Shown in pieces: positions 1 through 64,000 of a stretch of DNA of 64,000 nt. Origin of the DNA: Hyunsoonleella sp. 2307UL5-6 (GTDB lineage Bacteria; Bacteroidota; Bacteroidia; Flavobacteriales; Flavobacteriaceae). The notes beneath the pieces were generated by a model that was not told the DNA's origin, did no database searches, and saw nothing but the letters and a program-made list of their open reading frames with translations. The position numbers were made by a program, and so were the translations under genes. Location of the stretch: positions 14,142 to 78,141 of the forward strand of contig NZ_JBLFEN010000005.1 of NCBI RefSeq assembly GCF_047345485.1, read 5' to 3'. How positions within the stretch are numbered: position 1 is the first letter of the stretch; each line of letters begins with the position of its first letter.

Positions 1-1131
1 CTACTCTAAATATTTCGATACCACAATCTATCCAGTGCAATAATACATCTAAACATTCATTCCACAGTGCTTTGTAATCTTCGCTTTCCCAATATATAGG
101 TAAAATATCTTGGTATTTTTTAGGCGGATTTTCAGCATATTGTACCGTACCATCTGGTCGCCATTTAAACCATTTAGGATGTGTTTTTACCCACGGATGG
201 TCTGGTGCTGCTTGTAACGCATAATCCATAGCAATTTCCATACCCTGCACTTTGGCCTCATTTACCAAATCTTTAAAATCTTCAAGACTTCCCAATTGTG
301 GATGAATGGCTTTATGGCCACCGTGTTGCGAACCTACGCCCCATGTAGAGCCAACATCACCATCTTTAGCTTCGGTTGTATTATTTTTTCCTTTACGATT
401 TACTTCTCCGATAGGATGAATAGGGGGCAGATACACTACATCGAACCCCATGTTTTTAATACGAGGCAAAAGTGTTATACAGTCTTTAAAAGTACCGTGA
501 ACTCCTTGTTCTTTTGAAGCAGATCGTGGAAAAAACTCATACCACGTGCTAAATCTCGCTTTTTTTCTATCTACGTATACCTTGTATGCATTTGAAGTAT
601 TTTCGAGAATTTTTACGGGATTATTATAAAAAATATCATGAAGTTTGTCTGAAACTGCTTCGTTTATAGCTTCACCATACGCATCTTCATTTTTAAAAAT
701 GATTTCAAGATGTTTTAAATATGCTTTATCTTCTTTTGAAATACCTTTTTTTAGTAATTGACTAATATACTCTGCACCCTCAAGTAATTCAGAACGTACA
801 TATTGTCCATCTTCAATTTTTCTTATGGTTCCATGCTGCCAATTTAATGCATAATCTACCCAAGCTTCAACTTTATAAGTGTAAAATCCTTGTTTTTTTA
901 CTGTAAAAACGGCTTGCCATTCGTTATTAAAATCTAATGACATTCTAGTCTCAGTCCATTTTTTTTCATTGTCGTGCTTACATAAAACAGAGGCACTTAA
1001 AACATCATGTCCGTCGGATAAAATAAAAGCTCTAATATTAACAACTTCGTTTACTACTCGTTTTATATAAAATTCACCACAATTTACACTTGGCGACACA
1101 TGATCTATTACAACTCGTTTTTGGTTTTGCA
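1..1131 (-). CDS. glgE: alpha-1,4-glucan:maltose-1-phosphate maltosyltransferase (GlgE-like, GH13), N-terminal 377 aa; the 3' end runs off the window
   Basis: The reverse-strand ORF starts MQNQKRVVIDHVSPSVNCGEFYIKRV at 1131 and continues to the window edge. It contains the GlgE-typical 'STWYEFFPRS' motif and an alpha-amylase catalytic-domain start (GFDVVYLPPIHPIG). Confidence 0.7.
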
Positions 1132-1164
1132 TTTCTATTAATTATAAAAAAATAAGGTTATGTT

Positions 1165-2430
1165 TTAAATTATAGTGCCTTTAGGAATAGTTGCTCCGTT
1201 TTTAACAACAACAATACCATCTCTTACACAATACGTATCCGTTTCAGAGTCTTCTAAATGCGCACCACCTTTTATTCTAACATCATCACCAATACGACAG
1301 TTTTTATCTAGAATACAGTTTTTTATAAAACAGCGCTCTCCAATACCCATTAAATTTTCAATTTTGTTGTTTTGCATATCTTCTAGGGATTCGTAGTAAT
1401 CTGCTCCCATCATATATGTATTAATTACGGTAGATTCTTTTCCTATTCTAGAACGAATACCAATAACTGATTTTTCAATTTTTGAGGCACTAATAATACA
1501 GCCTTCTGAGACTACAGCTCTATCTAAAGCAGTTCCAGCTATTTTTGTGGTGGGTAGCATTCTAGCATGTGTGTAAATTCGCTTATCTCTATTGTATAAA
1601 TCAAATTTAGGAATATCATCAGTCAATCCTAAATTGGCTTCAAAAAAGGATTCTATAGTTCCTATATCTGTCCAATACCCTTCATACTGATAACTCAGTG
1701 TTTTGTGAGAATCAATAGATTGTGGGATAATTTCTTTTCCAAAATCAATGGTATCAGGATTTTTCATTAATTCTACCAATAACTCTCTATTAAATACATA
1801 AATACCCATAGAAGCTAGATAATTACGTCCTTGAGACTTCATTTCACTACTTACCTCAGATGTCCAATCTGGTAATAAGCTAGAATCTGGTTTTTCTACA
1901 AACGAGGTAATAATATTTTCGTCATTGGCTTTTAATATTCCAAAACCAGTAGCATCTTTGGCATTAACAGGAATAGTTGCAATAGAAATTTCAGCACCAC
2001 TTTCTTCATGTGCTTCAATCATTTTATCATAGTCCATTTGATACAATTGGTCTCCAGATAATATCAGTGCATATTCAAAATCATGTTGTAAAAAATGGTG
2101 CATACTTTGCCTTACTGCATCTGCTGTTCCTTGAAACCAAGTTTTACTTTCTGGAGTTTGTTCTGCAGCTAATACATCAACAAAGGCACTACTAAAAAAA
2201 CTAAAATGATAGGTGTTTTTAATATGTTTATTTAAACCTGCAGAATTAAATTGTGTTAATACAAAAATACGTTTGATGTCTGCATTTATACAGTTTGAAA
2301 TAGGAATATCTACCAATCTGTATTTTCCTGCTATGGATACTGCTGGCTTAGAGCGTCGGTCTGTTAAAGGATATAGTCTAGACCCTTGACCTCCACCGAG
2401 TACAATAGATAAAACTTTGTTATTAATCAT
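1165..2430 (-). CDS. glgC: glucose-1-phosphate adenylyltransferase
   Basis: 421 aa. The N-terminal LGGGQGSRLYPLT nucleotide-binding motif and the C-terminal left-handed beta-helix region are present. Confidence 0.9.
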   Translation of the reverse strand: MINNKVLSIVLGGGQGSRLYPLTDRRSKPAVSIAGKYRLVDIPISNCINADIKRIFVLTQFNSAGLNKHIKNTYHFSFFSSAFVDVLAAEQTPESKTWFQGTADAVRQSMHHFLQHDFEYALILSGDQLYQMDYDKMIEAHEESGAEISIATIPVNAKDATGFGILKANDENIITSFVEKPDSSLLPDWTSEVSSEMKSQGRNYLASMGIYVFNRELLVELMKNPDTIDFGKEIIPQSIDSHKTLSYQYEGYWTDIGTIESFFEANLGLTDDIPKFDLYNRDKRIYTHARMLPTTKIAGTALDRAVVSEGCIISASKIEKSVIGIRSRIGKESTVINTYMMGADYYESLEDMQNNKIENLMGIGERCFIKNCILDKNCRIGDDVRIKGGAHLEDSETDTYCVRDGIVVVKNGATIPKGTII

Positions 2431-2456
2431 ATTACATTAGTTATTTAGTTGAATTT

Positions 2457-3659
2457 TTATAGTAGTGATTTGTAAAGCGCTTCTGTTTGTTTAGCAATGG
2501 CTATCCAATCAAAATAATCTTCCACACGTTTTCTTCCTTTTGTAGCCATAGATGTTCTTAAAACTTTATCAGCAATTACTGTATTAACACCGTTTGCTAA
2601 ATCTCTAGAAAATTTATCAGGATCTATAGGTTCAAAAGGCGCTTCATTTTGTTGTTCTAGCGGCACCAAAACACCTGTTTCACCATCTACAACAACCTCC
2701 TTTATACCTCCTACAGCACTAGCTACAACGGCTGTATTACATGCCATGGCTTCAATATTTATAATTCCAAAAGGTTCATAAATAGAAGGGCAACAAAACA
2801 CATCAGCATGAGAATACAGTTGAATGATTTCTTCTTTAGTTACCATTTTATCAATCCAAATTACATTATCTCTTGTTTTCTGAACTTCGGTTACGGCAGC
2901 TTTCATTTCTTCACCAATTTCTTTTGTGTCTGGCGCACCAGCACAAAGTACTATTTGTGTGTCTTGGTCTATATATTTTATAGCATTTACTAAATGTATA
3001 ATACCTTTTTGCCTTGTAATTCTACCAACAAAAAGTACATAGGGTTTAGCTTTATCAATACCATATGTATCTAAAGTTGCAGTTTCTGAGGTTTGTATGT
3101 ACTGCTGAAGGTTTATACCATTATAAATTACCTTAACCTTATCCTCGTCTACATTAAAATGTTTTATAACATCCTCTTTTGTTTCTTTAGACACCGCAAT
3201 TAAAGCATCAGCCATTTCAATTGCTGTTTTTTCTACCCAAGAAGATGCATCATAACCTCTACCTAACTGTTCTCGTTTCCAAGGTCTTAAAGGCTCTAAA
3301 GAATGTGTTGTTATTACTAGAGGTGTACCATAACATAGTTTTGATATAATTCCTGCAAAATGAGCATACCAAGTGTGGCAATGTACTACATCTGCATCAA
3401 CAGCATCTGCATTCATATGCAAGCCAGTAGTTAGTGTTTTAAATACTGACTTTAATTTATCATCTGCATTTTCAAAAACACCATCTTCAAAAGGAAATCC
3501 TTTTACACTTAAACTAGCGTTTTTTGAATCTTGATCTCCAAAACATCTTACATCTAAATCCATCAATTTTGATAGCTCATCTGCTAAATATTCAACATGT
3601 ACACCAGCACCACCATAAACATAAGGCGGAAATTCTCTTGTATAAAAAAGTGCTTTCAT
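2457..3659 (-). CDS. GT4-family ADP-glucose-dependent glucosyltransferase (short glycogen synthase or GlgM-like alpha-maltose-1-phosphate synthase)
   Basis: 400 aa with a GT-B fold and an N-terminal YGGAGVHVEYL motif. It sits between glgC and glgE, which matches a GlgC-GlgM-GlgE route. Confidence 0.8.
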   Translation of the reverse strand: MKALFYTREFPPYVYGGAGVHVEYLADELSKLMDLDVRCFGDQDSKNASLSVKGFPFEDGVFENADDKLKSVFKTLTTGLHMNADAVDADVVHCHTWYAHFAGIISKLCYGTPLVITTHSLEPLRPWKREQLGRGYDASSWVEKTAIEMADALIAVSKETKEDVIKHFNVDEDKVKVIYNGINLQQYIQTSETATLDTYGIDKAKPYVLFVGRITRQKGIIHLVNAIKYIDQDTQIVLCAGAPDTKEIGEEMKAAVTEVQKTRDNVIWIDKMVTKEEIIQLYSHADVFCCPSIYEPFGIINIEAMACNTAVVASAVGGIKEVVVDGETGVLVPLEQQNEAPFEPIDPDKFSRDLANGVNTVIADKVLRTSMATKGRKRVEDYFDWIAIAKQTEALYKSLL

Positions 3660-4144
3660 ATAAAATTATCTGTCTATTTCTAATTAAAATTCACATAAAA
3701 AAAGGCATTTAAAATACGTATAACACCTTTTTTCAACATTACTTTTAAAAATTATTAATTCATTTTTAGAATATTGTAATCATTTGAGATATAACAAAGT
3801 ATCGCTTAAAAAATGCGAAATTGTTAATAACAATTTTTACGTATTTAAACCAAAACTTAAAACTAAAAGGAAAATTAAACTTAGTATTTTTAGGGCATAC
3901 AACTGTTTCTTACAAATACTGTAAAGACAGAAATGTAAATTACAAAATAAATTATTAACAATTAGAAGGCTAATTATTTTTACAGAAAAAAGAGTGTTTT
4001 TAAATTAAAAAGAAATTATTAATAAAAATTTTGATACAAAAGTTAAAAGTATTACAGATTATTAGCGGTTTATTTCAAATTGATGAATAAAATGAAAACA
4101 GATTTGATAAATGCTAAGACTTATCCAAAATATAGCCATATAAC

Positions 4145-4215
4145 GTGTAGCTATAACGTCGTTTCTTAAAGCTTTTACTGCTTCTGTAGAAATAATTTTT
4201 CGTACTCCTGCGAAG
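4145..4215. repeat. about 52-nt degenerate duplicate of the lepA 3' coding region, lying in the intergenic spacer
   Basis: gctataacgtcgtttcttaaagcttttactgcttctgtagaaataatttttcg aligns at about 85% identity to lepA 4423-4476 (gctgttacgtctttacgtaaggcttttactgtttctctagaaataatttttgc). Confidence 0.5.
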
Positions 4216-4284
4216 GCAGTAATGTTTAATATCGCTTAAATTATATACAAAACGCTATGAAATTGCAGTCTTAGTAGTATTGAA

Positions 4285-6081
4285 TTAATCATTCAACTTC
4301 AAAACCGCCATAAACGCCTGTTGAGGTATCTCTACATTACCCACTTGACGCATACGTTTTTTACCTTTTTTCTGCTTTTCAAGAAGCTTACGCTTACGCG
4401 AAATATCACCACCATAACATTTAGCTGTTACGTCTTTACGTAAGGCTTTTACTGTTTCTCTAGAAATAATTTTTGCCCCAATAGCCGCTTGAATAGGAAT
4501 ATCAAATTGCTGACGCGGAATTAACTCTTTCAACTTTTCACACATCTTTTTACCTATATACTGCGCGTTATCGGCGTGTATTAATGCCGAAAGCGCATCC
4601 ACAGATTGTGCATTTAGTAAAATATCTAAACGTACTAATTTTGATGGTTTCATCCCGATTGGATGGTAATCAAAAGAAGCGTAGCCTTTAGAAACCGTTT
4701 TTAATCTGTCATAAAAATCAAAAACAATTTCGGCTAGTGGCATTTCAAATGTTAATTCTACACGCTCAGTAGTTAAATAGGTTTGATTGATAATAAGACC
4801 TCGTTTTTCAATACAAAGTGACATCACATTACCCACAAAGTCTGATTTTGTAATAATAGTCGCTTTAATAAAAGGCTCTTCTACCCGGTTTAAGGTTGAA
4901 GGTTCTGGTAAATCAGATGGGTTATTTACAATGATGATTTCGTCTGGAGTTTTATTGGTAAACGCGTGATAGGAAACGTTAGGCACCGTAGTAATCACCG
5001 TCATATCAAACTCGCGTTCTAAACGTTCTTGGATAATTTCCATATGAAGCATCCCCAAGAATCCACAACGAAACCCAAAGCCTAACGCTGCAGAACTTTC
5101 TGGTTGAAACACTAAAGAGGCATCATTTAATTGTAACTTCTCCATAGAGGCACGAAGCTCTTCGTAATCCTCAGTATCCACGGGATAAATTCCAGCAAAA
5201 ACCATGGGTTTTACATCCTCAAAACCTTCAACAATATTAGTGGTTGGTTTTTCAAAATCGGTAATAGTATCTCCAACTTTTACTTCTTTAGCCGTTTTTA
5301 TACCTGTAATTAAATAGCCTACATCACCAGTTTTTACGCTTTGTTTTGCAACTTGGTTTAATTTTAAAGTACCAACCTCATCTGCGTAATATTCTTTATC
5401 TGTAGCAACAAATTTAATTTTTTGTCCTTTTTTAATTTCACCATTAAATACTCTAAAATAGGTTTCTATACCACGAAAGGTATTGTAAACCGAATCAAAA
5501 ATTAAAGCTTGTAATGGCGCATTTGGATCGCCTTCTGGTGCCGGCACACGTTCTATAATGGCTTTTAAAATATTATCCACACCAAAACCTGTTTTTCCAC
5601 TTGCGTGAATCACTTCTTCGGGATCACAACCTAATAAATCTACAATATCATCGGTAACCTCTTCAGGGTTGGCACTTGGTAAATCTACTTTATTCAATAC
5701 AGGAATTATTTCCAAATCGTTTTCTAAAGCTAAATATAAGTTTGAAATCGTTTGCGCTTGTATACTTTGTGCAGCATCTACAATCAACAGCGCCCCTTCA
5801 CAAGCCGCAATAGAACGGGATACTTCATAAGAGAAATCTACGTGTCCTGGTGTATCAATTAAGTTTAAAACATACTTTTCACCTTCAAACTCGTAATCCA
5901 TCTGGATGGCGTGCGACTTGATGGTAATACCACGTTCGCGCTCCAAATCCATACTATCTAACAGTTGCGCTTGTTGCTCTCTGGCGGTTACCGAACCTGT
6001 GTAATCCAACAAACGGTCTGCAAGTGTACTTTTTCCGTGATCAATATGTGCAATAATGCAAAAATTCCTGATGTTCTTCAT
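4285..6081 (-). CDS. lepA: translation elongation factor 4 (LepA)
   Basis: [25 protein letters not shown] GTPase G1 motif, DTPGHVDF G3 motif, and a 598-aa length. The six-frame ORF has a 32-codon upstream in-frame extension, judged non-coding. Confidence 0.92.
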
Positions 6082-6263
6082 AGTCAAAATATTGCCGTTT
6101 AAACAGCGATTGCAAAGATAGTTAAATATGTTTGTGTATGGAATAACTAAAAGCATCTTAATTCTTGCAGTTGGCACTCCAAATTTGCAGTTTACAAGAA
6201 AGTGGTTTTAAAAAGAATTTTATGGGTGTTTTTTTGTGGTAGGAATTTTTAAATTTACCACGG

Positions 6264-8126
6264 ATGAAGATAGTATCTTATTTATTAGTATTTCTGTTTT
6301 TAGGAGTTTATTGTTATGCCCAAGATATTGAGGTATTACCAGCGCAACCTTGGGAGAGGTTGGTTGAAATGAATTCAAATAAAAAAAATCCAATCCGTAA
6401 ATGGGGAGATAGTATTCATGTAGGCATCGAGGGGCTTTATAAAACTTCAGATTCTTTGTTAATATCTAAAATAGTTAAAAAACTAGATAGTATAACTAAA
6501 ACTGCAAGTATTCAGTTGACAAACATGAATAAATCTAATTTAAAAATTAAGTTTTTAGATACCTATATTAAAGATAAATATAACCCTATCAGCACTACCC
6601 ATTCAAAAAATTGGTACAACGCAAACAGAGAAATTTATAGAGCTGAACTTTACATCTACATCATAGAAAAGACAGATTTAGAAATTAAAAATGAACTAGA
6701 AAATAAAATTGCAGGAATGTTGGTTGAAGGATATCTTGTTTATCCATCTCGAATAAAGAAAAGAGAAAGTATTTTTAATCCCATCACGCCAAGTTCTTTA
6801 AAAACAGGAGCTTTAAACTCTGGAGATATGTCTATCATAAAAGAGGTCTATAAAGAGGGTTTTAAAAAACGTTTGCAGCAAGCAAATCTGCAATTTTCGT
6901 ATATTATAGATGATATAGAAAATAATAAAATTAGGATAAGAGACAGGTCGTTATGGTGGGTAAAAAATCCAATAGCCGTTATCTTTTTACCAGCTTTAAT
7001 TTTAGGCTTATTTTTTTTAATCATAACTATAAAAATAAATAATCTCATAACTTCAATCATTAAAACACCTTTTTTAAAACTCTTTATAATAGCTTTTATA
7101 AGTTTCTTTTTTTTAGGAATATTGATGATCTTCGCGATTTCATTATTTGGTTATTTAACAATTCCAAATGATTATTCTAAAGTACCTTATGTAAGAGGGG
7201 AAACTATACAATTTACATTAGTGGCAATGTTAACTTTGTTTAGCTATCTAATTTTTTTCAGATTTATGGAACTAAAAATAAGGGAATCTTCACAAAACAT
7301 CCTTTTAAAAACGGGATGGATCTTTTTATCCACAGGATTTTTACCGTTTCTACTGATTTCAGGTTTAGTCTTTATCATTTTGGCAAAGAAAGAAATTCAA
7401 AGTGATCAGGAAGATTACACTATTTTATCATATATTTTTTTAGTTGGAATGGTTGTCGCTTCATTGAGAGCCTTAATAAGTTATTTCATCTTCAAAGAAC
7501 GAAATTTAATCGTAGAAAACGAAACCAAACTCTCAAAACTAAGAGAGCTAAAATCTAAAGCAGAATTAAAATCTTTACAATCCCAAATAAACCCACATTT
7601 CCTATACAACTCTTTAAATTCTATTGCAAGTTTAGCGCCAATAGATGCTGTTAAAACCCAAAAAATGGCACATTCTTTATCCGATTTGTTTAAGTATTCC
7701 ATAAACCGAAAAGGCAAAGAAATGAGTACGGTTAAAGATGAAATAGAGATGGTAACATCGTATTTAAATATTGAAAAAATACGTTTTGGAAACCGTTTAC
7801 AGTTTAATATCAACGTTGATGAAACGCTCTTAAATCATGAAATCCCTTTATTTTTAATTCAGCCCTTAGTAGAAAACGCCGTAAAACATGGTGTGTCTCA
7901 AAATGAAGGCGAGGGTAACATTAGTTTAAATATTGAAAAAGAAGCAAATCAGTTAGTCATTTCTGTAAGCGATAATGGACCCGATTTTCCAGAAGGTTTA
8001 GTCAGCGGTCATGGCTTACAAACCGTTTATGATTTATTACGTTTAAGTTACGGCGATAAAGCCGCTATAAACTGGACGAATATCCCAGAAAAAGTAATTA
8101 GTATCACCATACCTGATACCGTTTAA
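6264..8126 (+). CDS. membrane sensor histidine kinase (LytS/YehU-type, His_kinase + HATPase_c)
   Basis: Signal peptide, a periplasmic domain and multiple TM helices. The H-box is LQSQINPHFLYNSLNSI. A C-terminal ATPase domain is present, and the gene is immediately followed by a LytTR regulator. Confidence 0.85.
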   Translation: MKIVSYLLVFLFLGVYCYAQDIEVLPAQPWERLVEMNSNKKNPIRKWGDSIHVGIEGLYKTSDSLLISKIVKKLDSITKTASIQLTNMNKSNLKIKFLDTYIKDKYNPISTTHSKNWYNANREIYRAELYIYIIEKTDLEIKNELENKIAGMLVEGYLVYPSRIKKRESIFNPITPSSLKTGALNSGDMSIIKEVYKEGFKKRLQQANLQFSYIIDDIENNKIRIRDRSLWWVKNPIAVIFLPALILGLFFLIITIKINNLITSIIKTPFLKLFIIAFISFFFLGILMIFAISLFGYLTIPNDYSKVPYVRGETIQFTLVAMLTLFSYLIFFRFMELKIRESSQNILLKTGWIFLSTGFLPFLLISGLVFIILAKKEIQSDQEDYTILSYIFLVGMVVASLRALISYFIFKERNLIVENETKLSKLRELKSKAELKSLQSQINPHFLYNSLNSIASLAPIDAVKTQKMAHSLSDLFKYSINRKGKEMSTVKDEIEMVTSYLNIEKIRFGNRLQFNINVDETLLNHEIPLFLIQPLVENAVKHGVSQNEGEGNISLNIEKEANQLVISVSDNGPDFPEGLVSGHGLQTVYDLLRLSYGDKAAINWTNIPEKVISITIPDTV

Positions 8127-8127
8127 T

Positions 8128-8889
8128 ATGACTACGACCTATACAACCATAATTATAGACGATGAAGCGCCAGCAAGATTGGGTTTAGAAAACTTGCTTA
8201 AAGCATTCCCTGAAACGTTTCAGGTTATTGATACAGCCCAAAATGTAACCGAAGCCAAAGAAAAAATAGAACGCTTAAACCCAGATATTATTTTTTTAGA
8301 TATTGAAATGCCCGCGCAAACGGGGTTTGATTTATTAGCACAATTAAAAACAATACCTATTGTGGTGTTTTGTACCGCTTATAATCAATATGCTTTAGAA
8401 GCTTTTGAAACTAATAGTATCGATTATTTAGTAAAACCTGTAAAGGTAGAGCGTCTGCAAAAAACAGTAGAAAAATTAAAAACCTTTACTAAGAGTAAAT
8501 CTTCAGAAGAAATTCTATCTATTTTAAAGGATATTTCGAATAAAAAAGCGGTTAAAAAAATGACCTCGATAACCGTAAAGAAAAACGACAAACTCATTTT
8601 TATAAAACTAGAAGACATCGCTTTTTTTGAAGCCGATAATAATTATACCACCATACACTGCGACGCTGAAAACTACCTAAGTACAGAATCTATTTCTGCT
8701 TTAGACCAAAAACTACCTGATAATTTTTTGAGGATTCACCGTGGGATCATTATTAATAAAGATTACGTAAATAATATTCAAAAATATTTTAATAGTCGAT
8801 TTATAATTTCATTGAATAACAAAAAGGAAAACCAAGTTACTTCGGGTAGAAGTTATAATGAGGTTATAAAAAAATGGATACGTGATTAG
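8128..8889 (+). CDS. LytTR-family two-component response regulator
   Basis: Receiver domain (IIDDE...D at FLDIEMP) plus a C-terminal LytTR DNA-binding domain. There is a 1-nt gap after the kinase gene. Confidence 0.9.
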   Translation: MTTTYTTIIIDDEAPARLGLENLLKAFPETFQVIDTAQNVTEAKEKIERLNPDIIFLDIEMPAQTGFDLLAQLKTIPIVVFCTAYNQYALEAFETNSIDYLVKPVKVERLQKTVEKLKTFTKSKSSEEILSILKDISNKKAVKKMTSITVKKNDKLIFIKLEDIAFFEADNNYTTIHCDAENYLSTESISALDQKLPDNFLRIHRGIIINKDYVNNIQKYFNSRFIISLNNKKENQVTSGRSYNEVIKKWIRD

Positions 8890-9006
8890 TCTCATACTAT
8901 CTTAATTGTTTGAACTTATAAAGTTTTGAGATGTATATATTATTATTTAAAGGAACTGAGTTATGCAATACTTTAAAATAAATCTCGCTTAAAAATATGA
9001 TATTCA

Positions 9007-9037
9007 AACCTCACAGGTTTTAAAAACCTATGAGGTC
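9007..9037. repeat. family-A palindromic element (degenerate copy): aacctcacaggttttaaaaacctatgaggtc
   Basis: Perfect or near-perfect inverted repeat CCTCACAGG / CCTGTGAGG around an A/T loop. It lies downstream of the LytTR gene and is followed by a T-run. Confidence 0.7.
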
Positions 9038-9091
9038 TTTTCAGTTCTTGGCTAGAACTTTATTATTTTTGACTAACAGCAGTTATATAAA

Positions 9092-9493
9092 ATGTTAAAA
9101 ACCAAACAAGACATCATCAATAAAATACACTTAATAATTTCGGTTTTAATTGTGGTGCCAGTATCTTTCGTATATGGTTTTGATCCCGATTCACAATTTG
9201 ATATTCATTTAAATACCATTGATGAGCATAACTTTTTTAAAGCCATTATGGGTTTGTATTTAGGCTTTTCTACACTTTGGGTTTTAGGAATTTTTAAAGC
9301 AAGTTACTTAAAACTTGCATTACTAAGCAACATGATTTTTATGCTAGGATTGGGTTTTGGACGCATACTTAGTTTAGCTATAGATGGTACGCCCACGTCT
9401 GGATATATATTTGGTACTATTGGCGAATTAGTGCTAGGGTTTTATGGTATTTGGATATTAAAATTAAGCCAACAAAGCACCACAAATTCCTAA
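9092..9493 (+). CDS. small integral membrane protein (DUF4345-like)
   Basis: 133 aa with four predicted TM helices and no catalytic motifs. Confidence 0.55.
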   Translation: MLKTKQDIINKIHLIISVLIVVPVSFVYGFDPDSQFDIHLNTIDEHNFFKAIMGLYLGFSTLWVLGIFKASYLKLALLSNMIFMLGLGFGRILSLAIDGTPTSGYIFGTIGELVLGFYGIWILKLSQQSTTNS

Positions 9494-9667
9494 ACTTACT
9501 ATAAGATATACTGCAGCTAAAATAAAGAAGACTTTTGCTGCTTTTTTGTTTTTCTTTAATAATAACGCTCCTATTATTGCAAGTAGGATTGCTGGCCCTA
9601 ACATAATGGCTGCAAAAAAATACACCAAACCATCTAAATTCATATTTGGATTTAAAAGCGCTGTCAT
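9464..9667 (-). CDS. tiny two-TM membrane protein (paralog of the next gene)
   Basis: 67 aa. Shares the ...IVSLGICGALLA C-terminus pattern with the adjacent 74-aa ORF (IVGLGLCGVLMY). Confidence 0.45.
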   Translation of the reverse strand: MTALLNPNMNLDGLVYFFAAIMLGPAILLAIIGALLLKKNKKAAKVFFILAAVYLIVSLGICGALLA

Positions 9668-9678
9668 AATTTTCTATT

Positions 9679-9903
9679 TTAATACATTAATACGCCACAT
9701 AAGCCCAAACCAACAATAGCGTAAACAACTGTTATAATGAGTAATATATTGGATAATTTTTTATTTTTAGAACGGACTGCAATTCCAATGATTAACAATA
9801 AAATGGGCACTCCAAAGGCTATAAAAATATATAGCAATATCAAGAAAAAATAATTATTATTTGGCCCATCAATCAATAAGTAATTCATCATCCCCATATT
9901 CAA
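9679..9903 (-). CDS. tiny two-TM membrane protein (tandem paralog)
   Basis: 74 aa. Same architecture and conserved GLxxCGxL tail as 9464-9667. Confidence 0.45.
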   Translation of the reverse strand: MNMGMMNYLLIDGPNNNYFFLILLYIFIAFGVPILLLIIGIAVRSKNKKLSNILLIITVVYAIVGLGLCGVLMY

Positions 9904-9944
9904 ATATTTAAAAATAGTACCATATAAGAAGGCTTAATTACAAA

Positions 9945-10196
9945 TTAAGCTTTATTGTATGTTTTATGTGCTATCTTCTTTTTGGCTAAAATAGCATAAA
10001 ATTTTCGTGGTGATATTTTTAAGTCTTTGGTAATATCACTTACTTTTTTCTTTCCTTTTTTATAGAGTTTTAAATTCTCGTTTACTTTTTTATTAAAAAA
10101 GTGTTTTTCTAATTTCTCAACAATTTCTAAGGCTGATAAGTTAGAATCATTTGCATACGTTTCAATAGCTGCTTTAATTTCTGCTAAATTGCTCAT
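9945..10196 (-). CDS. lysine-rich small protein, function unknown
   Basis: 83 aa and Lys-rich, ending 31 nt downstream of the radical SAM gene on the same strand. Confidence 0.45.
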   Translation of the reverse strand: MSNLAEIKAAIETYANDSNLSALEIVEKLEKHFFNKKVNENLKLYKKGKKKVSDITKDLKISPRKFYAILAKKKIAHKTYNKA

Positions 10197-10226
10197 ATTA
10201 GTTATTTTTAAAAGTCTTGAAATCTA

Positions 10227-11618
10227 TTATATCTCATTTCTAAGTTCCTCCAAACGTGTTTTTTTATCATCTCGATAAAACAAATTCATGGTTTCAAAAG
10301 GGATAATTTTATTGTCTTTATCCACAATATGCACACAGGATTTTTTTATGGCGCGTACATCAAAGTTATAAGCATCAATAAATTGCATAATAATGATACG
10401 AAATAAATTATCGTAACCCAAGTTTGGCGCATCAATATTTGGCAAGCAGCACATAATGCTTTTCAGATTTTCTTCGGCAACCTCAACCGAATTTCCTGTG
10501 CTAAATAACTCAATCATTTTGTCCTGTAATTGTGAGTCTTGTTCGTAAATAATGGTATTTTTACTATTATCTAGCAAATCATTTGGGTTAATATAACGCG
10601 TTAAAGGGAACACCTCATCATCCAATTTCAAAGCATAACCCATCACCAAGGCATCAGGATTGCAAGGTACGGGTAGTAAATCATCTGGATTAAAAATATC
10701 GGTTTGTTCCATTATTTTTCGGCGCACTTCGGTAAGTGTCATTCTATCGGTTTCAGGATTAAAATGCTCTAAACGACCCGCAATTTGCGTAGGTTGCAGC
10801 GTTACACCACGCAAACATTTTTGTTTTAAAGCATAATCAATAATTTTCCCTATTTCATGGTCGTTCAAACCTTTTTGAAGCGTTACCACCAACGTCGTTG
10901 ATAGGTTTACAGCATTCAAATTAGCAATGGCTTGCTCACGAATATCATTCAAATCCGCACCACGAAGTTCGCGCAACACGCTATTTTCAAACGAGTCAAA
11001 CTGCAAATAAATTTCAAAATCTGGCGCGTAGGTTTTTAGTCGTTCCGCGAAAGCGCTATCCTTTGCAATTTTAATGCCGTTGGTGTTCAACATTAAATGC
11101 CTAATTGGGAGCGATTTTGCATAATCCATAATCTCCCAAAACTGCGGATGAATGGTGGGTTCGCCACCCGAAATTTGTACCACATCAGGCTCTTTTTCGT
11201 TCCTAACAATTGTGTCTAACATTGCTTTTACCTCGTCTAAAGTGCGGTGCCTGCCATAGGTTGGCGATGAGCCCGCGTAACAGGTTGGGCAGGTTAAATT
11301 ACAACGGTCTGTAACCTCCACAACCGTTAAACAAGAATGCTGCTCATGGTCGGGGCACAATCCGCAATCATAAGGACAACCATAATGGGTTTGCGTGTTA
11401 AATTTATATGGCGTTTCACTTGGTTTGTTGTAGTTTCTAATATTTTTGTAATACTCAATATCATCCGCAATTAACACCTTTGAGTTTCCGTGCTCGTTGC
11501 AACGTTTCAGCATGTACACATTGCCATTTTCAAAAACAATTTTGGCATCTACACGCTTTAAACACTCGTGGCAGAGACTTAATGTAAAATCGTAATAGGT
11601 GTATTTTCTAACTGGCAT
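10227..11618 (-). CDS. radical SAM enzyme with N-terminal Cys-rich extension
   Basis: CNLTCPTCYA (CxxxCxxC) core motif preceded by CHECLKR...C..H and CPYDCGLCPDHEQHSC Cys/His clusters. 463 aa. Sits in an apparent operon with lgt. Confidence 0.85.
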   Translation of the reverse strand: MPVRKYTYYDFTLSLCHECLKRVDAKIVFENGNVYMLKRCNEHGNSKVLIADDIEYYKNIRNYNKPSETPYKFNTQTHYGCPYDCGLCPDHEQHSCLTVVEVTDRCNLTCPTCYAGSSPTYGRHRTLDEVKAMLDTIVRNEKEPDVVQISGGEPTIHPQFWEIMDYAKSLPIRHLMLNTNGIKIAKDSAFAERLKTYAPDFEIYLQFDSFENSVLRELRGADLNDIREQAIANLNAVNLSTTLVVTLQKGLNDHEIGKIIDYALKQKCLRGVTLQPTQIAGRLEHFNPETDRMTLTEVRRKIMEQTDIFNPDDLLPVPCNPDALVMGYALKLDDEVFPLTRYINPNDLLDNSKNTIIYEQDSQLQDKMIELFSTGNSVEVAEENLKSIMCCLPNIDAPNLGYDNLFRIIIMQFIDAYNFDVRAIKKSCVHIVDKDNKIIPFETMNLFYRDDKKTRLEELRNEI

Positions 11619-11688
11619 AAATTTTTTATTTTAAAGATTCCTTTAATCCCTCTAAAAGAGGAAAGTCAAATTGGGTATTATTTGGTTA

Positions 11689-12429
11689 TTATTTTCTTCT
11701 CTTCGGGGAGGTTAGTAGGGACTTATAATACACCCAACAAACTATGCACAATATTTGAATCGTACTTAACCCAAACATATAAAAAACATTTGGTTTTAAA
11801 AATTCTATACAAAAGCGAAACCCGAAATATAAAATCATAAACCATTTAAACAGATCGCCATTTTTTAAATCATGATGCTTTTGTAGCTGTTTCAAACTAA
11901 AAAAAAGTAGAATTAAAAACACCAATTCGTATAAAGATGTTGGATGTCGTAATACACCGTCTCCCAAATCTATTCCCATAAAAAACGACGTTTCTTTTCC
12001 GTAGGTAAACTCTTTTATTCCAGATAAAAAGCAACCGATACGCCCAATAAAAATGCCTAAGATAATTGGGAATACAAACAAATCGCCCGAAGATTTGGTT
12101 TCACCAATGCGTTTTTTAGCAAACTCAACCCCCAATAAACCTCCAAATAAACCGCCCATAATGGTTTTGGTGTTTAATAATTTAATAAGGTTATCTTGCG
12201 AAAATTCAATCATCGGGTTTTCCAGAAAGCCTATCAATCTGGAGCCAATAAGCGCTCCCAAAGCAGCACCCAAAATTATGGATAAGCGATTATTTAAGGA
12301 GATAACATCTTTCTGTTTTCGCCTTAACATCACATAATACCGAAATCCCACAAAAAATGCCAAATACTCTAATATTAAATGAATATTTACAGGGTATCCA
12401 AAAAGTTCTGGCTCAAAAGGTATTTGCAC
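11689..12429 (-). CDS. lgt: prolipoprotein diacylglyceryl transferase
   Basis: Lgt signature segments GGLFGGLLG, GRIGCFLSG (cf. GRLGNFING in E. coli Lgt), RHPTSLYEL and FGFRFCIEFLKP. Polytopic membrane protein. Confidence 0.8.
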   Translation of the reverse strand: MQIPFEPELFGYPVNIHLILEYLAFFVGFRYYVMLRRKQKDVISLNNRLSIILGAALGALIGSRLIGFLENPMIEFSQDNLIKLLNTKTIMGGLFGGLLGVEFAKKRIGETKSSGDLFVFPIILGIFIGRIGCFLSGIKEFTYGKETSFFMGIDLGDGVLRHPTSLYELVFLILLFFSLKQLQKHHDLKNGDLFKWFMILYFGFRFCIEFLKPNVFYMFGLSTIQILCIVCWVYYKSLLTSPKRRK

Positions 12430-12623
12430 TAAATTATAAAGGTGTTGATTAACGCGTTGTATTTTAACAAAATTAGTCTTTAAAAAAGAGTATCAATATA
12501 ACATCTCATACCTCAAGCATTACTCTAATTGACATCTTCTAACAGTATGTATTTAAAATGCGTAACAGGCTTATTATTAAAATTTTATACTAATTTTGCT
12601 GTACAACCACCAAAAATACTATA

Positions 12624-13757
12624 ATGAAACGATTATTTACGCTAACTTTTTTTCTTTTTGGAATAGTTAACTCCAATGCACAAATATCTAACGTACAAGA
12701 AGAGTTTCCTTTACCTGCCAGTTTAAGTGAATCATCTGGAGCTATAATGATTAATGGTAAACTAATTACCCACAACGATTCTGGCGGACAAAACGAACTG
12801 TATGAGTTAGATTTAAATACCCAAACGGTAACAAGAACAGTAACTATTACAAACGCAACTCATATAGATTGGGAAGATATTACGCAAGACGACACCCATA
12901 TTTATATTGGAGATTTTGGCAACAATAATGGTGATAGAACCGATTTAAAAATTTATAAAATTTTGAAAACTGACTACTTAATTAGTACATCAGTAACTGC
13001 CGAAATTATTAATTTTAGTTATGCAAATCAATCTGATTTTACATCAAATCCACAAAACACGCCTTGGGATGCTGAGGCGATACTCTCATTAAACACCACA
13101 GACTTGGTACTAATAAGTAAAAATTGGGTTAACGGTATATCTAGCGCATACATTATTTCTAAAACTCCTGGTACTTACAGTTTAGCTCCACTATCTTCAA
13201 CCTTAAATAGTGGCGGTTTAATTACTGGCGCAACCTTTAATACACTAAGTGGAAAAATATATTTGGTAGGGTATACAACCGTTTTACAGCCATTTATATG
13301 GAGTAGCGATAATTTTTCTGGCACTGATATTTTTTCTGGTAATAATACCCAAACTATGTTATCATCATTACAATTAGAACAAACTGAAGCGATAACCTAT
13401 ACAAGCGAAAAGGATTATTTACTCACCTCAGAACGTTTTAATAGAAATGTAGGTGGTTTTACGTTTTCAGATACTGCAAAATTAGTGTCGTTTTCAACAT
13501 CAGATACGACGTTGTCTTTAAAGACTGCGCCAACTAATTCCAAAAATATCTCATTATATCCAAATCCAGTTTCGCAATTATTACATATTAAAGGTAATCA
13601 TATAACTTATGTGCAACTATTAAATATGCAATCTGCACCACTTTATAAAAATACAGGTAAAACTATAGATATGTCTTTGTATAGTTCTGGCATTTATATA
13701 GTAAAAATAAATTTTAGTGATGGCTCATATACTTTAAAAAAAGTAATAAAACTTTAA
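12624..13757 (+). CDS. secreted protein with T9SS (Por secretion) C-terminal sorting domain
   Basis: N-terminal signal peptide (MKRLFTLTFFLFGIVNSNAQ). C-terminal about 80 aa of Por_Secre_tail type (LYPNPVSQLLHI...IYIVKINFSDGSYTLKKVIKL). Confidence 0.8.
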   Translation: MKRLFTLTFFLFGIVNSNAQISNVQEEFPLPASLSESSGAIMINGKLITHNDSGGQNELYELDLNTQTVTRTVTITNATHIDWEDITQDDTHIYIGDFGNNNGDRTDLKIYKILKTDYLISTSVTAEIINFSYANQSDFTSNPQNTPWDAEAILSLNTTDLVLISKNWVNGISSAYIISKTPGTYSLAPLSSTLNSGGLITGATFNTLSGKIYLVGYTTVLQPFIWSSDNFSGTDIFSGNNTQTMLSSLQLEQTEAITYTSEKDYLLTSERFNRNVGGFTFSDTAKLVSFSTSDTTLSLKTAPTNSKNISLYPNPVSQLLHIKGNHITYVQLLNMQSAPLYKNTGKTIDMSLYSSGIYIVKINFSDGSYTLKKVIKL

Positions 13758-13851
13758 CTCTAAACACCTTTTAAATAGCCGATTATACTTTAATCTAAAA
13801 ATCCTGATATTTATATTCTTCCTTGTATATTTGCAGCCAAATTAAACGTTT

Positions 13852-14502
13852 ATGTTCAAAAAAATAATCTCGCTAGTAATACTAAGTTTAGTATTAAGCT
13901 CTTGTTGGAAAGATAAAAGTCCAGAAGATTTAATTCGGTTAAAGGATAAATTTAAATCTCAAGTCTCCACGTTTGAAAATAAAAAAGAATCTGCAAATAA
14001 GTTTGTAAGTAAGGGATTAACATCTTTAGGTGCTTTAAAATCGGCTTTAGAAGATGCAAAAAATGAAGATAAGGAATTTGCAAAAGTTTATGGCGATTGG
14101 GAAAAGGTAAACAAACGTGTAAATAACTTAAATAAAGAATACGAAGATTTAAAAACGAAGGCTACAAATTTATTTAAAGCTATGGAAACGCAAACCAATA
14201 GTTTAAGTGATGAAAAAAGTAAATCTACCTTACTTCGTGCTATTAGTAAGGCAAAAACAAAGTACAATGCTACATTGGCCAATACCTCGCAAGCTATTGA
14301 TAAACTTAGATTATTACATGGTGATGCCGTAGAAGTGGTGAAGGCGCTAGAAGTTGCTGCTGCCTTAAACTCGTTTGATGCTATAAACGGACAAATGCAA
14401 AGTATAGAAGACCGCGTTGATGGTATTATGGCAGAACTTAATGTTGCCGTTGTAGAAAGCAAAAAACTTTACGAGAAAAAAATTACAGAGTTAGGAGAGT
14501 AA
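13852..14502 (+). CDS. coiled-coil lipoprotein, function unknown
   Basis: Signal peptide with an LSSC lipobox. Alpha-helical and Lys/Glu-rich. Confidence 0.65.
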   Translation: MFKKIISLVILSLVLSSCWKDKSPEDLIRLKDKFKSQVSTFENKKESANKFVSKGLTSLGALKSALEDAKNEDKEFAKVYGDWEKVNKRVNNLNKEYEDLKTKATNLFKAMETQTNSLSDEKSKSTLLRAISKAKTKYNATLANTSQAIDKLRLLHGDAVEVVKALEVAAALNSFDAINGQMQSIEDRVDGIMAELNVAVVESKKLYEKKITELGE

Positions 14503-14525
14503 ACATAACTCTATAATAATTTACA

Positions 14526-14556
14526 GACCTCACAGGTTTTAAAAACCTGTGAGGTC
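14526..14556. repeat. family-A palindromic element gacctcacaggttttaaaaacctgtgaggtc (terminator-like)
   Basis: Perfect 13-bp inverted repeat followed by TTTTTTATTTT. Lies 24 nt after the stop of 13852-14502. Confidence 0.8.
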
Positions 14557-14561
14557 TTTTT

Positions 14562-14730
14562 TATTTTAAAAAACTTAATCGAAAAGAATTCCTCGACGCT
14601 CTGCGTCGAGGTTTCCATTGAAATTGTCATCCCGAACTTGTTTCGGGATCTAAATAACATAATTTCGGTTTTTTGACCAAAAAGTAAAAATAAAACGAGC
14701 GAAATACCTCTATGGCTCTGCCTCGAGGAT
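14562..14730. repeat. composite structured non-coding segment (hairpin cctcgacgctctgcgtcgagg + family-C element cccgaacttgtttcgggatc)
   Basis: Two strong hairpins. The cgaacttgtttcgggatc unit recurs at 41898-41918. Confidence 0.6.
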
Positions 14731-14731
14731 A

Positions 14732-15772
14732 GTGCGTTTCAAGAAATTATTTTATTTTTGCATCAAAATATTTTTTTTGGTTAAAATAGACAACATAGAA
14801 CTTGGCGAATTTCCGTTACTTTTGGCACCTATGGAAGACGTGAGCGATCCACCATTTCGAGCCTTATGTAAGGAGCAAGGTGCCGATGTGGTGTACACCG
14901 AATTTGTATCTAGCGAAGGTTTAATCCGTAACGCTGCTAAAAGCGTGATGAAGTTGGATATTTACGAAAAAGAACGACCAGTTGGCATTCAAATATTTGG
15001 AGCAAACTTAGATAGTATGCTGCAAACCATTGATATTGTTGAAAAATCTAAACCAGATATCATCGATATTAATTTTGGATGTCCCGTAAAAAAAGTAGTA
15101 AGTAAAGGTGCAGGTGCAGGTATTTTAAAAGACATCTGCATGATGGAAAAACTCACTGCAGAAATGGTTAAACGCACCAACTTACCTATTACCGTAAAAA
15201 CGCGTTTAGGTTGGGATCACGATTCTATAAAAATTGTTGAGGTGGCCGAACGTTTACAGGACGTAGGCTGTAAAGCCATTGCCATACATGGACGTACACG
15301 CGCCCAAATGTATAAGGGTGAAGCCGATTGGAAACCTATTGCTGCCGTAAAAAATAACCCACGCATGCACATTCCTGTATTTGGAAATGGCGATGTAAAT
15401 ACACCCGAAAAAGCAGTATTAATGCGTGATGAATTTGGATTAGATGGCGCTATGATTGGGCGTGCCAGTATTGGTAACCCTTGGTTTTTCAAACAGGTAA
15501 AACACTACTTTAAAACAGGCGAACACTTACCGCCTATTTCTTTAGAAGAACGTGTAGAAGCTGCACGCCGCCACTTACAAATGTCTATAGATTGGAAAGG
15601 CGAAATTTTAGGTGTTTTTGAAACCCGACGCCATTATACCAATTACTTTAAAGGCATTCCGCATTTTAAAGAATACCGCATGAAAATGGTAACATCAGAC
15701 CATTCTGAAGATGTATTTGCAGCTTTTGATGAGGTGTTAGAGAAGTTTTCTGGGTATCAGTTTATCGTTTAA
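14732..15772 (+). CDS. dusB: tRNA-dihydrouridine synthase
   Basis: LLLAPMEDVSDPPFR FMN-binding N-terminus and TIM-barrel Dus fold. The ATG at 14732 lies inside the repeat region, so the true start may be a TTG near 14779 (VKIDNIEL). Confidence 0.85.
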   Translation: MRFKKLFYFCIKIFFLVKIDNIELGEFPLLLAPMEDVSDPPFRALCKEQGADVVYTEFVSSEGLIRNAAKSVMKLDIYEKERPVGIQIFGANLDSMLQTIDIVEKSKPDIIDINFGCPVKKVVSKGAGAGILKDICMMEKLTAEMVKRTNLPITVKTRLGWDHDSIKIVEVAERLQDVGCKAIAIHGRTRAQMYKGEADWKPIAAVKNNPRMHIPVFGNGDVNTPEKAVLMRDEFGLDGAMIGRASIGNPWFFKQVKHYFKTGEHLPPISLEERVEAARRHLQMSIDWKGEILGVFETRRHYTNYFKGIPHFKEYRMKMVTSDHSEDVFAAFDEVLEKFSGYQFIV

Positions 15773-15787
15773 AACAACAATATTTTT

Positions 15788-16066
15788 ATGAACAACCACA
15801 TTAAAATTGTGTACTGTACTCAATGCAGATGGCTACTAAGAGCCACTTGGATGTCTCAAGAAGTATTAACTACATTTAATGATGAGGTTGATGAACTTAC
15901 CTTAGTTCCTAGTACAGGCGGGATTTTTGAAATTTATGCAAATGATAAGCAAATTTGGTCACGAAAAGAAATGAAAGGCTTTCCTGAAATTACCGAATTG
16001 AAAAAACGCGTTAGAGATGTAATAGCTCCAGAGAGAGATTTAGGTCATATAGATCGGAAAAAATAA
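15788..16066 (+). CDS. SelT/SelW/Rdx-family thioredoxin-like protein
   Basis: 92 aa with a CTQC (CxxC/U-type) redox motif at the N-terminus, typical of the Rdx family. Confidence 0.7.
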   Translation: MNNHIKIVYCTQCRWLLRATWMSQEVLTTFNDEVDELTLVPSTGGIFEIYANDKQIWSRKEMKGFPEITELKKRVRDVIAPERDLGHIDRKK

Positions 16067-16503
16067 TTTTTTGTGACACACACCCCTTACTCCCCTCTTT
16101 TTAGAGGGGAAACTCATACCTAACAGTTTTAGCACATTACAGACTACGCTAGCTTAATTCTTAAAAAACATGTACTAGATTTTTATTTGGGCAAATGGCA
16201 AGCCACCGCGCTATCCGCTGTATCTTTTTAGAACGTCATAGCCAGTGCGAATAACGTGGCTATCTACTCCAAGTAGTGTCTAGCATATTAAATAGTGCCA
16301 ATTTTTTCTAAAAAGGATGCCGCTACTATCGCTTTAGCGGGTGTCTGCTAGTTTTGTTTTATGCCTGTAAGCCTTGTTTTACTTGGATAGCTGTTTTCAT
16401 TTAGACAATTAAAAAATTGCCCATTATATAATTGTGTTTTCCTGCGAAGGTTTATAATTTAAGACATATAGTTGAATGAGAATAACATATTACAAAAACT
16501 AAA

Positions 16504-16534
16504 GACCTCACAGGTTTCTAAAACCTGTGAGGTC
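16504..16534. repeat. family-A palindromic element gacctcacaggtttctaaaacctgtgaggtc
   Basis: Same inverted repeat as the other copies. Located 60 nt downstream of the 218-aa gene on the minus strand. Confidence 0.8.
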
Positions 16535-16596
16535 TCTTTTATATTTTTGTAAAACAGTTTTAAAATCGGTGTTTAACACCTATAATGTTGCAGTAA

Positions 16597-17214
16597 TTAA
16601 AGTGGTTTAATACGAAAATCGGTGGATTTATCATCTTCATAATAAATATTTTCAGTGTCAATACGTATACCTTTTTTGGTTATTTCTACTTTGGCGCGTC
16701 GTCCAAAAACGTAAATAAAATAGTAAGGCTTATAAAAATCGTAAAGCGATTTTAAAAAGGCAATGATTAAGTTTAAAGGCTCAATTAAAGGCGTGCATTT
16801 TAGTTGTATGGCAGCCTCCTTTTCCTTCCATGTTTCCCAATCTTTAACAGAGGTGTTATCTTTACCTTCCCAAAATTTATGATTATCTTCTTGTAGGCCC
16901 ATAAAAGAAAACTTCCAGTCTTCAATATCAAACCAATCTAGGCCACCAAGCATAAAGTAAAACTTTTTGTTTACCAAAAAAGAATGTAAATCAAAACACA
17001 TGTAATTATCGTTATAATCTTGGTATTGATGCCATTCTAAAGCCTCTAATTGCGGATAATTTTTAAACACTTGCTGGAAAAACCGTTTTATAAATTCCAA
17101 TTCTTGGTGTTGGTCGCCATAACCACCAAAATGATAATAATAAGCTTTTAAATCTTCAAGAATTTGTTGTGGGTCGTTACTTTTACAAGCCACATCATAA
17201 GCGCTTTCAGTCAT
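16597..17214 (-). CDS. hypothetical protein (Trp/Tyr-rich) in an operon with the Type IIL RM enzyme
   Basis: The ORF runs to 17253, but the M at 17214 (MTESAYDV) leaves a 4-nt gap after the upstream stop, whereas the longer form overlaps by 47 nt. No recognisable domain. Confidence 0.5.
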   Translation of the reverse strand: MTESAYDVACKSNDPQQILEDLKAYYYHFGGYGDQHQELEFIKRFFQQVFKNYPQLEALEWHQYQDYNDNYMCFDLHSFLVNKKFYFMLGGLDWFDIEDWKFSFMGLQEDNHKFWEGKDNTSVKDWETWKEKEAAIQLKCTPLIEPLNLIIAFLKSLYDFYKPYYFIYVFGRRAKVEITKKGIRIDTENIYYEDDKSTDFRIKPL

Positions 17215-17605
17215 TGTTAAAAGGGATAAATTTAGAATTTGTTTTTTCCTCAATTTTTAATCGAGATGCCGGAAAACCGTTGCCATTCATCCAGGATTTA
17301 TAGTCTATTTCCTGAAGATAATCTTGTGCGGTAGGAATAAATTTTCCGCCAAAATCTTCTAGAATATGCTGTTCTGCAATGGCTTTTGTCGATACTTTTT
17401 TGCCATCGGCATTAATAATAAAAACACCAAAAACGCGCTCTATAACATGGTTTACAAACCAACTGTTGTGGGTTAAGGCTCTGTGACGGTTATCGGCAAA
17501 AACAGATTTGCTATCGTCTAGAAAGTTATGGATGTCTATATAATCTTCAAAAATGCCGCCAAAGGTTTTAACGCTACTAAAGGCGTGAATCATGGGTTTG
17601 GACAT
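17207..17605 (-). CDS. hypothetical protein, 132 aa, in an operon with the Type IIL RM enzyme
   Basis: Starts 20 nt after the RM gene stop on the same strand. No recognisable motif. Confidence 0.5.
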   Translation of the reverse strand: MSKPMIHAFSSVKTFGGIFEDYIDIHNFLDDSKSVFADNRHRALTHNSWFVNHVIERVFGVFIINADGKKVSTKAIAEQHILEDFGGKFIPTAQDYLQEIDYKSWMNGNGFPASRLKIEEKTNSKFIPFNND

Positions 17606-17625
17606 GGTTTTTTCGGTATTAAATG

Positions 17626-20349
17626 TTACGTTTTCTTTTTACTGTTCAATAACGGTGCGGTGTATTGGTTATACAACTCAAACAAAAATTCAATTCTGGT
17701 ATTTTCGTTAGTAAAAGCTTGTGGGCGGTAGCATAAATCTACAGCTTTATCTAGTGCTTGGTGCGCTTTTACCAGTTTTGGTGGCATAGTGAGCGGATGG
17801 TACAAATCTGCCAAACTACTCTCAGGAAACTCTAAACGCACATCTAAAACCTGTTGCGCTTTGGTTGCTACGTTTTTCTTGTTTTTGTCGCTTGGGTCTT
17901 TGGGCCATGGGTAGTTGTTGTAAACTAGATTGTTTGAATATCTAAAATCACTTTTAAGTTTACCTGCAACAGTTCGTATCCAATTATTATGCATCAGTGA
18001 TTGCAGAATTCCAAATTGATATTTTGTTGCATCTGGCAAACCATAAGCACTATCTGCTAGAATAGTTTCTTTAGAAATATAACCTATTGGAAGATAATTT
18101 CTTTTATGTGATGAAACCCTTGGTATTAAAAGATAATTACTTGTAGGTTGTCTTAAATCTCCAAATAAGTATGGTGTTTTAGATTTAGAATTTACTGATT
18201 TGCTTTTAGCATTTTCACGAAATTGTTTACAACGGTTAATTCTTTCTATTAAATATGGTGATTCCCTAATGATCTTAGGGCTAACATTTAAGAGCCAAAA
18301 GCAATATCTCCATTTGTTATTTAGCATTTCGTAAGATCCACCATATTTTTTGATGTAATTTTTTAATTCAGGTTCATTTTTTAATAGATTCTTTTTCTCG
18401 TCTAGACTTAAAAGTAAATTTCCGTCATCATAAGGTATATTTCCTCTTATCATTTTTTGGGTTTGACAAATCGGATTTCTAGTCTTTTCAATAAAGATGT
18501 TTTTTCCATTGACGAGATAAGGATTAATATTTTTTGCCTTAATTTCAAATGGCTCTCCATTTATGTCTTGATAATCATATAATCTTTTTTCTTTATTTAT
18601 TGTGGAAAAACCAATAATCACACAATGAACCGCAGCTTTACCTTTTGCATCATTTGTCCAATTAAATGTTCTATGGGCAAAATTAATTTTTAAGCCCATT
18701 TTGTTTATGATTTGAGACCATAAAATTGACACTTGTTCTCCTTGACTTATCGAGTTTGTAGAAACAAAAGCTGTATCAATTTTGGTTTTCATCATGAATT
18801 TAGCTGCTAAATAATACCAAGCTGCTACGTAATCAAGTTTGCCATGATTAATATTCTCATCAAAAGCCATATTCATATCTTCAACTTGTGTTTTGGTCTT
18901 CATCGCAGCCCCTATAAACGGCGGATTCCCAATAATATAAGACAGTTCGTTTTTAGCCACTACGGTTTCCCAATCTATTCTTAAGGAATTTCCGTGTACA
19001 ATTTTAGCAGCTTTTTTAAGCGGTAAACGCGCAAAATATTGCCCAAACTCTTCACTTACGCGCATATTCATTTGGTGGTCTATCAACCACATGGCTACTT
19101 CGGCTATTTTGCTGGCAAACTCGTCGTACTCAATGCCATAAAATTGGTCTACGTCTAGCCATAAAATGCTTTCAATATTTGTGGCTATTTGGCTTTTAAA
19201 CAGTTCGCGTAAAATATCAATTTCTAAAAGGCGCAATTCGCGGTAGGTAATAATTAAAAAATTACCGCTACCACAGGCAGGATCTAAAAATTTTAAGGTG
19301 GAAAGTTTATAATGAAATTCCTTTAGTTTTTTGGTGTTCGATTTTATTTTCTCGAATTCTGCCCGCAATTCGTCCAGAAACAACGGTTTTATAAGTTTAA
19401 AAATATTTTTCTCTGAGGTGTAATGGGCGCCTAAATTGCGGCGTTCCTCAGGATTCATCACACTTTGAAACAAGGAGCCGAAAATGGCTGGTGATATTTT
19501 TCCCCAATCCAGTGCCGAGGCTTCTAGCAAAATACTACGCATATTTGCATTAAAGGCTGCAATGGGTAATGGCTCTTCAAACAGTTTGCCATTTACATAC
19601 GGAAATTGGTTGAGGTGTTCATCTAAGTTTGTAAGTCGGGTGTCTTTTGGCGTGTTTAGTACTTGAAAAAATTGCGCCATGAGTGCGCCTAAATCGCTAC
19701 CATCTTCGTTGGTTTTAAGTTCTACAAATTCTTTAAAGGTGTTGCGCTCAAAAATACTAGTATCATCGGCAAAAAGTATAAATAATAAACGCACTAAATA
19801 TACTTCTAGATGATGCCCTTGGTAGCCAAAGGTTTCGAGTTGGTCGTGCAACTTACCCATTAATTCGGCAGCTTTTATATTTACAGGGTCTTCTTCTTGA
19901 AACGTGCGTTTTTGGTAGCCTGCTATAAAACCAAATAGTTTGACGTTTTTGTAGAGTTCGGCTACTGGAAACTCGTGTTCTGTGGCGTCGTCTAAATTGT
20001 ATAGTTTTAATCTGGCAAAATCTGATACTAAAATATATTTTGGTAATTCGTGCTCTTTAAGTCCGGGAAAATAATCGGTGGCTTGTGTGTATGCTTTTTC
20101 TAAATCTTTATCTTTCGATTTGTGTTCTACTAGCAGCGTGCCTTTCCAGAATAAATCTATAAATCCTTGATGACCGCTTAATTTTTTTACTGGTGCTTCA
20201 AACGTTGCAACGCGCCTTCTGGAAATGCCAAACACGTTAAAAAAGTCGTTCCAGAAGCTATCTTTTTCGGCACGTTCTCTGGTTTCGTCTGCCCATTCGT
20301 TAGAGAATTTTAAGGCTCTGTCTTTAATCTCGTTCCAGCTTAATGCCAT
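17626..20349 (-). CDS. MmeI-family Type IIL restriction-modification enzyme (endonuclease + N6-adenine methyltransferase + target-recognition domain in one polypeptide)
   Basis: The N-terminus MALSWNEIKDRALKFSNEW...IDLFWKGTLLVEHK reproduces the MmeI start and its D-x9-E-x-K nuclease motif. Central gamma-class MTase motifs DPACGSGNFL (I) and NPPF (IV) are present. 907 aa. Confidence 0.9.
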   Translation of the reverse strand: MALSWNEIKDRALKFSNEWADETRERAEKDSFWNDFFNVFGISRRRVATFEAPVKKLSGHQGFIDLFWKGTLLVEHKSKDKDLEKAYTQATDYFPGLKEHELPKYILVSDFARLKLYNLDDATEHEFPVAELYKNVKLFGFIAGYQKRTFQEEDPVNIKAAELMGKLHDQLETFGYQGHHLEVYLVRLLFILFADDTSIFERNTFKEFVELKTNEDGSDLGALMAQFFQVLNTPKDTRLTNLDEHLNQFPYVNGKLFEEPLPIAAFNANMRSILLEASALDWGKISPAIFGSLFQSVMNPEERRNLGAHYTSEKNIFKLIKPLFLDELRAEFEKIKSNTKKLKEFHYKLSTLKFLDPACGSGNFLIITYRELRLLEIDILRELFKSQIATNIESILWLDVDQFYGIEYDEFASKIAEVAMWLIDHQMNMRVSEEFGQYFARLPLKKAAKIVHGNSLRIDWETVVAKNELSYIIGNPPFIGAAMKTKTQVEDMNMAFDENINHGKLDYVAAWYYLAAKFMMKTKIDTAFVSTNSISQGEQVSILWSQIINKMGLKINFAHRTFNWTNDAKGKAAVHCVIIGFSTINKEKRLYDYQDINGEPFEIKAKNINPYLVNGKNIFIEKTRNPICQTQKMIRGNIPYDDGNLLLSLDEKKNLLKNEPELKNYIKKYGGSYEMLNNKWRYCFWLLNVSPKIIRESPYLIERINRCKQFRENAKSKSVNSKSKTPYLFGDLRQPTSNYLLIPRVSSHKRNYLPIGYISKETILADSAYGLPDATKYQFGILQSLMHNNWIRTVAGKLKSDFRYSNNLVYNNYPWPKDPSDKNKKNVATKAQQVLDVRLEFPESSLADLYHPLTMPPKLVKAHQALDKAVDLCYRPQAFTNENTRIEFLFELYNQYTAPLLNSKKKT

Positions 20350-20448
20350 ATAAAAAAGGGAGTTATGTTGTATTTACACAAATGTAAGTGATTACTGTAA
20401 GATATAAAACTGACTATTATATTGATTACCAACGTTAGCAAGCACGCC

Positions 20449-20513
20449 CCGCGAGAAGGATTGAACGGCATGTTTGAAATCCCCGACGCAGGAGGGATTG
20501 AGTAGTGAAAGCC
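20449..20513. repeat. family-B repeat, partial copy, inverted relative to 56396-56470
   Basis: ggattgaacggcatgtttgaaatccccgacgcaggagggattgagtagtgaaagcc matches the reverse complement of 56400-56455 with 3 mismatches. Confidence 0.8.
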
Positions 20514-20552
20514 TGTTTGCCATTTTTTATGGCAACTCGCCCAAAAGAAAAA

Positions 20553-21758
20553 TTAATTGTCCGTTACTAGTTTTTCGGTAACGCGTGTGGCACTTATTTT
20601 GGAAGATACAATGCCTAAAACCGAAATGGTAATGAAAACAAGCGCTAAATTTTCTAGCTTTATACTTACGGGATACGCTAATGTTGGCGTTATTGGCACT
20701 AAACCAAATGTTTGTTGAAATACCACGACTAATATGCCTAAAAGCAACCCTACAATGCAACCTACAAGCGTGATTACAGACCCTTGTATAAAGAAAATGT
20801 TACGCATGTGCTTTACGGGAACTCCTAAATTAAATAGTGTGTTTAGTGATGGTTTTTTTTCTAAAATCATCATGATAATAGAGCCTATTACGTTAAAAAT
20901 TAATAGTGCCGATACTAGTGTGAGTAACAAGTAAATCAATAGGTTTTCGCTATTTAGCATTTTATAGAGTGCATCGTTTAACTGCATGCGGTTTTTTACC
21001 GCAACGGTATTCCCTAAAATGGTTTGAATTTGTGCTGTTACAGCAGCCTCGTTTGCACCTTCGTTTAACTTAAATTCTATTGCAGAAATTTGATTGGGCT
21101 TGTAATTTAATAAGCGTTGAGCTAAACTAAGAGACGCGTATACGTAGTTATCGTTTAGTTTTTCGTTAATATCGAAAATACCAACGTTTAATGCTTTAAC
21201 ACTATTAAATGCATTTTTTGTTGATGTTATTTGGCCTTTTCCTGGTTTTGGCACATAAATATTTACCTGTTTACCGTAGTCTAAAACACCAAAAGACAGG
21301 TTTTGAGACACGCCCCAACCTGCTACAATTTGGTTGGTATTTGGCGCTAACCAACTGCCATAGGGTATTACCGATGTAATACTGCTTACTTTATCGTAGT
21401 TGGCGTCTACACCTTTTATGCTGGCTAGGTAATTTTTACCATCAGCATATACAATAACGCGTTCTTCTATAATTTCGGAATACAATGCGATATCTTCAAT
21501 AGCTGTTAATGCGTCTCGTTGGGTATCTGTAATGTTAAAAGATTTACCAATAACGGTTTCGGCTTTTAAATCTGGATCTACAATGGTGGAGAATTGAAGG
21601 GTAAAATCTTTTAAACCTGCAAAGCCAGAAAGTACTACAAAAAGAGATGCAGCACCTAAAACTACGCCAACTAAAGCAATTATGGTAATAAAATTAATAG
21701 CATTATTGCTGCTCTTAGAGCGTAAGTAACGTTTGGCGATATATAAAGAAATATTCAA
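20553..21758 (-). CDS. FtsX-like ABC transporter permease (LolC/E family)
   Basis: 401 aa. N-terminal TM, large periplasmic domain and three C-terminal TMs, the MacB/LolE topology. Confidence 0.8.
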   Translation of the reverse strand: MNISLYIAKRYLRSKSSNNAINFITIIALVGVVLGAASLFVVLSGFAGLKDFTLQFSTIVDPDLKAETVIGKSFNITDTQRDALTAIEDIALYSEIIEERVIVYADGKNYLASIKGVDANYDKVSSITSVIPYGSWLAPNTNQIVAGWGVSQNLSFGVLDYGKQVNIYVPKPGKGQITSTKNAFNSVKALNVGIFDINEKLNDNYVYASLSLAQRLLNYKPNQISAIEFKLNEGANEAAVTAQIQTILGNTVAVKNRMQLNDALYKMLNSENLLIYLLLTLVSALLIFNVIGSIIMMILEKKPSLNTLFNLGVPVKHMRNIFFIQGSVITLVGCIVGLLLGILVVVFQQTFGLVPITPTLAYPVSIKLENLALVFITISVLGIVSSKISATRVTEKLVTDN

Positions 21759-22163
21759 TTACGATTTCTTTCGTTTTTCTAATAAGTCTGGATTGTCTAG
21801 CGGGTTTTCTTTTCCTTTTAAAGACTGTTCTATACGGTCTATATACTCTAAAGAATCGTCTATAAAAAACTCTAAATTAGGCATACGGCGTAGTTGGTTT
21901 TTGGTGCGTTGTGCCATTTCATGACGAATTAAAGGCGTGTTGCTCCTAATACCTTCTACTAGCGCTTTTGCTTTGTTATTTGGAAAAATACTTAAATATA
22001 CTTTTGCAACCGATAAATCTACCGTCACTTTTACTTTAGATACCGATATGATAACACCGCGCATACCACCTTGAGTGGCTGCACCTTGTAATACATCAAC
22101 CAAATCGTGCTGTAATACCGATCCTATTTTTTTTTGTCTTTGACTTTCCTCTACGTTACTCAT
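21759..22163 (-). CDS. rbfA: ribosome-binding factor A
   Basis: 134 aa with a KH-like RbfA core (VTVDLSVAKVYLSIF). Confidence 0.8.
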   Translation of the reverse strand: MSNVEESQRQKKIGSVLQHDLVDVLQGAATQGGMRGVIISVSKVKVTVDLSVAKVYLSIFPNNKAKALVEGIRSNTPLIRHEMAQRTKNQLRRMPNLEFFIDDSLEYIDRIEQSLKGKENPLDNPDLLEKRKKS

Positions 22164-22225
22164 TCTTAAGTTTTATACTGCAAAAATAATGGATATTTTG
22201 TATCTTTCTGTAAAAGTAACGTTTA

Positions 22226-22639
22226 ATGAACAAAATAGAACATATTGGCATTGCGGTAAAACATTTAAAAGATGCTAATACCTTATTTGAAAAGCTATTT
22301 GGCATACCAAATTATAAAGTTGAGGAAGTGGAAAGCGAAGGCGTGAATACCTCGTTTTTTAAAGTTGGAGACACTAAAATTGAATTGTTAGAGGCAACCG
22401 ATGATGATAGCCCTATTGCAAAATTTATTAAAAAGAAGGGAGAAGGTATTCACCATATTGCTTTTGATGTTGATGATATAGAGGCTGAAATAGAGCGATT
22501 AACCAAAGAAGGGTTTACGGTAATACATAAAACTCCAAAAAAAGGCGCAGATAATAAATTGGTGGCGTTTTTACACCCAAAATCTACAAATGGTGTTTTA
22601 ATTGAATTATGCCAAGAATTACCATTGCCATCAAAATAA
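22226..22639 (+). CDS. mce: methylmalonyl-CoA epimerase (VOC/glyoxalase family)
   Basis: 137 aa with the metal ligand pattern HIGIAV...E...HHIAF...E of methylmalonyl-CoA epimerases. Confidence 0.75.
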   Translation: MNKIEHIGIAVKHLKDANTLFEKLFGIPNYKVEEVESEGVNTSFFKVGDTKIELLEATDDDSPIAKFIKKKGEGIHHIAFDVDDIEAEIERLTKEGFTVIHKTPKKGADNKLVAFLHPKSTNGVLIELCQELPLPSK

Positions 22640-22772
22640 TAGTACGGTTTAAGTATAAAGTTAAATACAGTGGGTTTTGACGTTTCTTTTAAACAAAATT
22701 TCTTGTAGAGTTTTAAGAAATATAGTAATATTGCACACTCTTATTTATAAGAGCATTACATTTCGCGTAATA

Positions 22773-22834
22773 GGGCCTATAACTCAGTTGGTTACCTGCC
22801 TACCTGCCGGTTAGGCAGGCAGGGAGTATCTGAC
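22773..22834 (+). pseudogene. truncated duplicate of the 5' 32 nt of the downstream tRNA(CAT), with a 29-nt family-B hairpin (cctgcctacctgccggttaggcaggcagg) inserted in the D-loop
   Basis: GGGCCTATAACTCAGTTGGTTA + hairpin + GAGTATCTGAC is identical to tRNA nt 1-22 and 22-32 at 23083-23114. Homology ends inside the anticodon loop. Confidence 0.8.
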
Positions 22835-22847
22835 GAAACATATAAAG

Positions 22848-23105
22848 ATGTTTGTTTACGTTCTTAGAAGTGATAAAGATGGAAGGTTTTATGTTGGTAT
22901 TACCGCAACTATTGAAAAGCGGTTAAAAGAACATAATGCTGGAAAAACAAAAAGTACTAAAGGATATCGTCCTTGGAAATTGTTTTTCTTTGAAAGTTTT
23001 GATACAAGACAAGAAGCTAGAAAGCGAGAAAAGTATTTAAAAACTGGATATGGAAAACAATGGATAAAAGAAAAATATAATAGGGCCTATAACTCAGTTG
23101 GTTAG
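22848..23105 (+). CDS. small GIY-YIG-domain nuclease (homing-endonuclease-like). The last 8 codons and the stop are encoded by the 5' end of the tRNA gene.
   Basis: YVYVLRSDKDGRFYVGITATIEKRLKEHN...YRPWKLFFFESFDTRQEARKREKYLK carries the GIY...YIG, Arg and Glu core residues. The ORF ends NRAYNSVG-TAG inside the tRNA D-arm. Confidence 0.85.
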   Translation: MFVYVLRSDKDGRFYVGITATIEKRLKEHNAGKTKSTKGYRPWKLFFFESFDTRQEARKREKYLKTGYGKQWIKEKYNRAYNSVG

Positions 23106-23156
23106 AGTATCTGACTCATAATCAGAAAGTCCCTGGTTCGAGCCCAGGTGGGCCCA
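23083..23156 (+). tRNA. tRNA with CAT anticodon (elongator tRNA-Met or lysidine-modified tRNA-Ile2)
   Basis: 74 nt GGGCCTATAACTCAGTTGGTTAGAGTATCTGACTCATAATCAGAAAGTCCCTGGTTCGAGCCCAGGTGGGCCCA. All four stems pair. TTCGAGC T-loop. CCA is not encoded. Confidence 0.85.
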
Positions 23157-23181
23157 CTTTAAAACCCTAAACTTTTTTAGT

Positions 23182-23658
23182 TTGGGGTTTTTTAATTCTT
23201 ACATCAAAAAACAAGTAAAGTTAATTATAGTTATGATTAAAAAGCTAAAAACTACTTTAACTATTATAATCTGTATCTTATATTTAGGCGCATTACTACA
23301 AGAATGTTATTTGGTAGATGGTCATTCTTCTATTGGTTCGTTTGGCGTTTTTGCATTGCTTTTAGGATGGATGCAGTTTGATACTGTAGCACTAGTTTGG
23401 TTAGCTAACCCTTTGTTTGTAGTAAGTTTACTGTTATTTGTTTTTTCAAAAAAGTTGAATTTGGGTTTGATATTAAGTGGTATTGCTTCAATTTTAGCAA
23501 TTTATTTTTTGAATGTAACGGAGGTGCTAAGAGACGAATCGGGATATGTAGGTAAAATAACAGGTTACTTACTAGGGTATTGGATGTGGGTTTCAGCAAA
23601 TGTACTTTGTTTCTTTTCTTTCGTCTTGAAGAAATGGCTTAATAAGAAACAGCAGTAG
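23182..23658 (+). CDS. hypothetical integral membrane protein
   Basis: 158 aa with five predicted TM helices. Confidence 0.5.
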   Translation: MGFFNSYIKKQVKLIIVMIKKLKTTLTIIICILYLGALLQECYLVDGHSSIGSFGVFALLLGWMQFDTVALVWLANPLFVVSLLLFVFSKKLNLGLILSGIASILAIYFLNVTEVLRDESGYVGKITGYLLGYWMWVSANVLCFFSFVLKKWLNKKQQ

Positions 23659-23901
23659 AAGTTAAAAAAAATACCTTAAAGTAATAAACTTAACAGTTAC
23701 CTCAGCCTAATTTTGATGATACAGTACTCGTTTTATTCGCCAATAATTACCAAATTTTAATTATAGTAAAGCCATAATTATTTTTAATTGAAGCTTTTTA
23801 CTTTTATCAGCTTATTATAAAATAAGTAGTGTTGCGTATTTTATTGTCTCGATAAAATATTTAAATTACAAAAGCTTAACAATTAACATTAAAACTATTA
23901 C

Positions 23902-24624
23902 ATGAAGCATCAAAATTTAAATAGAGAAGCTAGATATGGTGTGCCTGAAGCAGATCAAATTCTTTACAACAGGCATTACGCATTAGGGTATTCCTACTAT
24001 TTTAGGCAAGCCAAATGGGCACTTGAAATAGTAGACCCAGATATGACTCAAGTAGTAAGGAAAGATTATTTTAGATCAGATTATCGCATACCTGAAGAGT
24101 TTAGAGCAGATAAAGACGTGTATGCTAATTCTGGGTACAATAGAGGACATCTTGTGGCTAGCGCTAACCAAATTGAAACCGAAATACAGAATAGTGAGAC
24201 GTTTTTATTATCTAATATGTGCCCCCAAGTTCCAGAATTTAATAGTGGTATATGGAAACGACTAGAAGATGCCGTGAGACATTTAGACAGTGATAAAAAA
24301 GTATTTGAAACTTATGTTATTTCAGGGCCGTTGTTTTATTTTGATCAAGATGTTGTAATGATAGGAGACGATAATCCTAATATAAAAGTGTCTTTACCAA
24401 TACCACATGCTTTTTTTAAATCTGTACTTACTGAAAGAAATACTGGCACTTTTAATATGTGGTCTTTTATAATTCCTAATAAAAAAACGAGTGCGCCTTT
24501 AGACGACTTTTTAGTAGAAACCTCTAAAGTTGAGAAAATTTCTGGTTTGTTTTTATGGGATACATTAAAAGGCACAAAAATTATGAATAAAAAGAATAGA
24601 ATTAAAAAGATGTGGAGGCTTTAG
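23902..24624 (+). CDS. DNA/RNA non-specific endonuclease (NUC / Serratia-nuclease family), no signal peptide
   Basis: GYNRGHLVASANQ (DRGH-type active-site motif) and an SNMCPQ...N metal site. 240 aa. Confidence 0.8.
   Translation: MKHQNLNREARYGVPEADQILYNRHYALGYSYYFRQAKWALEIVDPDMTQVVRKDYFRSDYRIPEEFRADKDVYANSGYNRGHLVASANQIETEIQNSETFLLSNMCPQVPEFNSGIWKRLEDAVRHLDSDKKVFETYVISGPLFYFDQDVVMIGDDNPNIKVSLPIPHAFFKSVLTERNTGTFNMWSFIIPNKKTSAPLDDFLVETSKVEKISGLFLWDTLKGTKIMNKKNRIKKMWRL
24599..24624 (+). repeat. 26-bp direct repeat gaattaaaaagatgtggaggctttag (copy 1, the 3' end of the nuclease gene)
   Basis: Identical copy at 25450-25475. The pair flanks a segment containing a single 147-aa ORF. Confidence 0.85.
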
Positions 24625-24958
24625 CTCCATCAAAACAAGATATTTTTAAATGTGTGTGTTTAGTAAAATTATTACTATTAGTGGAGGGTTTTGCCTATAA
24701 TAAAGTTTATAAATCACAATAAAATAATTTCAAATATTATATTTACTTAATTCTAATATTAAAACTATATAAGTCATCAAAAAATCTATTTATTATTTAA
24801 GATCAATCTTTATAATTTTATTATTATCCCTCACTTACAGTTCTTGTAATTCGCCAAAGTACAGTTATTTTTTTCATGAGGGTAAGTATGTAAACTTCAA
24901 TAAAGGTAAGTGGCTACTCAATCAATCTCAGTCAAACTCTAAAATTTATGATACCGAA

Positions 24959-25402
24959 TTGTATTATCAATCGTTAAAACAATTCAAAGAAATTATAGGA
25001 ACTTCTTTGTTAGAAATTGATGACGTTAGACTTACAAATATTATTACTCCTGATATACCTTTTAATCTGTCTAAAAAAGAGTTAATTACATTACATGAAG
25101 ACTCAGGATGCGATTATTTAATAAATATTTCTGGAAAAATACTAACTCAAAATGCTGGTATTTCCTTTAATTCTGACCCTTTTAACCATTATGCCACTAA
25201 CGAGGCTAAAGTTTCATTAGCAATCTATAATCTTAAAAATGGAGAATTATTATCTGCTTCTGAAATTTTTGGCAAAGTAGAAGAAAGAGGTTCAGAATTT
25301 CGTAACAATGATATCCCTAGACTCGCTACAAGTTCTCATAACATAATGCTAACTGGTGCCAAAAAATTAATAAATAAGTATAAAAAGTATCAAATAAAAT
25401 AA
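24959..25402 (+). CDS. hypothetical protein (candidate nuclease-inhibitor/immunity protein)
   Basis: 147 aa with no motif. Its size and its position downstream of a cytoplasmic NUC nuclease recall the NucA/NuiA arrangement. Confidence 0.45.
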   Translation: MYYQSLKQFKEIIGTSLLEIDDVRLTNIITPDIPFNLSKKELITLHEDSGCDYLINISGKILTQNAGISFNSDPFNHYATNEAKVSLAIYNLKNGELLSASEIFGKVEERGSEFRNNDIPRLATSSHNIMLTGAKKLINKYKKYQIK

Positions 25403-25449
25403 AGAGGTAATTCATAATACTGAACTCCCACTCTTGTATTGTAATAATC

Positions 25450-25475
25450 TAAAGATTATGAATTAAAAAGATGTG
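25450..25475 (+). repeat. 26-bp direct repeat (copy 2)
   Basis: Exact duplicate of 24599-24624. Confidence 0.85.
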
Positions 25476-25515
25476 GAGGCTTTAGTAGTTTTGTCAGCTT
25501 ATATGTTTTGAATTA

Positions 25516-28500
25516 TTATTTATCCAACCCCTTCTTCAAAACCTCTTTTATGCCTTCCAAATGCTCACTAAAAGTCATCATTTGGTTTAGTACTTGTACC
25601 ATGTCGTTTTGATTACCAAAACCTTTGAGTTTGTTGTTTTTTATAAATGTAGTTTTAATAGTTTCCCAACGTTTGCTTTCTGTCACATCTATTGTATTTG
25701 TAAGCTCCTTATATTTTAGTAAATTGGCTTCAGCTGCAGTGGTTAATGTTTGCGATTCGTTTTCATAATGTGATAATAAAAGTGTTTGCAACTCTTTATC
25801 ATTCATTATAGGTACTACTTTAGCAACTAGCTTATTCATATCTCTATAAGACCCTTGCAATTTAAATGACGGTTCTGTACGGTAGCTATCATCCATAGCT
25901 GCAGATGTAATATATGTAGCATTAACTTTCAAAACAGTATCTCTTATACTAACCACCTTATCTAACACATCTAAATAATCTTGAATTTCTTGTTTTGTAT
26001 GGTTTCCAGTTAAGTTTAAACTATCTCGACTACCCGTCTCTACAGCTGTTATCAATTGATAAATATCATCAAAATATTTACTACTTAATTGGTGTAAAAT
26101 AGGATTTGAAGTAAGTGCGTTTTCAATTAAACTTAGTTTGAATAAATCTACAGTATCGCCAATAACATCTCCTAAATTGTAAATATCTGCTCTATTGGCA
26201 AGCATATCTGGTATTTGAAATTTTTCACCACTTTCAGTATAAGGGTTTCCTGCCATAATAACACAAAACTTTTTACTTCGTAAATCGTATGTTTTTGGCT
26301 TGCCGTTATACACACCCTCTATTTTTCGTGTGCCATCTGCAAGGGATATAAATTTTTGCAAAAACTCAGGGTTGCAATGTTGTATATCGTCTAAATACAA
26401 CATCACATTGTTACCCATTTCAAAAGCTAAATTCAGTTTTTTGAGTTCTTCTCTTGCCGCTGCGTTATTTGCAGTTAATGGGTCTACAGAAGTAACCTCG
26501 TGCCCAATGGCTGGTCCATTTATTTTCATAAATACTAACCCTAAACGGTTTGCCATATATTCCATTAATGTTGTTTTACCATAACCAGGAGGCGATATTA
26601 ATAGTAACATCCCCATTCTATCGGTGCGCTTATTATCACCAACACTACCTAACTGTTTAGATAAATTATCGCCAAATAATGGTAAATACACTTGGTCTAT
26701 CAATTTATTTCTTACAAAAGAGGATAGTACTCTCGGTTTAAATTCCTCTAGTTTTAAACTGTCTTTTAAAGCCTCTGTAACCGAGTGTTTTGCATTACGA
26801 TATGCAAGATATGCAGGCACTTCAACGGTATAAAACACTTCTGACTGATGTATGAAATTATGATAGTTAAATTCAAAATTGCCGTTTTGAATGGTATCAT
26901 GACTCCCTTTTAAATTCGATATAACTAAAGAAGGATTTACTTGAATACTATTTGAGTTTGCCTCAGTTTTAAATAAAATAAGTGCAACAACTTCGTATAT
27001 ATATGCTCTGTGTTCTTTTAATTCTGATTTTACAAATGAACTTACCCATTGCGTTGTTAATTGTACAGCATCTATTGAGATTTTGTTATCACCAAGTGCT
27101 TTTTTTAATGAAGCTTTAAATGCAGTAATTACTTTTTTACTTTTTAATGTTTTTATAAAACTATCATAAACATCTTGAGCTGTTTTACTAACACAAAACG
27201 TATTGTCGCTTTGCAATTCATCAAATAAGTAATGCGCCGCTTGCACATCTAGCTTATCTGCTTCACCTTTATAATATTTAGCTATACTTGCTTTAAATAC
27301 CGTTGATTTTAATGCATTACATAACTGCTTAATAAGTACATTATGCGCCTTACTTTCTGGAAAAGCAGTTAGTACCTCTCCTGAAGCTTTTATCTTTTGA
27401 TTCCAATCTGCTTTAGTAGTACTATCTAGTGCATTCCAAAAAAACTGCGCGTAAGCTCTCACTATAGGTTCATATCGTAATAGACCTAAATCTTGATGCT
27501 TATCGCGTAATGCCGTAAGTATTTTAGCAGCATCTTCATCATGAACACCCTTAATATACCCTTCTGAATAGTTTTTACTGCTTTCTGCCTTAACAAGATC
27601 TAATAGTTTAGTATTACTGAGAGTATCTATGTTTAGCGATGTATCTATAAATAGTTTATAGGCTAAGTACGAGGAACGGTATACGGTATCGTTTTCTGAT
27701 ACTAATTCCTGATTCCAATACTTTTTAGATTGTGTTAACGTTTCGTTTACAATAGTTTGATAAAAATCGGTACCTGTAAGGTGGTATTTAAGCGTATTAT
27801 CTTTATAAACAATCGTTAAGTCCAAAGGTTGCTTATTTACGCCAAATTTATGCTTGCCAAGTTTTATAATATTTTCACCATCTTCATATAAATCCTGAGT
27901 ATCTTTTAGCTTTCTAACAGCATCTTCCTTGGCTACTTTTAGTCCAGTTTCAATAGCTTCGGCTTTTCCAGCATCGTCTAAATCTTTTAGATTATTTACG
28001 ATATCTCGAAGCTTAGTAATCATTAAGTCTGACGCAAAATAACCGTTAATCTCTACCGTAGTTTTAAACGATTGTGCTTTTTTAGATACGCCTTTTAAAA
28101 TACGTTTAGCAGCAGCTTCTAAGGTTACTGCCTTTCTGTTTCTTGCCTCAACAAGGCCGTTTTTTCTTGCTTCAAACGCATTATAAACTTCTTCTCTTTT
28201 TTCTATAATTTGAGCTATAAAGTCCTCAAAATCTGCAAATCTACCTTCTAAATCTTCTAACTGAACAGAAACTTTATTTAAAAGTTCGTCTGTTTTCTCT
28301 GGAGTAGTAGCAATATCTAAGTAATTAATAATACTTTGATCTACTAATTTAAGTTGTGCAGCAAATTCTGCAGTCGCCTCTTTTTCGCCTAAGGTGTTTA
28401 GTTTGTTTTTTAATCCTGCTTTTAACTGATTAATAGTGGCAAAAATCAGGGAAATATTATCAATGATTTTTGTGGAATGCGATGCATCTTCAATCTCTAG

Positions 28501-30420
28501 ATTAGATACAATATCGATTAGCATTTCTAAATCTGTAGCAATGTGATTAATCTCTTCTTCTAACTTTTTAGCCTCTATAACTTTTTTAATCTTATCAAGT
28601 TCCGTTTCTTTTTCCGAAACACGATTGTGGTAAGGTACAAGTGCTTTGTCGTTAATTAAAAATTGTACACAACGCTCGGAAATTTTATCGTTATAGACGA
28701 TAATATCATCCTCTAGTGCAGTGATAAAAGAAGTATCTATATAACGGACATCGTTTAAACCAATAACTTCGCCACGAAGCGTGCGCAATTGCGATAAAAC
28801 TGCTACAAAATCTTCAATAGATTTAAAGCTACTACTTTTTATTTTACCAAAAACATCATTTGCTTTGTTTTGGGTTTCTTTGGTAATATTAGCTGCTGTT
28901 TTACGCAGTTGTACCACTTTTTCAAACTCATCAATGGCAGCATTAGCAGCTTCATTTACCGCTGTTAAAGGTTCATTAATTAAAAAAGTATCCGGTTCGG
29001 TTATCCAATAATAACTGTTTAAAACATCAGTTGAGGCTTTGGCAATATCATCATACAACCCATCATAATTATCCTCTTTGTTAAGCAATGTAATAAGTGC
29101 TTGACACTCTGCCATTGCTTTAACAATATCTTTATTTCCTATTTTATAAAGTAGCGTATCTGTATGTTCAGAAGGTATAATATCTCCTTTTACAAAAGGG
29201 GTTTGCCATATTTGGATAACATGGTGTTTGGTTTGCTCGTCCTCGGTTTTAAAATAACAAAGTTCTCCATCGTTTAAAATAGTATACCCATTACAAACTA
29301 TAGGTGTTTTAACCTCTTGCTCTATAACGTTATAGGACATTAAAATGTAAAGCCCCTTTTCACTTTCATAAAATACGTACAGGTAATCCTCACCATTGGG
29401 TGAACTTACTTTCTTTTGAAACTTAACATTTGAAATTCCGCTATCGAATAGCTTAAAATCACCGGATTGTAAATAGTAACCATCAGCAAAAATAATTCCC
29501 TGATCGTCAGGTAATAGCACGCATGCATCAGCAATACTTGGTATCTTTTTTACCTCTTGTATTTTATGATTATATACAAAATACCTTGGAGGTTCTTGAA
29601 AAGGTTTGATTTCTAAAGCAATTAAATTACCTAGATCTGCATATTTGTATTGACCGTCGTCTAAAGTTTGGTCTATATGTTTTACAGGTTCATCGTAAAT
29701 ACCTTTACCATCATCTGTATTGTCTTCAATTTTAATGGTTAAATCCCCTCCAACAGTTTCTACAAATACTTTATCTAATATAGATATGTGTGGATGTGTG
29801 CCATATACATGATGATCTCTAGTAGGCTCTACCCAATTAAATTCGTATTGATTTGGAAATTTAAATTCATGTTCACTACGGTTGTCCACATATTCAAGCT
29901 TACCATCATTAATTAACCATTTAAATGTTTTAATATCAGTAATACTCTCACTTAATTGAAATACCATATGCAGATAATTACCAACTATAGCAAATTTTGA
30001 AAAAATGGTATTTCTGTAGTATTTGTAAAGATTTGTAAAATCCTGCTGAAAAACATCGTTTTCTATAAGCGTTAGAGGCTGAATTGTAAAATGGTTGTTA
30101 GCATAGGTATATACACTAAACACATCGGTAAGTGTAATACCAGTTCTAAGTCCGAAATGTACATTATACCCAAATAAACAAACGTCGCCTATGGTTACAA
30201 TATCTCTAGCAATACAGTTATGCTCTGTATTAATACGATTATTCGCTATAAGTTTAGTTTCAACATTACCAAATACCGTTTTACGGGCATCGTTTAATTG
30301 AGATAATCTGGAAAGAAGCTCGCTTTTTTGCTTTTGTAAACGCCCTTGAATAATTTCATAGGTGCCACCGTCTAGTTGTATATTATTTTCTGAGTTGGGT
30401 TGTTCCATAGTTTTATGCAA
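25516..30420 (-). CDS. giant (1634 aa) coiled-coil protein with a single C-terminal MoxR/AAA_5-type AAA+ ATPase module
   Basis: Walker A LLLISPPGYGKTTLMEY, Walker B VMLYLDDIQHCNPEF and sensor MAGNPYT lie around residues 1240-1400. About 1200 aa of predicted beta-rich and coiled-coil N-terminal sequence. Last gene of the flotillin operon. Confidence 0.8.
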   Translation of the reverse strand: MHKTMEQPNSENNIQLDGGTYEIIQGRLQKQKSELLSRLSQLNDARKTVFGNVETKLIANNRINTEHNCIARDIVTIGDVCLFGYNVHFGLRTGITLTDVFSVYTYANNHFTIQPLTLIENDVFQQDFTNLYKYYRNTIFSKFAIVGNYLHMVFQLSESITDIKTFKWLINDGKLEYVDNRSEHEFKFPNQYEFNWVEPTRDHHVYGTHPHISILDKVFVETVGGDLTIKIEDNTDDGKGIYDEPVKHIDQTLDDGQYKYADLGNLIALEIKPFQEPPRYFVYNHKIQEVKKIPSIADACVLLPDDQGIIFADGYYLQSGDFKLFDSGISNVKFQKKVSSPNGEDYLYVFYESEKGLYILMSYNVIEQEVKTPIVCNGYTILNDGELCYFKTEDEQTKHHVIQIWQTPFVKGDIIPSEHTDTLLYKIGNKDIVKAMAECQALITLLNKEDNYDGLYDDIAKASTDVLNSYYWITEPDTFLINEPLTAVNEAANAAIDEFEKVVQLRKTAANITKETQNKANDVFGKIKSSSFKSIEDFVAVLSQLRTLRGEVIGLNDVRYIDTSFITALEDDIIVYNDKISERCVQFLINDKALVPYHNRVSEKETELDKIKKVIEAKKLEEEINHIATDLEMLIDIVSNLEIEDASHSTKIIDNISLIFATINQLKAGLKNKLNTLGEKEATAEFAAQLKLVDQSIINYLDIATTPEKTDELLNKVSVQLEDLEGRFADFEDFIAQIIEKREEVYNAFEARKNGLVEARNRKAVTLEAAAKRILKGVSKKAQSFKTTVEINGYFASDLMITKLRDIVNNLKDLDDAGKAEAIETGLKVAKEDAVRKLKDTQDLYEDGENIIKLGKHKFGVNKQPLDLTIVYKDNTLKYHLTGTDFYQTIVNETLTQSKKYWNQELVSENDTVYRSSYLAYKLFIDTSLNIDTLSNTKLLDLVKAESSKNYSEGYIKGVHDEDAAKILTALRDKHQDLGLLRYEPIVRAYAQFFWNALDSTTKADWNQKIKASGEVLTAFPESKAHNVLIKQLCNALKSTVFKASIAKYYKGEADKLDVQAAHYLFDELQSDNTFCVSKTAQDVYDSFIKTLKSKKVITAFKASLKKALGDNKISIDAVQLTTQWVSSFVKSELKEHRAYIYEVVALILFKTEANSNSIQVNPSLVISNLKGSHDTIQNGNFEFNYHNFIHQSEVFYTVEVPAYLAYRNAKHSVTEALKDSLKLEEFKPRVLSSFVRNKLIDQVYLPLFGDNLSKQLGSVGDNKRTDRMGMLLLISPPGYGKTTLMEYMANRLGLVFMKINGPAIGHEVTSVDPLTANNAAAREELKKLNLAFEMGNNVMLYLDDIQHCNPEFLQKFISLADGTRKIEGVYNGKPKTYDLRSKKFCVIMAGNPYTESGEKFQIPDMLANRADIYNLGDVIGDTVDLFKLSLIENALTSNPILHQLSSKYFDDIYQLITAVETGSRDSLNLTGNHTKQEIQDYLDVLDKVVSIRDTVLKVNATYITSAAMDDSYRTEPSFKLQGSYRDMNKLVAKVVPIMNDKELQTLLLSHYENESQTLTTAAEANLLKYKELTNTIDVTESKRWETIKTTFIKNNKLKGFGNQNDMVQVLNQMMTFSEHLEGIKEVLKKGLDK

Positions 30421-30632
30421 TTATGGCTCTAATTATATTAAATAAATTTTCAATCTTTTTTTATCTCTTCATAATAGTAGAACTATAGCTTATTTGTTGG
30501 TTTTAAACAATTTATCAAAAGACGTTTTATTTAAGTCAAAAAACCTTTTTCAATTTTCAATATCAGGGATTACTTCAATAATAGTAGAATTGTATGTGAT
30601 ATTAGAAAAAAAACCTTTTGTTAAACGATATT

Positions 30633-30929
30633 TTATAGAATCACCTTTATGGGCAATTGTGTAATTATCGTGGTTACTTCTAATAATAATTTCGTTGTTA
30701 ATCTTATCCTGATAAAGAATAAATATCCGTTAGGATCATACTTAGGTGAATTTACTACATTATGCCCTCTTCTGCTATTATTACTTGCTACGGTAAAAAC
30801 GACTTTATTTACATAATCTTTTTTTATTAAAACTCCACTTATATATTCATCTTGAGACAACTTATTATCTACAAAATATATTAGTGTTAGAGATAATATT
30901 ATTATTAAAATAATTTTTACTTTTGTCAC
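30633..30929 (-). CDS. small signal-anchored protein; possible frameshift near 30720
   Basis: 98-aa ORF. An alternative frame from about 30725 down to 30605 reads ...FILYQDKINNEIIIRSNHDNYTIAHKGDSIKYRLTKGFFF, which looks more protein-like than the annotated C-terminus. Confidence 0.4.
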   Translation of the reverse strand: MTKVKIILIIILSLTLIYFVDNKLSQDEYISGVLIKKDYVNKVVFTVASNNSRRGHNVVNSPKYDPNGYLFFIRIRLTTKLLLEVTTIITQLPIKVIL

Positions 30930-30967
30930 TAAACGTCTAAGATTTCAAATATTTATTTCTAATTTAA

Positions 30968-33034
30968 CTATCCTAACTTTTTATTAGATAAACCTAAACC
31001 TTTAGCCAAATTTGATAGGTTTTCAAATAAGCTAGCTTCACTAGAATCTGTTGTTTTAGATTTTAAATCTATTAACAAATTAGCAATGGTTAGGTTTTTA
31101 ATATCTTCAGAAGAAATGCCGTATTTAGTAGCAAACTCTTTAACTTTTTCTAAAAGATTACCCTTTACATCATCACTTCCTAAAATAGCATCTTTAACCT
31201 CAGTAATATTATCAGAATGATTAATTAATCTATCTACACCTTTAGACTTTGTAATTTGACCGACAATTTGATCGAAGAACATAGTTTCTCCACCAACAAT
31301 ATCAATATTAGCAGCTTTTAAAGCTTCACCAATTACATTAGCTTGTGCATCTGCAATTTCTTTCTGTATATTAATTTCAGCTAAATCAACTTGAAGTTCT
31401 TTATCTAAGCGTAGTTTAAACTCTTCGTGTTCTTTACCAACACCGTCCAGTTTTTTCATAGCTTCGGCTTTTTCTTCAATACCAACAGCTTCTGCTAAAG
31501 CTTTTTCTTTAATCACTTCTGCCGCTGCAATACCCTCTTCTTTAACAGCACCTGCTTTTGCTAAAATACCAGCTGCTTCTGCTTTTGCTTTTTCTTCAAT
31601 AATATTAGCTTCAACCAAACCTTGGCGTTCATTAGCATCAGCTTTTGCATGCATTACTTGCGCTTCAGACATTCCTATGGTTGCCTCTTCTTTAGCTTTT
31701 GCTTCCGCTAGGGTTTTTCTTGCTTCTGCTTCTTTTTGGCTAGCTTGTTTCTTAGCTTCTGCTTCAATATTTATTTCTTCTGCTTTTTGTTTAGATGCTT
31801 CTTTTTCCGCCTCTGCAGCTTTAATGGTTTTAATTAAACTTTCTTGCGCGTTAGCTTCAGCTATAGTTATTTTTACTTGCTTTTCTCTATCAGCAGTTTT
31901 AAAAGCCTCAATATCTTTCATGTTTTCCTGCTCCTCAACCACACCTTTTTCTAGCATTACACGATCGCGGATAACATCTTGAATGTTTTTCTTTTCAACC
32001 TCAACAACTTTCTCTTTTTCAATTTGAGCAAGTGTAACAATGCGTTCTCTTTCGGTAGCCTCCAACATTCTGTCTTTTTCAACACGCTCTGTCTCAACAG
32101 CATCTGTACGTTGCTTATTTTTGGCTGCCACTATAATTTGGCGTTCCATGTTTTCTTCGGCTACTTTTACCTTTTCCTGTGTAGAAATTCTAGCACTTTC
32201 AGATTTTAAACGTTCCTCTTCTGCCACTTTTAGGGTTTCTGCTTCCTCACGTGCTTTTATATTTGCAATTTCACGCTTTTGTTGCTCTTCTTTTTCAGCG
32301 AGTTGTTTATCTAGCTCTAAAATTGCTTCTCGCGCCTCTACATCTTGCTTGCGTATTACTTTTTCTTCGTCACGCTTAATAAGGTTAGCTTTCATATTTT
32401 GTGCAGCTGTAAGCTCTGTAATTTTTTTGATACCCTCGGCATCCAAAATATTATCAGATTTTAAAAACTGTACTGAGGTTTGCTCTAAATAATCTATGGC
32501 ACAATCTTCTAAAGTATAGCCATTAAGGTCAGTACCTATAATGTCTACAATTTCATCACGAAACTCTCTACGTGCTTCATATAATTCTACAAAGTTGAAT
32601 TTTTTACCTACAGTTTTTAAAGCTTCTGAAAACTTAGCCTCAAAAAGCTCCTCTAATGTTGAAATATCAGAAGCTCTCTCACAACCCACAGTTTGTGCTA
32701 CTTTTTTAATAAAATCTACTTCATTATTAACTCTTACAAAAAAGGCTACTTTAATATCAGCTCTCATATTATCTTTACACAACAAACCATTATCTGCAAT
32801 ACGTTCTATTTGAATTTTCTTTACTGAAATATCCATTATTTCAACTCTATGAAATACGGGAACGACGTACAAACCTTTGTCTGTAGCAACCTTAGTGCCT
32901 TTAAAACCTGTTCTAACTAAAGCTTCCCCTTGTGGTACTTTTTTGTAAAACAGTGCAATAATTGCAAAATAAACGATAATTAAGAATAGAATAAGCCCGA
33001 TACCTATTCCGATAAACTGTGAAATGTTTTCCAT
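30968..33034 (-). CDS. flotillin-family SPFH protein (YqiK-like)
   Basis: N-terminal TM + SPFH/Band-7 domain (VRTGFKGTKV...VPVFHRVEIMDIS...RADIKVAFFVRV) closely parallels E. coli YqiK. Long EA/KA-rich coiled coil. 688 aa. Confidence 0.88.
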   Translation of the reverse strand: MENISQFIGIGIGLILFLIIVYFAIIALFYKKVPQGEALVRTGFKGTKVATDKGLYVVPVFHRVEIMDISVKKIQIERIADNGLLCKDNMRADIKVAFFVRVNNEVDFIKKVAQTVGCERASDISTLEELFEAKFSEALKTVGKKFNFVELYEARREFRDEIVDIIGTDLNGYTLEDCAIDYLEQTSVQFLKSDNILDAEGIKKITELTAAQNMKANLIKRDEEKVIRKQDVEAREAILELDKQLAEKEEQQKREIANIKAREEAETLKVAEEERLKSESARISTQEKVKVAEENMERQIIVAAKNKQRTDAVETERVEKDRMLEATERERIVTLAQIEKEKVVEVEKKNIQDVIRDRVMLEKGVVEEQENMKDIEAFKTADREKQVKITIAEANAQESLIKTIKAAEAEKEASKQKAEEINIEAEAKKQASQKEAEARKTLAEAKAKEEATIGMSEAQVMHAKADANERQGLVEANIIEEKAKAEAAGILAKAGAVKEEGIAAAEVIKEKALAEAVGIEEKAEAMKKLDGVGKEHEEFKLRLDKELQVDLAEINIQKEIADAQANVIGEALKAANIDIVGGETMFFDQIVGQITKSKGVDRLINHSDNITEVKDAILGSDDVKGNLLEKVKEFATKYGISSEDIKNLTIANLLIDLKSKTTDSSEASLFENLSNLAKGLGLSNKKLG

Positions 33035-33065
33035 TGTTAATTTGGTTTTGGTTTTAGATTAAATT

Positions 33066-33806
33066 TTAAAATTCGACGTTATTCATATTAAATGCATCTT
33101 CCTCCACATCTTCATAAGGGAGTACCCAATAAAAATTTCCGTCGTCAGATTTTTTAATAACTAGTATATGTTGTTTGTAATTTATAAGCTGACCATCAAA
33201 TGATTTTGCATAAATAGACATGGGATTACCATTTGCGACTACCTCTGCAGACCCCATTTTTTGTTCTGAAATTTTTGAAAGCATTATGCCTTCCATACCC
33301 GCTAAATCTGTTGGCAAATCCCCATCTGGATTCAAGTTTTTAAAAAATCCTTTAAATGGTGTTGTAAAAATTTTAGTTAAAATTAAAGACGGCAGAATAC
33401 CTGCTAAAAGTAATGTGTAACCAAAATTAGTATTATAAGACATTGTGATACTTGTTGAAATAACGGTACACAACCACCAAATAAAAATCCAACAGGTAAA
33501 CGTGAACATAAATGGTAAGCCCACAAAATTAAAATAGATGAGCACCATTTGCCACCATTCTAATTTTTTGTTGGGGTTTTTAACTACATCTTCTTTATTA
33601 ATTTCAGCATTTGCAAGGTCTGGTAAGTTGGTACTGCTGTCTATTGTGGCGTTTACATCCACATCGGCATCAATATCTACATCTATATCCAAATCAAAAT
33701 CAATACCAGATATCATATTAAATATCCAATATAGAATTAGTAAAATAACTAAAAGACTAAGTATAATATTTACAGACGAAAATGCAATGTCAATAACTGA
33801 ATTCAA
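33066..33806 (-). CDS. YqiJ/NfeD-like membrane protein with C-terminal OB-fold
   Basis: TM helices, acidic DxDxD repeat segment and a C-terminal beta domain. Immediately upstream of flotillin, as in yqiJ-yqiK. Confidence 0.7.
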   Translation of the reverse strand: MNSVIDIAFSSVNIILSLLVILLILYWIFNMISGIDFDLDIDVDIDADVDVNATIDSSTNLPDLANAEINKEDVVKNPNKKLEWWQMVLIYFNFVGLPFMFTFTCWIFIWWLCTVISTSITMSYNTNFGYTLLLAGILPSLILTKIFTTPFKGFFKNLNPDGDLPTDLAGMEGIMLSKISEQKMGSAEVVANGNPMSIYAKSFDGQLINYKQHILVIKKSDDGNFYWVLPYEDVEEDAFNMNNVEF

Positions 33807-34118
33807 TAACTATGTGTTTTAGATTTTGAGTTTTGTAATAAGGAAATAATCATAAACAATAATAAGGAATTTTGCTCTAATTCTCATCAGTGTTTTCTGA
33901 TTTGATTTTAGTAAATTAAACTCACCAAAATACATTTATATGTATAGTATTAGATTAAAATGTTACAAGTATTTGGAACAAATTATAATACAATATAATA
34001 ATACTACATATCGCACTTTGTGTTATATAATTGAAAAGCAATTGATTACTGTTTTTTCTGGCATATATTTTGTGGTTTTTAAAAACAGCTAAACGTTAAT
34101 TCTTAAAACTAAATAACT

Positions 34119-35504
34119 ATGAAAGTTTTTCAATTTATATCAATATACATTTTATATTTTACTGCTAGTTTCTCTTTTAGTCAAGAACATATAAGTTCGT
34201 GTAATACTAAGTTATCTATTTTTCATGAGTTGGTAAAATCAAAAAATTATGATGCAGCCTACGAATCTTGGTATTATGTAACAAAAAATTGCCCTAAATT
34301 AAGTATTGCAGTTTATAGTGATGGCGAAAAAATACTAAAGCATAAAATAAAAACATCTAAAGATTCTGAACAGAAAGAGTTTATAAATACATTGCTAAAC
34401 TTATGGCAAAAACGCATTGAATATTTTCCTAGCAAAACACCAAGAGGATTATATGGATCCAAAGGTTGTCAATTAATGTTTGATCAAAAAAAGCTACTTC
34501 AAAAAAAGAATACTGAATTATTTAAATGTTTTAATACAGCCTATAAAACTGATAATGATACATTTACTAATCCTAAAAGTTTATACACTTATTTTTCGTT
34601 AACTGTAGATTTATATAATGATGGAAAAAAAACAATAAAAAAGGTATTTACTAATTATGATATTATTGTTGAAAAAATAGAAGAAGAAGTAAAAAATTAT
34701 TCTGAAAAGTTAAATACTTTAAGTACTAGAGAAGATTCTGGTATTGTATTATCTAAAAAAGAATTAAAACTTAAAAGTGTATATCAAAACTACTTAAAAA
34801 ACTACACGCTTATTTCTAAAAATATTGATGCTAAACTAGGTGTAATTGCAGATTGTAAAAATTTAATTCCACTATACCATAAGGAGTTTGATAACTATAA
34901 AGAAGATGCTGTTTGGTTAAAGCGTGCTGTAAATAGAATGTATCAAAAAAAGTGTACAGAAGCACCGTTATACGAAAAACTTGTAAAAGCTTACGACGCA
35001 GTGGCACCCTCAGCAGATACCAAATATTTTGTAGCCACCATATTAATAAAAAAAGAAAAACTTAAAGAAGCAGAAAAATATTTAAAAGCATCATATGATT
35101 TAGAAACGGACAGCTTTAAAAAATCTAAAAGAGCTTACAGTATTGGTTTAATACTTAAAACATTAAACAACTACTCTAAGGCACGCCAATATTTTAAAAA
35201 ATCGTTACAACATAATCCTTCAAACGGTAAACCACATATAGCTATAGCATCTATGTATGCAGCTAGTGCTAAAAATTGTGGCGAGAGTAATTTTAATAAA
35301 AGAGCAGTATATTGGTTAGCTGCTAAAGAAGCAAGAAAAGCGTTAAAAATTAATCCGTCTATAAAAGAAGAAGTGAGTAAATATGTATCTAGATATATGG
35401 CTTTAGCACCATCAAAACAAGATATTTTTAAATGTGCGTGTTCTGGTAAAATTATCACTATAGGTTGCTGGATTAACGACAAAATTACAGTTCCCAAACT
35501 GTAA
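34119..35504 (+). CDS. secreted hypothetical protein, 461 aa
   Basis: N-terminal signal peptide. Lys-rich helical repeats. The C-terminal 35 codons share a nucleotide module with 24618-24700. Confidence 0.55.
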   Translation: MKVFQFISIYILYFTASFSFSQEHISSCNTKLSIFHELVKSKNYDAAYESWYYVTKNCPKLSIAVYSDGEKILKHKIKTSKDSEQKEFINTLLNLWQKRIEYFPSKTPRGLYGSKGCQLMFDQKKLLQKKNTELFKCFNTAYKTDNDTFTNPKSLYTYFSLTVDLYNDGKKTIKKVFTNYDIIVEKIEEEVKNYSEKLNTLSTREDSGIVLSKKELKLKSVYQNYLKNYTLISKNIDAKLGVIADCKNLIPLYHKEFDNYKEDAVWLKRAVNRMYQKKCTEAPLYEKLVKAYDAVAPSADTKYFVATILIKKEKLKEAEKYLKASYDLETDSFKKSKRAYSIGLILKTLNNYSKARQYFKKSLQHNPSNGKPHIAIASMYAASAKNCGESNFNKRAVYWLAAKEARKALKINPSIKEEVSKYVSRYMALAPSKQDIFKCACSGKIITIGCWINDKITVPKL

Positions 35505-35786
35505 CTACTATATTTTACTGTTTAGTAGTTATTAACTTAACATTTGTTAATAACTAACAAAAGGCTACACACAAATCTTTAAATGTTTTATATATTTGTA
35601 AATATAATATGTATTTTTAAGGGATTAATTTTAGTACATTACTATACTTTTTGAACTCTCATGACGTTAAAAAGTAAAGGATTTATAAAACAAATATGCA
35701 TTTTGTCGATGTTTTATGTCGCTTTATAGATGTTTTTTCTGTTAATTCTTTTGCTAACTCCCTTTTTTTTATACATTTGCGTCCCA

Positions 35787-35984
35787 ATGATGATACAAAA
35801 TAAAAGAACATTAGCCTCAATCTTATTCATATTAATAAGTTTTGTGTGTATTGCCCAAGGTGGTGGAAATATACCTCCGCCTCCACAACCTCCGCCTCCA
35901 GTAGGTTTACCCATAGATGGTGGTATTTTTATTGGCCTTTTAGTTGCAGTATTTTATGGTGGAAAAAAATTGATGAAAAAATAA
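35787..35984 (+). CDS. tiny secreted pre-peptide: signal peptide + GGGN-IPPPPQPPPPVG + C-terminal sorting signal (LPIDGG, TM helix, KKLMKK)
   Basis: MMIQNKRTLASILFILISFVCIAQG is a classic signal peptide. The C-terminus has the tripartite motif-TM-basic architecture of PEP-CTERM-like sorting signals. The in-frame ORF may start at 35730. Confidence 0.5.
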   Translation: MMIQNKRTLASILFILISFVCIAQGGGNIPPPPQPPPPVGLPIDGGIFIGLLVAVFYGGKKLMKK

Positions 35985-36000
35985 ATCCTTTATAGAGTTT

Positions 36001-36588
36001 TTAATCCTTTTGCATCAATTTAGCAACATACTTACCTAAAACATCAAACTCTAAATTAACTTTTGTTCCTTTTTTAAAGTTTTTAAAGTTAGTATTTTCA
36101 TATGTATAAGGTATTATTGCTACACTAAAAGTATTTTTTCCAGAATTAATTACTGTTAAACTTGTACCATTTACAGTAATAGAACCTTTCTCTATAGTTA
36201 GGTTGTTTAAACTAGCATCATATTCAAAAGAAAAATACCAACTGCCTTCAGCATTTTTAATATCTGTACATATAGCCGTTTGGTCCACATGCCCCTGTAC
36301 AATATGTCCATCTAGTCTATCGCCTAACTTCATGGCGCGTTCTATATTTACTTCATCTCCAACCTGTAGTGTGTTTAAACTCGTTTTAGCCAAGGTTTCG
36401 TTAATCGCCGTAACAGTATACTCATCACCATTTATCTTTACCACGGTTAAACAAACCCCATTATGCGCAACACTTTGGTCTATTTTTAATTCGCTTGTAA
36501 TATTGCTTTTTATAGATATATGAAGATTATCTTGTTCTTTTTCTAAATGCGTTACAGTCGCAAGAGACTCAATAATTCCCGTAAACAT
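36001..36588 (-). CDS. ribE: riboflavin synthase alpha subunit
   Basis: MFTGIIE start and duplicated Lum-binding half-domains (NGVCLTV ... NGTSLTV). 195 aa. Confidence 0.85.
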   Translation of the reverse strand: MFTGIIESLATVTHLEKEQDNLHISIKSNITSELKIDQSVAHNGVCLTVVKINGDEYTVTAINETLAKTSLNTLQVGDEVNIERAMKLGDRLDGHIVQGHVDQTAICTDIKNAEGSWYFSFEYDASLNNLTIEKGSITVNGTSLTVINSGKNTFSVAIIPYTYENTNFKNFKKGTKVNLEFDVLGKYVAKLMQKD

Positions 36589-36723
36589 AGTATTATGTGT
36601 TTATTTGGTTAAATTTGCACAACCAAAAGTACATGAAATTTTTTCATTTTTATATTTTTAAAATATGAAATGAAATAAATAATATTCGTTAAAAAAGTGA
36701 ATGGTGAAGTATGCTATTCTTAA

Positions 36724-37836
36724 ATGAAAAAATTTACTGTCAGTACAATAAAATTACAAACAAAAGTTAGACTATTGATGAAGCATCAAGAAAAAATTGT
36801 AGTAGGAATATCAGTTGGAGATTTAAATGGTATAAGCGGAGAAATTATTTTAAAAACCTTTGAAGATTCTAGAATTTTAGAATTGTGTACGCCAGTAATT
36901 TTTGCATCAATTAAGGTGATGAGTTTTTTTAAAAATCACTTTAAATCATCTATAGACTTTAATAGCATTCACGATATAAAAAGTATAAAAGAAGGTAAAG
37001 TAAATGTGCTTAATTGTTGGAAAGAGCCTGTAACTATTACCTTTGGTAAAGAAGACACTAAAATAGGCGAATATGCTTTAAAATCTTTAGAAGCTGCTAC
37101 AAGCGCTCTAAAACAAGAACAAATTGATGTTTTGGTGACAGCGCCAATTAATAAACACAATATACAGTCTGAGGCATTTACATTTCCTGGGCATACAGAT
37201 TATTTAGCAAAAGAGTTGGGTGGTAATAGTTTAATGTTTATGGTAACAGATACTTTAAAAGTTGGGCTTTTAACAGATCATGTTCCTGTTAAAGAAGTAA
37301 CACAACATATAACAGAAGCGCTTATTACAGAAAAAATAAATACCGTATACAATACTCTAAAAAAGGATTTTAAAATTATAAAGCCTAAAATTGCCGTTTT
37401 AGGGATCAATCCACACACAGGAGATAACGGAGTTATTGGTAGCGAAGATGATGCTATAATGCGACCAACTTTAAAAAAAATAAAAGAAGCCGGCAAGTTA
37501 GTTTATGGCCCATATGCTGCAGATAGTTTTTTTGGATCTAATAATTATAAAAATTTTGATGCGATAATTGCCACATATCATGACCAAGGTTTAATTCCAT
37601 TTAAAACATTATCCTTTGGTCAAGGCGTTAATTTTACAGCAGGATTAACACGAGTTAGAACATCTCCAGACCATGGTACAGCTTTTGAAATAGCAGGAAA
37701 AGGAGTAGCAGATGCAGGATCCTTTAAAGAAGCCTTATTTACGGGAATTCAAATTTATAGAAACCGAATTGATTTTGAAGAACTTACAGCAAACCCTTTA
37801 AAAAAACAACCTAGAAAAGTAGGAGTGAAAAAATAA
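36724..37836 (+). CDS. pdxA: 4-hydroxythreonine-4-phosphate dehydrogenase
   Basis: FTFPGHTDYLA and other PdxA motifs. The likely true start is M at 36778 (MKHQEKIVVGISVGD), giving 352 aa. Confidence 0.85.
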   Translation: MKKFTVSTIKLQTKVRLLMKHQEKIVVGISVGDLNGISGEIILKTFEDSRILELCTPVIFASIKVMSFFKNHFKSSIDFNSIHDIKSIKEGKVNVLNCWKEPVTITFGKEDTKIGEYALKSLEAATSALKQEQIDVLVTAPINKHNIQSEAFTFPGHTDYLAKELGGNSLMFMVTDTLKVGLLTDHVPVKEVTQHITEALITEKINTVYNTLKKDFKIIKPKIAVLGINPHTGDNGVIGSEDDAIMRPTLKKIKEAGKLVYGPYAADSFFGSNNYKNFDAIIATYHDQGLIPFKTLSFGQGVNFTAGLTRVRTSPDHGTAFEIAGKGVADAGSFKEALFTGIQIYRNRIDFEELTANPLKKQPRKVGVKK

Positions 37837-37893
37837 TATTATCACTGTTGCCCTAAGCTAAAAAATTTATATATTTGCAGGCTCAAAATAGAT

Positions 37894-38436
37894 GTGATCA
37901 TGAAGCCAATGAAAGAATATGCTATCTCATTCGTGGGGTTAAAGGTTGGAAATCACAATTTTGAGTATAAGATAGACCAAACGTTCTTTGATTATTTTGA
38001 GTATGAAGATTTTAATAATGTAGCTATCAAAGTTGATGTTCTTTTGAATAAAAAAGCAACATTACTTGAATTACATTTTGAAATTACTGGACACGTAAAC
38101 ATTAATTGCGATGTAACAAATGAGCCTTACAATCAAAACCTCGAAAATAGTTTTGATTTAGTGGTAAAATTTGGACAAGAATATAACGACGAAAATATAG
38201 ATATTCTCATCCTACCACATGGAGAGTATGAAGTTAATATCCAGCAATATATTTACGAGCTTATTGTGCTTGCAATTCCTGCTAAACGTATTCATCCAGG
38301 CGTTGAAGATGGCACATTAAATTCTGAAATACTTGAAAAACTTGAAGAATTAAGTCCTAAAGAAAAAAAAGAAAAAACAGACAAGGATATAGATCCGCGT
38401 TGGAATACATTAAAGAAATTATTAACGGATAAATAA
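37894..38436 (+). CDS. yceD: YceD/DUF177 family protein (23S rRNA accumulation protein)
   Basis: 180 aa. Conserved position directly upstream of rpmF. Confidence 0.7.
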   Translation: MIMKPMKEYAISFVGLKVGNHNFEYKIDQTFFDYFEYEDFNNVAIKVDVLLNKKATLLELHFEITGHVNINCDVTNEPYNQNLENSFDLVVKFGQEYNDENIDILILPHGEYEVNIQQYIYELIVLAIPAKRIHPGVEDGTLNSEILEKLEELSPKEKKEKTDKDIDPRWNTLKKLLTDK

Positions 38437-38444
38437 TATAAAAA

Positions 38445-38648
38445 ATGGCACATCCTAAAAGAAAAATCTCTAAAACAAGAAGAGATAAAAGAAGAACACA
38501 TTACAAAGCAACTGCGCCACAGATTGCTACATGCCCTACTACAGGAGAAGCGCATTTATACCACAGAGCACATTGGCATGAAGGAAAATTATACTACAGA
38601 GGTCAGGTGCTTGTAGACAACTCTGAAGAAGCTGAAAACTTAGCATAA
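38445..38648 (+). CDS. rpmF: 50S ribosomal protein L32
   Basis: [19 protein letters not shown] start typical of L32. Confidence 0.9.
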
Positions 38649-38828
38649 GTATTATGCATGCATATAACAAAACGCTCCCTTGTGGGCGTTTTTTTTGTGA
38701 TATGCATTTATAAATTGCAAAAAAGCCTTAATTTGCTCTGTATTTGTTCAAAATTCCCTATTTTTCACCAAAATTGGTCAATTATTGATTCAATAAGAGC
38801 GTTTTTCGTTCAAATTTGTTAAAAAAGT

Positions 38829-39833
38829 ATGAGTAAAATCTCAGCAGCAATCACCGCAGTGGGAGCTTATGTTCCAGAATACGTATTAACCAATCAAATT
38901 CTTGAAACTATGGTTGATACTAATGATGAATGGATTACATCACGTACTGGCATAAAAGAACGTCGCATTCTCAAAGAAGACGGTAAAGGCACATCGTACC
39001 TTGCTATAAAAGCTGCACAAAATCTTATTGAAAAAAACGGACTAGACCCAAAGGATATAGAACTTGTAATTGTAGCTACCGCAACACCAGATATGAAAGC
39101 CGCTTCTACAGCATCTTATACAGCTTCTGAGATTGGTGCAACAAATGCATTTTCTTTTGATATGGATGCTGCATGTTCTAGCTTTTTATATGGCATGTCT
39201 GTAGCATCAACTTATATAGAATCTGGCCGTTATAAAAATGTACTATTAATAGGAGCAGATAAAATGTCGTCTATCATCAACTATAAAGATAGAGCCACAT
39301 GCATTATTTTTGGAGATGGTGCTGGTGCTGTTTTGTTCGAGCCTACTACTGAAGATTTAGGTCTTAAAGACGAATATTTAAGAAGCGATGGTACTGGTCG
39401 TGATTTTTTACAAGCTACGTATGGTGGTTCTTCATTTGCCTTAACACCTGAAGTTTTAGATAAAGGTGGGCATTACGCATTTCAAGAAGGTAGAACCGTA
39501 TTTAAAAATGCCGTATTTAATATGGCAGATGCAGCTGCTAAAGTTTTAGAAAGAAATAACCTTGATAAAGACTCTGTAGATTGGTTAGCAGCACATCAAG
39601 CTAATAAACGTATTATTGATGCTACTGCGCAACGCATAGATTTAGACGAAAGTAAAGTGATGATAAATATTCATAAATATGGAAATACAACATCAGCTAC
39701 TTTACCGTTACTTATAAACGATTACGAATCGCAACTTAAAAAAGGCGATAACATTATATTTGCTGCCTTTGGTGGTGGCTTTAATTGGGGTGCCATTTAT
39801 TTAAAATGGGCCTATAATTCTAATAAAAACTAA
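38829..39833 (+). CDS. fabH: 3-oxoacyl-ACP synthase III
   Basis: KAS III thiolase fold with active-site Cys in DMDAACSSFLYG, plus H and N regions (AHQANKRI, GNTTSATLP). Confidence 0.9.
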   Translation: MSKISAAITAVGAYVPEYVLTNQILETMVDTNDEWITSRTGIKERRILKEDGKGTSYLAIKAAQNLIEKNGLDPKDIELVIVATATPDMKAASTASYTASEIGATNAFSFDMDAACSSFLYGMSVASTYIESGRYKNVLLIGADKMSSIINYKDRATCIIFGDGAGAVLFEPTTEDLGLKDEYLRSDGTGRDFLQATYGGSSFALTPEVLDKGGHYAFQEGRTVFKNAVFNMADAAAKVLERNNLDKDSVDWLAAHQANKRIIDATAQRIDLDESKVMINIHKYGNTTSATLPLLINDYESQLKKGDNIIFAAFGGGFNWGAIYLKWAYNSNKN

Positions 39834-39857
39834 CCATTAAAACCAATAGCTGAATTT

Positions 39858-40349
39858 ATGGATTTAAAAGAGATTCAAAACTTAATCAAGTTTGTTGCTA
39901 AATCTGGAGCAAGCGAGGTTAAATTAGAAATGGATGATGTAAAAATCACCATCAGAACAGGATCAGATAACGATGCACCAGCTGTACAATATGCACCGAT
40001 TGCTGCTCCACAAATGGCACAAGCACCTGTAGCTCCAGTTGCAGAAACACCTGCCGCGGCAGAACCTGCTAAAGCAGAAACTCCTGCAGCAGCAGATGAT
40101 ACTTCAAAATACATTACAATTAAATCACCTATTATAGGAACATTTTACAGAAAGCCATCACCAGACAAACCATTGTTTGTTGAGGTAGGACAAACCATTG
40201 CCGAAGGCGATGTACTATGTGTCATTGAAGCTATGAAGCTTTTCAATGAAATAGAGTCTGAAGTTTCTGGAAAAATAGTTAAAGTTTTAGTTGATGATGC
40301 ATCTCCAGTAGAGTTCGATCAACCATTATTTTTAGTAGATCCGTCTTAA
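39858..40349 (+). CDS. accB: acetyl-CoA carboxylase biotin carboxyl carrier protein
   Basis: Ala/Pro-rich linker and the C-terminal biotinyl domain with the EAMKL motif. Confidence 0.88.
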
Positions 40350-40431
40350 TGTAAAATCACAATCTTCAAATTTCTAACTCCAAATATTTTTTTGGTTTTG
40401 TTCTTTTGAATTTTGAAAATTTTAAGAGTTT

Positions 40432-41775
40432 ATGTTTAAAAAAATATTGATTGCCAATAGAGGAGAGATCGCGCTACGCGTTATTAGAACCTGTAAAGAA
40501 ATGGGCATTAAAACGGTAGCGGTATATTCTACTGCTGATGCAGATAGTCTACACGTTAAGTTTGCTGATGAAGCGGTATGTATTGGTCCAGCACCAAGTA
40601 GCGAATCTTATTTAAAAATGTCTAACGTGATATCTGCAGCAGAAATTACTAATGCCGATGCTATTCACCCAGGATATGGTTTCCTATCAGAAAATGCTAA
40701 ATTTTCAGAAATTTGTGAAGAACATGGCATAAAATTTATTGGTGCTTCAGCTGAAATGATTGAGCGCATGGGAGATAAAGCAAATGCTAAGGCTACCATG
40801 AAAGCTGCCGGTGTACCATGTGTACCAGGAAGCGAAGGTATCATTGAAACCTTTGAAGAATGTGAAAAATTAGCTAAAAAAGCTGGCTACCCAGTAATGC
40901 TTAAAGCCAGTGCTGGTGGTGGCGGAAAAGGTATGCGAGGTGTTTTTAAAGAAGAAGACTTAAAAGATGCTTGGGATTCTGCCAGACAAGAAAGTAAAGC
41001 AGCCTTTGGTAACGACGATATGTATATGGAAAAACTCATAGAAGAGCCAAGACATATTGAAATACAAGTAGTTGGCGATTCTAACGGTAAAGCATGTCAT
41101 TTATCAGAAAGAGATTGCTCAGTGCAACGTCGTCATCAAAAATTAACCGAAGAGGTGCCATCGCCATTCATGACGCCTCAGTTGCGCAAAAAAATGGGAA
41201 AAGCAGCAGTTAAAGCTGCAGAATTTATAAAATACGAAGGTGCAGGCACCGTAGAATTTTTGGTAGATAAACACCGTAATTTCTACTTCATGGAGATGAA
41301 TACACGTATCCAAGTAGAGCACCCAATTACAGAACAAGTTATTGATTTCGATTTAATTAGAGAACAAATTCTAGTAGCAGCAGGTGTACCAATTTCAGGT
41401 AAAAATTACGATCCAAAATTACACTCTATAGAATGTCGTATCAATGCTGAAGACCCTTATAATGGGTTTAGACCATCACCAGGAAAAATCACCACATTAC
41501 ATGCTCCAGGTGGCCATGGTGTACGTTTAGATACCCACGTATACGCAGGTTATACCATACCACCAAATTACGACTCTATGATTGCAAAGTTAATAACCAC
41601 AGCGCAAACAAGAGAAGAAGCTATAAATAAGATGAAACGCGCTTTAGATGAGTTCGTTATCGAAGGTATAAAAACAACCATACCGTTCCATAGAGCATTA
41701 ATGGATCATCCAGATTATATTGCTGGAAATTATACCACCAAATTTATGGAAGATTTCGAAATGCCAAAAGCATAA
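40432..41775 (+). CDS. accC: acetyl-CoA carboxylase biotin carboxylase subunit
   Basis: ATP-grasp fold with [20 protein letters not shown] and GGGGKGMR motifs. 447 aa. Confidence 0.93.
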
Positions 41776-41792
41776 AACGCATAAATTATAAA

Positions 41793-41821
41793 CTCCGGAA
41801 ATTTTTTTCGGAGTTTTTTTT
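41793..41821 (+). terminator. rho-independent terminator after accC
   Basis: ctccggaaatttttttcggag hairpin followed by a T8 run. Confidence 0.7.
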
Positions 41822-41874
41822 GGCGCCTGCCTACCTGCGGTATAGCAGGCAGGTTACCCAAGGGTCGGGCTTTC
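41821..41874. repeat. family-B repeat (hairpin gcctgcctacctgcggtatagcaggcagg + gggtcgggctttc)
   Basis: About 85% identical to 56345-56400. The same hairpin occurs in the pseudo-tRNA at 22795-22823. Confidence 0.8.
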
Positions 41875-41897
41875 CGCTATATCTTTTTACGAAGCAG

Positions 41898-41918
41898 TCT
41901 CGAACTTGTTTCGGGATC
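41898..41918. repeat. family-C element tctcgaacttgtttcgggatc
   Basis: Matches 14632-14651. Confidence 0.7.
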
Positions 41919-42208
41919 TCAGTAAGTCATTAACAATTATCCTTAAACATAAAATTCTGATATTTAAAGCTTCGCAAAAAAGATGCCGCTGCAATCCCTA
42001 ACACAATTATCTGCTAGATTATCGGTTTGAAATCTAAGTGACTTTATTTTTGGAGAGTTTCGTTTAACGTTTATGTATATGGAAAGTTGCGTGTTTGAGT
42101 GCGAGGATTTTCCGAAGGAAAATCAGAAGCTAGCAAACAAAGCAACTAACATTGATTAAGCACAAAACAGCAATTTTTTATACACTGTGTTGTGTGTAGT
42201 TTTTTATT

Positions 42209-42604
42209 TTAGTCAAATTCCGTTTTGTGGAATTCCAATAGTTTATCCGTGAAAATATTTATTTCTTTTTTCTCTTTTAGTTTAAAATCCGCAAACATAA
42301 TCAGTCCGAAAACAACAAACACAATCGGCAAAATCCAATTTCCTTTAATCAGGGAAATTATTGAAATCAGAATTCCGAGTCCGAGTAAAACTTTCGCTAA
42401 AATGTTCATTGGTGACTTAAAGTCAAATTTCAAATCATAATTACCTGTGTCATTCACAATTCCGATTAGTCTGTGATTGTTCGGGAATCGATTCCGCATT
42501 AATTCAAACTTTTCAGTTCCGATATATCCATTATAGAATCCGTTCACAATTAACTTGTTCAGAATCCTTAAATTTTTATCACTTTTGGTTATCGTTTGTC
42601 TCAT
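42209..42604 (-). CDS. hypothetical membrane protein
   Basis: 131 aa with two C-terminal TM helices. Confidence 0.45.
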   Translation of the reverse strand: MRQTITKSDKNLRILNKLIVNGFYNGYIGTEKFELMRNRFPNNHRLIGIVNDTGNYDLKFDFKSPMNILAKVLLGLGILISIISLIKGNWILPIVFVVFGLIMFADFKLKEKKEINIFTDKLLEFHKTEFD

Positions 42605-42837
42605 TCCTCAAATTACACACAACGGTTTATCGGATATACGTCCGTTTCAATGACTTATATCTGAAGTTAAACGAAGTTATATTTTTTTTCTGACAAAGTC
42701 AAGTAATAACTATACTTTCACTAAAATCACACAAAAATATATAGTTACACCTAATCTCAAAATAAATCAGTTATTTAGCTATATATTTTAAAGAATAATC
42801 AGCATTAATTAATGATGTAACAATCCTAAAAAAGTAG

Positions 42838-43287
42838 ATGTCTGTAAAACAAGAGTTATACCAACAATGCGAAGCTATTTTAAACCAACGTTTAAAAACC
42901 ATACAGCACACCATTGCAGATATTCAACATTCATTATTGTCTGAAACTAAAAGTAGTGCTGGCGATAAGCATGAAACGGGTCGTGCTATGTTACAACTAG
43001 AACGCGAAAAGGCAGGACAACAATTAGCTGAATTACAAACTCAAATAAAAATTTTACAAAAAGTAAACCCAGAACAATCGCATCAAAATGTAGCACTGGG
43101 AAGTGTTGTAAAAACCTCTGTATCCAACTATTTTATCTCCGTTAGTGTTGGAGAAATTAAAGCAAATAATCAATCGTTTTATGGAATTTCGGCAGCAACA
43201 CCTATCGGCAAACTCCTTTTGTCTAAACGCATAGGCGACACTATTACCTTTAGGTCGCAAAACTTCACAATTCTAGAAATTGAATAA
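42838..43287 (+). CDS. GreA/GreB-family domain protein (putative transcription factor)
   Basis: N-terminal coiled coil. The C-terminal FKBP-like segment GSVVKTSV...ISAATPIGKLLLSKRIGDTITF resembles the GreA C-terminal domain. Confidence 0.55.
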   Translation: MSVKQELYQQCEAILNQRLKTIQHTIADIQHSLLSETKSSAGDKHETGRAMLQLEREKAGQQLAELQTQIKILQKVNPEQSHQNVALGSVVKTSVSNYFISVSVGEIKANNQSFYGISAATPIGKLLLSKRIGDTITFRSQNFTILEIE

Positions 43288-43335
43288 AAAAGTAGAATTA
43301 CTTGATACTTTTTGTGTAACTTAAACCACAAAAAC

Positions 43336-43863
43336 ATGAAGTACTACATTTTTCTTGTCATTATGGTATGTTGTATGCCATTTGTTATGGCGCAACAAAC
43401 ATCTAGTATCGATTTTGTGATTAAAAACGTAGGGATAAGTGTAGATGGATATTTTAATGCATTTAATGTTTCTTCAAAATTTGATACAGCAAATAAATTA
43501 ATAGATATAAGCGGTAATGTAACAGTAAAATCCATCATAACTGGAATTGAAAGTCGCGATGAACATTTGTTAGAGGAAGAATATTTTAATGCTAAAACTT
43601 ATCCTTTAATAAGTTTACAAACTATCACTCTAAAACAAACATCCTCAAATAGATACACTGCAACAGTTGATGTAACAATTAAAGATAAAACCAAACGCAT
43701 AACTATTCCATTAACGGTTGAATATTCTGAATCCTCACGAAAAGTAACCTCAGAATTTGAGATTAACCGAAGAGATTTTGGAGTTGGCGGACGCAGTTTT
43801 GTGATGAGTAATACCGTAAAAATTAGTGTAGTTCACATTGAAAAAATTAATGGGGATAACTAA
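43336..43863 (+). CDS. YceI-family lipid/polyisoprenoid-binding protein (secreted)
   Basis: Signal peptide then a YceI-like beta-barrel (ESRDEHL..., EFEINRRDFGV). The ORF track extends the start to 43312. Confidence 0.7.
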   Translation: MKYYIFLVIMVCCMPFVMAQQTSSIDFVIKNVGISVDGYFNAFNVSSKFDTANKLIDISGNVTVKSIITGIESRDEHLLEEEYFNAKTYPLISLQTITLKQTSSNRYTATVDVTIKDKTKRITIPLTVEYSESSRKVTSEFEINRRDFGVGGRSFVMSNTVKISVVHIEKINGDN

Positions 43864-44983
43864 AACAGACATTGTTGTAATTGGCGGCGGTTTAGCAGGA
43901 TTAACAAGTGCTATACATTTAGCAAAAGCAAAATACAAGGTATTACTTATTGAGAAAAACAACTACCCTAAACATAAAGTTTGCGGAGAATATATCTCAA
44001 ACGAAGTAGTACCATATCTTAATTATTTGGGTTTTGATCCTTTTAAATTTGGCGCAAAACGCATTTCTAAATTCGAACTTACCACACACAATAATAAACG
44101 TATAACAGCAAAATTACCGCTCGGTGGTTTTGGGATGAGCCGTTATGCCATGGATTTTCGGTTGTATCAATTGGCGGTACAAAACGGTGTTGAGATACTT
44201 CAAGATACTGTAACTAATGTAGTTTTTAATAGTAATAGATTTCAAGTTGAGACAACAACAAACGCAATATTTCAATCTAAAATTGTGATTGGTGCTTTCG
44301 GAAAACGCTCAAATTTAGATGTACAATTACAAAGGCCATTTATAAAAAAGAAGTCGCCTTATTTAGGCGTAAAAATTCATGTTTCAGGGGATTTTCCAGA
44401 AGATAAAGTAGCATTACATAATTTTAAAGGTGGCTATTGTGGGGTGTCTAAAGTTGAGAATAATCACATTAATTTGTGTTATATCACAGACTTTTCAGCA
44501 TTTAAAAAATTTAAAGATATTGATGTGTTTCAAAAAGAAATACTTTTTAAAAATAAAGCACTACAAGCAATTTTTAACAACACGACACCAGAGTTTGAGA
44601 AACCGATAACTATTAGTCAAATTTCATTTGAAACCAAACAACCTGTAGAACAACATATGATAATGTGTGGTGATACCGCGGGCATGATACATCCGTTATG
44701 CGGCAATGGTATGGGTATGGCAATTCGGAGCGCACATTTGGCATCAAAGCTAATAATTGAGTATCTTCAAGGAAAAATTGAAACACGAGCTATTTTAGAG
44801 CAGCGTTATACAAAAGCTTGGAAAAAAACCTTTAGTTTAAGACTAAAAGCAGGACATACTATTGCCTATTTATTTAGGCAAAATTGGTTAGCGCCAAAAT
44901 TATTGGTAATGCTTGCGGTATTTCCGTTTCTAGTGCCAATAATTATCAAAATGACTCATGGAAAACCTATGGTAGCAGACTAA
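43838..44983 (+). CDS. FAD-dependent oxidoreductase (flavoprotein monooxygenase / geranylgeranyl-reductase-like; SrsC-like role)
   Basis: GxGxxG dinucleotide fold DIVVIGGGLAGLTSAIHLA, GD motif CGDTAGMIHP. 381 aa. Confidence 0.85.
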   Translation: MKKLMGITKTDIVVIGGGLAGLTSAIHLAKAKYKVLLIEKNNYPKHKVCGEYISNEVVPYLNYLGFDPFKFGAKRISKFELTTHNNKRITAKLPLGGFGMSRYAMDFRLYQLAVQNGVEILQDTVTNVVFNSNRFQVETTTNAIFQSKIVIGAFGKRSNLDVQLQRPFIKKKSPYLGVKIHVSGDFPEDKVALHNFKGGYCGVSKVENNHINLCYITDFSAFKKFKDIDVFQKEILFKNKALQAIFNNTTPEFEKPITISQISFETKQPVEQHMIMCGDTAGMIHPLCGNGMGMAIRSAHLASKLIIEYLQGKIETRAILEQRYTKAWKKTFSLRLKAGHTIAYLFRQNWLAPKLLVMLAVFPFLVPIIIKMTHGKPMVAD

Positions 44984-44986
44984 AAA

Positions 44987-45017
44987 GACCTCACAGGTTT
45001 TAAAAACCTGTGAGGTC
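44987..45017. repeat. family-A palindromic element (perfect copy)
   Basis: gacctcacaggttttaaaaacctgtgaggtc. Lies between the oxidoreductase and methyltransferase genes. Confidence 0.85.
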
Positions 45018-45075
45018 TATAAAACTAAATAATTTGTTTATAAATACCACACATAGAAGTAACAAAGCTGAAATT

Positions 45076-45738
45076 ATGGACGATTTTTCCATGAAAGGTG
45101 AACTACTACGCGATACTCTGGATAAACTAGGCAGTATAAACAAATGGCTTGGTGGTAATCGGGTAACTTTAGATGGTATTGCACAACTATTAAAACCCTA
45201 CTCAAAAGACAAAATATACACTATTATAGATCTAGGTTGCGGCCATGGTGATATCCTTAGGTTGGTTGCTGATTATGGTCGTAAAAGTGGATTTCAGTTC
45301 AAACTAATTGGTATAGATGCCAATCAAGATGCGATTGATTATGCTAATGAATTATCGGTAGATTATCCTGAAATCAGCTTTCAAAATCTCGATATTTTTT
45401 CAACAGCATTTCAAAATATAGATTACGACATAGCACTCACCACCTTGTTTTTACATCATTTTAAAAATGAAGACATTATAAATCTTTTAAAAAATATAGC
45501 ACGCAAAGCGAAATTAGGGATTGTTGTGAACGACTTACACCGAAGCAAGATCGCTTACGGTCTTTTTAAATTGTTAAGCTTAGTGATTACTAATGATATG
45601 ATTGTACAAGATGGGTTAACCTCTATTCTCAGAGCTTTTAAACGAACTGATTTAGAACAGCTATCTCAAACCTTAAATTTTAAATCAAAAATCCGTTGGA
45701 AATGGGCATTCCGTTACCAATGGTTAATACACACATAA
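45076..45738 (+). CDS. class I SAM-dependent methyltransferase (SrsB-like role)
   Basis: Motif I IIDLGCGHGD. The start is taken at MDDFSMKGE because the longer ORF (45010) runs through the palindromic repeat. The stop is immediately followed by the PKS ATG. Confidence 0.8.
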   Translation: MDDFSMKGELLRDTLDKLGSINKWLGGNRVTLDGIAQLLKPYSKDKIYTIIDLGCGHGDILRLVADYGRKSGFQFKLIGIDANQDAIDYANELSVDYPEISFQNLDIFSTAFQNIDYDIALTTLFLHHFKNEDIINLLKNIARKAKLGIVVNDLHRSKIAYGLFKLLSLVITNDMIVQDGLTSILRAFKRTDLEQLSQTLNFKSKIRWKWAFRYQWLIHT

Positions 45739-46791
45739 ATGGCAGTAAAAATAACGGCGGTGGCAAAACAATTGCCCCAATATACACGAGAAACTAAAGA
45801 TATTCTGCCTTTTGTAGAGCTTTGGCTTGACGGTCAAGAGGAGCGCTTTAAACGCAAAGTGCTAAAAATTTTTGAAAACGCAGCTGTTGATAAGCGCTAC
45901 TCTATCATGAGTCCTGAAGAGGTTTTCTTAAACACTTCTTTTGAAGAAAAAAATGATATTTATACGCGTGAAAGTATCAAACTTGCAGAAAAAAGCGTTA
46001 CAAAAGCATTAAATAAAGCCCAACTGAAACCTACTGATATTGATTATATTATTACAGTAAGTTGTACTGGAATTATGATTCCGTCTTTAGATGCATATCT
46101 TATTAATAGTTTAAAGATGAAACAGGATATTGTAAGACTTCCAGTAACCGAAATGGGTTGTGCTGCAGGCGTATCTGGTGTTATTTATGCAAAGAATTTT
46201 TTAAAAGCAAACCCGAATAAACGCGCTATAGTAGTGGCGGTAGAATCGCCAACGGCAACCTTTCAATTAGAAGATTATTCTATGGTGAATATAGTGAGTG
46301 CTGCCATTTTTGGTGATGGTTGTGCGAGTGTTATTTTATCCTCTTATAAGAATGAAATTGGTCCCGAAATTAAAGATGAAGCCATGTATCATTTTTATGA
46401 TGCGAATCACATGATGGGTTTTAAACTGCGCAATACGGGCTTACAAATGGTGTTGGACCAAACGGTGCCGCAAACCATAGCAGACCATTTCCCTAATATT
46501 ATTCATCCGTTTTTAGAGCAAAACCATTTAACTATTGAAGATATTGACCATTTAGTATTTCACCCAGGTGGAAAAAAAATTGTGCAAACCGTGGAGGATT
46601 TATTTGGAGATTTAGGTAAAAATATAGACGACACAAAGGAGGTGTTACGATTATATGGTAATATGAGTAGCGCCACAGTATTATACGTTTTAGAACGTTT
46701 TATGGATAGAAATTTACCCAAAGGCGATAAAGGTATTATGTTAAGTTTTGGACCTGGGTTTTCGGCGCAACGTGTGTTATTAGAGTGGTAG
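45739..46791 (+). CDS. type III polyketide synthase (chalcone-synthase superfamily; alkylresorcinol/alkylpyrone synthase-like)
   Basis: Cys-His-Asn triad contexts MGCAAGVSG, HPGGKKIV and GNMSSATVLYVLE, plus the SFGPGFS C-terminal motif. 350 aa. Confidence 0.88.
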   Translation: MAVKITAVAKQLPQYTRETKDILPFVELWLDGQEERFKRKVLKIFENAAVDKRYSIMSPEEVFLNTSFEEKNDIYTRESIKLAEKSVTKALNKAQLKPTDIDYIITVSCTGIMIPSLDAYLINSLKMKQDIVRLPVTEMGCAAGVSGVIYAKNFLKANPNKRAIVVAVESPTATFQLEDYSMVNIVSAAIFGDGCASVILSSYKNEIGPEIKDEAMYHFYDANHMMGFKLRNTGLQMVLDQTVPQTIADHFPNIIHPFLEQNHLTIEDIDHLVFHPGGKKIVQTVEDLFGDLGKNIDDTKEVLRLYGNMSSATVLYVLERFMDRNLPKGDKGIMLSFGPGFSAQRVLLEW

Positions 46792-46844
46792 TAAAAATGT
46801 GTGAGTATTATGCTGAACTTGTTTTAGTATATCATATTGTGAAA

Positions 46845-46875
46845 GACCTCACAGGTTTTTAAAACCTGTGAGGTC
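46845..46875. repeat. family-A palindromic element
   Basis: gacctcacaggtttttaaaacctgtgaggtc. Lies between the PKS and enoyl reductase genes. Confidence 0.85.
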
Positions 46876-46907
46876 TCAGAAACAAAAAAGTATTTTAGAA
46901 AAGAAGC

Positions 46908-47702
46908 ATGAAAGAATTCAAAGATAAAAACCAATGGGCATTAATTCTAGGTGGAAGTAGTGGCCTAGGTTTAGCTACAGCAAAAAAACTAGCGAAACAC
47001 GGGTTGCATATTTGTATTGTACACAGAAATTCCAGAATGCAAGAAGACGAAATAAATGCAACATTTGACAGTATTAAAAATCAAGAAATAAGTTTTAAAG
47101 CTTTTAATATTGATGCTTTTAAACCAGAAAAACGAACTCTGATTATTGAGGCTTTAAAAACTGAACTTGGTATTCATGGGAAGATTAAAACACTTGTGCA
47201 TAGTGTTGCCAAAGGAAATTTAAAACCTATGATTTCTGATGAATCACCAGTTTTAAAACATGACGATTTTGCGTTAACTATTGCAGCTATGGGCATTAGT
47301 TTATACGATTGGACTACAGCTGTTTTTGAAGCAAATTTATTTGCAGAAGATGCACGAATTATAAGTTTTACGAGCGAAGGTAATACTAAAGCATGGAAAA
47401 ATTATGCGGCGGTGTCGGCAGCAAAAGTTACGTTGGAAGCCATTACCAGAAATATAGCACTTGAATTTGCACCACATGGTATAAAAGCCAACTGCATACA
47501 AGCAGGTGTTACAGATACACAATCCTTACGGATGATTCCAGGAAGTGAAAACATTATAAAACATAGTTTAATTAGAAACCCAAACAAGCGTTTAACGCTA
47601 CCAGAAGATGTAGCTAATGCGGTGTATTTATTAAGTAAAAATGAAGCCTCTTGGATTACAGGAACTATTATTCCTGTGGATGGTGGAGAGCATTTGAGCT
47701 AG
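46908..47702 (+). CDS. SDR-family enoyl-ACP reductase (FabL/FabI-like)
   Basis: Gly-rich NAD(P) site ILGGSSGLGLA and a Y-x6-K catalytic motif (YAAVSAAK), as in FabI/FabL rather than the Y-x3-K of ketoreductases. Confidence 0.65.
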   Translation: MKEFKDKNQWALILGGSSGLGLATAKKLAKHGLHICIVHRNSRMQEDEINATFDSIKNQEISFKAFNIDAFKPEKRTLIIEALKTELGIHGKIKTLVHSVAKGNLKPMISDESPVLKHDDFALTIAAMGISLYDWTTAVFEANLFAEDARIISFTSEGNTKAWKNYAAVSAAKVTLEAITRNIALEFAPHGIKANCIQAGVTDTQSLRMIPGSENIIKHSLIRNPNKRLTLPEDVANAVYLLSKNEASWITGTIIPVDGGEHLS

Positions 47703-47734
47703 ATATTTTATGATTAAAAATTAATTAGGATAAA

Positions 47735-48202
47735 ATGATTTTTTTTAATTTTAAAAAGCGAAGTGATGCTGATTTTCAAAAAATTTTTATGAATCAAGCT
47801 ATCCAAGTTTTTAATCCTTTATTTCAAAGATATAGTTTCAAAATCATTAATTATGAAAGCTTTAAATCTAGTTCAAAGATAGTATTTCGGAAAGGTTCAA
47901 AACACATATTAATTTTAAGTCAACATGAACATAGGGATGGGTCTTTTTTTGAAATTACAATTGGCGGAGAATTAGAAAGAGAAACTGGCTTATTTGATGG
48001 TTATCATATATCTATCAATAGATTGTGTGAAATAAATGGGAAAAAGTGTAAAGATTTTTATGCTTTTCCTTTTGGAGAAAAACAGAGTTTAAAAGCTTTA
48101 AAAAAAGCTAAAAACGATTTTTTAAGTTGTGCTTTGTTTTTTTTAGAAACAGAAGAGGATCTGTTTGATAAAGTTTTAAAACTAAAAGGTATAAGGAAAT
48201 AA
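47735..48202 (+). CDS. hypothetical protein inside the PKS cluster
   Basis: 155 aa with no motifs. Tightly packed, with the next gene starting at +1. Confidence 0.45.
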   Translation: MIFFNFKKRSDADFQKIFMNQAIQVFNPLFQRYSFKIINYESFKSSSKIVFRKGSKHILILSQHEHRDGSFFEITIGGELERETGLFDGYHISINRLCEINGKKCKDFYAFPFGEKQSLKALKKAKNDFLSCALFFLETEEDLFDKVLKLKGIRK

Positions 48203-48643
48203 TTGAATAAACAACACATCATATCATTATTACCCTATCAAAAACCATTTTTGTTTGTGGATGGTATTGAAGCAATATCAGAACAAGGTGTAACGGGATA
48301 TTACACCTTCAAAAAAGAGGAATCATTTTACGAAGGACACTTCAAAAACAATCCAATAACACCTGGTGTAATATTGACCGAATGTATGGCTCAAATAGGT
48401 TTGGTATGTTTGGGTATTTATTTGTTAAAAGATGAATTAAAAGAAACCACAAATCCTCAAATTGCATTAACATCGCATCAAATGGATTTTTATTTGCCCG
48501 TTTTACCCGAAGAAAAAGTCACTGTAATTTCAGAAAAGCAAGTGTTTCGTTTTAATAAACTAAAATGTAAAGTAAAAATGCTAAATGCAAAAGGCGAATT
48601 AGTAGCAAGAGGTTTAATTTCAGGAATGATAGTAATAAAATAA
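48203..48643 (+). CDS. FabZ/FabA-like 3-hydroxyacyl-ACP dehydratase (hotdog fold)
   Basis: YEGHFKNNPITPGVILTECMAQ matches the FabZ active-site region (H and E). Confidence 0.7.
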   Translation: MNKQHIISLLPYQKPFLFVDGIEAISEQGVTGYYTFKKEESFYEGHFKNNPITPGVILTECMAQIGLVCLGIYLLKDELKETTNPQIALTSHQMDFYLPVLPEEKVTVISEKQVFRFNKLKCKVKMLNAKGELVARGLISGMIVIK

Positions 48644-48648
48644 AACTA

Positions 48649-48679
48649 GACCTCACAGGTTTTTAAAACCTGTGAAGTC
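48649..48679. repeat. family-A palindromic element (one mismatch)
   Basis: gacctcacaggtttttaaaacctgtgaagtc. Lies between the dehydratase and KAS genes. Confidence 0.8.
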
Positions 48680-48689
48680 TTAAAATACT

Positions 48690-49964
48690 ATGAAAAACAG
48701 AGTAGTTATAACAGGATTAGGCGTTGTTGCACCAAATGGTGTTGGTGTTACCGAATTTACCAACGCACTTAAAACAGGAAAATCTGGCATTACATTTCAT
48801 CAAGAACTAAAAGATTTAAATTTTTCTTGCCAAATTGGAGGTGTACCTAAAATTTCAGAAGCGCTAAAAGCAAAGTACTTTACTGATTTACAATTACGAG
48901 GTTTTAATAGTTCGGGGATTTTATATGGTTGTATTGCCGGTATTGACGCTTGGAAAGATGCTGGTTTCAACGTAAATTCTGAAAGTGCATTAGATGTGGA
49001 TAGCGGACTCATTTTTGGGACAGGAACTTCTGGTGTGGAGAAATTTAGAGAAGCTATTTACAAACTAGATGAAGGTAAGGTACGCCGATTAGGAAGCACT
49101 GTAGTGCTACAAACCATGACCAGTGGTGTTAGTGCGTATTTAAGCGGCATGTTGGGTTTTGGCAACCAAGTGACTACCAATTCTTCGGCATGTAGTACAG
49201 GAACAGAAGCGGTACTTATGGGTTTTGAGCGCATACAACATGGAAAAGCTAAACGCATGTTAGTAGGTAGCTGTAGTGATCATGGACCTTATGTTTGGGG
49301 TGGTTTTGATGCTATGCGCGTAATGACCTACAAACACAATGATACACCAGAACAAGGCTCTCGCCCAATGAGCGCCTCAGCTAGTGGATTTGTTCCAGGA
49401 AGTGGTGCTGGCGCTTTAGTTTTAGAATCTTTAGAAAGTGCCATAGCGCGTGGCGCTAAAATATATGCTGAAGTTTTAGGTGGCGACGTTAATTCTGGCG
49501 GGCAACGCCATGGCGGTACGTTAACAGCACCAAATGCCGAGGCTGTAAAACGATGTATTACCAAAGCTTTAGAAAATGCCGCAGTACATCCAGATACTAT
49601 TGATGTTATTAATGGACATTTAACTGCAACATCTAAAGATGGCTTAGAAATTGAAAATTGGACAAAAGCCCTAAACAGAAAAGGTAAAAATTTCCCTTAT
49701 ATAAACGCTACTAAATCCTTAATTGGCCATTGTTTAGCAGCAGCAGGCGCCATTGAATGTGTGGCGAGTGTTATTCAACTTAAAGAACAGTTTGTAGCAC
49801 CTAATATAAATAGTGATGATGTTCATCCAGACATTGAAGCACTAATTACCAAAGAAAGCATGCCAAAACAAAAAATAGAAACAGCGATTAATACAATTAT
49901 TAAAGCGAGTTTTGGGTTTGGAGATGTAAATGCATGCGTGGTATTTAAAAAATTTGTTGCATAA
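48690..49964 (+). CDS. beta-ketoacyl-ACP synthase (KAS I/II, FabF/FabB-like)
   Basis: Thiolase fold with the active-site Cys in SSACSTGTEA and His regions (GHCLAAAG). 424 aa. Confidence 0.88.
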   Translation: MKNRVVITGLGVVAPNGVGVTEFTNALKTGKSGITFHQELKDLNFSCQIGGVPKISEALKAKYFTDLQLRGFNSSGILYGCIAGIDAWKDAGFNVNSESALDVDSGLIFGTGTSGVEKFREAIYKLDEGKVRRLGSTVVLQTMTSGVSAYLSGMLGFGNQVTTNSSACSTGTEAVLMGFERIQHGKAKRMLVGSCSDHGPYVWGGFDAMRVMTYKHNDTPEQGSRPMSASASGFVPGSGAGALVLESLESAIARGAKIYAEVLGGDVNSGGQRHGGTLTAPNAEAVKRCITKALENAAVHPDTIDVINGHLTATSKDGLEIENWTKALNRKGKNFPYINATKSLIGHCLAAAGAIECVASVIQLKEQFVAPNINSDDVHPDIEALITKESMPKQKIETAINTIIKASFGFGDVNACVVFKKFVA

Positions 49965-49982
49965 CTTTTTTTTGACGTTTTA

Positions 49983-50013
49983 GACCTCACAGGTTTTCGA
50001 AACCTGTGAGGTC
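49983..50013. repeat. family-A palindromic element
   Basis: gacctcacaggttttcgaaacctgtgaggtc. Lies between the KAS and ACP genes. Confidence 0.85.
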
Positions 50014-50056
50014 TTTTAATCAAGCGTTTTGTAACTTAGCATAACAAAAATGTACT

Positions 50057-50308
50057 ATGAAAAACGAAGCATTAATTTCCAAATTAAAAACTATAATTAA
50101 GCCTTATATTCAAGATGAAGAGGCTTTTGAAAACTTATCTGAGGAGACCGATTTTGTAAAGGACTTGAAAATAAATTCTGCGAACTTAGTGGACATAATT
50201 CTTGACATTGAAGATGAATTCGACATCCGTTTGGAAAACGAGGATATGGAAAAAATGTTGGATGTAAAATCTGCTATGACTATAGTAAATACAAAGCTAG
50301 AAGCGTAA
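50057..50308 (+). CDS. acyl carrier protein (cluster-dedicated)
   Basis: 83 aa acidic four-helix pattern with the phosphopantetheine Ser in LKINSANLVDIILDIEDEF. Confidence 0.75.
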   Translation: MKNEALISKLKTIIKPYIQDEEAFENLSEETDFVKDLKINSANLVDIILDIEDEFDIRLENEDMEKMLDVKSAMTIVNTKLEA

Positions 50309-50871
50309 TGGTTGGCAACGACATTGTTGATATTAATGAAGCGAAAAACGCCTCTAATTGGCAACGTCCTCGGTTTTTAGATAAATTGTTTACTACACAA
50401 GAACAAGTTTTGATTCAAAATGCTTCAAACCCTTTTTTAAAAGTTTGGCGCTTATGGAGTATGAAGGAAGCGGCTTATAAATTATATACCCAACACTATC
50501 CAAGTCGATTTTATAACCCAAAAAGGTTTGAATGTTTCATTCACGGTGATATTGGTGTTGTAAAGTTTCAAGAGTTTCAGTGTTATGTATCAACAAAAAT
50601 AACGTCTCAATACATCATGTCAGAAGCACGACAAGATATGAAACCTATGACTTCAAAAGTTATCAAATTTGAAACTAAAAGCGTCAAAAATCAGAGTGAA
50701 ATAATTAGAAAATTACTTTTGAAAACAGCAGGTGAGACGTTTAATATTTCTAAAGAAAATTTAAAAATTACAAACTCAAAATATGGTGTTCCAAGTATTA
50801 ATATCAATTCTAAAATAAGGTCTTTAAGTTTAACCCACCATGGAAATTACGGAGCTTACGCCTTAAGTTAA
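50308..50871 (+). CDS. 4'-phosphopantetheinyl transferase (AcpS-type)
   Basis: VGNDIVDI and WSMKEAAYK motifs parallel AcpS GTDIVEI / KEAAAK. The start overlaps the ACP stop (ATGA). Confidence 0.65.
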   Translation: MVGNDIVDINEAKNASNWQRPRFLDKLFTTQEQVLIQNASNPFLKVWRLWSMKEAAYKLYTQHYPSRFYNPKRFECFIHGDIGVVKFQEFQCYVSTKITSQYIMSEARQDMKPMTSKVIKFETKSVKNQSEIIRKLLLKTAGETFNISKENLKITNSKYGVPSININSKIRSLSLTHHGNYGAYALS

Positions 50872-50873
50872 TT

Positions 50874-53126
50874 ATGAAACTATTAAGAAATAGTGTACAG
50901 TTTACTATAAAGTTTAGAATTGCAATCATTGTAGTTTTTGCGGTTTTAGTGGCAGTTGCAGGTCACCAAACCCTTAATAAACTTAGCGTAGACAACTCAC
51001 TATCTATTTGGTTTTTAGAGGACGACCCTAGCTATAAAGCCTATATCGATTTTCAAGAAAATTTTGGTTCAGATGAGATTTTTATTGCAATGCTTCCTGT
51101 AGAAAATGCGATTGGAGAAGCTGATGTTAATAGGTTGCAACAGTTACATAAGGACATTGAAACCTTACCTTACGTAAAAACTACATTTAGTTTAGCAAAA
51201 GCGAAATACCCAATTTATGCAAATGATAAGATAAATTTTGATGATTTATATAACCCAAAACGCAGTGAAAAAGGGTTGAAGAGTCTCTTTTCAAAATTAC
51301 CCAACATCACATCGCAATTAGTTACTAAAGATTATAAACACCAGTTTTTCTACATCCAAATGAAACCTACGCCAACTATAGAGGAAAAGCGACAGGACAT
51401 AGCTGTAGAAATTAGAACAATTATAGATAAATCGTATTCCAATTATTACCTTACGGGACCACCTGTGCTTAATGAGGCTTACAGTAAAGGTATTTACAAA
51501 GAGAGTTTAACCTTTGGCATATTAACCGTTTTGGTTATTACTATCTTACTGTTATTTTTGCTTCCTAACAAGCGCTATTTGTTTATCGCTTTACTTTCGG
51601 TGGCTATTCCTGTAAGTTTATTGTTTGGTTTAATCACTTCGTCGGGTTTTGCTTTAAATATGATTTCTATGCTTATACCAACAATTCTTATGGTATATAG
51701 CGTTAGTGACGCAGTACATATTATAAACATATACCATAAAGAAGGTTTACTAAACGCTTCGATATCGAAAGTTGATTTGATTACTACCGCCATTCGTAGA
51801 AGTTTAACGCCTTGTTTTTATACCACATTAACCACATTTGTTGGCTATTTTGCGCTGTATATATCACCACTTCCTGCATTTAAAAACATGGGTGTGTTTA
51901 CCTGTATAGGTTTAGTAATGAGCTTTATTTTAGTGTATGTTATTACCATTATTGGGTTTAGTTTTATGAAATTAAATTTTGAAAAAGCGACACCCATTTT
52001 TAAATTAAAAGGGATATCTCAAACCAAATTTATAGCATGGCTCAATGGGTTTACATCAAACTATAAAACATCTATTATTACCGTTTTTACAATAGTACTT
52101 GTGTTTGGTATATACTCTATTTTTCAAGTAGATATAGATACAAATTCTCGTGATTTATTAGCAGAGGGACAAGCAAAAGACGACCTAAGAACTGTAGAAG
52201 TAGAACTTGGAGGAAGCAACAGATTACAACTTAATATTACTACCAATAACGGTGCTATTATCTTAACTAAAGATGCCTTAAAAAAGCTGGAAATTTTCCA
52301 TAAAAAGTTAGAGGATAACCCATTAATTTCTTCGCCTGTTTCTGTGGTAACCATCAAATCATTTTTACAAAAACGCACACCCGTTTTGTTTCAATCTAGT
52401 ATTTCTGAAGAAAAATTAAAAAACACATTGGCAGATGTAGATGCGGCAGAAAACAGTTTTTTTAAATTATTTTCTGAAAATTTATCTTCTGCAAGTTTTA
52501 CATTAACCTTAATGGAAATGAGAACTTCAGAACTTGAGCAGGTATTGAATGATATAAAAATTGCTTTTGAAGAGACGTTTGATACGAACGATTTTAATTT
52601 GAAAATAAATGGTTTTGCAGTGGTATTTTCACAATTAAACAACTTTATATTAGAAACACAGTTTAAGTCCTTTTTTGCAGCATTTTTCGTCGCGTTTCTG
52701 TGTTTATGGTTTTTTATAAAAAGCTTAAGAACAACAGTTTTAGTTTTAATTCCGAATATATTACCACTAGCTATTTTAGCTATTTTTATGAGCTTATTAA
52801 ATATTCCTTTGGATGTTTCCACAGCAATGATTACGCCTATAATGTTGGGTATTGCTATGGACGACACCATTCATTTAGTACATAAATACCGAAAAAGTAA
52901 ACGTATACAAGGCACTCCAGAGCAGCGTATGAATAATGCGATGCACTACACAGGTGGTGCACTTTTATCTACCACTATTGCTCTTGTTGGAGGGTTCTTA
53001 ATTATTGCATCTAGCGCCACACCATCCGTAAGTGATTTTGGTACCTTATGTGCCGTAACAGTTGCGATTGCTTTAATTACCGATATTTTCTACTTACCAG
53101 CGTTATTAAAAACATTTGATAAATAA
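50874..53126 (+). CDS. MMPL/RND-superfamily exporter
   Basis: 750 aa with two 6-TM bundles, each preceded by a large extracytoplasmic loop. Confidence 0.8.
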   Translation: MKLLRNSVQFTIKFRIAIIVVFAVLVAVAGHQTLNKLSVDNSLSIWFLEDDPSYKAYIDFQENFGSDEIFIAMLPVENAIGEADVNRLQQLHKDIETLPYVKTTFSLAKAKYPIYANDKINFDDLYNPKRSEKGLKSLFSKLPNITSQLVTKDYKHQFFYIQMKPTPTIEEKRQDIAVEIRTIIDKSYSNYYLTGPPVLNEAYSKGIYKESLTFGILTVLVITILLLFLLPNKRYLFIALLSVAIPVSLLFGLITSSGFALNMISMLIPTILMVYSVSDAVHIINIYHKEGLLNASISKVDLITTAIRRSLTPCFYTTLTTFVGYFALYISPLPAFKNMGVFTCIGLVMSFILVYVITIIGFSFMKLNFEKATPIFKLKGISQTKFIAWLNGFTSNYKTSIITVFTIVLVFGIYSIFQVDIDTNSRDLLAEGQAKDDLRTVEVELGGSNRLQLNITTNNGAIILTKDALKKLEIFHKKLEDNPLISSPVSVVTIKSFLQKRTPVLFQSSISEEKLKNTLADVDAAENSFFKLFSENLSSASFTLTLMEMRTSELEQVLNDIKIAFEETFDTNDFNLKINGFAVVFSQLNNFILETQFKSFFAAFFVAFLCLWFFIKSLRTTVLVLIPNILPLAILAIFMSLLNIPLDVSTAMITPIMLGIAMDDTIHLVHKYRKSKRIQGTPEQRMNNAMHYTGGALLSTTIALVGGFLIIASSATPSVSDFGTLCAVTVAIALITDIFYLPALLKTFDK

Positions 53127-53127
53127 A

Positions 53128-54069
53128 TCAGTTTTTTATTTGAAGGTAAACTGTGTCACCATTTTTTAATAAGGTATTGTGCTCAAAAAATACAGATTCC
53201 TTATTCAAAATAGCTTCAACTAAATAAAATCGCCCTTTGTAATAAGACTGTTTTACCACGGCTTTTAATGTTGATTTAGATACAATTTTAAGTTGATGCG
53301 CATAAACAATCTTATTATTAATGGTATTAAATTCTCCAAAAAAAGCAGCAATTAAAGGAGATTCTGGAGTTTCAAACACCACTTTTGGAGATTTATTTAT
53401 CATGATTTTGTGCTTATCTAATACAATCATACGGTCAGCAAAACCGAGGACATCCTCTTTAGAATGTGTTGCTACAATACACGTAATGTCATGCGCTTTT
53501 AAATACCCAAATACTTTGCGGCGCAAACTCTGAGTTCTAAAATTATCAATATGGCTAAAAGGTTCGTCTAATAGTAATATTTGAGGTTGTTTGGCTAAAG
53601 CTCTTGCCAAGGCTACACGTTGTTTTTGTCCGCCACTTAAAGTTTTAACTTTGGTTTTTGCGAAATCTTCTAATTCTACAACTTCAATAAGCTCAGTAAC
53701 ACGCTGTTGTGTTTCTTCGGGAAAAAACCGAGATAAATGTTTTGCTATATTTTCTTCCACAGAAATATAAGGCATCAAATCGAATTCTTGAGCCACGTAT
53801 TTCATAAAATCATAACCGATAACTAAGTTATATTTGGGGCCTAAAATTTCTTGATCTTTCCAAAAGATAGTGCCTTCATCTAAATCATATTCACCATAAA
53901 GCAACTTTAAAAGCGTACTTTTTCCAGAACCACTTTCTCCAATTATAGCAATATTTTCACCTTGTTTGGCTTCAAAGGAAATACCGTTTAAAACAGGAGT
54001 TTTATCGTATTTAAAAGAAAGATTATTTACGTTTAACATAGCCGTTGCAAAAATACTATAAAAAAACAC
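53128..54069 (-). CDS. ABC transporter ATP-binding protein
   Basis: Walker A GESGSGKST, signature LSGGQKQRV and Walker B ILLLDEP. The true start is possibly MLNVNNLSF. Confidence 0.85.
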   Translation of the reverse strand: MFFYSIFATAMLNVNNLSFKYDKTPVLNGISFEAKQGENIAIIGESGSGKSTLLKLLYGEYDLDEGTIFWKDQEILGPKYNLVIGYDFMKYVAQEFDLMPYISVEENIAKHLSRFFPEETQQRVTELIEVVELEDFAKTKVKTLSGGQKQRVALARALAKQPQILLLDEPFSHIDNFRTQSLRRKVFGYLKAHDITCIVATHSKEDVLGFADRMIVLDKHKIMINKSPKVVFETPESPLIAAFFGEFNTINNKIVYAHQLKIVSKSTLKAVVKQSYYKGRFYLVEAILNKESVFFEHNTLLKNGDTVYLQIKN

Positions 54070-54113
54070 GCTTCGACTACTGAAGCGTGTTTTACATTTA
54101 TAACATATTTACG

Positions 54114-56273
54114 TTAATCTTTCAATGTCTCATTTATTTTGGTTGGTAAAGTACTGTACCCCATATTATAAAGCGTAAATCCAAAAATATCGGCATATTG
54201 CTCTATGGTTTTACTTACTGGTGTACCTGCACCATGTCCAGCATCAGTTTCAATTCTAATTAATGTGGGGTTATCCCCAGTTTGCTTGCTTTGTAATTCT
54301 GCAGCAAATTTAAAACTGTGCGCTGGCACCACACGATCATCGTGATCGCCAGTTGTTACTAAAGTAGCTGGGTATTGCACACCTTCTTTTACATTATGCA
54401 CTGGCGAGTACCCTTTAAGATACGCAAACATGTCTTTATTGTCTTCCGCAGTGCCATAGTCGTAAGCCCAACCTGCACCGGCAGTAAAGGTATGGTAACG
54501 CAACATATCTAAAACACCAACAGCGGGTAGCGCTACTTTAGCCAAATCGGGGCGTTGCGTCATAACCGCGCCAACTAATAAACCACCATTAGAGCCGCCT
54601 CTTAACGCCAAATAATCAGACGAGGTATAGTTGTTATTAATTAGATATTCTCCAGCAGCAATAAAATCATCAAACACGTTTTGTTTTTTCATTTTAGTAC
54701 CAGCAATGTGCCATTTTTTACCGTACTCGCCGCCACCTCTTAAATTAGGAACTGCCAATATACCGCCTTGCTCCATCCAAACCGCATTTGTGATACTAAA
54801 CGACGGATTTAAACTCACATTAAATCCACCATAACCATAAAGAATAGTTGGGTTTTTACCGTTTAATTCCACCCCTTTTTTGTGGGTAATTATCATTGGT
54901 ACTTTAGTGCCATCTTTAGAGGTGAAAAACACTTGATTACTCTCGTAATCTTCAGAATTAAAAGCAATGGAAGGTTTCCAATACAACTTTGATGTACCAG
55001 TTTTTAAATCCAACTTATAAATGCTAGGTGGTGTGTTATAATTGGTAAACGAATAATAATCTATTTGTTCTTCCTTTTTAGCGCCAAAACCATTAGCATT
55101 ACCAACACCAGGTAATTCTATTTCTCTTATTAATTGTCCTGTATAATCATATTGCAATACTTTAGAAATAGCATCCACCATATATTCTGCTACAAAATAG
55201 TCACCACTTTTAGAAGGGGACAACACATGCTCTGTTTCTGGAATAACATCTACCCAATTATCAGGTGTTGGGTTTGATGCATCAACCGAAACAATTTTTT
55301 TATTTGGTGCGTTTAAGTTCGTTACTAAAAACAGTTTACTACCAACGTTATCAATAACATACGTATCACTATCTGTATGGTCTAAAATAGTTGTAAGTTC
55401 GCTATTTGGTTTTGTTAAATCCTTAATAAATAATTTATTACCCGAAGTTGAAATTCTTGGAGAAATTAACAAATAACGATTGTCTTCTGTTATTGTTCCA
55501 TAAATATAACGGTGTTTTTCTTTTTGAGTACCTCCAAAAATTAGTTTGTCTTGTTGTTGAGGCTTTCCTAGTTTATGGTAATACACTTTATGCTGATCGG
55601 TTTTAGCCGACAATTCACTACCCTCTGGCTTATCGTAACTAGAATAATAAAAGCCTTCATTTTTATACCAAGAGATACCGCTAAACTTTACATCTACAAG
55701 GGTATCCTCAACAATTTTTTTGTTCTCAGCATTCATGATTAAAATTTTCCTCCAATCGCTTCCTCCTTCTGATATAGAATAGGCTAAAATTTTACCATTT
55801 TTAGAAAAACTTACATTACCTAAAGATACTGTACCATCTTCTGAAAACATATTTGGGTCTAAAAAGACAGATGCTGTTTCGGGAGATTCCCCAGTTTTAT
55901 AACGATAAATCACATATTGATTTTGCAAACCGTCATTTTTATAAAAATACGTGTAATCCCCTTCAATAAAAGGTGCGCCCACTTTTTCGTAGTTCCATAG
56001 TTTAGACAAACGCTCCTTTATATCTTCTCTAAACGGAATATTATCTAAGTACCCAAACGTTGTTTTGTTTTGTGTTTTCACCCAAGCCTCAGTGTCTTTG
56101 CTTCTATCATCTTCTAGCCAACGGTAAGGGTCTTTAACTTCAACACCAAAATAAGTATTAACGGTATCAACAGTTTTAGTTTTTGGGTAATTCACAACAA
56201 TATTGTTTTTGGTTTCTTTACAGCCTATTAATAATGTTATAACGAGTGTAGTTAATATTAGTTTTTCCATCAT
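54114..56273 (-). CDS. prolyl oligopeptidase (S9A family)
   Basis: Signal/lipobox N-terminus, beta-propeller region and a C-terminal alpha/beta hydrolase with the GGSNGG nucleophile motif. 719 aa. Confidence 0.9.
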
Positions 56274-56344
56274 GATGCTATAATTTTTTCAAAAATAGCT
56301 GATTTATGAATTTTAAACTGTTTAGGTAGTGTTAATGTTTTTTT

Positions 56345-56470
56345 TGGCGCCTGCCTACCTGCGGCATTGCAGGCAGGTTAACCACAAGGGGTCGGGCTTT
56401 CACTACTCAATCCCTACTTCGTCGGGGATTTCAAACATGCCGTTCAATCCCTAACGCGGGTTTACCTGCC
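56345..56470. repeat. family-B repeat, longest copy (hairpin gcctgcctacctgcggcattgcaggcagg + gggtcgggctttc + ggatttcaaacatgccgttcaatcc module)
   Basis: The 5' half matches 41821-41874. The 3' half matches the reverse complement of 20449-20513. Confidence 0.8.
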
Positions 56471-56591
56471 AAAAAACAGTTCGTAATTCATAGCATTTAG
56501 AATCTTTATTAAAACAGCTAAACTTAAATAATATATAAAAGCAAAAAGGCCTCTAAAAATTAGAAGCCTTAAATACTGTAGAAGATAATTA

Positions 56592-57581
56592 TTACACTAA
56601 ATTATTCTCTATTAAATATTCTGCAATTTGTACGGTATTAGTGGCAGCACCTTTACGTAAATTATCAGCAACAATCCACATATTTAAGGTGTTAGGTTGT
56701 GTTTCGTCACGACGAATACGTCCTACAAAAACCTCATCTTTTTCATGCGCAAAAATTGGCATTGGGTAGCTATTGTTTGCAGTATCATCTTGCACAACAA
56801 CACCAGGTGTATCGGCTAAGAGCGTTCTAACTTCTTTTAAATCAAAATCATTTTCAAACTCAACATTTACAGATTCAGAATGTCCACCAGCGGTTGGTAT
56901 TCTAACAGCTGTGGCAGATACAGAAAATGTTTTATCATTCATTATTTTTTGTGGCTCTCTTGCTAACTTCATTTCTTCTTTGGTATACCCGTTATCCTCA
57001 AACACATCACAGTGTGGTAATGCATTTCTTCCAATAGGATAAGGATACGCCATTTCGCCCTCAACACCAGCAATTTCATTTTCTAATTGACGTACAGCTT
57101 TCACACCAGTACCCGAAACAGATTGGTACGTAGATACCACTACACGCTTCATTTTATATTTTTTGTGAAGCGGATTCAAAGCCATGACTAACTGAATTGT
57201 AGAACAGTTTGGGTTGGCAATAATTTTATCTTCTTTGGTTAACTCATTAGCATTAATCTCAGGAACTACCAATTTTTTAGTAGGATCCATTCTCCAAGCC
57301 GAAGAGTTATCTACCACAGTAGTACCAGCTTCAGCAAATTTTGGTGCCCATTCTAAAGATGTGCCGCCTCCTGCAGAAAATAAAGCAATATCTGGTTTCA
57401 TAGCAACAGCAGTTTCTAAACCAACCACGGTATAATCTTTACCCTTATATGGTAAAATTTTACCTATAGATCGCTCTGAAGCAACAGGAATTAATTCTGT
57501 TATAGGAAAATTACGTTCGGCAAGAACTCTTAACATCACTTCGCCTACCATTCCAGTGGCGCCAACAACAGCTACTTTCAT
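56592..57581 (-). CDS. asd: aspartate-semialdehyde dehydrogenase
   Basis: MKVAVVGATGMVGE NAD-binding start. Active-site Cys in NCSTIQ. 329 aa. Confidence 0.92.
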   Translation of the reverse strand: MKVAVVGATGMVGEVMLRVLAERNFPITELIPVASERSIGKILPYKGKDYTVVGLETAVAMKPDIALFSAGGGTSLEWAPKFAEAGTTVVDNSSAWRMDPTKKLVVPEINANELTKEDKIIANPNCSTIQLVMALNPLHKKYKMKRVVVSTYQSVSGTGVKAVRQLENEIAGVEGEMAYPYPIGRNALPHCDVFEDNGYTKEEMKLAREPQKIMNDKTFSVSATAVRIPTAGGHSESVNVEFENDFDLKEVRTLLADTPGVVVQDDTANNSYPMPIFAHEKDEVFVGRIRRDETQPNTLNMWIVADNLRKGAATNTVQIAEYLIENNLV

Positions 57582-57643
57582 TTTTTTTAACTTTAATTAT
57601 TTTTGAAGAAACAAAACTAACTATTAATTACAATTCTAAATAT

Positions 57644-57681
57644 AAAAAAAGCCCTCATTTTATTAAAACGAGGGCTTTTTA
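57644..57681 (-). terminator. rho-independent (bidirectional) terminator downstream of mscL
   Basis: gccctc-N13-gagggc hairpin flanked by an A-run and a T-run. Confidence 0.7.
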
Positions 57682-57718
57682 ACAACAAATAACAGGTTGT
57701 TATATATTTAACAAGTTG

Positions 57719-58120
57719 TTATTTTTTAAGTGCGTCTCTTATTTCTATAAGTAACTCTTCTTGTGTTGGTCCTGCTGGTGCAGGCTCTTCAGCTGGAGCT
57801 TTAGTTTTATTGTAAGCCTTAACAATTAAGAACATTACAAGTCCAACAATAAGTAAGTTTACTATTGTATTAACCCAAGATCCCCACATAATAGCATTTT
57901 CTGGAGTTGTAACAACACCTGCTGCATCAACAACTGCATCATCTAAAACAATTTTTAATGATGAGAAGTCTGACCCACCTGTAAAGTGACCAACAACTGG
58001 CATTACAATGTTATCTACAAAACCTTTTACAACTAATCCAATTGCTCCGGCCATAATTACAGCAACGGCAAATTCGATAACATTACCACCTGTGATAAAC
58101 TCTTTAAATTCTTTCAACAT
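57719..58120 (-). CDS. mscL: large-conductance mechanosensitive channel
   Basis: MLKEFKEFITGGNVIEFAVAVIMAGAIG typical MscL N-terminus. 133 aa. Confidence 0.9.
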   Translation of the reverse strand: MLKEFKEFITGGNVIEFAVAVIMAGAIGLVVKGFVDNIVMPVVGHFTGGSDFSSLKIVLDDAVVDAAGVVTTPENAIMWGSWVNTIVNLLIVGLVMFLIVKAYNKTKAPAEEPAPAGPTQEELLIEIRDALKK

Positions 58121-58224
58121 AATTTTTAAATTATTAGTTAGTGAATGGCTAATTTAAAAAAAAAATGCAAACTTTAACATTTGTTAAGATTTTTAACTGA
58201 GTTTTTATTTATTAATAGATTATG

Positions 58225-59337
58225 TTATTTTATAATAACTCGTTTTACGCGTTGTGATATACCTGTAATCAATTCATAAGAAATTGTACCAGCACTTTCA
58301 GCTAAGGTTTCAGCAGAAGTAGTATTTCCATCAAAAACTATAACGGTATCACCTTCTTTACAATCAATATTTGTAATATCTACCATAATCATATCCATAC
58401 ATACATTACCAATTATAGGTGCTTTTTTTCTATGAATAGTTACAAAACCTTTAGCGTTACCATAAATTCTACCAATACCATCGGCATGTCCTAGTGGTAA
58501 CGTTGCTGTTTTAGTTACTGTGCCTTCACTTTTAAATGCCCGATTATAACCAACAGAATCTCCCTTTTTAATATGGTGTATTTGAGAAATTACTGTTTTT
58601 AAACTAGCAATAGGTTTTAAATATGTGCTCTCTTTTTTAGAATTACCAAACCCATACATACCAATACCACAACGCACCATATCAAAATTTGCCTCAGGAT
58701 AATTTAAAACTCCCGAAGTATTACTTATATGAAGCATTGGTGTATACCCTATTTTTTTTGAGAAACGTTCTGTTATGTTTTTAAAGTTTTCAATTTGGTT
58801 AAGAGTAAAATTTTGCTCACTTAAATCTTCGCTTGCTGCCAAATGAGAAAATAATGATTTAACTTTTAAAGAATTAGTATTTAGCAACTTATAAATAACA
58901 TCCTCTATGTCACTTTCCAAAAAACCCAAACGATTTAAACCTGTATTAAATTTTATATGTACAGGGTATTTAGTTTGGTTTTTAGCTTCAGCAAATGCTA
59001 TAAACTCGTTTAATATTTTTGTGTTATATAAGTTAGGTTCTAAGCAATTATCAAGAATAACATCAAAATTCACCGCTAATGTATGTAGCACTAAAATAGG
59101 GGTTGTAATACCTGCTTGCCGTAAAGCAACGCCTTCGCTAGCATAGGCCACAGCAAAATAATCAACATTTAAATCTTGTAAATAATTGGCAATTTCATTA
59201 GCATCATTACCATAACCAAATGCTTTTACTACTGCTAAAAATTGTGTGTTATCTTTTAATTTAGATTTTAAATGCTCAAAATTATGTTTCAGTGCTTTTA
59301 AATCTATTTCAAGAAGGGTTTCTTGCGCTTTAAACAT
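58225..59337 (-). CDS. alr: alanine racemase
   Basis: PLP-lysine context AVVKAFGYGND. TIM barrel plus beta C-terminal domain. 370 aa. Confidence 0.88.
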   Translation of the reverse strand: MFKAQETLLEIDLKALKHNFEHLKSKLKDNTQFLAVVKAFGYGNDANEIANYLQDLNVDYFAVAYASEGVALRQAGITTPILVLHTLAVNFDVILDNCLEPNLYNTKILNEFIAFAEAKNQTKYPVHIKFNTGLNRLGFLESDIEDVIYKLLNTNSLKVKSLFSHLAASEDLSEQNFTLNQIENFKNITERFSKKIGYTPMLHISNTSGVLNYPEANFDMVRCGIGMYGFGNSKKESTYLKPIASLKTVISQIHHIKKGDSVGYNRAFKSEGTVTKTATLPLGHADGIGRIYGNAKGFVTIHRKKAPIIGNVCMDMIMVDITNIDCKEGDTVIVFDGNTTSAETLAESAGTISYELITGISQRVKRVIIK

Positions 59338-59978
59338 TAAGATTTCTTTTGTTTAGACGTCACATCTTCAACATCGGTCACTTTCATTTTTTTAATCTTT
59401 TCACTCATAGTAGCCTTGTAATACGCAGCCCTACTTAATGGTTCATATTCATCTACTTCACCCAACATTACTATACTATCATTTGTAGATTTTCTATAAC
59501 TGTATTGTGCTAAATTCCCAGTTCTGGTGCAAACCGCATGTACTTTGGTAACATACTCTGCAGTAGCCATTAAGTTTGGCATTGGTCCAAAAGGATTTCC
59601 TTTAAAATCCATATCTAATCCAGCCACAATTACACGAATGCCTTTATTGGCCAAATCGTTACATACCCGTACTATTTCATCATCAAAAAATTGAGCTTCA
59701 TCTATACCAACCACATCACAACTGTCGGCCAAAATTGGTATGTTTGCGGCAGCAGGAACCGGTGTAGAGCGAATTTGATTTTCGTCGTGGCTTACCACCA
59801 TATCCTCATCATAACGCACATCAATGGCTGGTTTAAAAATCTCAACCTTTTGTTTTGCAAACTGTGCACGTTTAAGACGACGGATTAATTCTTCGGTTTT
59901 TCCTGAGAACATAGAACCACAGATAACCTCAATCCATCCAAATTGTTCTTTATGATTTACTGTATTTTCGAGAAACAT
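59337..59978 (-). CDS. tdk: thymidine kinase
   Basis: P-loop [14 protein letters not shown] and a C-terminal zinc-ribbon cysteine region. 213 aa. Confidence 0.9.
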
Positions 59979-60092
59979 TTTGTAATTTTAACACTGGTAC
60001 TAAATAAAGCTAATGCTCGTTTTGTATAAAGGTGGCGTAAATTTATTAAAAGAAAAAGTGTAAAACGCATAAATTTTTAAAATTGTATTAAG

Positions 60093-60842
60093 ATGAAGAA
60101 AAAGCTAGAATCTGACTTAGTAAGTATTGCCCACAGAATTCTTAAACTTAAAGGAAAGGAAGATGTTTTAAAAATGCATGAAGAAGCGCGCATGCTTTAT
60201 GAAAAACTATCGGTTTTAAAATTTGCCCATGAAAACTTTGAAGATGATATACCCACAATAGGCAATAACTCTTCGTTTTTTGATATGCTTGATACAGCGT
60301 TTAATAATAAAATTAGTGACACTATTGAAGTTGAAGATAAAATCTACATTAATCTAGATGATGTTGAAGACGATGATATCTCTGAGCCGGTGATGAACAA
60401 AATTAAGGATATGGTAGAATTTATGCCAGAACAAACTGAACAAGAGCGCGTTGATGCCATTATTGATACTGTTATTCCAAAAAAAGAACATTATAAGAGT
60501 GAATTAGAGGATTTAACAGCAGATTTTAAAGATTTACCTGTTTTTGAACCCGTATCTAAAGTACAGAAGCAAAACGGACAAGAGAAAAAATCGTTAAACG
60601 ATCGTATTAAGAGCCGTGGTTTAACTATTGGTTTAAACGATAAAATAGCGTTCATCAAACATCTCTTTGGTGGAAATACTGCAGATTATGATCGAGTTAT
60701 TTCTCAATTAAACACCATTCAATCTCTAGAAGATGCTAATCGATTTATAGAAACTATTGTAAAACCAGATTACAATAATTGGCTTGGAAAAGAAGAATTT
60801 TCAGAACGTTTTATGGAAGTTATAGCATCTAAATTTAGTTAA
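60093..60842 (+). CDS. acidic hypothetical protein
   Basis: 249 aa, Asp/Glu-rich, no motifs. Confidence 0.5.
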   Translation: MKKKLESDLVSIAHRILKLKGKEDVLKMHEEARMLYEKLSVLKFAHENFEDDIPTIGNNSSFFDMLDTAFNNKISDTIEVEDKIYINLDDVEDDDISEPVMNKIKDMVEFMPEQTEQERVDAIIDTVIPKKEHYKSELEDLTADFKDLPVFEPVSKVQKQNGQEKKSLNDRIKSRGLTIGLNDKIAFIKHLFGGNTADYDRVISQLNTIQSLEDANRFIETIVKPDYNNWLGKEEFSERFMEVIASKFS

Positions 60843-60858
60843 ACTCTTTTTAAAGACT

Positions 60859-61344
60859 TTAAAGTTTATAGGCCTGTTTTACCATGTACTTTACAATTAG
60901 TATATGAAATGGTTTAATTAGTGCCATATAAATTTTTCCGAATGTATTTTTATACTCTACTAAGGTTGTTACCTTTATGTTGTACTGGCTTTCTTTAGAA
61001 TTAAAAACACTTACCCTAAAATTTAAATGTTTATCATCTGCTCCAATTAAAACTTCGTTATCTTCAACACTAAATACCTTAATAAACCCAATGTTGCCAC
61101 CAGATCTAAAATCAGATTTAAAACTTTTGTCCATATCAGTTTTTAAACCAAAAACTTTAACTAAAGCATTACGTAAGCGCATTAAAAACATCACCCTTTT
61201 AGGCATAGTTCCAAAAATTAGATGTGCTATAGTAACTAGTGAATCTTTATGATTTGTCGTTGAAAACGTATCAGTAAAATCTATTTTTGAAAGTGCTTGT
61301 TTAATACCAAATGTATCTGGACTTTGTTCTGTTTTTACAATCAT
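60859..61344 (-). CDS. DUF2867-like protein
   Basis: 161 aa. Divergent from a TetR regulator gene, a common DUF2867 context. Confidence 0.45.
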   Translation of the reverse strand: MIVKTEQSPDTFGIKQALSKIDFTDTFSTTNHKDSLVTIAHLIFGTMPKRVMFLMRLRNALVKVFGLKTDMDKSFKSDFRSGGNIGFIKVFSVEDNEVLIGADDKHLNFRVSVFNSKESQYNIKVTTLVEYKNTFGKIYMALIKPFHILIVKYMVKQAYKL

Positions 61345-61432
61345 AAACTTTATATATTAATTCAAAATTAGGTCAAATATACTAATTTTTTAATAATTAG
61401 GTCAATGTTACTAAATTTAATATATTTGATTT

Positions 61433-62053
61433 ATGAGGAATACTAAAGATAAAATTCTGGTAACCGCCTTAGATTTATTTAACACACAAGGAATGGCTAA
61501 GGTTACTTTAAGGACTATTGCTAGTAAAATGGGCATTAGCCAAGGTAATTTAAATTATCATTTTAAAAAACGAGAAGATATTGTTGAAGCCTTATATTTT
61601 CAAATTGTTGTAAATATAAATCAGGTTATTGCAAATAGTATGCAATCTAAAAATCATTTGGAAAGTGTTTTTAGTATTTCTAAAGCCATTATGTTTACGT
61701 TTTATAAATATCAATTTTTCTTACTAGATTTTGTTTTAATTATGCGGGAGAATAAAAAAATTAAAGCACACTATGTTACGCTAATTAAACAGCGAGAAGC
61801 TGAGTTTTTAAAGATGACTAAGCTATTAATTGATAAAGACTTAATCCGTAAACCAATATTTTCAAATGAATATAATAATCTCTTTAAAAGGTTTCAGATT
61901 TTAAGTGATTTTTGGATGTCTTCAGTAGTTGTAGAACAGGGTAAAATTACTGAAGCATCGGTGGATCAATATTCAGAAATCATTTATCAATCTTTATTCC
62001 CTTATTTAACTTTAAAGGGTCAAGAACTTTATAAGTCAGTATCTTTGGTGTAA
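61433..62053 (+). CDS. TetR/AcrR family transcriptional regulator
   Basis: N-terminal HTH LRTIASKMGISQGNLNYHFKKRE. 206 aa. Confidence 0.85.
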   Translation: MRNTKDKILVTALDLFNTQGMAKVTLRTIASKMGISQGNLNYHFKKREDIVEALYFQIVVNINQVIANSMQSKNHLESVFSISKAIMFTFYKYQFFLLDFVLIMRENKKIKAHYVTLIKQREAEFLKMTKLLIDKDLIRKPIFSNEYNNLFKRFQILSDFWMSSVVVEQGKITEASVDQYSEIIYQSLFPYLTLKGQELYKSVSLV

Positions 62054-62071
62054 TTTTAATTTAAAATTTAG

Positions 62072-62746
62072 ATGAGTAAACTCTTTATAGTACCAACTCC
62101 TATAGGTAATTTAAAAGATATCACATTTCGCGCTATTGATGTTTTAAAAGATGTAGATTTAATTTTAGCCGAAGACACCAGAACTTCAGGAAAACTTTTA
62201 AAACATTTTGAGATTTCTACTCATATGCAATCGCACCACATGCATAATGAGCATAAAACGGTTGACAATATTATTCAAAAACTAAAAGCAGGCTCTTCTG
62301 TAGCGTTGATAAGCGATGCAGGAACACCAGCAATTTCCGATCCTGGATTTTTATTATCTCGTGCCTGTATTGAACATAACATAGAAGTAGATTGTTTACC
62401 TGGTGCAACGGCTTTTGTACCGGCATTGGTAAATTCTGGTTTACCAAACGATAAATTTGTATTTGAAGGGTTTTTGCCTGTAAAAAAAGGCCGCCAAACC
62501 CGACTATTGATTTTAGCTGAAGAAACACGAACTATGATTTTTTACGAAAGTCCACATAAATTAATAAAAACATTAGGGCATTTTTGCGAGTATTTTGGGG
62601 AAGATAGAGTGGTTTCTGTATCTCGAGAATTAACAAAACTATATGAGGAAACCATTCGTGGTACAGCAAAAGAGGTATGGACGCACTATACCAATAAACC
62701 GCCAAAAGGCGAAATTGTAATTGTAGTATCAGGAAAAAGTAAATAA
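62072..62746 (+). CDS. rsmI: 16S rRNA (cytidine1402-2'-O)-methyltransferase
   Basis: LFIVPTPIGNLKDITFRAIDVLKDVDLILAEDTR N-terminus typical of RsmI (tetrapyrrole-methylase fold). Confidence 0.9.
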   Translation: MSKLFIVPTPIGNLKDITFRAIDVLKDVDLILAEDTRTSGKLLKHFEISTHMQSHHMHNEHKTVDNIIQKLKAGSSVALISDAGTPAISDPGFLLSRACIEHNIEVDCLPGATAFVPALVNSGLPNDKFVFEGFLPVKKGRQTRLLILAEETRTMIFYESPHKLIKTLGHFCEYFGEDRVVSVSRELTKLYEETIRGTAKEVWTHYTNKPPKGEIVIVVSGKSK

Positions 62747-62761
62747 CATTAAAATATAAAA

Positions 62762-63106
62762 ATGACTATAACATCTTTTAGAAAAAAATTAAAAGAAAAC
62801 CCAGAACACATTGAGTTTTCTGAAACTATGAGCGTAATTGATGCGCACTATAATTTTACACCAACAGCATTTAAAAACGGTACATTAAAAAATGCTGAAG
62901 GACAAAACTCAGGGTCGTGTAAATTATTTGCTTTTGCTAAAGCGCAAGATTTATCAAAAGATGAAACTTTGGCTTGTTTTGGACAGTATTATTTTGATGA
63001 TGTTTTAAATGATCCAATTGGAGACGGGCATCAAAATATTAGAAATTTTATGAAGAGTGGTTTTGAGGGTTTGAGTTTTGAAAGTGATGCTTTAAAGGAA
63101 AAGTAA
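62762..63106 (+). CDS. HopJ type III effector family protein
   Basis: 114 aa. Resembles the conserved HopJ domain (…NSGSCKLFAFA…). Confidence 0.6.
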   Translation: MTITSFRKKLKENPEHIEFSETMSVIDAHYNFTPTAFKNGTLKNAEGQNSGSCKLFAFAKAQDLSKDETLACFGQYYFDDVLNDPIGDGHQNIRNFMKSGFEGLSFESDALKEK

Positions 63107-63142
63107 CCTGTTAATTCGAGTTTTTTAGAAATTAAAAATAAC

Positions 63143-63655
63143 TTAATACTTATCTAAAAACTTATGCTTTTTCTTTAGCACTCGTTCTTCATTAGCACTC
63201 CAAATACCATAGACTAGAAAAGCTATAAAAATAATTTTCCATAAAATACCTTTAAATAGGAATTGTGGATCAATTGTATATAGAAATATGTAGTATATCA
63301 ACAAAAGCGATAGAGCAAGCGATAGAAAAAGTAAAGGTTTTTTAGGAGATACGTATGCAAATACTCCAAATAGAATAGCTAAAACAGCATAAAAAACAGA
63401 ATTAGTAACACTTTTTGTCTGCGCATAAATAAATACCGCGTTAAACAATTGAAACGCACCAATAATATAAAGGATTTTTTGGGCTTTTGCTTGCGACTCT
63501 TTAGCATTACCTATTTTTGCTTTATTAGATATTTGTTTCCCAATAAAAATAGATTTTTCCTTATCAGTTCCTGATAATGGATATCCACAGTTTTCACAGT
63601 TTATTTCTACTTGAGATACCCCCTCTTTACAATATGCACATTTTTGTTCTGTCAT
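63143..63655 (-). CDS. membrane protein with N-terminal zinc-ribbon
   Basis: CAYCKEG...CENCGYP Cys4 ribbon followed by four TM helices. 170 aa. Confidence 0.5.
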   Translation of the reverse strand: MTEQKCAYCKEGVSQVEINCENCGYPLSGTDKEKSIFIGKQISNKAKIGNAKESQAKAQKILYIIGAFQLFNAVFIYAQTKSVTNSVFYAVLAILFGVFAYVSPKKPLLFLSLALSLLLIYYIFLYTIDPQFLFKGILWKIIFIAFLVYGIWSANEERVLKKKHKFLDKY

Positions 63656-63665
63656 GTGTTTAAAC

Positions 63666-63935
63666 TTAAAAAGGTGCTAAATACTGTTGGTATTTTAATA
63701 TTTCCTCAGGATTTGCTTGAATATCAATTCGTTTTATTTCTTCTTCGTTCTCATTTAATTCAATTAAATATCCCCTCTCATTCTCTTCAAACATCCTAAT
63801 AAACACTTTTAAAGATCCATCTTCATTATAAAACTTCATAGCATCAAAATCATCGTAAGTAGAAACTATATGTTCAGCATATATTTTACCTAATTTTACG
63901 TTTTGAGTAATTTTTCTTCCATCCTTTATAAACAT
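63666..63935 (-). CDS. hypothetical protein
   Basis: 89 aa acidic ORF, co-directional with the next partial ORF. Confidence 0.35.
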   Translation of the reverse strand: MFIKDGRKITQNVKLGKIYAEHIVSTYDDFDAMKFYNEDGSLKVFIRMFEENERGYLIELNENEEEIKRIDIQANPEEILKYQQYLAPF

Positions 63936-64000
63936 TTGAGATTGTATCCCTCCTATAATATCATAAGAAATAGATTCTATAATTTTTTCCTTTTCAATTT

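Follow-up and report, generated by a model that had tools for sequence, protein, structure and literature searches.

The locus described here lies on the forward strand of a 64-kb window (the whole stretch of DNA that was analysed) and consists of a small nuclease gene enclosed by two copies of one tRNA gene, the downstream copy being complete (Table 1). The complete copy is the one tRNA called by ARAGORN across the window (tRNA-Met(CAT), 23083-23157), and Rfam model RF00005 matches 23083-23156 from end to end (70.4 bits, E=2.7e-15), which bears out the tRNA(CAT) of the first-pass annotation. The exact upstream copy of its 5′ part that had been reported is present too, but its extent is 33 nt and not 32. 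Nucleotides 1-22 of this partial copy (psi), that is, the acceptor 5′ strand, the D-stem 5′ strand and the D-loop, lie at the ancestral tRNA position; the 22-mer 22773-22794 occurs at just two sites in the window (0 expected from shuffles). Nucleotides 23-33 correspond to the D-stem 3′ strand, the anticodon-stem 5′ strand and the first loop base. Between the two parts lies a GC-rich hairpin (DNA fold -8.9 kcal/mol), a clean insertion that left no target duplication and separates the D-loop A from the G with which the D-stem 3′ strand begins; the junction it splits in psi is whole in the intact tRNA. The pentanucleotide TAATA directly precedes both psi and the intact tRNA, and the junction GAGTATCTGAC|GAA.. 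at the end of psi is also found in Seonamhaeicola (L161) and Aestuariivivens (L001). As had been proposed, the nuclease ORF ends in tRNA sequence; the overlap, however, is 23 nt (23083-23105, tRNA nt 1-23: two bases of AGG, six codons and TAG) and not 27 nt or eight codons.

Table 1. Features of the locus at 22693-23191 of the window
Feature	Position	Strand	Remarks
Conserved promoter-like block of the ancestral tRNA(CAT) gene (putative)	22693..22745	+	..ttcttgtagagttttaag.aatatagtaatattgcacactct..
Partial tRNA copy (psi), tRNA nt 1-22	22773..22794	+	exact 22-mer repeat of 23083-23104
GC-rich palindrome/hairpin, 29 nt	22795..22823	+	CCTGCCTACCTGCCGGTTAGGCAGGCAGG; CCTGCC..GGCAGG family
Partial tRNA copy continued, tRNA nt 23-33	22824..22834	+	GAGTATCTGAC; identical to 23105-23115
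Spacer/5′ leader of the nuclease ORF, 13 nt	22835..22847	+	77% identity to L161
Putative minimal GIY-YIG nuclease gene, 85 aa, Slx1/UPF0213 type	22848..23105	+	PF01541
Intact regenerated tRNA, anticodon CAT	23083..23156	+	ARAGORN and Rfam; Met or Ile2
Intrinsic-terminator-like hairpin and T-run, 3′ of tRNA	23161..23191	+	

The promoter-like block, now 5′ of psi, may still act as a promoter; the Bacteroidetes-type -7 motif TAnnTTTG is absent from 22640-23082, and a sigma-70 promoter scan gave nothing above shuffles. No terminator-like site was found across 22745-23156, the sole one from the block onward being that behind the tRNA, which is consistent with a single psi-hairpin-ORF-tRNA transcript.

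The nuclease and its relatives

The assignment of the 85-aa product to the GIY-YIG proteins is borne out by PF01541 (E=6.2e-19; 68.5 bits against a cut-off of 22.6; residues 2-77), and its Pfam matches are confined to GIY-YIG, T5orf172, MUG113 and SegE. Among 34 aligned sequences (~63% mean column identity), Y4, Y15, H29 and E61 show no variation, R25 being conserved to at least 90%; we take these five to be the counterparts of the I-TevI catalytic residues. The AF2 model (pLDDT 94.7; E2-8, E14-19, H22-30, E43-50, H54-65, H67-83) follows the beta-beta-alpha-beta-alpha(-alpha) pattern of the GIY-YIG superfamily, and the top Foldseek matches of this predicted fold are the UPF0213 proteins BH0048 and EF2693, Slx1 and the I-TevI catalytic domain. 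Judged by sequence and model, the protein is a minimal Slx1/UPF0213-type GIY-YIG protein and a putative nuclease. It is closest to the UPF0213/Slx1 folds and not to I-TevI (catalytic domain 1ln0), and it shares with UPF0213 (YhbQ/YazA, PDB 1ywl, 1zg2) and Slx1, its best matches in sequence and structure, the minimal GIY-YIG core. Identity is about 32-45% only; further, UPF0213 and Slx1 proteins are not known as tRNA-gene-linked or mobile, and Slx1 depends on Slx4 and has a RING/PHD-type domain which is lacking here. Slx1 acts on branched or stem-loop DNA, which it cuts at junctions, and by analogy such an activity would fit palindromes located at cloverleaf junctions.

In both Pfam and the AF2 model the catalytic domain fills all 85 aa, with no separate DNA-binding domain. 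PADLOC returned only fragments of ~30 residues (E at least 0.002), none of them a hit on a known defence system; NCBIfam and PHROGs gave weak, partial homing-endonuclease-like matches only and no named subfamily. The family is large (5,732 protein clusters at 50% identity, E<=1e-10); a tblastn search of phages and plasmids did not find it and yielded only ~40%-identical YazA/UPF0213-like matches.

Recurrence of the layout at tRNA genes

With the nuclease protein profile 80 genome loci were retrieved for comparison. In 54 of these a same-strand tRNA gene overlaps the ORF stop or begins at most 12 nt away, and in 39 of the 80 the stop lies inside the tRNA. The order tRNA nt 1-21/22 (exact), palindrome, tRNA resuming, ORF, intact tRNA was seen in about 50 loci, and this three-part layout occurs across orders at more than ten tRNA species, those for Arg (TCT, ACG, CCT, TCG, CCG), Met, Lys, Asn, Phe, Gly and Ala being occupied. 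The same hairpin-marked layout is thus present at many tRNA genes across Bacteroidota, a recurrence which supports the earlier proposal of a small nuclease-encoding element that sits in a tRNA gene and regenerates a complete tRNA. The anticodon loop, which had been put forward as the insertion point, is not fixed in the family: elsewhere the partial copy ends between ~nt 26 and ~nt 72, the part behind the palindrome measuring 4 to ~50 nt. The fixed points are instead the junction of the ORF end with the tRNA and the palindrome positions. Two arrangements exist, one with the partial 5′ copy upstream and the intact tRNA downstream (type A, as in the window), the other its mirror image, with the intact tRNA and its flank upstream and a disrupted 3′ copy and the same flank downstream (type B). 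Some loci have tandem (L058) or decayed units (L002), others additional disrupted copies of the tRNA (L012, L046). The segment behind the palindrome invariably matches the local tRNA, including loci in which a switch of tRNA type seems to have taken place; where the window and Seonamhaeicola differ (G3/T3), the partial copy follows the local tRNA in each.

The palindrome sits exactly at the D-loop junction ..TA|GA.. in 57 of the 80 loci, whichever tRNA is occupied, and 36 of 61 palindrome copies match the canonical 20-mer CCTGCCTGCCGGCAGGCAGG exactly. The positions recorded (7|8, 9|10, 12|13, 17|18, 21|22, 26|27, 31|32, 35|36, 38|39, 52|53 and 56|57) are mostly loop/linker sites or helix ends, and some partial copies hold several palindromes. 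Palindrome density is 0.65/kb near nuclease ORFs against 0.011/kb elsewhere in the same loci (~60-fold), with four strict-motif palindromes in 356 kb away from the ORFs and none in 314 kb of GIY-less loci. A second nuclease subfamily, 34% identical, occurs in the same layout at tRNA-Met, -Leu and -Phe; its palindrome, TCCCGATAGCTATCGGGA, is a different one, which replaces ~5 nt and is not a clean insertion. The palindrome variant tracks the protein clade and not the tRNA type; L002, at Arg-TCT, has the variant of the window's clade. Mismatches in the palindromes (G:T against A:C, 14 against 9) do not discriminate between a role as RNA and one as DNA.

By its constant position in 57 of the 80 loci, the ~60-fold enrichment and the co-variation of palindrome and subfamily, the hairpin is a conserved component and the hallmark of the family. 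That a 29-nt hairpin interrupts the D-loop, as first described, is confirmed; that it belongs to an independently inserted repeat ("family B") is not upheld, and independent insertion of a MITE was rejected as the main reading on the same grounds of position, enrichment and subfamily-specific palindromes.

Two related solo hairpins occur elsewhere in the window (41822-41853 and 56346-56377), with more than three mismatches to the one at 22795-22823. They adjoin Flavo-1-type repeats and have no tRNA or GIY gene beside them.

Empty sites and the age of the cassette

Empty sites, for which a search of related genomes had been suggested, are common there: the neighbouring gene is followed directly by the tRNA. 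Among 80 metagenome loci retrieved with the VOC protein, 49 have tRNA-Met(CAT) about 50-260 nt 3′ of VOC; in none of the 80 does a palindrome or a family-1 GIY ORF lie 3′ of VOC, L084 having the second subfamily downstream of the tRNA. In L138 and L153 the tRNA follows VOC at 650 nt, simply with an extra reverse-strand gene between. The uninterrupted tRNA of the empty-site loci is preceded by the same promoter-like block, and psi starts 134 nt after VOC, in the place that is taken in those genomes, 50-165 nt after VOC, by the tRNA itself. Thirteen syntenic loci, the window included, carry the cassette between VOC and tRNA(CAT). This conserved site is polymorphic for presence and absence of the cassette, a feature also of free-standing homing endonuclease genes.

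In comparison with Seonamhaeicola (L161), the nuclease ORF has a pS of 0.23 (dS 0.27), while the adjacent host genes reach 0.63-0.64 (VOC), 0.78 (rbfA) and 0.74 (ftsX); the lower value of the ORF (binomial P=6e-8) derives from ~44 synonymous sites only. With a dN/dS of 0.29 the ORF is under purifying selection. Nucleotide identity is 77-100% from psi through the tRNA end and 49-55% in the non-coding DNA flanking it, the step coinciding with the psi start and the tRNA end; the promoter-like block is 85% identical, against 50-55% in the non-coding DNA around it. The synonymous difference of 0.23 in the ORF, against 0.63-0.78 in its neighbours, argues for lateral spread, and by these sequence comparisons the cassette is shown to be much younger than its flanks and to have arrived laterally at the same site.

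An ordinary, non-mobile host GIY-YIG gene flanked by a decayed tandem tRNA duplication, with an unrelated hairpin in the dead copy, would account for the ftsX-rbfA-VOC-cassette order kept in several Flavobacteriaceae genera, for purifying selection on the ORF (dN/dS 0.29, window against L161) and for the tandem tRNA-Met genes without any ORF in L117. It is contradicted by recurrence of the layout at more than ten tRNA species across orders, by the same palindrome junction in 57 of the 80 loci, by the separate palindrome of the second subfamily, by empty sites as the common state, by an ORF far younger than its flanks, and by tandem and degenerate units; this explanation is scarcely credible.

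The same dN/dS would suit a domesticated function, in which the nuclease and the psi-hairpin leader form a host-beneficial module, co-transcribed with the tRNA and no longer mobile, for instance in tRNA-gene maintenance or in control of tRNA processing through alternative pairing of the psi 5′ half with the tRNA 3′ half. Identity of the partial copy to the local tRNA, the G3/T3 difference included, and absence of the family from the phages and plasmids searched speak for such a module. In the predicted precursor fold psi nt 1-8 can pair with the 3′ acceptor strand of the tRNA, but because the two 5′ halves are identical the fold does not discriminate and is no evidence. Against a module of this kind stand the patchy distribution, in which empty sites are frequent, the decayed and tandem copies, and the low age of the ORF relative to its flanks; the varying length behind the palindrome (4 to ~50 nt) makes a defined RNA structure unlikely. 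We hold domestication to be very doubtful.

Possible routes of insertion

Positions 22773-23156 probably represent a copy of a widespread, selfish, homing-like cassette of Bacteroidota, a minimal nuclease gene nested in a tRNA gene. The best explanation for its structure is that it uses tRNA sequence as recombination arms, the steps of cutting and insertion being inferred. The mobile-element reading of the first-pass annotation was thus broadly right and in need of revision. In the ancestral state a VOC/glyoxalase gene would have been followed within about 50-165 nt by the promoter and tRNA(CAT); now the promoter-like block precedes the palindrome-split tRNA nt 1-33, 13 nt, the nuclease ORF and the complete tRNA. 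Transcription from the tRNA promoter would run through psi, hairpin, ORF and tRNA and end at the tRNA terminator. With the ORF inside the tRNA transcript, the host would therefore be unable to silence it without loss of the tRNA; cleavage by RNase P would take away the stop codon of the ORF and so limit its expression. The nuclease may nick or cut the DNA of tRNA genes where a single strand and a helix of the cloverleaf adjoin, for the most part at A21|G22, and the break would be repaired from a cassette-bearing copy, with tRNA nt 1-22 as the left arm and the full tRNA as the right. With arms made of tRNA, the event would not depend on the flanking genes, and a working tRNA would always be restored. 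The palindrome may be the cognate site of the nuclease, may destroy the target in the redundant copy, or both.

An example of a free-standing GIY-YIG homing endonuclease gene is phage T4 SegB (PMC2330249) in the tRNA gene cluster. With genes of this kind the cassette shares a nuclease ORF beside or in conserved genes, tRNA genes included, presence or absence at a given site, lateral spread in which the flanks are co-converted, and a host gene which stays functional. It differs in that the protein has only 85 aa and neither a linker nor a DNA-binding domain, in being chromosomal in Bacteroidota and not phage-borne, and in its duplicated target fragment and cognate palindrome. We know of no Seg or Mob gene with such a fragment or palindrome. 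Several points weigh against a homing-like model, the mechanism of which is deduced wholly from sequence. Characterised GIY-YIG homing endonucleases have the DNA-binding domain which is missing here, and site choice would need recognition of structure or a partner. The presumed target is retained in the intact tRNA, and avoidance of self-cleavage is not accounted for; neither does simple homing account for the duplication of the 5′ part (type A) or of the 3′ part with flank (type B). A segment behind the palindrome that always equals the local tRNA needs gene conversion or duplication at insertion. Further, the low synonymous divergence rests on ~44 sites, the solo palindromes at 41822 and 56346 lie beside Flavo-1-type repeats away from tRNA and GIY genes, and the search of phages and plasmids gave no vehicle for the transfer.

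A full-text literature search gave no description of this nuclease-tRNA-palindrome architecture. It is possible, and we suggest so tentatively, that it represents an undescribed class of structure-guided mobile DNA, in which a minimal Slx1-like GIY-YIG nuclease and its cognate short palindrome act on the DNA cloverleaf of tRNA genes where single strand meets helix, chiefly at A21|G22. Two tRNA copies would enclose the ORF, one of them always kept by the host as a working gene and the spare one marked with palindromes, CCTGCCTGCCGGCAGGCAGG or TCCCGATAGCTATCGGGA depending on the subfamily. If confirmed, the cassette would be a very compact selfish element (about 310 bp) which solves the invasion of an essential gene by rebuilding it behind itself and borrows the promoter of the host gene, whose first bases even serve as its stop codon. 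With the stop codon inside the tRNA, a coupling of tRNA processing and translation becomes testable. A cassette family of this size shapes tRNA loci throughout a major bacterial phylum and bears on how a GIY-YIG nuclease without a DNA-binding domain finds its target, possibly via DNA structure, on the spread of short GC-rich palindromes, on genome annotation (read-through ORFs, tRNA fragments and contig breaks at these repeats) and possibly on programmable or structure-directed DNA cutting.

The palindromes also invite comparison with REP/RAYT systems (REPINs), in which a single nuclease-type gene is likewise associated with short GC-rich cognate palindromes that co-vary with its clade. By this account the GIY-YIG protein would mobilise its palindrome, which would enter folded tRNA-gene DNA where single strand and helix meet and would last only in redundant tRNA copies, the ORF between the copies having a safe harbour. 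Palindromes at many cloverleaf junctions, mostly loop/linker sites or helix ends, several of them in some partial copies, the clean insertion without target duplication, an own palindrome for each nuclease subfamily, solo palindromes at other sites of the window and closest folds among structure-specific nucleases all fit. We nevertheless consider it unlikely. The enzyme is a hydrolytic GIY-YIG nuclease, for which no strand-transfer chemistry is known, and the Pfam matches include no HUH Y1 transposase. In the loci and the window covered, palindromes cluster in tRNA copies beside the gene and are not dispersed in hundreds: flanking and co-variation are REPIN-like, but dispersal amounts to two related solo copies in 64 kb and 0.011/kb away from ORFs (four strict-motif copies in 356 kb). 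The origin of the ORF and of the tRNA duplication is not accounted for, and the palindromes of the second subfamily replace ~5 nt where clean insertion would be expected.

The duplication itself would follow readily from Campbell-type integration, a small circular or linear DNA with the ORF and a palindrome-marked tRNA fragment entering by a single crossover in shared tRNA sequence. The crossover would duplicate the fragment, only outcomes with one intact tRNA would survive, and the nuclease would linearise the DNA or stimulate the process at the palindrome. Types A and B both arise naturally in this way, as do the variable extent of the duplicated segment, direct repeats and tandem arrays, and excision between the 22-nt repeats would give back the empty site. 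In islands and prophages that integrate at tRNA genes an intact tRNA is likewise regenerated, with a partial direct repeat at the other end; they, however, use a tyrosine or serine recombinase, of which there is none between the repeats here (GIY-YIG is the sole ORF), their repeat is the 3′ part of the tRNA (attL/attR) and not the 5′ part (nt 1-33), and they span kilobases, compared with ~0.3 kb for the cassette, whose partial copy is in addition split by a palindrome. Campbell-type integration is quite improbable: the cassette encodes no recombinase, 21-22 nt is very short for a RecA-type crossover, a circular form is without supporting evidence, and it accounts neither for a carried fragment that always equals the local tRNA nor for palindromes at several cloverleaf junctions.

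Group I introns, some with GIY-YIG genes, also have tRNA genes as targets, in bacteria the anticodon loop, and psi in the window ends at the first anticodon-loop base. Rfam recognised only the tRNA at the locus and detected no intron family in 22600-23300 at E<=10 or in the whole window at the gathering threshold. In contrast to such introns, the cassette has no ribozyme, and its functional tRNA is uninterrupted and restored by duplication, not by splicing.

Anatomy of the cassette and its recurrence in Bacteroidota

The layout proposed in the first-pass annotation, that is, a GIY-YIG ORF between an intact tRNA gene and an upstream partial copy of that tRNA (psi) which is split by a hairpin, was recovered by ARAGORN, Rfam, Pfam and repeat search; two lengths had to be amended, as the upstream exact copy is present and comprises 33 nt instead of 32, and the ORF does end inside the tRNA, the overlap being 23 nt (the final 23 nt of the ORF, TAG stop included, are tRNA nt 1–23) instead of 27. 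ARAGORN finds one tRNA in the 64-kb window, and the 22-mer formed by its nt 1–22 occurs there twice, with zero occurrences expected from shuffles. The window tRNA has C4:G69, C5:G68 and an Ile-like D-arm; judged by the TilS determinants, it may be tRNA-Ile2 (lysidine) and not elongator tRNA-Met.

Features of the cassette and its flanks
Feature	Position	Strand	Remark
Promoter-like block	22693-22745	+	same as in VOC-tRNA loci; now upstream of psi
psi, first segment	22773-22794	+	exact repeat of tRNA nt 1-22, ~310 nt upstream of tRNA
Hairpin, 29 nt, CCTGCCTACCTGCCGGTTAGGCAGGCAGG	22795-22823	+	directly after psi nt 1-22
psi, second segment	22824-22834	+	repeats tRNA nt 23-33
GIY-YIG ORF, 85 aa	22848-23105	+	Pfam GIY-YIG, E=6e-19
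tRNA, anticodon CAT	23083-23156	+	ARAGORN; Rfam tRNA 70.4 bits, full model covered
Terminator-like site	23161-23191	+	sole such site following, after tRNA

The protein consists of the catalytic core alone; its AF2 model (pLDDT 94.7) has a predicted beta-beta-alpha-beta-alpha-alpha fold, the GIY-YIG motif residues are conserved, and the closest solved relatives are, in this order, UPF0213 EF2693 and BH0048, the structure-specific endonuclease Slx1, and the catalytic domain of I-TevI. No defence system matched it, and phage and plasmid collections yielded only distant YazA-like genes, not the family itself, for which a search at E<=1e-10 gave 5,732 cluster representatives. Among its hundreds of close relatives (78–90 aa) many have visibly tRNA-encoded C-termini (..RSYNSVG, ..WSRSSAG, ..GPIAQLVRAPDS), and in some the C-terminus reads through into YLPAGRQGA, the hairpin in translation. 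At such cassettes gene callers report read-through or N-terminally extended ORFs (e.g. the homologues P0015, P0033 and P0107).

The design is recurrent, not a one-off: a protein-profile search with one genome per species gave 80 loci, nearly all in Bacteroidota (Flavobacteriaceae, Saprospiraceae, Chitinophagaceae, Bacteroidales, Sphingobacteriaceae). In 54 of these a same-strand tRNA lies over the ORF stop or begins within 12 nt of it; the stop is inside the tRNA in 39, with overlap lengths that repeat (23 nt at 13 loci, 10 nt at 18, 1 nt at 3). The occupied tRNAs are chiefly Arg (five anticodons) and Met, further Lys, Asn, Phe, Gly and Ala. About 50 of the 80 have the window layout, an exact copy of local tRNA nt 1–21/22, a GC-rich palindrome, resumed tRNA sequence of varying length, a short spacer, the ORF and the intact tRNA, and in every case the segment after the palindrome is identical to the local tRNA. 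Other loci have a mirror arrangement with the intact tRNA upstream (often with its terminator), then the ORF, then a dead tRNA copy, which is 5′-truncated or full-length and carries 1–3 palindromes; in some of these (L021, L034, L046, L065, L041) the tRNA 3′ flank is duplicated as well. There are also loci with tandem units (L058), with decayed units (L002) or with additional ORF-less tRNA copies that bear a palindrome (L012); constant in all variants is an ORF between two local tRNA copies, one intact and one disrupted. Contig ends and N-gaps fall inside the palindrome/tRNA repeats (L001 3258-3285, L012 3506-3606, L059 2761-2785), and thus the cassettes break short-read assemblies.

The palindrome as a module component

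The hairpin had been regarded as a separate repeat-family insertion, a view which did not hold. It sits exactly at the D-loop/D-stem junction (..GGATA|GAGC.., ..GGTTA|GAGT..) in 57 of the 80 loci; 36 of 61 copies, drawn from different orders, match the canonical 20-mer of this first family, CCTGCCTGCCGGCAGGCAGG, without a mismatch; and strict-motif palindromes number 0.65/kb within 400 nt of the ORFs versus 0.011/kb in the rest of the same loci, with none in 314 kb of related loci lacking the ORF. This makes the hairpin an integral component of the module with a specific position. Across tRNA copies it is found at 7|8, 9|10, 12|13, 17|18, 21|22 (the dominant position), 26|27, 31|32, 35|36, 38|39, 52|53 and 56|57, most of which are cloverleaf loop or linker sites or helix ends, and the CCTGCC-type insertions are clean, that is, free of target duplication.

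A second nuclease subfamily came to light at L084 (2993-3800), a metagenome locus anchored by the VOC/glyoxalase gene: here a 34%-identical GIY-YIG protein is found in mirror arrangement at the same tRNA-Met, and TTCCGATAATTATCGGAA and TCCCGATAGTTATCGGGA mark the dead tRNA copies in place of the family-1 palindrome. Homologues of this ORF (among L162-L169) lie at tRNA-Met, tRNA-Leu(GAG) and tRNA-Phe; their palindromes, of the family seen at L084 (TCCCGATAGCTATCGGGA, TGCCGAAAGCTTTCGGCA), occupy D-, anticodon- and T-loops of dead copies, and where the arrangement is mirrored, the ORF end joins the tRNA at G22. Within family 1 the palindrome varies with the protein clade, not with the tRNA type; thus the Arg-TCT locus L002 has the CCTGCCTACCTGC..GCAGGCAGG form common to the window clade. 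Since the second subfamily has its own palindrome and the family-1 variant tracks the protein, nuclease and palindrome travel and diverge as a pair.

Empty sites and lateral spread

At 11 of the genome loci, and likewise in Seonamhaeicola sp. ML3, the gene order ftsX-rbfA-VOC is syntenic with the cassette. Empty sites, as anticipated in the first-pass annotation, exist: a VOC-protein scan of metagenomes gave 80 loci, in 49 of which tRNA-Met(CAT) follows ~50–260 nt after VOC (mostly 50–165 nt), and in none of the 80 did the 1.2 kb after VOC contain a palindrome or a family-1 ORF; L084, with its second-subfamily ORF downstream of the tRNA, is among them. Upstream of the tRNA in VOC-tRNA loci is a conserved promoter-like block (..ttcttgtagagttttaaaatatgtagtaatattgcac..). 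As this block precedes psi in the window, and psi begins 134 nt after VOC, the expected tRNA position, psi occupies the ancestral tRNA position behind the putative native promoter, with the ORF and the working tRNA downstream; psi, hairpin, ORF and tRNA, followed by the sole terminator-like site, would naturally be co-transcribed. One locus without nuclease gene or palindrome (L117, 2970-3144) has tRNA-Met(CAT) twice in tandem after VOC, with 25 nt between the two genes; plain tandem duplication of this tRNA thus occurs too.

Divergence between the window and Seonamhaeicola
Region	Identity	pS
ftsX		0.74
rbfA		0.78
VOC		0.63-0.64
Leader upstream of psi	50%	
psi nt 1-22	95%	
Palindrome	90%	
psi nt 23-33	100%	
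Spacer	77%	
GIY ORF (pS: codons 1-77)	89%	0.23 (dS 0.27, dN/dS 0.29)
tRNA	97%	
Downstream of tRNA	49%	

Synonymous differences of the cassette-adjacent genes are at or near saturation, and for the GIY ORF a count of 10 or fewer differences at 44 sites, with 63% expected, has P=6e-8; its dN/dS of 0.29 indicates selection; Aestuariivivens pairs show the same trend (0.41–0.42 vs 0.66–0.81). The rise in nucleotide identity falls exactly at the start of psi, the drop at the tRNA end. The low pS and these border steps show that the cassette arrived at this site in these lineages after host divergence, likely by recombination in the tRNA-derived arms or by exchange of the tRNA locus as a whole. The left junction GAGTATCTGAC|GAA is common to the window, Seonamhaeicola and Aestuariivivens, and nt 3 of psi agrees with the respective tRNA (window G3, pairing with C70; Seonamhaeicola T3, pairing with A70). 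Further, the protein tree mixes tRNA types, which points to occasional switches of target; the window clade groups with Arg-TCT/ACG types, not with the main Met cluster of Flavobacteriaceae, which occupies the same locus. In Seonamhaeicola sp. ML3 (CP096884.1; L161) a tyrosine integrase gene (4811-6004; Arm-DNA-bind_5, Phage_integrase) lies downstream of the tRNA in question, ~1.5 kb away, and a conventional integrative element may reside there on the tRNA 3′ side.

Proposed mode of mobility, and other repeats

We lean slightly towards a homing-like selfish cassette, with a mechanism deduced from the arrangement of the loci. Without a DNA-binding domain the nuclease would probably recognise structure, acting where single strand meets helix in tRNA-gene DNA, or on its own palindrome; the cassette-bearing copy would serve as repair template. 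With tRNA nt 1–22 as left arm and the complete tRNA as right arm, the host would regain a working tRNA every time, and the ORF would come under the tRNA promoter. Cleavage by RNase P would separate the ORF from its stop codon and may hold expression low.

Free-standing GIY-YIG homing endonuclease genes are closest in working; the window protein lacks the DNA-binding domain by which they are recognised, and the cassette additionally has a target duplication and a cognate palindrome, neither of which such genes are known to possess. Integrase-type tRNA islands resemble the cassette solely in that the tRNA is regenerated; the cassette encodes no recombinase, and what it duplicates is the 5′ part of the tRNA, not the 3′ part. 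A competing explanation is Campbell-type integration of a circular DNA that bears part of a tRNA. Another is a REP/RAYT-like system of nuclease plus palindrome, the enzyme/palindrome pairing being the sole likeness; a third is a domesticated module. A chance tandem tRNA remnant is effectively excluded, and a group I intron was rejected, as Rfam finds only the tRNA at the locus. In a non-exhaustive search of the full-text literature no published description of this architecture was found. We rate the cassette among GIY-YIG selfish elements, as a variant with added features; with a lower yet appreciable probability it forms a class of its own, mobile DNA guided by structure.

The window holds further repeats. 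A solo hairpin of the CCTGCCTACCTGC..GCAGGCAGG type (41822-41853), with no tRNA or GIY-YIG gene nearby, directly adjoins a Flavo-1 RNA (41859-42006, minus strand; RF01705, 49.9 bits); a second (56346-56377) is 94% identical to the stretch 41813-41860 and is followed by a 66-nt repeat (56395-56460; inverted copy, 92%, at 20448-20513), Flavo-1-like yet below the Rfam threshold. The hairpin family AGACCTCACAGGTTTTnAAAACCTGTGAGGTCT has 7 copies of ~35–55 nt each (at 9004, 14523, 16501, 44984, 46842, 48646 and 49980), most followed by T-runs; the copies resemble intergenic repeats of a REP-like or terminator-like kind. Finally, a 44-nt direct repeat (GGCTTTAGC.CCATCAAAACAAGATATTTTTAAATGTG.GTGTT; 24617-24660 and 35399-35442) is 95% identical over a distance of 10.8 kb.

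Follow-up and report, generated by a model that had tools for sequence, protein, structure and literature searches.

The 64-kb window, by which we mean the whole stretch of Hyunsoonleella DNA that was analysed (64,000 nucleotides), carries three co-oriented genes that are inherited together. They encode a YqiJ-like membrane protein, a YqiK-type flotillin and a soluble giant ATPase. No match to PspA, CesT or the HTH regulator was found anywhere in the window, and the locus is therefore an abbreviated form of a widespread bacterial operon that Ravi et al. had reported from comparative genomics (mSystems 2024; preprint bioRxiv 2020; PMC11237479). A remodelling machine at membrane microdomains is the best hypothesis for the predicted role of this trio.

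Four ORFs lie in series on the minus strand, separated by spacers of 31, 38 and 212 nt. Coordinates, strand and spacers were rechecked and are as the sequence-only reading of this DNA had given them, with four packed genes and spacers of 31-212 nt. The first ORF in the direction of reading is the YqiJ-like (NfeD-type) membrane protein gene (33066..33806, minus strand, 246 aa), followed by the flotillin gene (30968..33034, minus strand, 688 aa), an ORF of 98 aa (30633..30929, minus strand) and the ATPase gene (25516..30420, minus strand, 1634 aa as a mechanical ORF from TTG). A divergent TPR gene lies upstream of the trio. Scanning the operon for sigma-70 promoters and terminators gave results at the level of shuffled sequence, the sigma-70 model being uninformative for a Bacteroidota genome. 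The downstream Endonuclease_NS gene was considered as a further partner and rejected; it lies on the opposite strand and adjoins the trio only in the closest relatives.

The YqiJ-like protein has hydrophobic segments at aa 7-25 (an N-terminal TM helix), about 87-117 and 131-149, a C-terminal β-rich domain and an acidic DxDxD stretch. Among the homologues in alignment A1 a DFDxDxDxD stretch is invariant. As a single sequence the protein gave only a match of E = 0.74 to YuaF (2K14), the low-diversity profile built from A1 gave no link to YqiJ or YuaF, and a scan of the window protein against Pfam and NCBIfam returned no hit, including DUF1449/YqiJ and NfeD. A profile of 66 synteny-defined homologues from many phyla together with the window protein matched E. 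coli YqiJ both in hmmsearch (E = 3.6e-12) and in hhalign (96% probability over 140 columns). The YqiJ-like identity claimed earlier is upheld by this diverse profile only. Some sources label the homologues as 'DUF1449 family' or 'OB-fold-containing protein'. The gene is positioned directly upstream of the flotillin gene on the same strand, with the 31-nt spacer, and the same arrangement recurs in 66 loci. This is also the order of E. coli yqiJ-yqiK and B. subtilis yuaF-floT. However, in E. coli no ATPase gene follows the pair; small RNA/toxin genes and hldE are found there instead.

The earlier identification of the second protein as a YqiK-like flotillin is well supported. Scanning its N-terminal 231 aa alone revealed a Band_7 domain (PF01145) at aa 31-176, corresponding to 32507..32944 on the minus strand, with E = 8e-16 and 59 bits against a cut-off of 23.6, whereas the full-length protein gave no match in Pfam or NCBIfam. 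Identity to E. coli YqiK is 31% over 453 aa (E = 4e-45). A hydrophobic segment at aa 10-28 forms the TM anchor, and residues 231-520, with 21% E, 18% A and 13% K, make up a long coiled coil. The last 175 aa (30971..31495, minus strand) are different. They gave no BLAST match to YqiK and belong to no Pfam family, yet tblastn found them at 40-86% identity in loci of all phyla sampled. E. coli YqiK is 135 aa shorter than the window flotillin and lacks this conserved region. Since a flotillin profile matched YqiK strongly (E = 2.4e-70) but aligned over aa 8-445 only, with nothing aligning beyond aa 445, the comparison indicates that the ATPase-linked flotillins are a distinct subfamily with a C-terminal domain of their own. 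We regard this extension as a candidate site for docking of the ATPase.

The 98-aa ORF does not belong to the conserved module. As judged from alignments it is what remains of the 5' part of a frameshifted gene, whose product would be a signal-anchored protein of about 140 aa. An intact gene of this type (132-146 aa) is represented by locus L082, and its 132-aa product aligns to the window first in frame -3 (30875-30708) and then in frame -2 (30720-30493), with an in-frame stop. At the nucleotide level L082 and the window share 69% identity, and the alignment has one gap of a single base where the frame switches. The window orthologue, a decayed accessory gene spanning 30493..30929 on the minus strand, is thus broken by a 1-nt deletion near 30710 and by a TGA at 30550-30552, which explains the apparent 212-nt spacer. 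No homologue of the 98-aa ORF was found in about 80 other loci, and in other genomes the same spacer holds unrelated small genes, among them a GIY-YIG gene and ORFs whose products look by eye like IS200/RAYT-type transposases and DUF559-type endonucleases. The small signal-anchored protein, which had been counted as a fourth partner, is rejected as a component because it is disrupted and unconserved and because the content of the spacer varies among genomes. It is a decayed passenger gene.

The third component is the giant ATPase. Its size of 1634 aa holds for the ORF, but comparison with the 98% identical protein P0001 indicates that the true start is almost certainly the ATG at 30408, which gives a gene at 25516..30408 on the minus strand and a protein of 1630 aa. 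A MoxR/AAA_5-type ATPase near the C-terminus had been regarded as its only recognisable domain. The presence of one such module near the C-terminus stands (AAA_5, 36.5 bits, above cut-off), but two further Pfam families were matched above cut-off: DUF3686 at aa 34-471 (E = 5e-182, 605.8 bits; 29008..30321, minus strand) and DUF7902 at aa 592-674 (E = 1.8e-26, 92.6 bits; 28399-28647, minus strand). An AlphaFold model of the N-terminal 1,200 aa, which also served as the Foldseek query, has a mean pLDDT of 82 and places in the DUF3686 region an N-terminal helix (aa 18-50) followed by an all-β domain of about 28 strands (aa 56-406). Foldseek matches to this part are β-propeller proteins, including Nup155-type proteins, Elp1, Vps18, prolyl oligopeptidase and thiocyanate dehydrogenase, and the model suggests that the all-β domain is probably a seven-bladed β-propeller. 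In view of the very low TM-scores (0.05-0.12 of the query), the matches to Nup, IFT and HOPS proteins are taken to reflect the propeller fold alone and are not read as homology. The propeller is followed by a long helical middle region (aa 472-1230; 26731..29007, minus strand), in which the model shows helices as long as about 58 residues and, at aa 852-889, a small β unit; no Pfam family matches aa 675-1230. The protein has no hydrophobic or TM segment and nothing in its sequence points to direct membrane binding. The predicted architecture is that of a cytosolic protein composed of a β-propeller, a long helical stalk and one AAA+ module of the MoxR clade.

This AAA+ module covers about aa 1240-1440 (26101..26703, minus strand). 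It contains a Walker A motif, SPPGYGKT (26572-26595, minus strand), a Walker B-like LDDIQH (aa 1343-1348), the sensor-1 motif AGNP (aa 1390-1393) and an NRAD motif (aa 1409-1412), and a family signature FxLQGSYR (aa 1519-1526) is located in the helical lid after the AAA+ core. All of these motifs are kept without change throughout the family, which makes an active enzyme probable. The MoxR/AAA_5 assignment follows from Walker A, the NP motif of sensor 1, a β-hairpin before sensor 1 and the closest fold neighbours, which are MoxR-type chaperone ATPases; the nearest group comprises MoxR, midasin and dynein. A PDB search with the ATPase sequence matched nothing but the P-loop of VCP/p97. With regard to the β-hairpin insert in helix 2, another trait of this clade, about 15 conserved residues (model residues 153-170; NGPAxGHxVTSLDP) are inserted between β2 and α2, and the model does not give them a hairpin fold. 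MoxR proteins such as CbbQ, NorQ and RavA are about 250-500 aa long and work with VWA-domain partners (CbbO, NorD and ViaA). The window ATPase differs in its 1,230-aa N-terminal extension of propeller and helices, in a Walker B that reads DD and not the usual DE, and in the lack of a VWA partner; ORF clustering of 84 loci yielded no conserved neighbour besides flotillin, YqiJ-like, PspA, CesT and HTH proteins.

A functional connection of the ATPase with the flotillin pair is supported by its gene neighbourhood. In the synteny sample, which consisted of the best ~80 of the homologue matches and was scored for adjacency only where at least 4 kb of upstream sequence was available, 63 of 65 loci have a co-oriented flotillin gene as the immediate upstream neighbour of the ATPase gene, far beyond chance. 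The two remaining loci, L049 and L057, have an ATPase gene without a nearby flotillin gene. The loci belong to Bacteroidota, Planctomycetota, Verrucomicrobiota, Desulfobacterota and Clostridia, and the trio is also present in separately annotated records of the Pseudomonas plasmid pQBR103 (where it is preceded by PspA and polyamine genes), Streptomyces and Deinococcus. With synteny kept across at least 8 phyla, the adjacency is not confined to this strain, and the proposal of a functional partnership between the ATPase and the pair gains support. All-against-all ORF clustering, with recurrent families defined as those in more than 14 of the 84 loci and shadow ORFs excluded, gave the ATPase in 83 loci, flotillin in 74, the YqiJ-like protein in 66, PspA in 34, and HTH and CesT proteins in 32 each. 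Among the best ~80 matches about half of the loci, all from Bacteroidota, have PspA and CesT_Tir genes ahead of the trio. In Hyunsoonleella and a third relative the trio is found in the same housekeeping context, and the neighbours fabH, rpmF, yceD, pdxA, ribE / rbfA, ftsX are kept in different genera. The ATPase itself belongs to a large family: there are more than 5,500 homologues, and 1,356 clusters at 50% identity, co-linear down to 26% identity. Over the full length of these homologues (1,600-1,900 aa) DUF3686, DUF7902 and one C-terminal AAA module follow each other in the same order.

A giant ATPase had been thought not to be a described component of SPFH/NfeD modules, which is incorrect. 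The Dokdonia operon in section 19 of PMC11237479 has the order YqiJ/YuaF, Band-7 with coiled coil and flotillin, and β-propeller with coiled coil and AAA-ATPase, the same three core genes with the same order and architecture as in the window. The Table S3 entry for Dokdonia donghaensis in that paper matches the Flavobacteriaceae loci examined here, and the Dokdonia ATPase orthologues are 68-69% identical to the window protein. The full form of the published operon has a CesT/Tir-PspA dyad immediately before the YqiJ-like gene, and this dyad, like the divergent HTH-protease regulator, is missing from the window and its closest relatives; abbreviated operons with flotillin, YqiJ/YuaF and ATPase only are mentioned in the same paper. 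A further difference is the decayed passenger gene in the flotillin-ATPase spacer of the window. The functional proposal set out below was likewise drawn from comparative genomics in that study (PMC11237479). Literature searches on DUF3686, PF12458, 'DNA repair ATPase' with flotillin, and YqiK with AAA+ found no experimental work, and the SPFH papers PMC2636767, PMC13086221, PMC9239133 and PMC11188069 do not mention the giant ATPase.

In view of the above, we consider that the trio could carry out ATP-driven remodelling of flotillin (and PspA) assemblies in membrane maintenance, a proposal to which we give an even chance. Flotillin and the YqiJ-like protein would form an SPFH assembly at the inner membrane, on the side of the cytoplasm. 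The ATPase would oligomerise through its AAA+ module, like MoxR-type ATPases, and its stalk and propeller would bring it to the SPFH assembly, perhaps by way of the extra C-terminal domain of the flotillin. The energy of ATP would then serve to build, take apart or remodel the flotillin scaffold. Where a genome carries PspA, the ATPase would also act on the PspA/ESCRT-III-like polymer; with no PspA within the 64 kb of the window, such a link could here work only in trans. What we infer in this scheme is the physical interaction of the ATPase, its oligomeric state and its substrate. The analogues would be Vps4, an AAA+ machine that remodels the ESCRT-III/PspA-type polymer, and FtsH, which is paired with the SPFH scaffold of HflK/C and acts inside it; both are functional analogies only. 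That both partners of the ATPase are membrane-anchored while the ATPase lacks a TM segment favours remodelling, as does the conserved C-terminal region that the ATPase-linked flotillins carry and YqiK does not. Speaking against it are the VWA-domain partners used by known MoxR-type ATPases, none of which was found here, the DD in Walker B, the two loci without a flotillin gene nearby and the window without PspA.

Other roles should be weighed against this remodelling scheme. The family is named 'DNA repair ATPase' by NCBI and 'ATPase involved in DNA repair' in the Pfam entry of DUF3686, and if the name were right the adjacency to flotillin would be mere coincidence. The P-loop region does give weak matches to RuvB models, and the divergent regulator of the full operon is an HTH_3 protein with a weak match to Peptidase_S24 (LexA/CI-like). 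However, with 20-22 bits the RuvB matches stay below the cut-offs of 27-299, and they extend over only some 45 residues around Walker A. Domain scans gave no DNA-binding, nuclease or helicase domain, the structural neighbours are chaperone ATPases of the MoxR type, the invariable gene partners are two membrane proteins, and literature searches yielded no paper backing the name. We consider a DNA repair function extremely improbable and the name misleading; our guess is that it was derived from coiled-coil similarity to SMC/Rad50-type proteins.

A role in defence, which had also been suggested, would make the trio an anti-phage or abortive-infection system in which flotillin and YqiJ sense or execute damage to the membrane, with the giant NTPase as sensor or switch. 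Conflict systems commonly contain large NTPases whose sensor regions are propellers and coiled coils, and PspA is historically tied to phage stress. The spacer before the ATPase gene collects selfish small genes (the GIY-YIG gene and those of IS200/RAYT and DUF559 type by eye), in the relative L082 the trio is near Macro, ADP-ribosylglycohydrolase and NUDIX genes, and some ATPase copies reside on megaplasmids. Yet the PADLOC matches are trivial, at the Walker-A/P-loop level only (E = 6e-4 and 5e-3), and the trio has no effector domain such as a nuclease, TIR, protease or pore-former. Between Flavobacteriaceae genera the ATPase keeps 68-86% identity, its housekeeping neighbours are constant, unlike those of a defence island, and the family was found in 13 of 72,556 plasmid records and 0 of 50,697 phage records. 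We regard a defence role as improbable. A further rival is a coat-like or motor-like machine that shapes membranes. In it the propeller and helices would be a membrane scaffold, and the AAA+ ring would not simply disassemble the flotillin scaffold but drive vesiculation, tubulation or transport along it. The top Foldseek matches, propeller-plus-helical-solenoid proteins of nuclear pore, IFT and HOPS complexes, would agree with this, as would an AAA module nearest to the group of MoxR, midasin and dynein and a family that is common in Planctomycetota, Verrucomicrobiota and Bacteroidota. Such a machine is nevertheless unlikely: the low TM-scores reflect the propeller fold alone, the single AAA module is not a concatenated ring like that of dynein or midasin, and the sequence gives no sign of direct membrane binding.

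The function of bacterial flotillins is a matter of debate, and to our knowledge no energy source has been described that is dedicated to their assembly or turnover. A bolder form of the remodelling scheme, which we put forward tentatively and think may well be wrong, is that the ATPase is this missing energy-consuming partner, a hexameric MoxR-type ring with six propeller-tipped stalks that docks on the extra C-terminal domain of this flotillin subfamily and actively opens, closes or recycles SPFH cages and, where they occur, PspA polymers. If true, it would be a bacterial counterpart of Vps4/ESCRT-type membrane-repair cycles. The idea had been outlined by Ravi et al. Since the association has been published, the value of the present analysis is in confirmation and detail, namely the strength of the synteny, the MoxR-clade assignment, the flotillin C-terminal domain, the misleading family name and the decayed small ORF. 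A soluble AAA+ ATPase encoded almost always immediately downstream of one flotillin subfamily in many phyla offers an experimental handle on flotillin function, and the same handle bears on the link to PspA-type membrane repair.

Four closely packed minus-strand ORFs were recovered exactly where the sequence-only reading had placed them: a YqiJ-like ORF (33806-33066, 246 aa), a flotillin ORF (33034-30968, 688 aa), a small ORF (30929-30633, 98 aa) and a giant ATPase ORF (30420-25516, 1634 aa), separated by spacers of 31, 38 and 212 nt. Judged from sequence, the true ATPase start is almost certainly the ATG at 30408, for a product of 1630 aa, because P0001, a protein 98% identical to it, has the same start. 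The proposal of a four-part module was correct in outline: the trio of YqiJ-like, flotillin and ATPase genes is real and strongly conserved, and the remaining part, the small ORF, is a decayed passenger gene.

Related loci were found with a diverse alignment of the ATPase family, which gave at least 587 hits in species-representative genomes, and the best 80 were used. They sample Bacteroidota (Flavobacteriales, Sphingobacteriales, Cytophagales, Bacteroidales, Saprospiraceae), Planctomycetota, Verrucomicrobiota, Desulfobacterota and Clostridia. The adjacency reaches far beyond a single strain, from Bacteroidota to Clostridia: a flotillin gene lies directly upstream of the ATPase gene on the same strand in 63 of the 65 loci of this best 80 that have at least 4 kb of upstream sequence. 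The only exceptions, L049 (uncultured Bacteroidia bacterium) and L057 (Desulfobacteraceae MAG), lack both a flotillin and a YqiJ-like gene in the 7-10 kb upstream of the ATPase. When the ORFs of 84 loci were clustered, the families that turned up in more than 14 of them, shadow ORFs aside, were the ATPase (83), flotillin (74), YqiJ-like protein (66), PspA (34), an HTH regulator (32) and a CesT_Tir_1 protein (32), and no more. The last three are confined to Bacteroidota among the loci examined, where the full operon runs HTH (divergent), CesT, PspA, YqiJ-like, flotillin, ATPase. The HTH protein combines an HTH_3 domain with a weak Peptidase_S24 (LexA/CI-like) match, which suggests from its sequence that full operons may be controlled by a self-cleaving repressor. 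This divergent gene lies at 1547-2302 in the Bacteroidota locus L001, with equivalents in 32 Bacteroidota loci. Independently annotated copies of the trio are also found on Pseudomonas fluorescens pQBR103, a Streptomyces linear plasmid and a Deinococcus megaplasmid.

The giant ATPase had been put forward as an undescribed partner of flotillin. This central novelty claim fails, because Ravi, Anantharaman, Aravind, Gennaro and colleagues (mSystems 2024, PMC11237479; bioRxiv 2020) describe a CesT/Tir-PspA operon with three further genes, one of them encoding a 3TM protein typified by YqiJ/YuaF, together with abbreviated operons (flotillin, a YqiJ/YuaF protein and sometimes the ATPase) that are more widely distributed than the full form and might act with PspA encoded elsewhere. 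The module is thus already on record, in published work as well as in domain databases. The example in Table S3 of Ravi et al. is a flavobacterium, Dokdonia donghaensis; ATPase orthologues from Dokdonia share 68-69% identity with that of the window. Whereas the full operon includes CesT/Tir-PspA, no PspA, CesT or HTH homologue was found in the 64-kb window. On the well-studied megaplasmid pQBR103 (L087, P. fluorescens SBW25, 85.4-101.5 kb) genes for PspA, rhomboid, DUF2491, DUF350, DUF1190 and glutathionylspermidine synthase precede the trio on one strand, and two PspA contexts that are separate in Ravi et al. are joined there.

The window has a G+C content of about 32%, and the closest matches of its large protein come from the marine Flavobacteriaceae Hyunsoonleella, Flavivirga and Seonamhaeicola (81-83% identity). 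A TPR gene, divergently oriented, comes next upstream of the trio. Hyunsoonleella pacifica (ATPase 83% identical) matches the window in gene order on either side of the trio, with fabH, rpmF, yceD, pdxA, ribE and TPR before the YqiJ-like gene and Endonuclease_NS, glyoxalase, rbfA and ftsX after the ATPase; the upstream side is also common to L083, a metagenome-assembled relative (ATPase 84% identical). The position of the trio is a stable one in the core genome, not that of an island. The convergent DNA/RNA non-specific endonuclease gene (23902-24624, plus strand; Endonuclease_NS, E = 2e-42) keeps its position in the related loci L084 (98%) and L086 (83%); it was rejected as a module member, the adjacency being lost in L083 and more distant loci. 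Rfam further placed a tRNA gene at 23083-23156 (plus strand, 70 bits) and a Flavo-1 sRNA at 41859-42006 (minus strand, 49.9 bits against a gathering score of 42), the latter in keeping with an origin in Flavobacteriaceae. In L082 (ATPase 86% identical) the trio is flanked (1911-6330 and 14970-18016) by genes absent from the window: on one side ADP-ribosylglycohydrolase, Macro, PRPP synthetase-like and NUDIX/NrtR genes, on the other two RlaP nucleotidyltransferase genes and a second Band_7 gene.

The small signal-anchored protein does not stand as a fourth partner. No homologue of the 98-aa ORF was found in the 80 related loci. The equivalent position of L082 encodes a signal-anchored protein of 132-146 aa, whose alignment to the window is split between two frames, with the switch at a single-base deletion near 30710 and a TGA further on at 30550-30552; the window copy is therefore a disrupted gene, and its remains make up the greater part of the 212-nt spacer. 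Since the deletion does not fall in a homopolymer, a sequencing error is less likely. Spacer contents differ elsewhere: L084 has a MORN-repeat (MORN_2) lipoprotein with no nucleotide similarity to the window insert, Tenacibaculum a GIY-YIG protein, Hyunsoonleella and one further relative no gene, and other loci assorted small membrane proteins or proteins resembling, by eye, IS200/RAYT-type and DUF559-type proteins. Over 72 loci the median flotillin-ATPase spacer measures 147 nt and holds no gene, and about 29 of the 72 contain unrelated ORFs. This spacer is an insertion hot spot. It was noted at 30421-30967 in the window, 6942-8000 in L001, 9481-10000 in L082 and 959-1593 in L084, and also in loci L015, L041, L050, L055 and L060.

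The YqiJ-like protein taken singly gave no Pfam or NCBIfam match and one PDB match, YuaF, at E = 0.74; a profile of close homologues likewise did not recover the link to YqiJ. The assignment holds because a diverse profile, built from the window protein and 66 proteins encoded directly upstream of flotillin in related loci of many phyla, matches E. coli YqiJ by hmmsearch (E = 3.6e-12) and hhalign (96% probability, 140 columns that take in the TM segments as well as the β domain at the C-terminus). Besides a TM helix at the N-terminus, the protein contains two further hydrophobic segments and an acidic stretch, DFDxDxDxD, that is invariant. The full-length flotillin had no Pfam or NCBIfam match either. 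Its identity as YqiK-like is borne out by its first 231 residues, which match Band_7/SPFH when scanned alone (E = 8e-16), and by a 453-residue alignment to E. coli YqiK at 31% identity (E = 4e-45). It has a single N-terminal hydrophobic anchor (aa 10-28) and is rich in E, A and K across residues 231-520. A profile of ATPase-linked flotillins aligns to YqiK across residues 8-445 only. The last 175 residues (aa 514-688; 30971-31495, minus strand) have neither a YqiK counterpart nor a Pfam match, yet are 40-86% identical across all phyla sampled, and therefore the protein represents a distinct subfamily with its own conserved C-terminal domain. This domain is a candidate for the region that contacts the ATPase.

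The ATPase family comprises more than 5,500 database proteins; at the 50% identity level it has 1,356 clusters, and matches stay full-length and co-linear even at 26% identity. The AAA region had been taken as the only recognisable domain of the giant protein, but Pfam also matches DUF3686 (aa 34-471, E = 5e-182) and DUF7902 (aa 592-674, E = 1.8e-26), besides above-threshold AAA_5 and AAA matches at aa 1272-1397. The proposed single module of MoxR/AAA_5 type was confirmed; it is of the MoxR chaperone-like type, and Walker A (SPPGYGKT), a Walker B-like DDIQH, sensor-1 AGNP, NR(A)D and the lid motif FxLQGSYR are invariant across 18 members 28-48% identical to the window ATPase, and are under strong constraint. 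Structure predictions from a 52-sequence alignment (mean pLDDT 82 over the N-terminal 1,200 residues) show a helix (aa 18-50), about 28 β-strands (aa 56-406) consistent with a seven-bladed propeller, very long helices (aa 423-844), a small β unit (aa 852-889) and a helical region to aa 1150. With the N-terminal part, Foldseek returned β-propeller proteins exclusively, at low TM-score.

Even in very distantly related bacteria the trio is inherited together, and direct functional coupling of its three products is highly probable. Both upstream products are predicted to be membrane-anchored and the ATPase, which has no hydrophobic segment, soluble; PspA is a frequent additional partner. The AAA+ module would mediate oligomerisation, and stalk and propeller would carry the ATPase to the flotillin/YqiJ assembly, where ATP would be used to assemble, disassemble or otherwise remodel the scaffold. 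PspA polymers, where present, would be remodelled by the same ATPase, all as part of membrane maintenance. We give such ATP-driven remodelling about an even chance.

A coat-like or motor-like role, in which the ATPase itself shapes membranes, is unlikely; what speaks for it is solely the low-TM fold resemblances. That the trio is a defence system is rather improbable, since PADLOC matches and effector domains are absent, the housekeeping context is conserved, ATPase conservation across genera is high and the family is nearly absent from plasmids and phages. A role in DNA repair is suggested solely by the NCBI family name, 'DNA repair ATPase', for which no supporting literature was found; Pfam and NCBIfam scans detected no DNA-related domain in the protein, and we consider this role very improbable. 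Our literature search returned no experimental study of the giant ATPase, and this experimentally unexplored family bears on the question of what bacterial flotillins do.

Follow-up and report, generated by a model that had tools for sequence, protein, structure and literature searches.

A conserved type III polyketide synthase cluster of marine Flavobacteriaceae with a discrete, incomplete fatty-acid synthase module

Background

Marine Flavobacteriaceae play a major part in the degradation of algal carbon. The locus described here raises the question of what is made by a gene cluster in which a type III polyketide synthase (PKS, T3PKS) stands between tailoring genes and genes resembling those of fatty-acid synthesis (FAS), and whether the latter serve the PKS or the housekeeping metabolism of the cell. 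Operons that combine a methyltransferase, a FAD enzyme and a T3PKS make alkylresorcinols that subsequently undergo methylation or oxidation (PMC10896814, PMC8086630, PMC5916927), and antiSMASH and genome surveys attribute ~9–11% of the biosynthetic clusters of marine Flavobacteriaceae to T3PKS, without an assigned product (PMC7440613, PMC10734526, PMC9860996). The present cluster is already listed in antiSMASH surveys as an orphan "T3PKS"; in the literature searched we found no characterisation of it, nor any description of its architecture, a discrete, incomplete type II FAS module grafted onto a phenolic-lipid operon of the srs/hid kind. Here, we define the conserved core of the cluster, set it apart from lineage-specific add-ons, and arrive at a concrete, testable pathway. 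With moderate confidence, we read the whole as a single operon for the synthesis of a polyketide lipid destined for the membrane, by way of an FAS-like module, the PKS and tailoring enzymes, and by analogy with characterised systems the product is probably a modified phenolic or pyrone lipid.

Gene content and conservation

The window, i.e. the whole stretch of 64,000 nucleotides that was analysed, contains the following features.

42838–43287, + strand: GreA/Rnk-like small protein (Pfam GreA_GreB C-terminal domain; NCBIfam GreA)
43312–43863 (likely start 43336), + strand: YceI-like secreted lipid/polyisoprenoid-binding protein (Pfam YceI, 84 bits)
43838–44983, + strand: membrane-anchored FAD enzyme (GG-reductase/LodB/QhpG/UbiH-like)
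44986–45018, no strand: REP-like palindrome copy 1, FAD enzyme/methyltransferase junction (16-nt arms, 100% complementary)
45010–45738, + strand: class I SAM-dependent methyltransferase (Methyltransf_25/31/11; PRK06202-like, 132 bits)
45739–46791, + strand: type III PKS of the long-chain alkylresorcinol/alkylpyrone type (Chal_sti_synt_N/C, FAE1_CUT1_RppA)
46844–46876, no strand: REP-like palindrome copy 2, PKS/enoyl reductase junction
46908–47702, + strand: SDR, FabL-like enoyl-ACP reductase, ER (best NCBIfam model FabL)
47735–48202, + strand: 155-aa accessory ORF without family, in a variable insertion slot
48203–48643, + strand: FabZ-like 3-hydroxyacyl-ACP dehydratase, DH (Pfam FabA; FabZ models)
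48648–48680, no strand: REP-like palindrome copy 3, DH/ketosynthase junction
48690–49964, + strand: KAS I/II-type elongating ketosynthase, KS, dedicated paralogue (FabF model)
49982–50014, no strand: REP-like palindrome copy 4, KS/ACP junction
50057–50308, + strand: dedicated ACP with non-canonical attachment motif (AcpP model)
50308–50871, + strand: AcpS-like PPTase, 187 aa (ACPS domain)
50874–53126, + strand: MMPL/HAE3 (HpnN-like) RND lipid exporter (domain match)
53128–54069, − strand: convergent ABC ATPase, importer-type, PotA/CysA-like

All genes listed in an earlier note on this DNA were recovered by ORF and domain searches, with the coordinates and domains it gave, and the methyltransferase stop does directly abut the PKS ATG (45738/45739). 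The ATGA overlap that the note had reported between the ACP and PPTase genes proved to be a 1-nt TAATG overlap, the junction reading GCG TAA TGG. Two gene starts call for comment. The YceI-like protein more likely begins at ATG 43336, because a signal peptide (MKYYIF...VMA|QQ) is visible in its sequence and because of where the orthologue alignments start; for the methyltransferase, the GTG start is part of a 33-nt palindrome, and the true start, GTG 45010 or TTG 45034, is therefore uncertain. Scans of the region for sigma-70 and Bacteroidetes-type promoters were uninformative.

The core, FAD enzyme–methyltransferase–PKS–(ER)–DH–KS–ACP–PPTase, was syntenic in 80 related loci from >15 genera, and this same order in other species places the arrangement far beyond chance. 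When gene presence was counted in the 59 full loci, the FAD enzyme, methyltransferase, DH, KS and ACP were each found in 58/59, the PPTase in 57/59 and the ER in 51/59, i.e. it was absent in 8. PKS identity across genera was 79–93%, and among the homologue matches listed all were at least 82% identical. Measured in the same loci, the median identity of the PKS (83%) compares with 77% for asd and 91% for accC, which indicates strong purifying selection. More distant contexts were obtained by a representative search and contig look-ups. One distant relative of 45% GC has the same methyltransferase–PKS–ER–DH–KS–ACP–PPTase order with overlapping genes (PKS 62% and KS 58% identical), and PKS relatives more distant still (44–47% identity) occur without the FAS module, sometimes with YceI kept. 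The cluster is real, and it is strongly conserved in marine Flavobacteriaceae.

The type III PKS and the ring that it may form

The PKS matched the Chal_sti_synt N- and C-terminal domains of Pfam at 72.4 and 69.8 bits (gathering 27) and FAE1_CUT1_RppA at 74.3 bits; its best solved relatives were M. tuberculosis Pks11 (178 bits), THNS and CylI, and the DpgA model scored 177 bits. Grouping with FabH or DarB, which the earlier note had named as the outcome that would overturn its reading, was rejected: the FabH and DarB models reached 84 and 30 bits, respectively (cut-offs 249 and 550), and the PKS shared 22% identity with the FabH of the window. The triad C141/H275/N308 was invariant in 80/80 orthologues, C141 aligning with Pks11 C138 (mutated to Ser in 4jat), H275 lying in FHPGG and N308 in GNMSSA. 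Judging by these matches the PKS is a true CHS-like type III enzyme, and its conserved residues predict that it is catalytically intact.

Pks11 (PDB 4jao), the closest solved structure and matched over its full length, is a long-chain acyl starter enzyme, but it falls far below the identity seen within the flavobacterial clade, its genomic context differs, and its W230 corresponds to F228 here. Phe228, identified by comparing the full-length PKS query with PDB chains, occupies the position of ArsB W281 and was invariant in 80/80 orthologues. W281 of ArsB fixes resorcinol formation, and the pyrone-forming ArsC has Gly there (PMC6274091); the Trp rule is not universal, since Leu occupies the same position in CylI, an enzyme proven to be an alkylresorcinol synthase.

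This residue is central to an alternative that we consider possible but doubtful, namely that the PKS is an alkylpyrone synthase (Pks11/Pks18/ArsC-like) and the end product a methylated long-chain alpha-pyrone, the rest of the pathway being the same. The annotation of Pks11 as an alpha-pyrone synthase, the exchange of the resorcinol-determining Trp for Phe in every orthologue and the JGI family name 'alkylresorcinol/alkylpyrone synthase' all agree with it. However, Phe is bulky like Trp, unlike the Gly of ArsC; CylI makes resorcinols with its Leu; and the resorcinol pathways Srs, Hid and Msmeg pks10 use the tailoring enzymes predicted here, a ring hydroxylase and a methyltransferase (PMC5916927, PMC8086630).

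Tailoring and lipid-binding genes

The genes of the FAD enzyme, methyltransferase and PKS are contiguous on one strand, an arrangement kept in 58/59 loci, and the earlier note's likening of this trio to characterised alkylresorcinol operons is supported, as far as gene content goes, by comparison with them (PMC10896814, PMC8086630, PMC5916927). In the cyanobacterial hidABC (hierridins) and planctomycetal mtr-fdo-t3pks operons, the C15/C17 alkylresorcinols formed by the PKS undergo methylation or oxidation afterwards (PMC10896814, PMC8086630), and one variant also carries a lipid/isoprenoid-binding protein; the present operon differs in its order, FAD enzyme–methyltransferase–PKS, and in the five FAS-like genes that follow the PKS, which those operons do not have. 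Streptomyces griseus srsABC and Mycobacterium smegmatis pks10 likewise unite a PKS, a methyltransferase and a flavoprotein/oxidase, and their products are methylated alkylresorcinols and alkylbenzoquinones in the envelope or membrane (PMC5916927). Their starters come from general metabolism, without the private ACP, KS, DH, ER and PPTase seen here, and they have Trp at the ArsB W281 position where Phe stands here.

The FAD enzyme, which ends in a hydrophobic C-terminal helix, scored 110 bits with the geranylgeranyl (GG)-reductase family, 82 with QhpG, 76 with LodB and 67 with Ubi-hydroxylases, all below cut-off. It is probably a ring hydroxylase; since its best scores are with geranylgeranyl reductases, it may instead reduce a double bond. 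A halogenase role was rejected, as the weak PDB matches to FADH2-dependent halogenases cover the N-terminal dinucleotide-binding region only and no WxWxIP-like motif is visible in the enzyme. Beside the 47%-identical PKS, found in an unrelated GC-rich genome, the tailoring genes belong to other subfamilies (UbiE-type and FAD_binding_3): the two FAD enzymes share 23% identity, and no match between the methyltransferases was obtained at E <= 1e-4. A YceI gene adjoins this PKS as well, T3PKS genes of unrelated lineages repeatedly have YceI as a neighbour, and a lipid/isoprenoid-binding protein has been reported for the T3PKS operon of 'S. ferox' (PMC10896814).

The FAS-like module

To judge housekeeping status we used the NCBIfam equivalog cut-offs for FabF, AcpP, FabZ and FabL/FabI, and active-site residues of the PKS, KS, DH, ER and ACP were checked across 69–80 orthologues. 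The KS scored 282 bits with the FabF model (cut-off 494), with Brucella FabB-like and FabF enzymes as its best PDB matches and C168/H310/H347 invariant; the DH scored 63–65 bits with FabZ models (cut-offs 113–155), with H46 and E60 invariant; the ER scored 144 bits with FabL (cut-off 328), with B. subtilis FabL 3oic as its best PDB match; and the ACP scored 35 bits with AcpP (cut-off 70). The ACP attachment motif, L-K-I-N-S41-A-N-L-V-D, was nearly invariant, with S41 and its direct neighbours kept in 72/72 orthologues and INSA-LVD kept in locus L082. The PPTase has its ACPS domain at residues 2–80, is atypically long (187 aa) and is the least conserved cluster member (median identity 44%). As a control, the FabH in the window, 5 kb upstream of the cluster in the housekeeping fabH-accB-accC genes, scored 400 bits against its equivalog threshold of 249. 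Domain searches found no FabG/KR, FabD/AT or FabH among the cluster ORFs, and in the loci examined the FAS-like genes always co-occurred with the PKS. These results support the KS, DH, ER and ACP being divergent, dedicated paralogues. The second weak point that the earlier note had named for itself, that they might be the cell's sole FAS-II copies and so housekeeping genes, was not borne out, and of the "own fatty-acid synthase toolkit" that it had proposed, the dedicated and co-inherited KS, DH, ER, ACP and PPTase stand, and completeness does not, as KR and AT are missing.

A precedent is Azotobacter vinelandii arsABCD, where a dedicated FAS lies in the PKS operon and an ACP-bound long acyl chain is passed directly to ArsB/ArsC (PMC6274091). 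There, the FAS is a multidomain type I system (ArsA/ArsD) with two PKSs and neither methyltransferase nor flavoenzyme, whereas here an incomplete set of discrete type II proteins accompanies one PKS. The flexirubin/dialkylresorcinol (DarA/DarB) and aryl-polyene clusters of Bacteroidota also combine a resorcinol-forming enzyme with discrete genes for KS, DH and ACP and with an MMPL-type exporter, but in the present cluster the reductase is an ER rather than a KR, and domain searches of the cluster ORFs found no DarB-type ketosynthase, DarA or ammonia lyase, in line with the earlier note's exclusion of these pathways.

Were the SDR a ketoreductase, the KS, KR, DH and ACP would form an aryl-polyene-like set, and a polyenoyl starter would lead to a pigment-like polyenyl resorcinol or pyrone. 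We think this very unlikely. It would account for the lack of another KR in the cluster, the absence of the SDR from some loci, the additional Pfam ApeI-like match of the DH in the 62%-identical relative and the MMPL exporters that, as the earlier note remarked, accompany aryl-polyene and flexirubin clusters. Yet the SDR motif NYAAVSAAK has the Y-x6-K spacing of enoyl reductases (Y166, K173), not the Y-x3-K of FabG, and is invariant in 69/69 orthologues and in locus L082; FabL is both its best model and its best solved structure; and the window's DH matches FabA/FabZ only (Pfam, NCBIfam).

Scarcely credible is the proposal that the KS, DH, ER, ACP and PPTase serve another lipid pathway or housekeeping FAS-II and merely lie beside an srs-like three-gene operon, to which the position 5 kb downstream of fabH-accB-accC and the PKS relatives that work without FAS-like genes would lend themselves, since the genes are tightly spaced or overlapping on the same strand, in fixed order beside the PKS in 57–58/59 loci and also in the 45%-GC relative, and all score below the housekeeping cut-offs in a set without FabG, FabD and FabH. 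Moreover, only some Flavobacteriaceae have T3PKS clusters at all (marine clade, 0.39 per strain; PMC7440613), so genes tied to the PKS can hardly be the essential FAS.

Probable regulator, exporter and neighbouring genes

The GreA-like gene that the earlier note placed immediately upstream is present, with a weak match (Pfam GreA_GreB, E = 7e-6, 26.4 bits against a gathering score of 26.9; NCBIfam GreA, 1e-6). It occurred in 53/59 full loci, upstream of the FAD enzyme in 45 and downstream of the PPTase in 9, so its linkage survives rearrangement, and its product is probably a cluster-linked regulator.

Three other genes that the earlier note had listed in the cluster are not conserved parts of it. 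The MMPL/HAE3 exporter is a lineage-specific add-on, found in 24/59 full loci (Winogradskyella/Algibacter/Jejuia type) and absent elsewhere. The 155-aa ORF is an accessory insert and not a pathway enzyme: domain searches matched no family, a homologue was found in locus L002 only, the slot being empty or filled by unrelated genes in other loci, and a single-sequence AF2 model was unusable (pLDDT 47). The ABC ATPase, with no permease adjoining, belongs to a conserved ABC–peptidase–asd–mscL block that persists with or without MMPL, and its start and the terminator of the peptidase gene upstream overlap; it is probably just a conserved neighbour, its cluster membership being doubtful.

Proposed pathway and product

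In the pathway that we favour, the PPTase would activate the private ACP, onto which housekeeping FabD would load malonate. The KS would draw an acyl chain from primary metabolism and extend it onto this ACP, with ketoreduction supplied by housekeeping FabG and each cycle completed by the DH and ER of the cluster; the help of FabG and FabD is needed because the private FAS lacks KR and AT. The long acyl-ACP might then be passed straight to the PKS in the way that ArsA supplies ArsB/ArsC, a hand-off that we infer purely by analogy and that is suggested by the operon having, in domain searches of its ORFs, no thioesterase, CoA ligase or FAAL. The PKS would add ~3 malonyl-CoA and cyclise the chain to an alkylresorcinol, which we somewhat favour, or an alkylpyrone. 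Hydroxylation of the ring by the flavoenzyme and methylation by the methyltransferase could yield a methoxy-alkyl-(hydro)quinone or phenol of the hierridin, Srs or mycobacterial polyketide-quinone type. The secreted YceI protein would bind the lipid in the periplasm and, in this lineage, the HpnN-like MMPL pump would move it towards the outer membrane, the operon probably being regulated by the GreA/Rnk-like protein. Points that speak against this pathway are Phe228 in place of Trp, the dependence on FabG and FabD, the 8/59 loci without ER, the best scores of the flavoenzyme with geranylgeranyl reductases, and the methyltransferase and FAD subfamilies, which are unlike those encoded beside the 47%-identical PKS relative.

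The housekeeping-level conservation of the cluster suggests a physiological role in the envelope or in redox processes rather than that of an occasional antibiotic, and if this is true the cluster is relevant to the way in which these organisms deal with light, oxygen or a life on surfaces. More speculatively, and in our estimate improbably, the product may be a polyketide (benzo)quinone/hydroquinone lipid with a physiological function in the membrane, as a redox or antioxidant component, the KS and ACP may be a new 'chain-capture' device diverting primary-FAS acyl chains to a type III PKS, and REP hairpins may tune the expression of operon segments. To our knowledge, the host bacteria are known for menaquinone-6 only. 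A polyketide quinone would be a second quinone class there, analogous to the mycobacterial polyketide quinones, and could account for a PKS conservation in marine Flavobacteriaceae as tight as that of enzymes of core metabolism.

REP-like palindromes

Four gene junctions of the operon, FAD enzyme/methyltransferase, PKS/ER, DH/KS and KS/ACP, are taken up by a 33-nt REP palindrome, and the window contains 7 members of its family where chance predicts 0. No Rfam family matched that would make it a riboswitch or known RNA (the trpB-motif, at 27 bits, stayed below its gathering score of 59), and a function as coding-strand terminator was likewise rejected, as no T-run follows the copies on the + strand and the scan flagged the − strand only. 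The window holds no RAYT gene. The palindromes are short, extragenic and multicopy, with a Y1 HUH gene between two copies in relatives, as REP / RAYT (TnpA_REP) elements are: related loci carry the palindrome's transposase within the operon, and a Y1_Tnp (Y1 HUH transposase) gene is flanked by two palindrome copies in loci L003, L019, L061, L071 and L080.

Gene content and coordinates of the cluster

With 27-38% GC in 2-kb windows, the window is AT-rich. The cluster lies in an ORF run on one strand that is followed by a convergent ORF. Searches with Pfam and NCBIfam recovered for each ORF the domain that the earlier note had named, with a weak match for the GreA/Rnk-like protein; the 155-aa ORF was assigned to no family in either database. 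The features are as follows:

36724-41775, directly upstream of the cluster: housekeeping block pdxA, yceD-like, fabH, accB, accC
38829-39833, within this block: genuine fabH
41859-42006, minus strand: Flavo-1 RNA
42838-53126, one strand: genes for a GreA/Rnk-like protein, YceI, FAD enzyme (FAD), class I SAM methyltransferase (MT), type III PKS, FabL-like SDR (ER), a 155-aa ORF, FabZ-like dehydratase (DH), KAS I/II ketosynthase (KS), ACP, ACPS-domain PPTase and MMPL/HAE3 transporter
43336: ATG that is probably the YceI start
47735-48202: 155-aa ORF
50057-50308: ACP
53128-54069, convergent: ABC ATPase

The ACP and PPTase genes overlap as TAATG, and not as the ATGA reported earlier. The upstream block places malonyl-CoA supply and an initiating KAS III as chromosomal neighbours of the PKS operon, and in roughly half of the related loci, too, accB/accC precede the cluster by 2-9 kb. 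The Flavo-1 RNA (Rfam RF01705; 49.9 bits, gathering score 42) is located between accC and a 131-aa ORF without a family, and its terminal loop carries a 73-nt insertion.

Identity of the type III PKS

The sequence identifies the cluster PKS as a true type III enzyme. The closest solved structure is that of M. tuberculosis Pks11 (178 bits), followed by those of THNS from S. coelicolor (153), of CylI, an alkylresorcinol synthase (143), and of dozens of plant CHS/STS enzymes; the catalytic triad is present as C141 (aligned with Cys138 of Pks11), H275 and N308. Scores against the FabH and DarB models (84 and 30 bits) fall far under the cut-offs, and the genuine FabH of the window is 22% identical to the PKS, in agreement with the earlier assignment to the CHS-like enzymes as opposed to the FabH/DarB type.

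In Azotobacter, where the ArsA ACP hands acyl chains straight to ArsB/ArsC, W281 in ArsB versus Gly in ArsC decides between resorcinol and pyrone (PMC6274091). The corresponding position here is an invariant Phe228, compared with Trp in Pks11, Tyr in THNS and Leu in CylI, so that the cyclisation mode is not readable from the sequence. A pyrone end product is a rival, less favoured, to a resorcinol.

A dedicated fatty-acid synthase-like module

NCBIfam equivalog cut-offs were used as a test of housekeeping function, and every FAS-like gene of the cluster scored well under its cut-off.

Scores of the FAS-like genes against NCBIfam equivalog models
KS (FabF model): 282 bits; cut-off 494
ACP: 35 bits; cut-off 70
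DH (FabZ models): 63-65 bits; cut-off 113-155
SDR (FabL model): 144 bits; cut-off 328
PPTase (AcpS model): 20 bits; cut-off 60

Since the housekeeping FabH of the same window passes (400 bits, cut-off 249), as do pdxA, ribE and alr, these low scores are not due to lineage divergence. On the evidence of the 64-kb window, the genes are thus not housekeeping copies, in line with the earlier proposal that they are dedicated. The further claim that the PKS has its own fatty-acid synthase toolkit holds for a dedicated KS, DH, ER, ACP and PPTase, but the set has no ketoreductase, malonyl transacylase or initiating KAS III and is therefore not a free-standing FAS.

By model and by structure, the best match of the SDR is FabL, and it shows the enoyl-reductase spacing of that enzyme, Y166-x6-K173 (NYAAVSAAK); a polyene-type starter is an unlikely rival to this assignment. 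The private ACP carries a nearly invariant attachment site, L-K-I-N-S-A-N-L-V-D, replacing the canonical DSLD-type (Asp-Ser-Leu) motif, with the serine and its immediate neighbours kept in 72 of 72 orthologues. Such a non-canonical site fits an ACP having its own PPTase, and may possibly act as the specificity determinant for this dedicated, atypically long AcpS-like enzyme.

Conservation and reach of the architecture

Relatives of the PKS were sought in one genome per species, and a close relative was found in at least 562 species. The best 80 of these were all Flavobacteriaceae or unclassified Flavobacteriales/Bacteroidota MAGs, with named genera including Winogradskyella, Algibacter, Jejuia, Psychroserpens, Lacinutrix, Polaribacter, Tenacibaculum, Gelidibacter, Formosa, Aquimarina and Flagellimonas. 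Gene presence was counted in the 59 loci whose flanks were long enough.

Presence of cluster genes in 59 related loci
FAD, MT, DH, KS, ACP: 58 each
PPTase: 57
GreA-like: 53
ER: 51
YceI: 35
MMPL: 24
155-aa ORF: 0

Median identities were 83% for the PKS, 77% for ACP and ER, 75% for KS, 74% for DH, 66% for FAD, 60% for MT and 44% for PPTase, and every catalytic residue checked was invariant. Measured against accC (91%) and asd (77%) in the same loci, the PKS is under as much constraint as core enzymes. In most loci the GreA-like and YceI genes precede FAD; in Polaribacter-type loci they follow the PPTase and remain contiguous and co-directional. This linkage survives rearrangement, which argues that both are members of the system. 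A conserved ABC-peptidase-asd-mscL block adjoins the cluster with or without MMPL; the ABC ATPase is one of its genes and was treated as a neighbour.

Among 1.84 billion cluster representatives, the next full-length clusters stood at 62% and then 47-40% identity to the PKS. The locus at 62% (45% GC) has overlapping genes in the order MT-PKS-SDR-DH-KS-ACP-PPT, with identities of 58% (KS), 51% (ACP) and 44% (ER), and retains the Y-x6-K and INSA-LVD motifs, the ACP site reading INSAHLVD. FAS-like genes are missing beside the PKS relatives at 44-47%: one shows the order PKS-YceI-x-FAD_binding_3-UbiE methyltransferase, another has the methyltransferase and FAD genes divergent from the PKS, and a third has the PKS by itself. 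MT/FAD/PKS, often with YceI, is thus the widespread theme, and the FAS module marks this clade. That the FAS-like genes are merely unrelated neighbours is an unlikely rival reading, to be set beside their absence at 44-47% identity and their retention at 62%.

The top match in the representative library, P0121, has 4818 residues with 12 stretches matching the PKS at 26% identity, and is apparently a giant protein that repeats a type III PKS-like unit many times, unless its gene model is fused or mis-assembled.

Proposed pathway and known systems

In the pathway that we propose, the PPTase would prime the private ACP, onto which KS would lengthen an acyl chain, with the missing steps supplied in trans by FabD and FabG and each cycle finished by DH and ER of the cluster. 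As no thioesterase, ligase or FAAL is encoded in the operon, direct priming of the PKS by acyl-ACP is predicted; the PKS would then condense malonyl-CoA units and cyclise the chain. The ring would be hydroxylated by the membrane-anchored flavoenzyme (GG-reductase/LodB/QhpG/UbiH-like) and methylated by MT, and YceI, together with the HpnN-like MMPL of this lineage, would carry the lipid outward.

[quoted passage not shown] The srsABC operon and the homologous pks10 operon of M. smegmatis yield methylated alkylresorcinols, and M. smegmatis also polyketide quinones (PMC5916927). In genome-mining studies, T3PKS clusters account for 9-11% of flavobacterial BGCs, without a known-cluster match (PMC7440613, PMC10734526, PMC9860996), and the literature searched held no characterisation of the flavobacterial cluster. 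We regard the cluster, which antiSMASH already sees as an orphan T3PKS, as a new architecture of a known pathway type; the observation in the earlier note is confirmed, and its interpretation is supported, with refinements.

Palindromes and the slot between ER and DH

A perfect, REP-like 33-nt palindrome, AGACCTCACAGGTTTT(n)AAAACCTGTGAGGTCT, occurs seven times in the window (0 expected) and matched no Rfam family:

44986-45018: FAD-MT junction
46844-46876: PKS-ER junction
48648-48680: DH-KS junction
49982-50014: KS-ACP junction
approximately 9006-9038, 14525-14557 and 16503-16535: elsewhere in the window

The four palindrome-filled junctions are the only sizeable spacers within the operon, and the annotated GTG start of MT falls within a palindrome; the 62% relative has no such palindromes. 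Of the 29 copies in the 80 related loci, 26 fall in the stretch from FAD to the PPTase, which makes up 34% of the DNA; these counts are not phylogenetically independent. The palindrome may serve to punctuate the mRNA, or may be no more than a marker of where its transposase resides.

The slot between ER (or PKS) and DH holds a 186-aa Y1_Tnp gene (RAYT-type, IS200-like) in several genera; in Jejuia, Winogradskyella-like and Polaribacter loci it sits exactly between ER and DH and between two palindrome copies. The window has no homologue. The gene positions, by related locus, are:

L003: 12018-12578
L019: 8283-8840
L061: 11125-11682
L071: 11109-11666
L080: 4250-4807
L011: 12038-12595, probably disrupted

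Two palindrome copies flank the gene in five of the six loci, and L011 has one copy, on the 3' side. Its motifs, NHFH and YIH(T/L)NP, resemble those of class 2 TnpA_REP proteins of Bacteroidetes (PMC6006769). In most loci the ER-DH slot is empty. Unrelated accessory genes fill it in the window and in L002, L005, L007, L029, L064 and L068: the 155-aa ORF of the window, which has a homologue only in L002, an HNH_2 nuclease, a YdeI/OmdA-like protein and a secreted DUF218-hemopexin protein. The slot is an insertion hot-spot, and the 155-aa ORF is accessory.
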